From an uncultured virus (IMG/VR IMGVR_UViG_3300049043_000106) (Duplodnaviria > Heunggongvirae > Uroviricota > Caudoviricetes), in IMG/VR virus record IMGVR_UViG_3300049043_000106: DNA of 33,930 bases. The stretch is one strand, 5' to 3'. Shown in pieces: positions 1-33,930 of this stretch; positions within the stretch are counted from its first letter, which is position 1; every line of letters starts with the position of its first letter. The position numbers and the translations under genes are program-made. Below the pieces are notes generated by a model. That model was not told where the DNA came from and searched no databases. It saw nothing but the letters and a program-made list of their open reading frames with translations.

Positions 1-59
1 GTTTGTTGTGTCTTTGGACTAGTCTTGTAACGCTTCCTATGCAAAATTAGCAACGGTCA

Positions 60-1930
60 CCTATCCCACCTACGAGAAACTTGCCAGAGAATTACAAGAC
101 AGACTTTGCCTTCTATTGATTAGAGGCTATCTTGAAGGTATGTAAGAGGGTGGTGGTCAGTGACACACGTGGATTCCACCACCTCCAAAAAGGCAAGCCA
201 AGCCCCAGCAGTGCACTACCGCCAAGGCATTCACGGTCATGGGTCTCATAATTCTACTCAGGACTAAGGATCCGTGACTAGGCCATTGGCTTGCCATCTT
301 GAGTCAAGATGCCACCAAGGGCAAACTCTGAAGCGTCACACTCCACCGTGAACGGCTTAGAGAATCCTGCATTGCCAGAGGAGGAGAGGTCAAAGCAGCT
401 CTTTTAGTTTGTCAAAGGACTCTGGCCCTCCCGCGCCCACTCAAAGGCCACGTTGTCCTTGGTGAGACGGGTCAGCCCCAGCCTACGCAGCCCGTTACTA
501 TAGTCCTTGATAAACTTCCTGAAATAATTGGTCAAACCCAAAAAGGACCGCACATTGTCCTTGGGCCGTGGCCATTCCTTGGACCACTCGTGTTCTCCGG
601 GGTCGGCCTTCAGTCCGTCCTTGGAAACCACATGACCAAGATAGCTCACTTCATATTGGAGAAGAACTTAAGCACTTCTAGGGTTGACAAACAACTTGTT
701 CTCCCTAAGACCCTGGAGGACCTTGCGAAGGTGATCCATGTTCATCCTCTGCCCTAATGAAGATGATAATGTCATCCAGGTAGACGAGGCAAAAGTCCCC
801 AATGAACGGTCCGCAAAACATCGTTCATGAAGTTCAGGAACACGGGAAGAGCATTGGTGAGCCCAAAAGGCATCACTGTGTACTCAGTGTCGAACGGGGT
901 ATTGAAGGCGGTCTTCAGGAATATCAGATTCCTTGAAGCCTTATCCTGGTGGTAACCCGACTTCAAGTCCGGTGTTGAAAACACCTTACGCAGAGCCAAG
1001 AGTATCCAACAGGTCATTCAATCCTTGGGTAAAGGATACTTGTTCCTGATCGTGACCTTACTCAAGACCGACGAGCTAGTCCACGCACATCCGGAGAGAG
1101 CCATCCTTCTTAACAACAAAGAGGAGGGGCTCCATACGGAGACGTGCTGGATGTACTCTGCAATTAACCAAGTTCTGTAACTTGGTCATGACATTCCAGC
1201 TTCTCTCGAGGCGAGAGCCGGGTGCGGGTCTATACGGTGTCCCTGTTGACCGGGGACCTTAGGGCAGACCTCATGGGGTTCCCTTATAGGCAGGAAACTC
1301 ATCAGGGAGGTCCTTAGTGATCACGTCACTGGAGCTCTGTCCGCAGTGGCTCTTGACGTGCCGGTGACGAAGACTTCAAGCTGGGCCGTCACCTCAGACA
1401 CCTCCTTGACATGGCACACAATCATGTGTCGTGTCTGCTTGAGAGCATTGACAAACTTCTTGGCAGGACAACGGACATCGTGCCGAGAGGCCCGCTTCTT
1501 AGCAAGAGCCGAATCAAGCCGGATGATGTGTCGCTTCTCACCCTTAATCAAGGTGACGGTGGCCGAACACGTAATTGAGGATGGCTTTTTATTTTGACAA
1601 GCGCCATGATTCTGGCCCAGCAACAGGTCAAAGTGGGACCCCGGGTCCACGCCTGTCACCGCTGACTTTGCTCTTAAACTTTTTCACGACAATGCGTGAC
1701 GGTGGGTCTCGCCCCAGTTGCGGAGGCGGAGCTGTACCGTTCTCCCCATTCCGTCTTAGCCCGGGTACAACTGAATGGACAAGCCCATGTCAATGGCAAG
1801 CCTTTTGTTGATGAGGCACTCCCCATCAAAGGCAGTGTCCAGGGATTCCGGAGGCTTTAAGTGCGGCCACCCGAGCATGTGTTCCCGAGACCGTGGCAGG
1901 CAAGATTAAACAGCAGATTGTTGTTCAAGG
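60..1930 (-). CDS. pol: Ty3/Gypsy pol fragment (aspartic protease - reverse transcriptase - RNase H), frameshifted, runs off the window start
   Basis: Minus-strand motifs in Gypsy order: protease LDTAF (~1820-1835) and FDLLLG (~1617-1635); RT SPYGAP..LFVVKKDGSLRMCVD (~1078-1145), IRNKYPLP (~1027-1050), DLKSGYHQ (~945-968), MPFGLTNA (~851-875), LVYLDDIII (~763-790), YLGHVVS, VRSFLGLTNYFRKFIKDYS; RNase H FTVECDASEFALGGILTQDG (~293-352). Confidence 0.95.
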
Positions 1931-2620
1931 CCGCGATCTCCTGGGGAAGGCTGTGACGGGTCTCTTGCCATCAACATAAACAGCCGTGGCCCAAGTGTGG
2001 CCAAGCACTTTCTTTCCGCTGTGCCCATCAGGTCGAGATAGCATGCCAGATCTTAGAACCACAGGGAAACTCTTTGATCTTGTCAAAACCTTCTACCATG
2101 GAGGCCCAGGGACCGCCGGCAGGCGCTCCCGACAGGGTAGGACAAAGATCCCGGCGAGGCCTGAGATACAACTCCTTCCTTGATCATGATAGTGTTTTAG
2201 GTAGGCCTCTATGGTTGTGTTATGCTGCGGGTGGACAGAACCAGACACATTTACCGTTGAGGTCTTCGTTCAAGAACCCATCATTACAGGATGTCTTCGT
2301 CAATGCACACTCAACATCCGGTGCTGCAGTTCGAGGTTGGGCTCAAGACCAGCCATCTTACAAAGATGTTCAACCTGATCAAGCACTAAGAGCTTAGTCC
2401 AACCATCGGCAGAACAGGGGCTCATCACTGAGCAACGTCCAAGTCATTCTGGCAGAGATCTTTCAGAGCTTTGGGGACTTCGACTTCTCTGTCCTTGCCC
2501 TTCTCTCTGTGACACTGCAAAACAGAGGAGATGAGGATCAGCGAGGAGGAGGAGAGGGCAGTGCGACGGTAGATGCCTTGAGAGGACTTACTCTTCAAGA
2601 TTCTCCACTCAGGCCACTGT
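1930..2620 (-). CDS. gag: Probable gag of the minus-strand Gypsy element (frameshifted)
   Basis: Directly upstream of the protease on the same strand and of similar composition; a GHTW motif near 1995-2005 may be a degraded zinc knuckle. Boundaries are uncertain. Confidence 0.55.
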
Positions 2621-3216
2621 GGCCTCCTTTTCCGCAGTAAGTGCAGGACTTTGAAACATACACGCACGGGCGTGTATAAGCTGCAACACACGAGAAACAC
2701 TAGAAAACGTAAGAAGGGTCCTCAAAGCCCTCCGACGCCACAGAGCTCGGCGCCATGCCTGGCACCAACGCCACGACCAGGCGCCGAGGGAGGTAACTGC
2801 CGGCGGTTACCTCCTCGGTGGGCACCTCCACCCCGAGATCCTCGAATGATGGATCCGGGGCGGGTCACGATAGGCCATCAGGTCTATCGTCGACCCACCG
2901 GTGCAGGTCCACGGATGAACACCGATGGACCGCCGCTGGGAACCACCGGGCTGGTTCTCGAAGTACTACCACTCAGTGCGAGTAGTACCGGAGATGGTCA
3001 CCGCCATGAGGTCCCGGTTGAACCCGGCAAACCCCATGGTTGCGCCGCTACGGCGCACCCCCTTTGCCGGTATATTGAACTGGGGGGCCATCCCTGGCCC
3101 TCGCCCTTGGTACTACCGGGGGTTTAACTTAACCAAGATCTCGTGTGGCCTAACACGGACCTTGGTGTGCTCCGTTTGGGTGTGCTAAGTCCAAACGTCA
3201 CACATGATGCAGGTAA

Positions 3217-3875
3217 TTAGCTACCAGGGGTATGTATAAACACATACCAATACCCCTGATGAGACTTTCGCATTATTGGCCTTGTCAATGTCGGCCTTGG
3301 TAATGTCCGCACCATCCTTGCTCTTTTCAGGCGGCGGGATCCAGGGCTCTTTAGGCTTTTTGCCACGGGAATCCTTAGCCTTTTTCTGCTCGGGTGCATC
3401 GTCAGAAGCGACCCTTGCGTTTCTCGTCCTCCTCGTGACGGGGTTTCTCATGCCGGTCAGGCTGATACCACCAAGTTCCTTCTTCCACGCTTGCGCGGCG
3501 TGGCCCGTGTTGGCATAGTAGCGAGTCTGCACACGGTCTCGGCCACTTCCATCAAGAGCTGTGCCCACTCTGTCCAAGTGCCCATACAGCTGGTGCCTTC
3601 CAGGCTGGACTTCGAACTGCCGCTGTTCCTCAAGCCCGGATAATGAAGTCGCAGCACTTGTGTGATGTCATTGGGCCTGGTGAGCCGGATCAGGGTGGTT
3701 GAGCCAAGTCCTGGAGCCGGTCGCCAGATGTTCATCATAGCCATCTTCAAGTCTTGGTCATCTTCAAAGTCTTCGAATTGGTCAGCAGTGCATGAGCACT
3801 TTTGGCCTTCTTGAAGGAACCCAGCAAAGCATTTGTAACGAGTCAGCAATATGGGGCATGCACTAATATACAATG
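3217..3875 (-). CDS. Possible frameshifted hypothetical ORF with a Lys-rich C-terminal part
   Basis: Overlapping minus ORFs 3457-3909 and 3221-3577 read as protein-like (FEDFEDDQDLK; APEQKKAKDSRGKKPKEPWIPPPEK). No family recognised. Confidence 0.3.
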
Positions 3876-3877
3876 AA

Positions 3878-3924
3878 AGCAATACGTCCATAGGTAATTG
3901 AACGAACACTCAGTTAAGATAGCT
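3878..3924. other. Possible internal nanopore adapter remnant (read-concatenation point)
   Basis: AGCAATACGT (3878-3887) and TAATTGAACGAA (3895-3906) resemble adapter AGCAATACGTAACTGAACGAA with a 7-nt insert; TCAGTTAAGATAGCT (3910-3924) resembles the opposite adapter strand TCAGTTACGTATTGCT. AT content rises right after it. Confidence 0.45.
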
Positions 3925-4117
3925 ATAACACGACGAGGAGGATTATGAATATATCGTATGACATACTATGAGATAATTAAATATATAATTAATTGGGAGA
4001 TTAATTGAGATGATATTCCTCAATTACATATGCCATAGCCATATCGTGAGATCCTATGTATGACATAAGGTAAGTATGAACCTAACACGAAGCTATGAAG
4101 AACCTAGTTAGGGATAA

Positions 4118-4165
4118 CCTAAGGATTACCCTAGGATTACCCCTCGATTATGCCTTGATTATGCA
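4118..4165. repeat. Short degenerate ~11-bp tandem repeat (CCTnnGATTAy), 4 copies
   Basis: cctaaggattac / cctaggattac / ccctcgattat / gccttgattat. Confidence 0.55.
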
Positions 4166-4345
4166 ATAACCTACCTTCTATTCCTGAGCACCACATGGTC
4201 TCACAACTTTAAATAGTACCCTTGGAGCCGGCTGGATTTGAAGGGTGTTTACCTCGCCAGAGGGCCCAAGGGGCCGCAGGGTGCCCTTCCAAGTCAAGGT
4301 TGGTCAAGGCTGACAAGTCCTAGACATTGACCCTTGAGTTTTCAA

Positions 4346-4625
4346 TGTCATAGGCATGCACATGCCTTGTTTCTGCTAATGCAGATGGCATGGACTAGGC
4401 ATGAAGCCCAAGTGCAAGGCACTAAGTGCATGTGCAAGTGTATCTAAGCCAAGCTACGCTAAAGACCTGGAGACTGTGTAAATACAAGGGGAAACTCTGC
4501 CTCTCTGAGCACTCGACTATAGCTAAGTAAAATCGCTTCCGCTCCTGGTGATTCGCAAGGGCAGCGTTTCATTGCGAAAAGTCGGGCCTTAGGTCAAGCC
4601 GCAAACAAAGGCGAAGGCGCTGACA
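4346..4625 (+). repeat. 5' LTR of Gypsy element 2 (280 bp)
   Basis: Starts TGTCA (4346-4350) and ends TGACA (4621-4625), a perfect terminal inverted repeat. Contains a TATA-like TGTAAATA (~4477) and is followed 3 nt later by a PBS-like site and then gag. No 3' LTR is present to confirm it. Confidence 0.7.
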
Positions 4626-4628
4626 GCG

Positions 4629-4640
4629 TGGTTTCGAGCC
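4629..4640 (+). promoter_or_regulatory. Primer-binding site (tRNA-iMet-like)
   Basis: TGGTTTCGAGCC just after the LTR end; two differences from the plant iMet PBS TGGTATCAGAGCC. Confidence 0.6.
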
Positions 4641-4708
4641 GAATCCCTGGGTTACACAGCATAGAAAACGACCCCAGACATCCTAGAATTCGTTTTGTGG
4701 TCGACGAC

Positions 4709-5990
4709 ATGGCTTCAAAGACGTATAAGAGTGCTGAGCCTTATCCTGGAAGCGCCTCGAATGGCAAGTCCAGGCGTTGCTTTCAGGAGAAACGAGCATT
4801 GGAAGTTGGTCTGTCCAAGAACGCTGAGAAGGCTCCTGAAAGGAATCGTGAGGCCTGGAACACCCCACAAATCCAGACGTCGGATCCTCCTGCTAGAGAG
4901 GCAACGTACTTCTCGATGAGAACCAGAATCCTGCTAACCCCAGAACCTGACGACCGGTGATTCAAGATTGACCAGCCATGTCTCGGAGAGATTGGTGGAA
5001 AGCGGGAGGAGTCCAAAGGTGGGGAAGTACTATCAGCCTGCCCAAGGTGATGGACAAGCCGGGCCAGCCCTGGGAGAGCTCAGAGCTTGGATTGAAGCTC
5101 TCAGGACCTACGTGCCCAATGTGAAAGCTTGGGTACTATGGGTTTGGAGAAGTTCTTGGAAGGAAGGATGAAGGGCCATATCAAGCGGATCACTGAGAAG
5201 CAAGTGGCTAAGCTGAAGGCAGCAGGAACCTTCCAAGAGAACTTGGACTGAATCGTCAGAATCTGGTGCCAAGCGGTTTGGACTGGATGATGATGATGAT
5301 GCACGGCCCGGAAAAGCTCAGGAGCTGAGTTTCAATGGAGGAAGCCCAGCTCAGAGTTCATGGTGAAGATCGAGGCTATCTTTGATGAGATGGTTAAGGA
5401 TCCATTGTCTCCGAGAGTAAGGTGCAGAAGCTTCTTCAATTGTGTGAAGATTCCTTCCTTGGTTCAAGCTGTGGAAGTACAATCCCACTACTGGAAGACC
5501 ATGGACTGGTGACACTCAGTGGGATGAGCTCTATGATTTTATCATGGAGAGGTATGGCACTACCACGTGGACGAGAAGGGACAGGAGAGATCTGGTGTCG
5601 ACAGACACCTTGAGAAGAAGAGAGCTCGAGAAGCTCCTGGTGGGACCGGTGGATCCGACTCCAACCCCACTCCTTCCAACCCTCAGGGTTTCCAGAACAA
5701 GAAGTTCAAGGATGGAAAGGGAGGAGCTGTCCCTCGCGGAGCGAATCCGAAGAAGCCACAGGCCCAGGGCCATGGCGCAGGACCACTCCAAAGGAGCCCA
5801 GGGGCAGGAGGCCGGAGGAGAGGAAGCCCTTCAAGATTCCCCTGGAGAGTGCCAGGCCTTCTACAAAGCCAGGAACCTGGACTTCAGGGTGTGGAGAGCC
5901 CTTTGGCCCCGGCCACGAGCTCGGGAAGTGCACGAAGAAACCTGCGTTTCCCAAGGATCTCCAAGCTCACCTCAAGAAGCAGATCTTTGA
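4709..5990 (+). CDS. gag: Gag (frameshifted) with C-terminal zinc knuckle
   Basis: ATG at 4709 after the PBS; purine-rich coding strand; knuckle (D)FRCGEPFGPGHELGKC at ~5880-5931, read across one indel. Confidence 0.75.
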
Positions 5991-6309
5991 CTTCAACAAG
6001 AAGAAGTGACTCCTTGGGGAGTGTCTCAGCATGGAGTGTGGCTTGCTCACTGAAATCTGAAGGTGACCTGCCTAGTTTGGATTCTGAGGATGAAGAGCGT
6101 GGGGCGACCCAGTCTGCCGGATATCCGAAGAGACCAAGCGTAGCTCTCAATGTAGTGACACTCCATATCCCCATGGTGGAGAGCCACCAGAACCCGAGGA
6201 TAGTGATGAGGATCCGCCCTAACTTGATGGAGGAGTCAGGACTGAGGAAGAGGAGCAGGAGATGGTGAAGCCCCCTGTGAGTGAGCTAGGTGGACCCAGA
6301 GCTCGCAGG

Positions 6310-6735
6310 AAGCTGAAGAACTCGGAAGGAGAGGCACTGCAGGCAATGGTGCCCCACAAGTTCACCCTGGAGGCTTGCGCTGATGATGCAGGGAAGAACA
6401 GAGTGTTTAGAGAGATACCCTTCTGTTCCCCTGCCCAATCCTTCTTGGAGAGGGATGTGTTGGAGAGCATGTGTATTGCAACCCACCTTTCAGGACCCGG
6501 TGCCTTTCTTGGCCCACATCAACCAGGTGCTATGAGGAGGCACCCACAGGACCTACTGCTCTAGTGATTCTTCCCGGTTGAATAGGGGAGACTCCTCAAA
6601 GACCAGACTGCAAGGATGGCAGGTACTCAGGACCTATCCCAGGAGGAGTAAGATCTTTGAGCAGGAAGTGGATGGGAAGTACCAACCCATGGGAGGAACC
6701 CCCTGGCCAAGTCAGGTTTGGTACAAGGCACCCAT
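6310..6735 (+). CDS. Dam-like DNA N6-adenine methyltransferase domain inside the Gypsy polyprotein
   Basis: FTLEACADDAGKN (6361-6399, motif I-like), FCSPAQSFL, then after a 1-nt slip GEHVYCNPPFR (NPPF at 6480-6491, catalytic motif IV), ALVILP, and TPWPSQVW. Confidence 0.8.
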
Positions 6736-6769
6736 GCCAGAGAGACACTTCTTTGGTGACACGGGTCAT

Positions 6770-7170
6770 CCTACCTTTATCTGCAAGGGTAGTGTAGCCA
6801 ACACCCGCGGCGGTGGGTCTTCTCCATGAGAAAGTGGAGGTGGGAGCAGAAGGTGATGATAGGATCTCTGAAGAAGGTCCTGCTGGACATGGAGCCACAG
6901 ACTCCTTTGTCAATCCCAAGTGGTTACGTCAGAGCTGGATACTCCATGGAAGTCCTGAAGCCGGCCAACCATGTGGTGAAGCTAGCCAATGGACAGGAGG
7001 AGCCGTGAAGGGTCTCATCAGGTTGCCTTTGAAGATTGGACGGTACAAGGGCACAGTGAAGCTCTTTGTATTGGACATAGGTGACTATGATGTTATCCTT
7101 GGAGACCAGTGGCTGAGGGAGAACAAGGCCTACATTGACTATGCCAACAAGTCATGTCCTGAGGAGAGGT
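6770..7170 (+). CDS. pol: Retropepsin-like aspartic protease of Gypsy element 2
   Basis: VLLD(T)GATDSFV (~6877-6911, one base missing), VKLANG, and DIGDYDVILGDQWL. Confidence 0.9.
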
Positions 7171-7489
7171 AGCACAGAGATGGGTGATCAGGCCTTACAC
7201 CTACAAGGAGCCAAGTCCTAAGGTACAGGGCCCCTAGAAGCTTCTCTCGAATGGCTCGAGGTCAAGAGGCTTTTGCCTAAGGCCAAGCAGGTGTATTGGG
7301 TGATTGTCAGTGACGGACAGACTCAATGTCTGCCAGCTTGGAGGATTAGGTGTGGACCTCAGTAAGCTTGAGGAGGTGGAAGGATGCGGAGACACGAGGA
7401 CCCGGCGGAGGAGACTCTGACGTCTTCCGGTCCAATTCCGCATTGGAATCCATGAAGCAGGCTAGTTCTGCCTGATACAAATCCCCGGA

Positions 7490-7661
7490 GGAAGGAGCCG
7501 ATGCCGACGCCGTTGTAGTAGCGGGCGATCGCCACCCAGTCCGCCGCAGCAAACTGGGTGGCCGGATCTCGCGCGCGCGCCATGTACGCGTCGCGCGCCT
7601 CGAACGCCCGCATGGCTATTGCGACGCAGAGCAGGGGGTAGGGCAGGGTGCTGGTGCTCAT
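7490..7661 (-). CDS. Small phage hypothetical protein, truncated at the junction
   Basis: GGAGG RBS; ATG at 7661 overlaps the upstream stop (ATGA); GC-rich codon usage. Confidence 0.55.
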
Positions 7662-8059
7662 GGCGCCACCTCCGGCATCTTCAGGTTATGGCGCTGGGCG
7701 AACCGCTCCGCCTGCGCACGGGTAGACGACACGCTCGACCCACGGCACCGGCGAGGCGGTTGCCTGCAGCCGGGAGGGACCAGCAGATCCGGCAGTGGCC
7801 GGGACTCGAGTTGGCAGCCTTGAGCGGCGTATGGCGAGGGCGCTCATCGCGCCACCTACCCGGCCCTCAATGGCCGCGTCCAGATTCGTCAGAGGGGTAA
7901 GACGAGAGCCGCTGCGATAGGCCACTGGTGACAGTGCGCCATGTCGACGACCTGCACGACTCCTCTGGCAGTGCCTCATCGAGTTCGGCGATGCGCCCAG
8001 AGGCGGAGGGCCGTCGCTGCGCTACGGCATGTCGCCAGCCGGTCAGACGGCGCGCTCAT
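7658..8059 (-). CDS. Two small translationally coupled phage hypothetical genes (8059-7844 and 7847-7658), frameshifted
   Basis: ATGA start/stop overlaps at 8056-8059, 7844-7847 and 7658-7661. Confidence 0.45.
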
Positions 8060-8370
8060 CGCGCACACCACCTTGACCGTGGCCTTGCGGACGCTGATCT
8101 CGCACGTTGCCGTCGATCCACTGCTGGGTCACGCCCAGCCGCGAGCAGCCGGGCCTTGGCGGCCGCGACGTCGAAAGTGCTGACCAGCGTCTCGTCGGCT
8201 ACGCTGGCGCGGAAGAGCGCGCCCTCGTAGGCGCCCTTGCCCTGCGCCCGGAGCGACTCAGCGATCTGGTCGGCCTCGCGCTCGAGGTCGGCAATCTGGG
8301 CCTTGAGAGCACCGAGGCGATCGACCGGGTGCTGGGCGGGGAACTGGAGGACGTTGACTGCTGCGTTCAT
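8056..8370 (-). CDS. Phage hypothetical protein (MNAAVNVLQFPAQHPVDRLGALKAQIADLE...)
   Basis: GGAG RBS before ATG 8370, coiled-coil N-terminus, first gene after a leftward promoter. Confidence 0.75.
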   Translation of the reverse strand: MNAAVNVLQFPAQHPVDRLGALKAQIADLEREADQIAESLRAQGKGAYEGALFRASVADETLVSTFDVAAAKARLLAAGRDPAVDRRQRARSASARPRSRWCAR

Positions 8371-8409
8371 GATGATCTCCGATGACTGATTGGTTGCTCG
8401 ACGATGGAG

Positions 8410-8501
8410 AGTCTGAGGGAAGTTCCTGCCGGTGTCAACACTTTCGATGAAAAAAGTTTTTTCGCGAAATGTGTTGACGCGACAATCGGTTGTGATAGGC
8501 T
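8410..8501. promoter_or_regulatory. Back-to-back sigma70-type promoters
   Basis: Minus strand: TTGACA (8438-8433)-17 nt-CAGACT. Plus strand: TTGACG (8474-8479)-16 nt-TAGGCT. An A/T tract lies between them, and genes diverge on both sides. Confidence 0.7.
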
Positions 8502-8539
8502 TTGATCGTCGAGTCATTCATTACGTATCGGAGATCACC

Positions 8540-8855
8540 ATGAACATCTTTACCGCCTACGACGCCCGCCGCCAGAAGCAGCACATGGACGCAGTTCGTG
8601 AAGCGCGCCGTCATTGCCGAACTCGAAGCGTTTGTGCTTCAGCACCACAACAGCCGCAGAGACGATGCCCCGAAGCGAGTTAAGGCTTCGGCGGAGGCTG
8701 GCGGCCACACCGTCCGCGCCGTTGCCACCCGGGCCGACTGTCGCTCCGTTTCAAGGGGCGCCCTGCGCAAACCCCACTACACCGTGCGGTGGTACCTTGA
8801 CGACCGGGTCGTCTCGCGCGCAAATCTGATCAAGGCGCTCGAGGTGGCAGCATGA
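8540..8855 (+). CDS. Phage early hypothetical protein (one frameshift)
   Basis: GGAG RBS and ATG 8540 (MNIFTAYDARR), joining the 8598-8855 frame; ATGA overlap with the next gene. Confidence 0.7.
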
Positions 8856-9099
8856 AAAGCATCTCGATCCAGATCGCCGAACACTTCGGCTGCGACATCA
8901 ACGACATCAAACCCTACCACTATCAGCCGGGCCGATGGACCCGAAAGGTCTACGCCGGCATGGACGGCAACCGCTACTGGTCGGCAGGCGGCGCGACCCC
9001 GCCGAGACACCGCGACGGCGACGACGATCTCGTCTGGCGTCGCGTCAAATCGAACTGGTTGGGCAACCCAACCTCTGGGTCGGCGAGGTGGCATCATGA
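8852..9099 (+). CDS. Phage hypothetical protein (MKSISIQIAEHFGCDINDIKPYHYQPGRW...)
   Basis: GAGG RBS and ATGA overlaps at both ends; the ORF track reads past the end because of an indel near 9073. Confidence 0.7.
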
Positions 9100-9287
9100 G
9101 CGCCCAGCACAAGGTCGACATCTTCGAGGCGTTCGACATGGACTTCTCCACCCTCAAGCCCGGCGCGCCGTACTGGCGTGGGGCCATCCGCCTCGGCAGC
9201 AGGACCTTGGCGCGCACCCGCCGGCACAACACTCGCAAGGCCGCCGAGCGCGAGGCCAAGGCGCTCCTGAAGCAACTCCAGCCCTGA
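9096..9287 (+). CDS. Phage hypothetical protein, 63 aa
   Basis: Intact ORF, GAGG RBS, coupled to the previous gene. Confidence 0.75.
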   Translation: MSAQHKVDIFEAFDMDFSTLKPGAPYWRGAIRLGSRTLARTRRHNTRKAAEREAKALLKQLQP

Positions 9288-9381
9288 GCATGGGGCGCCG
9301 GTAGGCATCTGCCGGCCCAGCGCGATGCGTCCGCGCCTTCCGCAACCCGCGCCTGCCGGGTCGACGCAAGCAGGCAACCAC

Positions 9382-9570
9382 ATGACCCGAGTCTGCCGCT
9401 CCTGCCATCAGCCGTTCGCCACCGCCGAGTCCATCCGCGTCCACCGGCGCGACTACCTCTGCCGGCCGGCCGACACCCTGCTCGCCCTCGGCTGGACCCT
9501 GACGCCTCGCGGCTGGACGCAACCCGGCGTCGCACGGTCGCCGTACAGCCGGCCGAAGCCCAAGCCCTGA
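9382..9570 (+). CDS. Small putative zinc-binding protein (CxxCH..F......HR....C.P)
   Basis: MTRVCRSCHQPFATAESIRVHRRDYLCRP; spacing resembles phage FDXHR-type zinc fingers. Confidence 0.65.
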   Translation: MTRVCRSCHQPFATAESIRVHRRDYLCRPADTLLALGWTLTPRGWTQPGVARSPYSRPKPKP

Positions 9571-9628
9571 CCCAACAGCCACCCGAGGCGCGCGCCGCTC
9601 CTGCGCCGTCTCCGCGCGTCTCAGACGC

Positions 9629-9704
9629 TGTGGACAAACCTGTGCGCATCCTGTGGAAAGCCTGTGGGTATCCTGTGGATAACCTGTGGATATCCTGTGG
9701 ACGA
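9629..9704. repeat. Array of seven same-orientation DnaA-box-like 9-mers
   Basis: TGTGGACAA 9629, TGTGCGCAT 9641, TGTGGAAAG 9652, TGTGGGTAT 9663, TGTGGATAA 9674 (perfect), TGTGGATAT 9685, TGTGGACGA 9696; spacing 12,11,11,11,11,11. Confidence 0.85.
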
Positions 9705-9809
9705 CCCCGGGCGCCCCCTCCTATTAGCGCGATGGTTCCATGGTATGTGTTAATGCCCGCCATCAACACACGGGGGTAGGTTGCTTTGAAAAAAGACCCC
9801 CGGGGGGTA

Positions 9810-10200
9810 TACCACCCAAAGACCCCCCTACCCCATTGGGGTTGAGGAGGGTTAGGTCACCACCCCTGCATGAGCAGGATCGTCATGGTACGGGTTTAGC
9901 CGTATCCCCTCGGCTTGACGATTCGACCAGCCGCACGGGTTATTCGGGAACTGCCCCTAGACTTGCGTCATCCGTGTGGGCTTTTCTTCCGAGCGGCGAC
10001 CCTTTGCGCCCTGCTCGTCGTGCGGAGTACGGGTAGGCGGCGGAAAAGAAAAAACCCACTGGTGAGAGGGCTTTAGGCTTGGTGGCCGCAACATGTAGGA
10101 ATCCTACCTTCCAGCATGTGCTTTGACGAAGCCCGCTCACCAATGGGTTCACGGTTCTCGCAGGTAGATACTTCCTTCGGGTTACCAGCCCGATGGATAG
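9810..10200 (-). ncRNA. Candidate ~400-nt structured non-coding RNA
   Basis: No convincing CDS, and many nested inverted repeats: 10177-10193; 10053-10149 followed by a U tract on the minus strand; 10095-10107; 9931-9937/10019-10025; 9879-9885/9916-9922; 9889-9893/9900-9904; 9865-9878; 9831-9841. A minus-strand -10-like AATAAT lies at 10210-10205. Confidence 0.6.
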
Positions 10201-10273
10201 GTGGATTATTGTGCGTGGGGTTTTGGGTGTAGAGGGTGTGTATGATCTGGGTTGATTGTGGTGTGGAGGTTTC

Positions 10274-10741
10274 ATGTTCAAGCGCAAGCCGAAGAAGGTA
10301 GGTCGAAAGCCGTTTGAGCCGACGATGGCGAATCGGTTATTGGTGAGGAAGTTGGCGCGTGCTGGGTGGAGTCAGGATGAGATAGCGGAGGGGATGGGTG
10401 TATCTGACGAGACGTTGAGGAAGTATTTCCGGCGTGAGTTGGACATGGGGAACATTGAGATGTGTTCGACGATTGAGAGCACGCTTTATGAGATTGCGAC
10501 GGACAAGGATCACAAGGCGTGCGTGCCTGCGGCGACTGTGTTGTTGAAGGCGAAGGGTGGTGATGAGTATCGGGAGACGAAGAGGACGGAGATCACGGGT
10601 GCGGATGGTGGTCCGTTGGAGCAGCGTATTCAGCAGGTTGACGTGATTGACTCGAGCAAGTTGTCGTTTGAGGAGAGGGACACGCTCGCGAAGATTTTGG
10701 AGGGTGCGACGGAGATCAGTGAGGAGCAGCGCGAGGATTGA
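10274..10741 (+). CDS. terS: Terminase small subunit-like HTH protein
   Basis: GGAGG RBS; GRKPFEPT and HTH WSQDEIAEGMGVSDETLRKYF; EITGADGGPL tail; directly upstream of terL. Confidence 0.8.
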   Translation: MFKRKPKKVGRKPFEPTMANRLLVRKLARAGWSQDEIAEGMGVSDETLRKYFRRELDMGNIEMCSTIESTLYEIATDKDHKACVPAATVLLKAKGGDEYRETKRTEITGADGGPLEQRIQQVDVIDSSKLSFEERDTLAKILEGATEISEEQRED

Positions 10742-12402
10742 ATCAGAGGAAGAGGGAGAGGGTGACACAGAGGAGTGATTTGGTTCGGATTGGTGGGAAG
10801 GTGATCAGCAAGAAGAAGCAGTTGCTGGACATTGACCGTGCCAATTGCGAGGACAGTCTGTATGTTTTTCTGAGATCTGCGTGGAGGTATTTGGATTCCT
10901 CGCCGTGGAAGGATGGGTGGCCGATTGAGGCTGTAGCGGAGCATTTGCAGGCGGTTGTGGATGGTGAGATCAAGAGGTTGATCATCAACATTCCGCCGCG
11001 GATGGGCAAGTCGTCGATCACGTCTGTGGCGTTGCCTGCGTGGACGTGGGCGCAGCGTGACAAGAGTCCGACGTCTGGTCCGGGCGTACAGTTTCTGCAT
11101 GCGTCGTACGGCGAATCAGTTGTCTCCTGAGGGATTCCGTGAAGTGTCGCCGGTTGATTGAGTCGGCGTGGTATCAGGAGAGGTGGGGTGATCGGTTTTC
11201 TTTGAACTCTGACCAGAACACGAAGAGTCGTTTCAGCAACGACAAGGGTGGTGAGAGGCTGATCACGTCGATTGGCGCTGCGGTGACGGGTGAGGGTGGA
11301 TCGATCATTGTGGTTGACGACCCGAACGCGGCGAACGAGGCGTTTTCCGAGGCGACGATTCAGACGACGATTGACTGGTGGGATGGGACGATGTCGACTC
11401 GTCTCAACGACCCCGAAGACGGGTGCGTACATCATCATTCAGCAGAGGCTGGCTGAGGATGACCTGACGGGTCACATTCTCTCGAAGGACGTGGGTGAGT
11501 GGACTCACCTGTGTTTGCCGATGAGGTACGAGCCTGAGCGCGCGTTCATCACGTCGATTGGGTGGAAGGACCCGCGGTCTGTGCCGAACGAACTGTTGTG
11601 GCCTGATCGGTTTGGCGAGCAGGAGACGATGCTGCTTGAGAAGCAGTTGGGGCCGTACGCGACTGCCGGGCAGTTGCAGCAGCGGCCTGAGCCTGCTGGT
11701 GGTGGTGTGATCAAGCGCGACTGGTGGCAGTTGTGGCCTGAGCAGGTTTTCCCGCCGATGGATTACATCGTGGCGTCGTTGGACACGGCGTACACGACGA
11801 AGACGATGAACGACATGTCTGCGCTGACTGTGTGGGGCGTGTTCACTGAGGACACGGTAGCGAGATCCACGCGGGTGATGGATGCGAACGGGCGGCCGAT
11901 GTACGTTGACCGGTCGTACTCGGAGAACGCGCCGAAGGTCATGCTGATGCATGCGTGGCAGATTCGGCTGGAGTTGCACGAATTGGTGGAGAAGGTTGCG
12001 GCGACGTGCCGGTCGTTGAAGGTCGACAAGTTGCTGATCGAGAACAAAGCGGCAGGAATTTCCGTCGCGCAGGAGATTCGGCGGTTGTACAACAACGAGA
12101 ATTTCTCTGTTCAGTTGCAAGATCCGAAGAGTCAGGACAAGTTGTCGAGGCTGTATTCGGTGCAGCACTTGTTTGCCGAGGGGATCATTTTCGCGCCTGA
12201 CCGGACGTGGGCTGAGATGGTGATCACGCAGGTGGGTCAGTTCCCGAAGGGCAAGCACGATGACTTGGTGGACACGGTGTCGCAGGCGTTGCGGCACATG
12301 CGTGAGTTGGGGTTGTTGGTTCGCGCGCCGGAGCGTCTGGCCGAGTTGGAGTCGATGAAGACGTACCCGGGCGGGCGGCAGGTTCCGTTGTATCCATCGT
12401 GA
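10738..12402 (+). CDS. terL: Terminase large subunit (two frameshifts, ~11125 and ~11410)
   Basis: Walker A INIPPRMGKS, Walker B IIVVDDP, QRLAEDD, QLQQRP, and nuclease motifs SLDTA, LIENKAAG, FPKGKHDDLVD. Confidence 0.97.
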
Positions 12403-12409
12403 GGTTGGC

Positions 12410-12614
12410 ATGACTCAGGTTCGAGCGAAGGCGGTAGTGGAGAAGATTGACAGTGGTCCTGTGCCGGTGTGGGAGGTGGAGACGTGGGGGGAACCGCCGC
12501 ATGACCACCGCCGCGCTCTACACTTTGCAGGCCAAAACTGATACTTTGGCCGCGCAAGAAGGTCTCCGTCGCTTCGTGGAAGAGATGGAAAATTTGAGTC
12601 TTCACCTCAGGTAA
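12410..12614 (+). CDS. Small hypothetical protein between terL and portal (one frameshift)
   Basis: GAGG RBS; MTQVRAKAVVEKI...YTLQAKTDTLAAQEGLRRFVEEM. Confidence 0.65.
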
Positions 12615-12619
12615 ATCGT

Positions 12620-14941
12620 ATGCCGCTCACTCCCGGACTTGGTGCCAACATTCGTCAGGTTCCGGCGGCTTTGTCCGAACCTGATCTGCCAGAGGTTGTT
12701 GTGGAGATGGCAGAGGAGGTGGGGACCTTCCTGACCTTGATGAGGCGGGCAACATCGTGCGCATTGAGCACGGTGATGGGAGTGTCACGGTATCACTCGA
12801 TGGCCGGCCGATCGAGGAGGCTGAGCGGGAGCCTCGCGGGTGGTTTGACAACCTCGTTGATGAGATAGCGCCTGCCGAAGTGAATCGGATCTGCAGCGAT
12901 CTGCTGCGTGGCATTGAGGACGACCTGCAGTCCGCAAGGACTGGATTCGAGGATCGTGCCATGGGGATCAAACTCATGGGCCTCAAGGTTGAAATTCCGG
13001 GCCTGCAGGGGGCGTCTGACGGGGCGCCTGTTGAGGGCATGAGCAAGGTTCGTCACCCTCTCTTGCTCGAGGCTGTTCTGCGGTTTCAGGCGAACGCTCG
13101 AAGCGAGTTGTTGCCGACTGACGGGCCTGTGAAGGTGCGCAACGACACGATCACCGGCGGGATTGAGACTGACCAGCAGGGTGATGCGCTCGAGAAGGAC
13201 CTGAATCACTACCTGACTGCCACGGCGACCGAGTACTACCCGGACACCGACCGCATGCTGTTGATGCTCGGGTTCGGTGGCACGTCGTTTAAGAAGGTCT
13301 ACAAGTGCCCGTTGCGCAATCGTCCGGTGTCCGAGAGCGTGGATGCTGACGATCTGATCGTGAACAACGCGGCGACCGACTTGGCGAACGCCAAGCGCGT
13401 CACGCACCGCATTTTCATGCGGCCGTCGACAGTCAAGAGGCTGCAGATTCTGGGCGTCTACAAGGACGTGAGCCTGCACACGCCGAACGCGCCGAAGTTG
13501 GATTCTCTGCAGCGCGAGGAGAAGGCTCAGCAAGGCCTGATGCCTGAGACGCAGAACCCGGAAGATCGCGACCGCGAGATCTACGAGTGCTACTGTGAAC
13601 TCGACATCTTCGGGTTCGAGCACAAGCACAAGGGCAAGATCGCGGGTCTCGAGATTCCGTACATCGTGACGATCGACGTTTCGTCGCGTCAGGTGCTCTC
13701 GATCGTGCGCAACTACGACGAGAAGACGAAGAAACTTCCTGTCGCGCGCAAGAGGTTCGTCAAGTACACGTTCGTGCCGGGCATGGGCTTCTACGACATC
13801 GGCCTGCTGCACATCTTGGGCAACACGACGAACGCAATCACCGCGGCGTGGCGCGAGTTGCTCGACGCCGGCATGTACTCGAACTTCCCGGGGTTCCTGA
13901 TGGCGGACACGGGCGCCCGGCGGAACACCGAACATCTTCCGCGTGCCCCGGGTGGCGGCGCGTTGGTGAAGACGGGTGGGCTGCCGATCTCTCAGGCCAT
14001 CATGCCGCTGCCGTATCAGCCCCTCGCAGGCCCTGATGATGCTCGTTGACAACATGGCGAGCACTGGCCAGCGGATTGGCGGCACGTCTGAGTCGATGGT
14101 CGGGGAAGGCAAGCAGGAACTCCCTGTGGGCACGGCTTTGGCGATGATCGAGCAGGCTGCCAAGGTGATGAACGCCGTCCACAAGCGCCTACACGCGGCT
14201 CAGGCTGAGGAATTCAAGTTGCTGGTCGAGTGTTTCCGTGAGAACCCGGAGGCGTTTGTCGACCGAGAAGTGCCCAAGCCGGCAGCCATGGACTGAGGAG
14301 ATCTTCCTGCAGGCCCTGCAGAACTGCGAACTGGTGCCGCAGGCTGACCCGAACACGGCCTCGCATGCTCAGCGTCTGGTCAAGATCATGGCGCTGAAAG
14401 AACTGCGAGCGGCGGATCGGTCGATGTACGACCCGATCGCGATCGACACGGCCGCTCTCAAGGCGATTGGCTGGAACAACCCTCAGCAGTTCCTCGCGCC
14501 GCCGTCTGCGCAGGGCAAGCCGCCGCCGGAACTGCAGAAGGTCATCGCCGAGATGCAGATCAGAAGCAGGACGCCGATGCGCGCATGATCGAGGCGAAGG
14601 CGCATGAGGCCAAGACGCAGGCCGAGATCCAGAAGATGGGCATGGAGACGCAGCACATGGCCGCGCGCGGCCTTGCGGCCGGTGGTGAGGGCATAAGCAG
14701 GTCGACACGCCAGTCGATCGAGATGCTCGCGCAGGCCGACATCATGGACGCTCAGACTCGCGCGCAGGACGTGCAGTTGAAGGCGCAGTTCCACGCTGCC
14801 GAGGATCGCAATCGAGACCTCGACCGACAGAGTCGAGAGCGCGTTGGCCTTCTGAATCTCGCCAAGGAAGTGATGCTGCACTCGGCATCGGCTTCGGAGG
14901 CTGCCAGAGACGTCAACAAGATCAAGAGCGAGACGAAGTAG
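12620..14941 (+). CDS. Portal protein (podovirus-type, several frameshifts)
   Basis: Follows terL; HPLLLEAVLRFQANARSELLPTDGPVK, GTSFKKVY, FVPGMGFYDIGLLH, PVGTALAMIEQ, AVHKRLH, PQADPN; helical C-terminus; ~770 aa in total. Confidence 0.9.
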
Positions 14942-14944
14942 GCC

Positions 14945-17900
14945 ATGAACTTTGACCCGAAATCTGTTCGCAAGGCGTTGATGATCGCCAAGCAGTTGGC
15001 GGCGTCGGTTGACCCTGCTTTTGCGCGGATTTCTCCGCCCATGCCGCCACAGGGCGTGCCGTTAGAGCGTGCGAAGGGCGGTGAAGTTAAGAACGTCATG
15101 CCAGTAGGCAGCCCAGAGCGATCAGAAAATCTGAAGCAGTGGCTAGGCAATAGTTTTCTTCACGTCGAAGGGAATCCAAAAACGTATTACCACGGTACGT
15201 CTAAAGACAAACCGTTCACCGGATTCAAAGTCGGTCGTCATGGCGCATGGTTTACATCAGACCCGAAAGATGCGTCGATGTATGCGCAAGAAAACGACAG
15301 CATGAGCAGTCGCTATGAACGGCGATCTACACCGCAGAGCGAGCAGCATGACGCCGGTATATTAAAGGCAAGTAACCCGTTTTTGGCGAATTCCTGAGAA
15401 ATACAAAAGCGTAGAAAACCACTAAAAAGGCACAGTCTGATTGGTTTGATGAATTAAGGAAAAACGGATACGACAGTTGGATTCGTCCAAGAAGGGAATC
15501 TGGCCGTGATGCTGGAGGGTCCGCATCAAGTTAAATCTGCTATCGGCAACGTCGGTACGTTTGATCCGTCCAGCCCAGATATCGCCAAAGCAGAAGGCGG
15601 CGCAGTCGACATAGAAGGAAAACTCAACAATGAAAGACAGCAAATCAAAAATTCCAGATCACATCTTGAAACATCAACCACAGCGGAAAGATTTTCCAAC
15701 GCAGGAAGAGTACGAGGAGGCTCTGGCGTACTTCAAGCATCGATTCAAGCCGATCCTGCAGCGCCACTCACGGGATTACCAGTCGACATAGCGATTCCGC
15801 CGCCGGGCAAACTCAATAAAAGCCGGTCCCAACCCTCTTATCAGGCGAGTTGCCAGTGATTATATGCGGTCAGTAGGCCGCCCGTATCGCCCTGCTACAT
15901 CATATGTAAAAGTTTCTCCTCCTCGAGCAGCAAGAATTGCCAAGGCGTATGAGGAAATGAAGCATGACCCGCAAGATCCGCTGGTCAAGGCTCATACAAT
16001 CAAATGCTGAAAGAAACCATGATGCAATATGAAGCGGCTAAGGCGGCTGGATTCAAAGCGGAGTTTTGGAACCCGGAAACAGACAAAGATCCGTATGATT
16101 TGTCGCCGAGATTGGCAATTGAAGACATAAACAAAAATCATCACATGTTTGTGTTTCCAACTCGCGCAGGATTTGGCAGCGACGAAGACATGGTGGCTGA
16201 ATTGAAGCAAAACCCGTTGCTTGCCGACAGCGGCGAGCGGTGGAATGGACAGCCAGTAACTTACAACGACATTTTTCGCGCCGTGCATGACTATTACGGG
16301 CATGCAAAAGAAGGTGTTGGATTTCGCGCAGACGGAGAGGAAAACGCATGGCGTTCTCATGCTGCGATGTATTCCCCGCTCGCAAGGCTTGCAATGACCT
16401 CAGAAACGCGCGGTCAAAACAGTTGGGTCAACTTCGGTCCGCATGGCGAAAAAAATCGCACAGCGCGCACCGAAGATACAATTTTTGCTGATCAAAAAAC
16501 CGGAATTTTGCCGTTGTTTGCAAACCATGAAGGTGCAGAAGATTTCATAGGCCCTGATTACGTCAAGTCCATGGTCGATATCTACAATCAGCATAGGCCA
16601 GAAAGGCAGATGGTGGCGCAGTCGACGATGACGACTACATAACCGTATATCACGGAACTCCGCATCGATTTGAGTCAACTTCATCCAACTTGCTTGGTGA
16701 GTTTGATGTAGCAAGATCGGCACGGGCGAAGGTTCACAAGCCTACGGGTATGGCATGTATTTGGCTGAATCGCCAGAAGTGGCGAAAGGTTACAGGGACA
16801 GGCTTTCTAGGAATGTAACTGTTGACGGCGCAAAACTGCAAAGCATTCCGTCAGACGGGGATTTGGCAGCAGCGCATCACATGACAGTTAGAAACATTCA
16901 AAACGGAATGGCTCTGAACGCAAGCAATTGCGGCCACTCAAAAATATTGGACTGATGCCGCGAATGAAATGTTGGCATTTGCAAAAAATCACCCAGAATT
17001 TGCTGATAGGATCGGCGAAGAAGCATCAAGCAGGATGCAAATTGCAAAAGCGGCAACAACGCTAAAGCCTGAAAGTTTTTATCGAGACCCCGGTTCGTTG
17101 TACACGGTTGGACTGCACAAGGACGCAGCAAGAGACATGCTGCATTGGGATAAGCCGATAGGAGAGCAATCGGAAAAAGTTCAAAGGGTTGCGCATTCAA
17201 TCGTTCAGTCTGACTTGTGGGACGAAGACACTCGCAGACTGATGAAAGCACATGCCTCTCGAAAAATTTGAGGCGGAAAGTTTTATGAATTGCTTGGCCT
17301 GTCAGACAAATTTGCCGGACAAGGTGTTCTTGGAAACTGGCAAGCCAACGAGTTGGCAAGACGAGGCATTCCCGGCATCAAGTATTCGGATCGCGACAGT
17401 CGAGCCAGAACAAATTATGAGTTAACTCATAACTACGTTGTTTTCCCTGAGTTTGCGCATCATCTCAAAATTGTAAAACGCGAGAAAGAGGCGGTCGCGT
17501 GACAAACAACATTCAAGTTCCCGTGTTGGATCACGCAAAGTCTGTGCGCCGAGCGTTGATGATTGCAAAGGCGAGAGGTGGCGCATTAACCGGGGAGCGA
17601 GAAGATCATCCCGCATGGATTCCTCAGCGACTTGTAACTAGCAAAAGGGCTGCTCCACCATCTGCAGAAGATCGGCCTATTGTTAATCTGCAAGCACTGA
17701 AAGACTCTGGTGCTTTGTTTGATAAAAATATAAATGTAATTCGCAATTACCCAAATATCCAAGGAACATTTCGTCGTAGATCAAACGATGATGTTGCGCA
17801 ATTCTTCATAAATCACGTCAAAGACAATTTGCTTGCTTTGCATGATTCTGTTCCTGAAGAAGTCAGGAATAGGAGCAAGATGTGGTATGACGGCGCCGAA

Positions 17901-19114
17901 GTTGGTTGATGAATGGACGCAGAAATACAATCTGCCGGATCATTCGAATAGCCGCCATCATTGCGGCAATGTCTCCTGAAAGACTGGTATCTAAAACGTG
18001 TCGCTTGCACAGTGCATTCTTGATATTCATCGAGGCTATGGAGATGACTTTTACAAGAATCACAAGTTTAATGATGAGATGAAGAATCAATTCTCGTCTC
18101 GCAACAGTTTGAATGTTCCTGAGTATCAAGGAATTGTTGATTTGTTAGAAGGGAAATCGCTTGATGATTTAGACAACATGAATACGTCTGAAAGAAAGAC
18201 GCGCAACCGCTAAAGCGTTGTGGTCTCGACTTTTTGATGAGACATATCACGATCAAGGTCACAAGATTGTTACTCCAGAAGGTGATTTCGGAGATTTTGT
18301 GAAAACTCAATCTGGAGAAACGCGAAGGTTGCATGGGGATCGTTGGGCGAAATTTCAAAAGCCATTCAAGCAATAGAAGCGCAAGACGATCCGCAGATTG
18401 ATCTCTCAATTGATGGGCGAAGCGCACAAAGTACGGAATTTTTACAGCGATATTTTGTCGCCAAATTCGCGACATGATGACGTAACTATTGATACGCATG
18501 CCGTTGCTGCCGGCCTTTGGCGACCGCTTTCAGGAAGTTCCATGGAGGTCGCGCATAACTTTGGAAGTTATGCTGGAAAAGGCGTGCCCGGAGTAGGCGG
18601 ATCGGCAATCACTGGCGTTCAAGGGTTGTACCCTTTGTACGCAGAAGCGTATCGTCAGGCTGCAGAGAGCGCGGAATTCTTCCCAGAGAAATGCAATCAA
18701 TCACTTGGGAGGCAATCGCGGTCTTTTCCCGGATGCTGTTCAAAACTGCTGAAAATTCAGCAGCAATCAATAGAATCTGGAACAACTATCGGAATGGCAG
18801 AATCTGATCAGGCAGAAGCAAGGAGACTAGTACATGACTACGCGGGCGGAATCAGGCCACCAACATGGCTCATGGAAAGGACTGCTAGCGTTAATGAAGC
18901 TAACCAAAGTCCCGCTCACGCGGCACCACTTTCTCAATTTGCAGTACGCGGGGAACCCACCGGCGGAACTGACGCTGGAGCAGGAATTGCAGTTGCCCCC
19001 TCAATTTCGGCGACACCCCCGGTAATCAAAAATACTGGAGGCGCTGTCGACCGCGCTTTGCAGGTGGCATATCAAGTTGCTCCCGGTATGATGTCTCCAT
19101 ACGGCAGGAGATAA
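14945..19114 (+). CDS. Large (~1400 aa) polyvalent, probably virion-ejected protein: ART-like, metallopeptidase-like, ART-like and HhH-glycosylase-like domains (many frameshifts)
   Basis: YYHGT...GAWFTSDP...QVKSAIGNVGTFDP; FRAVHDYYGH...GEENAW...ETRGQN; VYHGTPH...KIGTGEGSQAYGYGMYLAE...GIPGIKY...NYVVF; WYDGA...AAIIAAMSP...KVRNFY...VTIDTHA. The fragments join through single indels, but more than one gene is possible. Confidence 0.7.
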
Positions 19115-19116
19115 AC

Positions 19117-20060
19117 ATGGGCGGTTCAGTCAACTTGCAAGGCGGCGGCCAGTATCAGATGCCGAATCAGAGCACTCAGGGCTACGGCCCTCGATTCGGC
19201 GGATACGGCGGCGGGTACGGCAGCGGTTACAACACACCGTCCTTTGGCGGGCGGTGACTACGGAGACTTCGGCGGGCAGTACCCCGGCGTCTCGACCGGT
19301 GGTAAGGGGTTCCAGGCAGCCTCAGTACAACTACCAGCCACCCCCGGCGCTATCGCCCTACGTCACCACCCCTCAGATGTCGTACGACGCCTCGACGGGC
19401 GGCAAGGGGTTTCAGACCCGACAGGCGCCGTCTCAGGCCGTTGCCTACGCCCCGATGAACATTCCGCGGATGTCGTTCGCGCAGCCCTCGTTCTACTACC
19501 CCAGCATCGCGAACCAGATGGCCGGTCTGGGCGGTCTGGGAGGTCTTGGGGCGACTCAGCCGCTGATCCCCCGGCCGCCCATGCAGATGGCGTCGTACCC
19601 CGCCCTGCAGCCTCCTACGCAGCCCACAACGCCCTCGGCGCCGCCGATCGCGACGGGGGGCAAAGGCTTCCAGCCGAACATGCCCGGACGTGGGTATCGC
19701 CCGAATACTCCGTACAACCCGGGGATCACCGCTGTGGCGCCGCCAAGGAACCCTGTCGACAACGTGTTCGGGCCGTACACCGGTTCCATGCGCGAGCAGG
19801 TCGAAGATCCGGGCATCGACTACCCGCAAGAGTACTCAATCGACCGAGTTCGAAGACCTGAAGGGTATCCGCAAGAGCAGGCCGCGGGCATGAGCGAGAG
19901 CGACTCTCGATTTTGCCGCGCGGATGGCAGCCATGAAATGCGTCGGAAGCCTCGGCAGCGCCGGCGTACATGTCGCAAGAGCGCGCGGGTTCACCGATGC
20001 CTGACATCATGCAGAACATGGAGTTCGGTCGCGAACAACTCGATTGATTCCCTTGGGAAT
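19117..20060 (+). CDS. Low-complexity Gly/Pro/Gln/Tyr-rich protein
   Basis: AGGAG RBS and ATG 19117; MGGSVNLQGGGQYQMP...; three TGGKGFQ repeats. The 3' end is uncertain. Confidence 0.65.
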
Positions 20061-20116
20061 TGGAGAAGAATCAGCCTTTGAGCTGCAAAGGCGTCGATTC
20101 GTCACAGGAGACAGAC

Positions 20117-21161
20117 ATGTCAGGACTCGCAAAGAAGGCGCGCGACGCGATGCGGAGCAAGATCTCCCGGCTGATGCGTTCCGCCGAGAAGGTTGATGCA
20201 TCCAGTTTCACGCCGGCTGAGCCGCTGAACGCTGACGTCAAGACGGGCATGCGCCCGGTTTCGCGTCGTCAGTTCAAGCGTGGCGGCAAGGTGGCCAAGA
20301 TGGAAGGCGGGGCATGCAAGCCGCGCGCTGATCGCATGGCTCGAAAGAGCGGGGGGTCTGCCAAGGCCACGCCGAACAACATCATCAATCGCGACGTGAA
20401 GGAAGCCAACGAGGAGAGGGAAGGCAAGAAGCACGTCGGCGGCATGAAGAAGGGCGGGAAAGCCGAGCATCCAGACGTTGCCAAGGACAAGGCCATCGTC
20501 GCGAAGGCGGTTCACAAGCACGAACGCGGCAAGCACCCGGGGTCGAAGTTCGACCAAACTGGCCACTGGCGGCACGCCGCCGGCGCAGAAGGCTCCGCCG
20601 CCGCCGCCTCCGCCGCCGCCGGCAGAGATGCCGGAAGACGTCGAGAACGACTACAACGCATGGAAACTGTCGCAGGAAGTGAAGCGCGAAGAGTCGGCCA
20701 AGCGCACTCCGCCGCCTCCGCCGCCGAGCAAGCGCGCGGTGGCTTGGATGGCTCCACGCAGGGCGCTCGGCCGAAGGGTGGTCGACTGGCTCGAAAGACG
20801 GCGGCCGGGCCAAGAAGAAAGGCTCGATGAACGTCGACATCATCATCGGTGGTGGTCAAGGCGGCCAGCAGGCGATGCCGCCGCGGCCGCCGATGCCGCC
20901 TGCCGGCATTCCTGTGCCCGTAGGCGTTCCGCCGCCGGGAGGTCCTCCGGGTGGTATGCCGCCGATGGGTCCGCCCCGGGCGGTATGGGTCCGATGCCTC
21001 TTGGTGGCCCGCCGGGTCCCGGTGGCATGCCGCCGATGCCGAGAAAGGCTGGCGGTCGCGTTGGGCGCCGCACGTACAAGTCGGCCTCTGACATGGATGC
21101 CGGCTCGGGCAGCGGCTTTGGCCGTCTCGAGAAGACGGAAATCCAGAAGCGCAAGCACTGA
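20117..21161 (+). CDS. Basic Lys/Arg/Gly/Pro-rich protein with repeated (K/R)xxGG motifs (frameshifted)
   Basis: AGGAG RBS; MSGLAKKARDAMRSK...PLNADVKTGMRPVSRRQFKRGGKV...MDAGSGSGFGRLEKTEIQKRKH*. Confidence 0.75.
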
Positions 21162-21167
21162 TCAACG

Positions 21168-21200
21168 TGGGCGGTTGGGAAACCTTCCGCCCATTTTTTT
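21168..21200 (+). terminator. Intrinsic terminator
   Basis: TGGGCGG...CCGCCCA stem followed by T7, just after the stop codon. Confidence 0.8.
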
Positions 21201-21226
21201 CGCGCTGAGCATTTACCGGCGTAAAT

Positions 21227-21429
21227 ATGTTCAACTTGAATCTGGCGTTTGAGAACGAACTAAGAAACTCATTGAAGAGGAGATTCATCGACTGAAAGAC
21301 AACCTAGCGAACGGGTTGAGTACTCCTGATTTTGAGTCCTACAAGAGCCAAGTTGGAAAAATTGCTGGACTGAATCACGCGCTTGAGTTGTGCGACGAAG
21401 CGCAAACAATTTTGTCAAAGAAAACCTGA
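21227..21429 (+). CDS. Small helical phage protein upstream of the GroES-like gene (one frameshift)
   Basis: MFNLNLAFENEL..LIEEEIHRLKDNLANG...DFESYKSQVGKIAGLNHALELCDE. Confidence 0.7.
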
Positions 21430-21442
21430 TGGAGATTGCATA

Positions 21443-21835
21443 ATGCATATTGCGATGGAACATGATGTTGATCCGAAGAAGACCTTGCTGAAGAAGTTGG
21501 GCAATTTGGAGAACATCGAGATCTTCAACAACCAGATTTTGTGCGCTGTGTACGTTCGACCGGAGAAAACCAAGGGCGGAATCGTTCTTTCAGAGGCATA
21601 TCGGTCTGAAGACAAGGTCCAAGGCAAGGTTGGGTTGATTGTCGCCATGGGATCGTCTGCATTTGTCGACGAGACGAACACATGGTTTGTCGATTGCGAC
21701 GTCAACCTGCACGATTGGATCATTTTTCGGCCAAGCGACGGCTGGAGCATCACTGTGAACGGCGTTTTGTGCCGAATTCTTGATGATGTCGACGTCCGCG
21801 GGCGCATCACTCATCGCGATACGCAGCGTGGTGGC
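21443..21835 (+). CDS. groES: GroES/Cpn10-like co-chaperonin
   Basis: EKTKGGIVL mobile-loop motif, GLIVAMG, DWIIF, RILDDVDV. Confidence 0.8.
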
Positions 21836-21846
21836 AGGAGAAAACC

Positions 21847-22735
21847 ATGTCAAACAGCGACGATCAGATCGAAGTTCAGGTCGATGACGCCGAAATTCCG
21901 GCAAAAACAGGTGAAACCGCGCCTGCTCAGGCCGCAAAACGCGAAGTTGAGCCTGAAGTTGGCATCGAATCACTCAAGGAGCAGTTGGAAAAGGAGCGAC
22001 TGATTCGGATTGAGATGGAGCGACGCGCCAAGGAGTTCGCGAACAGCGCGATGCAGGCCAAAAACGAGGCGCAGGACGGCGATCTGCACCTTGTGACCAA
22101 TGCCATCGAGTCGGTGGAGCAGAACGACGAGGTGCTGAAGTCGAACTATTCGCAGGCGATGGCCTCTGGCGACTACGATCGCGCCGCCGAGTACCAGCAG
22201 GCGATGTCGAACAACGCGGCAAAACTTCTGCAGTTGGAGCAGGGCAAGCAGGCTCTTGAGAGCATGCCGAAGCAGAAGGCGCCGGAGCCGGTTGGCGTTT
22301 CTGACCCTGTTGAGACCCTCGCATCGCAGTTGACGCCTCGATCGGCGGCGTGGATTCGCAAGAACCCGCAGTTCGCGTCAGATCCTCGGCAGTATCAGCG
22401 CATGCTGGCCGCTCACCAATCTGGCGGTGACTGATGGCATTTCGCCCGACGCCGACGAGTACTTCGAGGCGGTTGAGACCACGCTGCGTATGCGGCGCCC
22501 TGAGCCTGTGCGGGATGATGACCCGATGACTGATGCCGCCAAGCCGACGCAGAGGCGCACTCCGCCGCCCGCGGCGCCGGTCAGTCGTAGCGGTGCAGGT
22601 CCCGGCGCGCGCCCCAATACGGTCCGTCTGACGGCGCAGGAGCGCGATGGCCGGCATGATGGGAATGACCGTTGAGGAGTACGCCAAGAACAAGTTGGCG
22701 CTTCAGCGCGAAGGCGAGTTGGAGCTAAGGAGATT
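21847..22735 (+). CDS. Probable capsid scaffolding protein (frameshifted)
   Basis: Acidic coiled-coil protein upstream of the capsid genes; C-terminal VRLTAQER..A.MMGMTVEEYAKNK helix-turn-helix. Confidence 0.7.
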
Positions 22736-22739
22736 GACG

Positions 22740-23365
22740 ATGGAAGCAGAAACCCCGAGAGCACGTGGCCGTCCCAAGGTCAACAAGTTTCAAGCCGCCG
22801 CGCAGGAGATCGCTGCTGAGCAGGCTGTCGCGCCCCCGGTCGAGATGCGCAAGGAGATCCGCCCTCCGATGCGTGAGGAAGAAGGAGCCCTCGAGTGCGG
22901 GCTGCCCGGCGCGCCGCGGAGATTCGAGAACGAGCACGTCGGCAGCATGGACGAGGGCACCGGATCGACTTCTTCATTCCGCCGGAGATGATCCCGCCCG
23001 GCTGGTCGTACGAGTGGAAGCGCAAGTCGGTGCTCGGCAGGAAGATCCGGCCTATGCGGTGTCGCTGGCTCGCAAGGGTTCGGAGCCGGTGCCGGCCGAT
23101 CGTCACCCGTCGTTCATGCCAGATGGCGCTCGCTTTGCCACGATCGAGCGCAAGGGCATGGTGCTGATGGAGCGCCCGCTGGAGTTGACCGAAGAGGCCC
23201 GGGAGATCGAAGCGCAAGCGTGCGCGCGCACAGGTTCGGCAGAAGGAGCAGCAGTTGAATTCAGCCCCGGAAGGGCAGTTCGCGCGCAACAACAAGGACA
23301 ACTCGCTGGTGAAGGTCGGCCGCTCGTACGAGGCGATGGCAATCCCCGAGAAGTGGCGCGCTTCC
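22740..23365 (+). CDS. Head-module hypothetical protein (frameshifted)
   Basis: AGGAG RBS; IPPGWSYEWKRKSVLG...EPVPADRHP...IERKGMVLMERP. Confidence 0.7.
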
Positions 23366-23408
23366 TACGAAGAACATTGGAGCGGCTCGATTTTGCCGCT
23401 CTTTTCGG

Positions 23409-23436
23409 TTGACAATCGAAAATTTCGGCGTATAAA
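23409..23436 (+). promoter_or_regulatory. sigma70-type promoter for the capsid operon
   Basis: TTGACA-16 nt-TATAAA, ~100 nt upstream of the minor capsid gene; the spacer contains the palindrome CGAAA-A-TTTCG. Confidence 0.7.
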
Positions 23437-23534
23437 AAGCAGCAACCCCTCCCCGGCGGGAGGCAGTTGAAAAAACCCGGTCTTGAGCCGCCGGCGCGCG
23501 ATGACGACTATCTCGAACAGGAGATCACCGTCAC

Positions 23535-24150
23535 GTGGCGAATACTTTCGCGCCGTTCGGATTCAGTCAGGCGAGCGGTACTGGCTCGGCGCCTACCTAC
23601 GAACAGGTGGCGACTTTCTGCGCTCACAACACGGCCGCCACTGTACAGCGGCGATCCGGTTTTCTGGAACGGCACCACTGGCGGCGTTCAGCCCGACCGA
23701 CCCGGGCGCTGGCAATTCCTCGCCGGCGTGTTTAACGGTTGCAAGTACCTCAGCGTGTTGCGCAGAAGCGCACGGTGTGGAGCAACTACTGGGGCGCTGC
23801 GGACGTCGCCTCGGGCAAACCTTGTCCAGTGCTACATCGTGGACCGACCCGAACGCTCAGTTCGGCTGGCTCAGGTTGGCGGTTCGAGCAGCGTCGGCCT
23901 TGTTGCGGCTGACATCGGTGCGAACGTGGAGTCCAACTACGGCACCGGCAGCATGACGGCGACGGGCATTTCCGGCGCCTACATCGACATCTCGGTCACG
24001 CCGGCCGCTACGGCCACGCTGCCGTTCAAGGTCGTCAGCCTCGTAACGGCGCCTCCGGGTGCCAATGGCACCGATTCGGGTGCGTACAACTACGCGGTTG
24101 TTCGCTTCAACAACGTCGAAAGCCAAGACCCTCACGGGCGTTGCCGAAGG
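23535..24150 (+). CDS. Probable minor capsid / decoration protein (frameshifted)
   Basis: ANTFAPFGF, YSGDPV, AGVFNGCKY, ADIGANV, TGISGAY, TLPFKVV; Gly/Ala/Thr-rich and directly upstream of the major capsid gene. Confidence 0.7.
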
Positions 24151-24162
24151 AGGTAAGGGACC

Positions 24163-25090
24163 ATGGCAAGGTCAATACTGAGTGCAATCAAGGCCCTTCT
24201 TCCTGCCGGGACTTCGCGGGATTGAAGGCAAGTACGCGTGACGTTCCCATCGCGAGGTCGACAAGATCTTCACCAAAGACGCGACTCGAAACTCGCCCTT
24301 GAGCGCACCGCCGAAATGCGGTACCTCGGGCTGGCGCAGTTGAAGACGGAAGGTGGACAGTACGTCGTTCGACAACGATGCCGGCGAGCGTTTCGTGTAC
24401 GACGAAGAGCACAATGAAATCGCTCTTGGGTGCGCGATCACCCGCAAGGCGATCGACGACAACCTGTACAAGACCCAGTTCCACCCGTCGAACCTTGGCC
24501 TGATCGAATTCTTTCCAGCAGACCAAGGAGATCTACGGCGCGAACATCCTGAACACGGCGACCACCTACAACGCCAACATCGGCGGTGACGGCAAGGCGC
24601 TGTGCGCGACCGATCACCCGATCGATGGCGGCACGGTGTCGAACAAGCCGACCATCGACGTCGACCTGAACGAAGCCACGCTGCTGAACGCGATGATCGC
24701 GATCCGCACGAACTTCAAGGATCAGGCGGGCCTGAAGGTCTTCGCGCGTGGTCGCAAGTTGATCGTTCCGCCCGATCTTGAGCCTGTCGCGATTCGTCTG
24801 ACGAAGACCGAACTGCGCCCGGCACGGCCGACAACGATGTCGAACGCCATCCTCGACGACCGCTGGCGGTCTGCCGGAAGGCTACATGGTGAACGACTTC
24901 TTGCACCTCTGCAGTATGCGTGGTTCCTGCTGACCAACATCGACGGTCTGTCGACATGGAGCGCGTGAAGTTCGAAACCGACATGCAGGTCGACTTCGTG
25001 ACCGACAACCTTCTGGTGAAGGGTTACGAGCGATACTCGTTCGGGTACTACAACTTCCGGTCCATCTACGGATCGTTCCCGACCTCGTAA
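24163..25090 (+). CDS. Major capsid protein (Mu gpT-like HK97 fold), frameshifted
   Basis: LLPGLRG, YLGLAQLKTEGG, ITRKAIDDNLY, GGDGKALCATDHP, DLNEATL, KLIVPPDL, NDVNAI, AWFLLT, KGYERYSFG; ~310 aa followed by a hairpin. Confidence 0.92.
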
Positions 25091-25102
25091 TCATCGGACA
25101 TT

Positions 25103-25124
25103 CCCTGCCCCTTCGGGGCAGGGG
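25103..25124 (+). terminator. GC hairpin with a TTCG loop after the major capsid gene
   Basis: CCCTGCCC-CTTCG-GGGCAGGG; the U tract is weak. Confidence 0.6.
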
Positions 25125-25143
25125 CTTCCACAGGAGCGAAAAC

Positions 25144-25675
25144 ATGGGAACAAGCGCTCTCTCCACGGGCCGACTGACGGCCGGCAACGTCCTCAACAGC
25201 GACGGCACGGGCAACCTCGCCGGCGTTGGCGGTTCGAGCGGCGTGCAGAACGTCGGGTTCGGCAAGCATGGCGCAGCCGTCTTACTCGTCCTCGACGGGG
25301 TCTGGCGAGCACTGCGTTCACGCAGGCAGGCACGACGACTGGCAGGCGGCAACCAACATCGTCATTCCGGCGCAGAGCATCATCACCAGCATCTGGGTGT
25401 ATGTGACCGCGGCATTCTCGGTGTAGCCACGTTGAGCATCGGTACGAGTGCGACGAGCATCAAGGCCGGCCAACGCGATTCCGAACGCGTTGGCGTCGGG
25501 CAACTCACTGTCACGCCGCAGGTCGGCTCTGGTGGCGCCACACAGGTCGCCAATCGCCTCAACTCCGAGCAGCACGCAGGATCAGATGGTCTACGTGAAG
25601 TCAGCGGCTACCGGCGTGAACGTTTGACGTCGTTGTTGAGTACCTACAGTCCGCCAACGGGTTTGTTGTGCGCAT
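25144..25675 (+). CDS. Probable virion structural protein (frameshifted)
   Basis: AGGAG RBS; Gly/Thr/Ser-rich; IVIPAQSII...ATLSIGTSA; located after the major capsid gene. Confidence 0.6.
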
Positions 25676-25690
25676 CAGACCAGGAGACCG

Positions 25691-25984
25691 ATGAAAGGCT
25701 GAAGCACTGGGCTACTGGCGGCGTCAATGAGGCTGCCGAGGATCTGGTAGAAGAACCAGCGTTACACCTACGAGAGCAAGGTGAACGATGAGGCTGAGGA
25801 GCGCAAGCATGGCGGGCGCACCGGCAAGAAGCACGCTGGCAAGGTTCACGGCGACATGAAGCACCACGCCGGCCGCAAGCGCGGCGCAAGAGCGGCGTGC
25901 GTAGGCTTCGTCGGATTCGAATCCGTTCACGTCTGCGCGTCACGGCACTCCGCCGAAGGGCCGCAAACCTGGGAATCAAGCTGA
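25691..25984 (+). CDS. Small basic protein with xxGG motifs (frameshifted)
   Basis: AGGAG RBS; ATGGVNEAAEDL...EAEERKHGGRTGKKH. Confidence 0.6.
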
Positions 25985-26032
25985 AACCCGCTGAGAGAGG
26001 GGCGATAGCCCCCTTCGATCTTCGGAGGCAGT

Positions 26033-26300
26033 ATGGCTGGCGCTTGGACTCGAAAAGGGGTCAGAATCCCTCTGGCGGTCTGAATGAAAAAGGCCGCGCT
26101 TCTCTGCGCTTGAGGGCGGAACATCAAGCCTCCAGTCAGTTCCGCAGAAGCGAAGCGCAGTCTGCAGCGGCGCAGCGTCGAGAGAACTTCAGGAGCCGGA
26201 TGCGCCGCAAACTAAAGAGAAACTGACGTCGGCAAAAACCGCGCACGACCCCAACAGCCGCATCAATCTGGCGCTAAAAAAGTGGGACGTGAAGTGTTAA
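26033..26300 (+). CDS. Small basic phage protein, DUF6321-like (frameshifted)
   Basis: MAGAWTRK.GQNPSGGLNEKGRAS...RR.NF..RM...KTAHDPNSRINLALKKWDVKC. Confidence 0.7.
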
Positions 26301-26329
26301 CGTGTGCGCGTCATAGCACGGGTAGACGT

Positions 26330-26966
26330 ATGCGTCCCGTAACAGTACAAGTCGGCCCTTTGGCCGCGGCAAGTGCGAACAGCATTTGTCTTTCGCAGAC
26401 TGACTACGGCATTCACGCTCGACGGATCTACCGTCTGGAACGGCGTTGACGCCGACACCGCTCGCCGAGTGCTGATCACTCCCGCGGGCAACGAGTCCGC
26501 AAACATGTTCACCATCGCGGCTTGTTCGGCAACACTGAGATTGTTGAAGTGATTGCCGGCACCAACGCGATGGCGCTCTTCACCACCTCTTCACTTCAAG
26601 TGCGTGACGTCGATCACTCTGTCGAGGCCGCAGCTGGCGCCACATCACGCGCAGCGAACGGTGTAGCCTCATCGCGCTGGGTTCGATCGATGAGTGGGCT
26701 TCGTCGCAGGTTGCGGTGCAGTGTGACGCCTCTGGGACCGTGAACTACACGCTGCAGCAGACGCTGGACGATCCCAACAGCCCGACAAATCCGACTCTTC
26801 CGTATCAGGTGACGTGGATCAACTGTGCAGATCTTGCTGTAGTGAGTGCGACGCATCTGAACAGACCAACTATCAGTTTGCTCCGATTTTCGCCAAGGTC
26901 ACGCTAAACTCTGGCACGGGTTCTGTTTCGACGACGTTCACGCAGTTTGGCGTGACGCCGCGCTGA
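26330..26966 (+). CDS. Probable virion structural protein (frameshifted)
   Basis: MRPVTVQVGP...RRVLIT...GTVNYTLQQTLDDPN...VTLNSGTGSV; beta-strand-rich. Confidence 0.6.
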
Positions 26967-26978
26967 TAGGAGGAACTC

Positions 26979-29966
26979 ATGGCAGGTTTGTTTCTTCCGA
27001 ATGATGATCTGATCACTACAGACGGTTTTCCGGCTACTGGTCAGGCTACTGGCGCCGTCTACACCGTTCGCTCAACCCTTCTACTGGCCTTCCGTATGTC
27101 GCGGTGGTGGTGGTGGTGGCGCGCTTTCCAATGTGCTGCTCGTCGACAATAACGGCGTTCTCTGCGTACAGCGTGACGATGGGCTGACTCTGTCGTATGT
27201 GCGAATCGAGATGGCGCCGCGTTCACGCTGGCTGCTCCGCTGCGCGCACCGGGTCAGGCTGATCTTGCATCGATCAACACGAAAACCCCGGCTCTTGTCA
27301 GCGGGCGTGTTCCGGTTGATGGATCTGGCGTCACGCAGCCTGTCAGCGGTTCTGTTTCTGTCAGCAACGTTACTACCGTCAAACCTTCCGCGACTCGTTT
27401 GAAGCCTACACGCCGGGTGCTGTTGGAGTCAGACGCTTGGCACTGGAGACCCGATTCACGCAGACGGCAATTCCGCAGCAACCTTGTCATCAGCAAGAAC
27501 CCGTTGCTTGCTGGCACGACATCCAGCGTAGAGACAATCGCGACATTCTCCATGCCGATTGAGGTGGCAATTGGCTTGTCGATGAGCCAGCGCACGTTGG
27601 GGCAGGATTTTAGCGTTGAAATTATTGATACACAGGCTTTGATCTCGACTCGCCTGACGTAGCGATTGCTTCTATTATTTAAGCCACGACGACGCTGACT
27701 GTTGAGACGGTTACCGACCACGGACGAGTGTTGGTTGGTGCGATTGGCATTAGAGATTGTTCTAACCAGTTGGCTAACTATCCTTCGTTGGTTGTTGCTA
27801 CGGTTCCGTCTCCGCGCCTTTTCACGGTGACTGCGGGTCCGGGCGGCACCATCGCTTCGCAGACGATTGCGAATCCGGCTGGTGCAAAAGGTTTCGTCTA
27901 TGTGCGTCAGCGACTTGGCAGGGCGCAGAACGGTGTCAGTCAGATTTTCGAGAACGCCACGGCAACCAACGCGAGTCTGTATCTGCGCTCGGAATCGGGC
28001 GATGCGTACCCATCCGGTACGGTTGCGGGTAACCAGTCTGTCACTATCGGCACCACGGCTCCGATTCAGTTGGCTGGCGCTACCGCATACCAGTATTCTT
28101 GGTCGCCTACCAACGAGTTCCGTATCACGCCACAGGCTGATCGAACTCAGTGGTCCGATCAAGCCATCGATGCCCTTTCTGCATCAAACAATCGTCTGAT
28201 TCGTAATCAAGTCTGCCCGGACCTCGTCTGTTACTTACAAACTTCGCTTCCGCGCAGACAACACGAAGGCGCTGACGGTACCGAACGCGCAGATCGTAAG
28301 CGCGGTCAAGACAGGTACGACGACCGCGACTATTACCACCGACGTTGCACACAACTTGGTGACCAACGATGTGGTAGTCATCTACGGCATCCGCGATCAG
28401 GCTGCGGCTCTCTTCCCAACCTCACCACTGCTACTGCGGTTACGGTGACGGGTGCCAACACCTTCACGGTTGTGATCGGCACGGCTAGCACGGTCACTCT
28501 TGATGGCGGCCATGTTGCCAAGGTGCAGGGCGGCAACTTGATGTCGGCGCTCGGCGTGCTGGCACAGGTCGTGTCAACTGTGTCGATGCAGACCCTGCCT
28601 GATGGTACTCGTCAGTTGGCGGTTGTTGGCTCTGGCACTTGGGCGGGCATTGCGATTGGTGATCTTGTCAATTGGTTGGCGTTCGCGACAACATGACCGG
28701 CGCAACGTTGAATCTGGATGCGGTGTGGGAAGGTCGGCAACATCGCCACCGGCAACCTGTTTTTGGTGCCTCCCAACTCGACATATGTCCCGCCCGTTGC
28801 GTATCCTGCTGACACGCTGGCAACTACGATCACCTCGGCCAGAATCAGGCGCTGCCACAGGCAACCATCAACGTCGGTAATATGGCCGGTTACCCGACTT
28901 CGCACGTTCTGGGTGCTTTCAACGACTGCGGAACCTGATCACCTACACCGGAACGACGGGAACGACGTTCATGTATGCACGGGTGGCACGGGCACGCTTT
29001 TCACTGGTCAGTCAAGTGTTCGGAGTGCTTGCAGGTGGCGGTGGCGTGATTCGTCGTACGGTACTTTTGCGCATATCCTATGCGCGAGCGTCTGACTATC
29101 TGCGTGAGCGCGTTGAGGTTCTACCTCGCCCGTCTGGCGACATTTCGATGTCCGTTCGGTGGCGGTTAACAATGTTCCGGCAGTCACTGTCAACAGCGGC
29201 ACGGTCACCACGGTCACGACAGTTACCACGGTCACGACAGTTACCACGGTTGCTGCCGTCACGGCGGCTAACCTCAACATCCCCGGCATCATTGCGGACG
29301 TCGCTTCGGCAGCACTGACTACAACCACGACTACGGCGGCATTCATGCTGACGTTCGGCATTTCGTATGAGGTGAATATTCCGGTAACAGCAGCGACGGA
29401 CAACGATCCCGACGTTGGATGTAAGCATCGAAGAGTCGGACTACACCGGCACCAACTGGTACAAGGTGTACGACTTCCCACGCATCACGCGACCGGCAGA
29501 TATACCGAAGCCCGACGATGCAAATGGCCCGTACCGCAATCGCGTTCGCTACGTCCAGACAGTTGGTGGCACAACCCCGTCGTTTTACTCGTGCGGTCAG
29601 CCGGCTTCATCAATCAGTTTCCCGGCGCAGCCGCGCTGCGTCAGTTGGTTGATCGGTCGATTGTGCTGACTACGCTGAACTCCACCACGCCGAACCTTCA
29701 GACGGCTGATTGCGGTAAACCTACAGCGCAAGTTGCCCTTGTTAACTACGGTGCAATCACCACCACAGCCCCGCAGTTGCAAGATGGAAGGCTCCGACGA
29801 CAACGGCGCAACGTGGTACAGCGTTGGCGCTCCGCTGACGGCCGTTGCAGCAGACGCGCGATCTGACCGTGACTGACATCAACGCGCAGTTGACGCGCGC
29901 AAAAGGGTCAGCACCGCTGGTGTTGGCGTTACCGCTGGATACGTGATGATCAAGGCGCACGACTAA
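26979..29966 (+). CDS. Large Thr/Val/Gly-rich tail or virion protein (~1000 aa, many frameshifts)
   Basis: AGGAGG RBS and ATG 26979; consecutive plus-strand fragments (27399, 27728, 29159, 29415) ending GYVMIKAHD*. Confidence 0.65.
29201..29251 (+). repeat. Coding tandem repeat (TVT)n
   Basis: 9/18-bp units acggtcacc / acggtcacgacagttacc encoding TVTTVTTVTTVTTV. Confidence 0.85.
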
Positions 29967-30149
29967 TGACACAGTACAAAGTTGTTTAACGTACTCCATG
30001 GCGGAGATAAAGCATTGGTTGGCGTGTATGACACGCAGCAGCAGGCGATGGACGCGATTGATGATGTTGTAGGTGAACTGCATCGAGCGTCAGACTGATA
30101 CGCTTTCAACGATTGTTTACGAGATGGAACTGATCATCATGAAAGAAAA

Positions 30150-30855
30150 TCGACAGGTACTGAACGCCCACCAGCGGAACGTACAGTTTCAATCCATCGT
30201 TGGGCGAGTCCACGTCTACGCGTTCAACCTTTGCGGGTATATGTGCTACTGCGTTGCTGCAGGAGCACATGGAATCTGCCCGCATGGCGACCAACATGCC
30301 GCTTGGCCGCTGGAGCAGTCAGGGCGTCAACCTGTGGTGTGTGGATGTAGACAATCCCTCTGGTACAGGGTACGGCAACGTACTCTGTGCCGGGGGAACA
30401 CCATCGTGATGCTCGACGCCAACATCGTGCAGAGAACACGGGTGGCGCCTCGATCAACCGCCTGATCCTGCCGATCTCAAGAACACCGAGTACGCCTCGT
30501 ACCCCAATCCCGCGCAGCAGGGTTTCATGACCGAATGGTTCGATCGTCTGCTGTCTCCCACGGTGACGTTGTGGCCGGTACCTGCAGGAAACCAGAATGT
30601 CGTTGAACTACTACCGCGTGCGTCAGATTCAGAGCAGCAACTTCACCAACGGTCAGCAGGTGGAGATCCCGTACCTACTTCCTCGAAGCATTCGTGTTTG
30701 GCCTTGCTCAGCGCCTTGCGATGATCTGGGCGCCCGACAAGGTAGCGATGCTCAAGCCATTGGCTGATGAGTCGTACGACATCGCATCTCGTCAACGTGA
30801 AGACCGCGCAGCAGTACATCTCGCCGACCGTGTCGTCGAGCTTCAGGTGGGTAAT
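30150..30855 (+). CDS. Probable head-tail adaptor / tail tubular protein (frameshifted)
   Basis: SGTY.FNPSLGE, QEHMESARMA, WSSQGVNLW, EYASYPN, WFDRLLSPTVTLWPVP, FGLAQRLA. Confidence 0.7.
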
Positions 30856-31626
30856 GTTGTACGCATCGCAATCGGGCCGGGCCAAAACAAGCGCAACGAA
30901 CCCGCAGGCGCACGCGATATGGTGACCGGTGGGTTCCGGTACAACCATGCCGAATCGAAGTGGCAGTACGACTTGGCGCGGCGCCATGATTCAGAACATC
31001 AGGCTCTTGGTCGCGACCTCCTCGCTACGACACACCGCAGGAAGCAGTTGCGATCGATCGTGGTGCCTGCAGACCACGACGCGCCGATCGTCAACGCGCG
31101 CGTGCAAGACTTCGAGGTTGCCGAGTCCAACTATCAGACCGTATCGCAGCCGCCCGGACGATCGACCCGGAGACCGGCATTCCGATCCCGGGCAACACGA
31201 CGCTGGTTACTCAGAACGGCCAGCAAACTCACCACGCAGCCATATGGGCCTCCTGTGGGCCTGACGCAGCCGCGGGTGCAGATGCGCGCTCAAGGGTACG
31301 TACGCAGTACCGCTGTAAAACTGCCTGGCGTGCTGTCCGTATCGGCCAACGGGCAGGCATACGACCATCAGCTGGCTGACGTGTTCGGCTCCGCACAACC
31401 TGACGACGAACAGTCAGGTCTCTGTCGAGGGCCTCAGCAACACGAATGCCTGCGGGTTCTATAGCGTGACCGTCACCAGCGCCACGGCGTTCACCTATCA
31501 GACTTCAAAGGCAAGTTCCGGCCGGAGGACTTTTGTCCTCAACCACACGTATGCATCACGGCTTCAGCGGGCCTTGCCGCTACGGATACACTCAGATCCC
31601 GCAAGTTGGAAATCTACGTAAGCTGA
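30855..31626 (+). CDS. Neck/tail-module hypothetical protein (frameshifted)
   Basis: GFRYNHA, WQYD, IQNIRLLV, QLRSIVVPAD..PIVNARV; C-terminal beta domain YSVTVTSATAFTY. Confidence 0.55.
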
Positions 31627-33900
31627 TGGCGAACGTATCAATCCCTGACTCGCCCTCAGCCACGATATCGCTTGATGGCAACGAACTGCTCCGAGATCGT
31701 TCAGAACGGCACATCGAAGCGTGTAAGGAACTGCCGATCAGATTGCCGCTCTCGCCGAGAAACACGCGCACGGGCGCTGGTCACCGAGATCAACAGCGCG
31801 GGCGCTCTCGCTACGGGCGGCCCGATCAACGAACGAGCGGAAACTATCACCCTGCCGTCGAATGCCGTCACCAACCAGTATCTGGCGCCCCATGGAACGC
31901 TCGCAGCGGATCAAGGCGAACGTCTCTGGGGGTGTCGACGAAGTCGCCAGCGACGTCACCGCATCAGATCCTCGACACGTTCAGCACGGCCGCCGCGGCC
32001 ATGCTGTACCGCGGCGCGACTGAGTGGCAGGCGACGGGCGCCGGCGCGAACGGCAACTACCTGAAGATCAACAACAGCATTCCAGAATGGGTGCCCTTGT
32101 CGATCGGTCCCGGGGATCCGACAAGCCCACTGGCGTGACCATCGGCACGTACGGGTCGGCGTCGCAGGTGGCGCAGTTCACGGCGAACGCCGCCTCGCGG
32201 GCAGTCGACCTCGGCGGCCACGGTGGCGATTTCGGTGCCGGCCGGGCAAGTCTCCGGGCTTGGAACGATTGCCACGCAGAACGCGAACAACGTCACGATC
32301 ACCGGGCGGCACGATCAACGGCACATCGATCGGAGGTTCCACCCCCGGCAGCGGCGCTTTTCACGACGCTGAGCGCGAGCAGCAACAGCATCGACCTCAA
32401 CATCGTCACGTTCGGGAGCGTGGCAAGGCTCTGCAGTCGGCCTGACCTCACGGCCGGCACGGGCGCCAGCAGCGCGCCTGCAGCGCGAACCAACCTCGGC
32501 GCCGCGGCAAGCGGGGCCAACAGCGACATCACCAGCCTGTCTGGCCTGACGTCGGCCCTGGTCGGCGACGCAGGGCCGGCGCCGCTTCGGAGACGGTCAG
32601 GCGGCGAACAACTCCTGGACGCCCTGTAGGTCCAGTTCGCTGTCCCGGCTCTGGAGACGTGGCAACTGGGAAACGTCCTGCTCCGGCCGCGGTAGGCGTT
32701 GCGCCGGCGTATGGGAAGGTAGGCCTGACTGACTCAGCGTCTCCGGCACCCTGCCTGTCGGCAGCGGCGGCACCGGGGCAACGACCCTGACAGGCTACGT
32801 CAAGGGCAACGGGCACACGTCGGCATTCAGCGGCCGCCGCCACAATCCCGAACGCCGACCTGCAGATACAGCAGCATCACGATCGGGGTCGACATCGGGT
32901 CGTCGCTCTGGGAGGTCTCTACGACGACTCTGGGGGGGGCTGACGAGACGTCACCCTGACCCAAGACCCCTCGAGCGCCCTGCAAGCCTCCACGAAGCAA
33001 TACGTCGACACTCAGGTGGCGGCGTACTGAAAGCGTCACCTACCACACGCAGGCCATCGCGGCGACGACCGGCGCGCTCGACGGCGAACTACAGCAACGG
33101 CACCTGGGCGGCGTCGCGCGCCACGCTGACGAAGAGCGGCGCCCTCGCTCGAGTTCCAGATCGACAACGTCACGCCGGCCGCCTCCGCCCGCGTCCTCAT
33201 CAAGGATCAGGCCAGCCCGGCTCAGAACGGCATCGACGTCGTCACCACGCAAGGTAGCGGGTGCGGTCCGCGTGGGCGCCGAACTCCTCGAGCCTCTGAC
33301 TTCGACACTGTCGGATTCAGGGTGCCGAACGCCATTCCAGACCGGCGCGTCCGGGTTCGCTTCCAGAACGGCGACACGCTGGATCGACCAGTCCGGGTGA
33401 TGAGGACGTAGTGGGCAGCAGCATCACTGTCGGCTCTACCGCCATCAACTGGGCGCAGTCATCGGCGGCTGGCAACATTCTGGTCAATTCGCCCCTCAGC
33501 AAGGCCGGCAACACGATCAGCCTCGGCACCGCGCCGGGAACGAACGGCGGCACGGGGTCGACGTCCGACCTGACCGGCGACTTGCTGTACGCCAGCAGCG
33601 CCTGATCCTCGCGAGGCTTGCCGGCGTTTCAACTGGCAAAACGATCTTGCGCTCTCGCGGGCGCGGGCGTCGCGCCGGCATGGGGCAAGGTCGACCTCAC
33701 CACCGACATAGCCGGCAGTCCTGCCTGTCGGCGAACGGTGGACCCGGACGTCGACGGCATTCAGCCAGAAGCACTCCGCGCCGTTTGCAGGTGCCTCTGG
33801 CGCTGACTCGCAGAACAACTCGTCGTTCTTCTGGAACAACACCAACGGGTTCCTCCGGGCCTTGGCACGGGCATCGCCGGTATCTCGACTGACGATTGTA
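31626..33900 (+). CDS. Tail fibre protein (very noisy, truncated by the read end)
   Basis: MANVSIP; GVT.GTYGSASQVAQFT; GLGTIATQNANNVTITG; AARTNLGAAASGANSDITSLSGLT; ASTKQYVD; RVLIKDQ...QNGI. Confidence 0.75.
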
Positions 33901-33920
33901 AGCAATACGTAACTGAACGA
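33901..33920 (+). other. Oxford Nanopore ligation adapter (technical sequence)
   Basis: AGCAATACGTAACTGAACGA is the reverse complement of adapter TCGTTCAGTTACGTATTGCT and sits at the window end. Confidence 0.95.
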
Positions 33921-33930
33921 GGACCACAAA

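Follow-up and report, generated by a model that had tools for sequence, protein, structure and literature searches.

The stretch of DNA analysed here, called the window below, is a record of 33,930 nucleotides from an uncultured virus assigned to the Caudoviricetes (IMG/VR IMGVR_UViG_3300049043_000106). From its letters and open reading frames alone, a Dam-like DNA adenine methyltransferase had been predicted at 6310..6735, between the gag and the protease of a Ty3/Gypsy LTR element. The locus raises the questions of whether such a domain exists, whether it belongs to the element in which it lies, and on what it might act. Judged from identity and architecture, the part of the window from 4743 to about 7380 is likely the 5' part of a DAM-LTR element, namely a Ty3/Gypsy retrotransposon of chromovirus type. 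Its features are listed below in the coordinates of the window.

4743..6009, plus strand: gag-like ORF1, from a frameshift-aware alignment to the intact 415-aa protein P0158; TGA at 6007-6009
6031..6297, plus strand: start of the pol ORF with an acidic D/E-rich linker; aligns to residues 1-88 of protein P0001
6298..6745, plus strand: predicted Dam-like (PF05869-like) N6-adenine methyltransferase domain, from the alignment to P0001, Pfam on relatives, the AF2 fold and structure matches
6840..7172, plus strand: retroviral-type aspartic protease, from RVP_2 on the window and on P0001 and a PDB match
7173..7380, plus strand: post-protease spacer, the last stretch that is still element-like, from the match of P0004 residues 400-428 to 7225-7311 and from contigs X1, X2 and X7
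7381..7470, no strand: junction zone between the retroelement fragment and phage-like DNA, from the GC jump and the phage genes that follow

In a three-frame reading of 4300-7500, the frame starting at 6223 reads VPHKFTLEACADDAGKNRVF, with its F at 6361; in KFTLEACADDAGKN the F of FTLEACAD is at 6361 of the window. The frame starting at 6411 reads GEHVYCNPPF, with NPPF at 6480-6491, and the two stretches sit in different frames. Direct reading thus bears out both motifs of the original prediction, the second off-frame as it had said. The 1-nt slip that it had placed near 6460 is real and lies at about 6457 in the alignment to P0001; three further slips in the domain had been missed, the frameshift-aware alignment to P0001 giving four single-base slips at about 6457, 6492, 6527 and 6579.

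P0001 is a protein of 399 aa from another assembly, encoded on a contig of 1576 nt. The 113-aa frame piece at 6223-6561 matches it with 97% identity (E 1.2e-36). A single open frame of P0001 holds, in this order, the acidic linker, KFTLEACADD...GEHVYCNPPF...ALVILPSW...PWPVQVWY and the LLDTGATDSF protease. The resemblance is far above chance, because the match is of this strength and because P0001 carries the whole domain, NPPF included, fused to a protease. The alignment to P0001 over 6031-7204 of the window has 360 of 384 codons identical (93.8%) and meets no stop along its path. It contains 15 single-base indels that shift the frame, and four of these fall within the methyltransferase domain. 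The NPPF motif lies in the open frame of P0001, and the short-read contigs X1 and X2 lack the extra bases of the window. In the window the domain is split into frame pieces that are too short for Pfam, and none of them gave a match.

The surroundings of the domain agree with what had been predicted. The acidic linker upstream is present at 6060-6290, as read directly. The protease downstream is found by Pfam as RVP_2 over 6798-7169 of the window (E 2.6e-6) and over residues 271-381 of P0001 (E 5.4e-11), and in a sequence search the protease part matches the PDB entry of retroviral-like aspartic protease 1 (E 6.8e-9). Its active site LLD-TGA is split in the window by a slip at about 6889. The GC content is 0.540 and 0.544 across 5001-7000, so the composition of the methyltransferase domain equals that of the rest of the element.

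ORF1 is a putative gag by its position and by the CCHC-like C-terminal end of P0158, to which it aligns with 359 of 411 codons identical, and with 18 frameshifts and one stop (at 5249) in the window copy. The gag knuckle of the original prediction was recovered in part: P0158 does end in a CCHC-like motif, but the spacing is C-X12-C-X7-H-X4-C and differs from the canonical CX2CX4HX4C, and neither a gag nor a zf-CCHC family of Pfam matched ORF1 of the window, P0158 or ORF1 of the distant locus L001. A homologue search with P0158 returned two close relatives only, and the AF2 model made from the resulting 3-sequence alignment is unusable (pLDDT 39.9). The gag-like ORF and pol are parted by one in-frame stop: the TGA at 6007-6009 is in the same frame as the pol ATG 24 nt on, at 6031, with the frame across 6010-6030 taken from the window sequence alone. 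Locus L001 has the same layout, with ORF1, a single TAG and a Dam-protease ORF in the same frame. Its methyltransferase domain is 33% identical, and its ORF1 of 392 codons ends in CVKCGSKEH...C (a CX2CX4H...C motif). L001 was the one distant locus found in metagenome_contigs with a smaller alignment; a pattern search of the same collection with P0001 gave 189 pattern matches, none of which was confirmed.

P0001 was compared with 1.84 billion representative proteins (50% clustering). At E<=1e-3 there were 1259 matches, of which 292 reached E<=1e-10. Of the 150 matches listed, 147 have the methyltransferase, 124 the protease and 121 both. The methyltransferase stands directly before the protease in 120 of these 121 listed representatives, with a median gap of 23 aa; in the exception, P0049, it is at the C-terminal end. 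Alignments and domain order show that the predicted methyltransferase belongs to the pol polyprotein and immediately precedes the protease in it. Twenty long relatives were annotated with Pfam. All 20 have RVT_1, 18 an integrase (rve or H2C2) and 16 Chromo, in the order Dam, aspartic protease, RVT_1, RNase H, H2C2/rve integrase, SH3 and chromodomain, and single proteins among them join Dam to protease, RT, RNase H and integrase. No tyrosine recombinase family was found at E<=1e-3 in any of the 20. By this domain content the pol of the relatives is of the chromovirus type of Ty3/Gypsy, not of the DIRS type, in agreement with the Ty3/Gypsy element of the original prediction; for the window itself the assignment rests on relatives that are 43-49% identical in the methyltransferase-protease part. 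P0002, at 49% identity the nearest relative that reaches far enough, has RVT_1 after the protease.

A DIRS-type retroelement was considered as a candidate for the locus and was rejected on the integrase and tyrosine recombinase counts in the long relatives and on the protease in the window.

The element in the window consists of the gag-like ORF, the methyltransferase and the protease only, and is a truncated copy. Neither RT, RNase H nor integrase follows the protease in the window, because the element ends at about 7380, and direct repeats of >=40 nt that could represent LTRs are absent from the window, as expected for a fragment without its 3' half.

The frameshifts could be true mutations of this insertion, which would make the window copy a genuinely decayed pseudogene. 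Contigs of four public runs were aligned to 5400-9400; the share of sampled words present was at most 0.18 in any run. Three DNA runs, each from a different study and labelled as aquatic, wastewater and freshwater metagenomes, contain single contigs that align at 95-99% identity to 5431-7380 or to parts of this range. Between the window and the X1 contig (depth 35.5) there are 36 substitutions and 35 gaps over 5431-7380, and all 11 indels listed for this part are common to X1 and X2, which come from different studies; the window is therefore the deviating sequence. Decay would account for the 36 substitutions in 1950 nt that also separate the window from the other contigs, for the in-frame stop of ORF1 at 5249 and for the truncation at about 7380. 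Against it stand the ratio of gaps to substitutions of near 1:1 without stops among 384 pol codons, which is not the product of decay, and the position of the indels at short base runs in the cases read directly between the window and P0001. An unrelated phage capsid gene 17 kb off, at 24163-25084, shows the same indel density, with 10 frameshifts and no stop over about 920 nt relative to the capsid protein of MW202675. Decay is thus quite improbable. The breaks in the window are most likely long-read sequence errors, since the window's indels are absent from the short-read contigs of three unrelated runs, and we conclude that the natural element is intact and that the window is unpolished long-read sequence. 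The source of the element is a eukaryote common in freshwater and wastewater metagenomes. An RNA run, X20, covers 8467-8798 in the phage part alone and is uninformative on expression of the element.

The neighbourhood of the element to the right bears on two further readings, namely that retroelement and phage genes are genuine neighbours in the same genome, and that the methyltransferase comes from another element (DIRS-type or a nested insertion), its position next to the protease being accidental or an assembly artefact. The match to the element ends at about 7380, with the last protein-level match at 7225-7311. Contigs X1, X2 and X7 agree with the element as far as 7380, beyond which they diverge from the window. 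The GC content rises from 0.54 to 0.61-0.66 past this point, and to the right lies a tailed-phage gene run (Caudoviricetes) with TerS, TerL, portal, GroES, major capsid and tail fibre. The retroelement part had no match in the phage collection. No contig in the four runs bridges 7380-7544, which by itself is no proof of a chimera, and an exact 30-mer from the junction had no match in viral_contigs. True adjacency is favoured by the continuity of the record, one sequence without N and without an obvious repeat at the join, but the departure of the three contigs, the GC jump, the run of phage structural genes and an error profile like that of raw long reads, which can be chimeric, make it very improbable. 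The element is probably cut off at a chimeric read or at a misjoin to phage DNA. The probable chimera at about 7380 also speaks for an origin of the methyltransferase in another element, as does the statement in a bioRxiv preprint (10.64898/2026.05.21.726589) that Dam-like domains of retroelements were before 2026 reported from DIRS only. However, one uninterrupted ORF of P0001 contains both methyltransferase and protease, single contigs from three runs span gag to protease, the long relatives lack tyrosine recombinase, and the order is kept in the 120 of 121 listed representatives at 26-54% identity in many assemblies. So fixed an order excludes both an accidental adjacency and a nested insertion, the possibility of a separate nested insertion having been raised with the original prediction, and the probability left to an origin in another element is next to negligible.

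The family of the domain is Dam-like, although P0001 itself lies below the curated threshold of Pfam. Against Pfam Dam (PF05869), P0001 scores 18.6 bits (E 0.0016) and the domain alone 20.4 bits, both lower than the gathering score of 28.1 bits, and the alignment spans profile positions roughly 7 to 114 of 169. Relatives match the profile better: 45 of 67 aligned relatives do so at E<=1e-3 (best E 9.9e-12), and among the 20 long relatives Dam is found at E<=1e-3 in 11 and above the gathering score in five (31.4-35.0 bits). The only other methyltransferase family among the 67 relatives is PCIF1_WW, in one member; P0001 has a weak Pfam match to the same family (E 0.073). The canonical NPP[FYW] is present in 61/118 aligned domains. 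The other 57 have NAPF (17 domains) or one of many other variants, so the family may have kept catalysis only in part, or decay may have affected many of its copies.

The AF2 model of P0001 residues 89-262, made with the relatives' alignment as input, has a pLDDT of 91.9 and a pTM of 0.83. The predicted fold is that of a Rossmann methyltransferase, of the type of phage Dam and PCIF1, and the catalytic motif NPPF is intact in the sequence; the original prediction therefore holds for the fold as well. Foldseek gave 18 PDB matches at E<=1e-3, those listed being all methyltransferases, with PCIF1/CAPAM as the best (E 6.4e-6, TMq 0.62). The VIA Z-scores are 10.8 for PCIF1, about 10 for Erm and KsgA, 9.7 for T4 Dam and 9.6 for E. 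coli Dam; since they lie within about 1 of each other, the PDB comparison points to a class I adenine-type methyltransferase and not specifically to Dam. The best viral matches (BFVD) are DNA N-6-adenine methyltransferases of phages, with E 6.6e-9 to 1.6e-6 and TMq 0.53-0.66; for the best named ones E is 1.8e-8 to 1.6e-6, and giant-virus PCIF1-type proteins are at ranks 16 and 24-27. The best ESM Atlas scores, 0.86 for a cluster with Dam on 14% of its members and 0.77 for a PCIF1_WW cluster, are lower than the lead level of 0.9 and hence weak leads. Sequence searches of the PDB with the single protein and with a profile returned protease and DDI1 matches only, and nothing for the methyltransferase part.

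PCIF1/CAPAM is the closest solved structure to the domain, and the active site of PCIF1 is likewise NPPF. PCIF1 differs in being a large, cellular, RNA-acting protein with WW and helical domains, and its identity to the domain is 17-19%, without a significant sequence match. The phage methyltransferases of PF05869 resemble the domain in giving the best profile match and the best viral fold matches and in the NPPF/NPPY motif. They differ in that P0001 is below the gathering cut-off and in that the domain sits in a eukaryotic polyprotein, where DNA methylation is putative.

This kind of element is already described, and the copy joins the known DAM-LTRs, because such elements were reported by Fernandez-Moreno et al. 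(May 2026, bioRxiv 10.64898/2026.05.21.726589). The caution of the original prediction that related domains might already be known from green algae was thus justified. According to the text of the preprint, which gives 10,030 eukaryotic DAM proteins and calls its find the first Dam domains in non-DIRS LTR elements, there are five DAM-LTR lineages, one of them chromovirus-like and found in green algae (Chlorophyta DAM-chromovirus-like), and the LTR-borne Dam domains are derived from DIRS donors. The definition of DAM-LTRs in that text, a Dam domain that shares an ORF with LTR-retrotransposon pol domains or adjoins them, fits here, a Dam-like domain and a protease sharing the ORF of P0001. The elements are alike in the prokaryote-like Dam with a conserved Asn-Pro-Pro pocket inside a Ty3/Gypsy pol, and the Chlorophyta lineage is also like the relatives here in its chromovirus character, 16/20 of the long ones carrying a chromodomain. 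The element described here differs in being known from metagenome records only. The available text of the preprint states the placement of Dam for one lineage, 'flanked by integrase and RT', and uses neither the word 'protease' nor 'gag'. Its screen is given with an E-value cut-off of 1e-5; the Dam match of P0001 (E 0.0016) is weaker, so copies like P0001 may have been missed. At this cut-off the preprint's Pfam screen may have largely missed the fixed architecture in which a read-through stop is followed by methyltransferase and then protease.

Other retroelements with captured enzymes are less close. DIRS1-type elements share a small Dam-like domain within the retroelement pol. The relatives here differ from them in encoding an aspartic protease, an integrase of the rve type and a chromodomain, in lacking tyrosine recombinase (0/20) and in carrying the domain N-terminal to the protease. 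Gypsy-DNMT3 and SymbioLINE-DNMT (de Mendoza et al. 2018, PMC5890265) are likewise retroelements with a captured DNA-modifying enzyme. The enzymes in question methylate cytosine at C5 and belong to a different fold family. The mark 5mC silences transcription and does not permit it.

A possible course of events, held tentatively, begins with read-through of the single in-frame stop after gag. This would produce Gag-Pol, as a part of which the methyltransferase would enter the virus-like particle, to be freed there by the protease. With SAM it would then N6-methylate adenines on the products of reverse transcription (RNA:DNA hybrid or cDNA), and new insertions would carry 6mA and lie in transcriptionally permissive chromatin. 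Read-through, packaging, release and 6mA on DNA or hybrid thus form the mechanism envisaged here; the model put forward in the preprint (10.64898/2026.05.21.726589) likewise has 6mA placed on the products of reverse transcription.

The domain could also be real and yet make no 6mA on dsDNA, methylating instead adenosine at N6 in RNA (the transcript of the element or, like PCIF1, the adenosine next to the cap) or in RNA:DNA hybrids only, or else having a non-catalytic role such as the binding of nucleic acid or SAM. The closest solved structure, PCIF1/CAPAM, is an RNA cap-specific enzyme, which is in keeping with such a role, as are the weak PCIF1_WW matches of P0001 and of one relative, the giant-virus PCIF1-type proteins among the viral fold matches and the 57 of 118 domains without the canonical motif. 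According to the preprint (10.64898/2026.05.21.726589), eukaryotic DAMs expressed in dam-deficient E. coli gave no increase in 6mA, and its authors suggest a hybrid substrate. The profiles nevertheless favour Dam (PF05869 in 45/67 against PCIF1_WW in one), phage DNA adenine methyltransferases lead the viral fold matches, and the same source reports 6mA enrichment on DAM-LTR insertions in several hosts. Such an RNA-directed or non-catalytic role is rather unlikely. A more specific proposal, and an unlikely one, is that the domain before the protease is a PCIF1-like N6-adenosine methyltransferase that is packaged with Gag-Pol and marks the element's own RNA or RNA:DNA hybrid in the particle. If true, it would explain both the negative dsDNA assays and the tolerated variants of the NAPF type.

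The window copy by itself adds little, being one truncated copy. The arrangement of methyltransferase then protease is very common in environmental eukaryote DNA, as seen from the 292 representatives at E<=1e-10 after 50% clustering, and it is strictly ordered among the representatives listed, with the canonical motif in about half of the domains. That the nearest solved structure is an RNA methyltransferase sharpens the question of the true substrate. By bringing an adenine methyltransferase of their own, retrotransposons could determine the epigenetic state of the copies they insert, an idea that touches on the escape from silencing in protists and algae that use 6mA.

The sequence of the window contains one single-base indel per ~70-90 nt of coding sequence and is nearly free of stops, as measured at 4743-7204 and 24163-25084, where the three genes carry 18, 15 and 10 frameshifts. 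Dense indels with few stops are the mark of unpolished long-read sequence, and ORF-based readings of the window therefore come out fragmented. Positions 7470-33930 are tailed-phage DNA, in which the following features were located, together with a retroelement fragment near the start of the window.

Features located in the window (strand given where noted)
132-1237, minus strand, second retroelement fragment (Ty3/Gypsy pol: reverse transcriptase, RNase H)
10256-10738, small terminase
11287-12399, large terminase
12685-14046, portal
14942-15394, ART-PolyVal-like piece
21374-22000, GroES
24163-25084, major capsid gene (84% amino acid and 80% nucleotide identity to phage record MW202675)
32024-32626, tail-fibre piece

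Apart from the capsid gene, the phage part had no close relative in the phage collection. Its G+C content is 0.60-0.66, except for patches of 0.46-0.52 at 15000-19000 and 21000-22000. These patches may reflect a mosaic of phage modules, or additional misjoins. The junction between the eukaryotic retroelement and the phage DNA at 7380-7470 is probably chimeric. Contigs from three runs track the element up to 7380 and differ from the window beyond that point, and no bridging contig was found among the run contigs.

The second retroelement fragment (132-1237) lies in the opposite orientation to the Dam-bearing element at 4743-7380. It shares 29-38% identity with the Dam-bearing relatives, and short stretches reach 76% identity to P0002, a relative in which the reverse transcriptase follows the protease. 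Neither a methyltransferase nor a protease was detectable upstream of this fragment. The 3.5 kb between the two fragments (1240-4740) contain longer ORFs without a Pfam or PHROG match; the 5' LTR of the plus-strand element, along with its leader, could lie in this stretch.

Among the 121 representatives with both domains, the one in which the methyltransferase does not directly precede the protease, the 1369-residue protein P0049, carries the same methyltransferase module in a different placement: the domain is C-terminal (residues 1232-1366), downstream of the protease, reverse transcriptase and RNase H. The catalytic tetrapeptide is variable across the family alignment of 118 methyltransferase domains, being NPPF in 47, NAPF in 17, NPPY in 10 and NPPW in 4, while the remaining 40 have other tetrapeptides such as HPPF and QPPV. 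Its 17 occurrences among 118 domains make NAPF common enough to count as a variant of a lineage and not as a product of decay.

One in-frame stop divides the gag-like ORF1 from pol within 6007-6031 of the window (TGA, next base C). A single in-frame stop is likewise found at this boundary in the metagenome locus L001 (TAG at 4252-4254, next base G). Because ORF1 and pol are parted by a single in-frame stop in both, the sequences suggest that Gag-Pol of this Dam-bearing family would be made by stop read-through and not by frameshifting.
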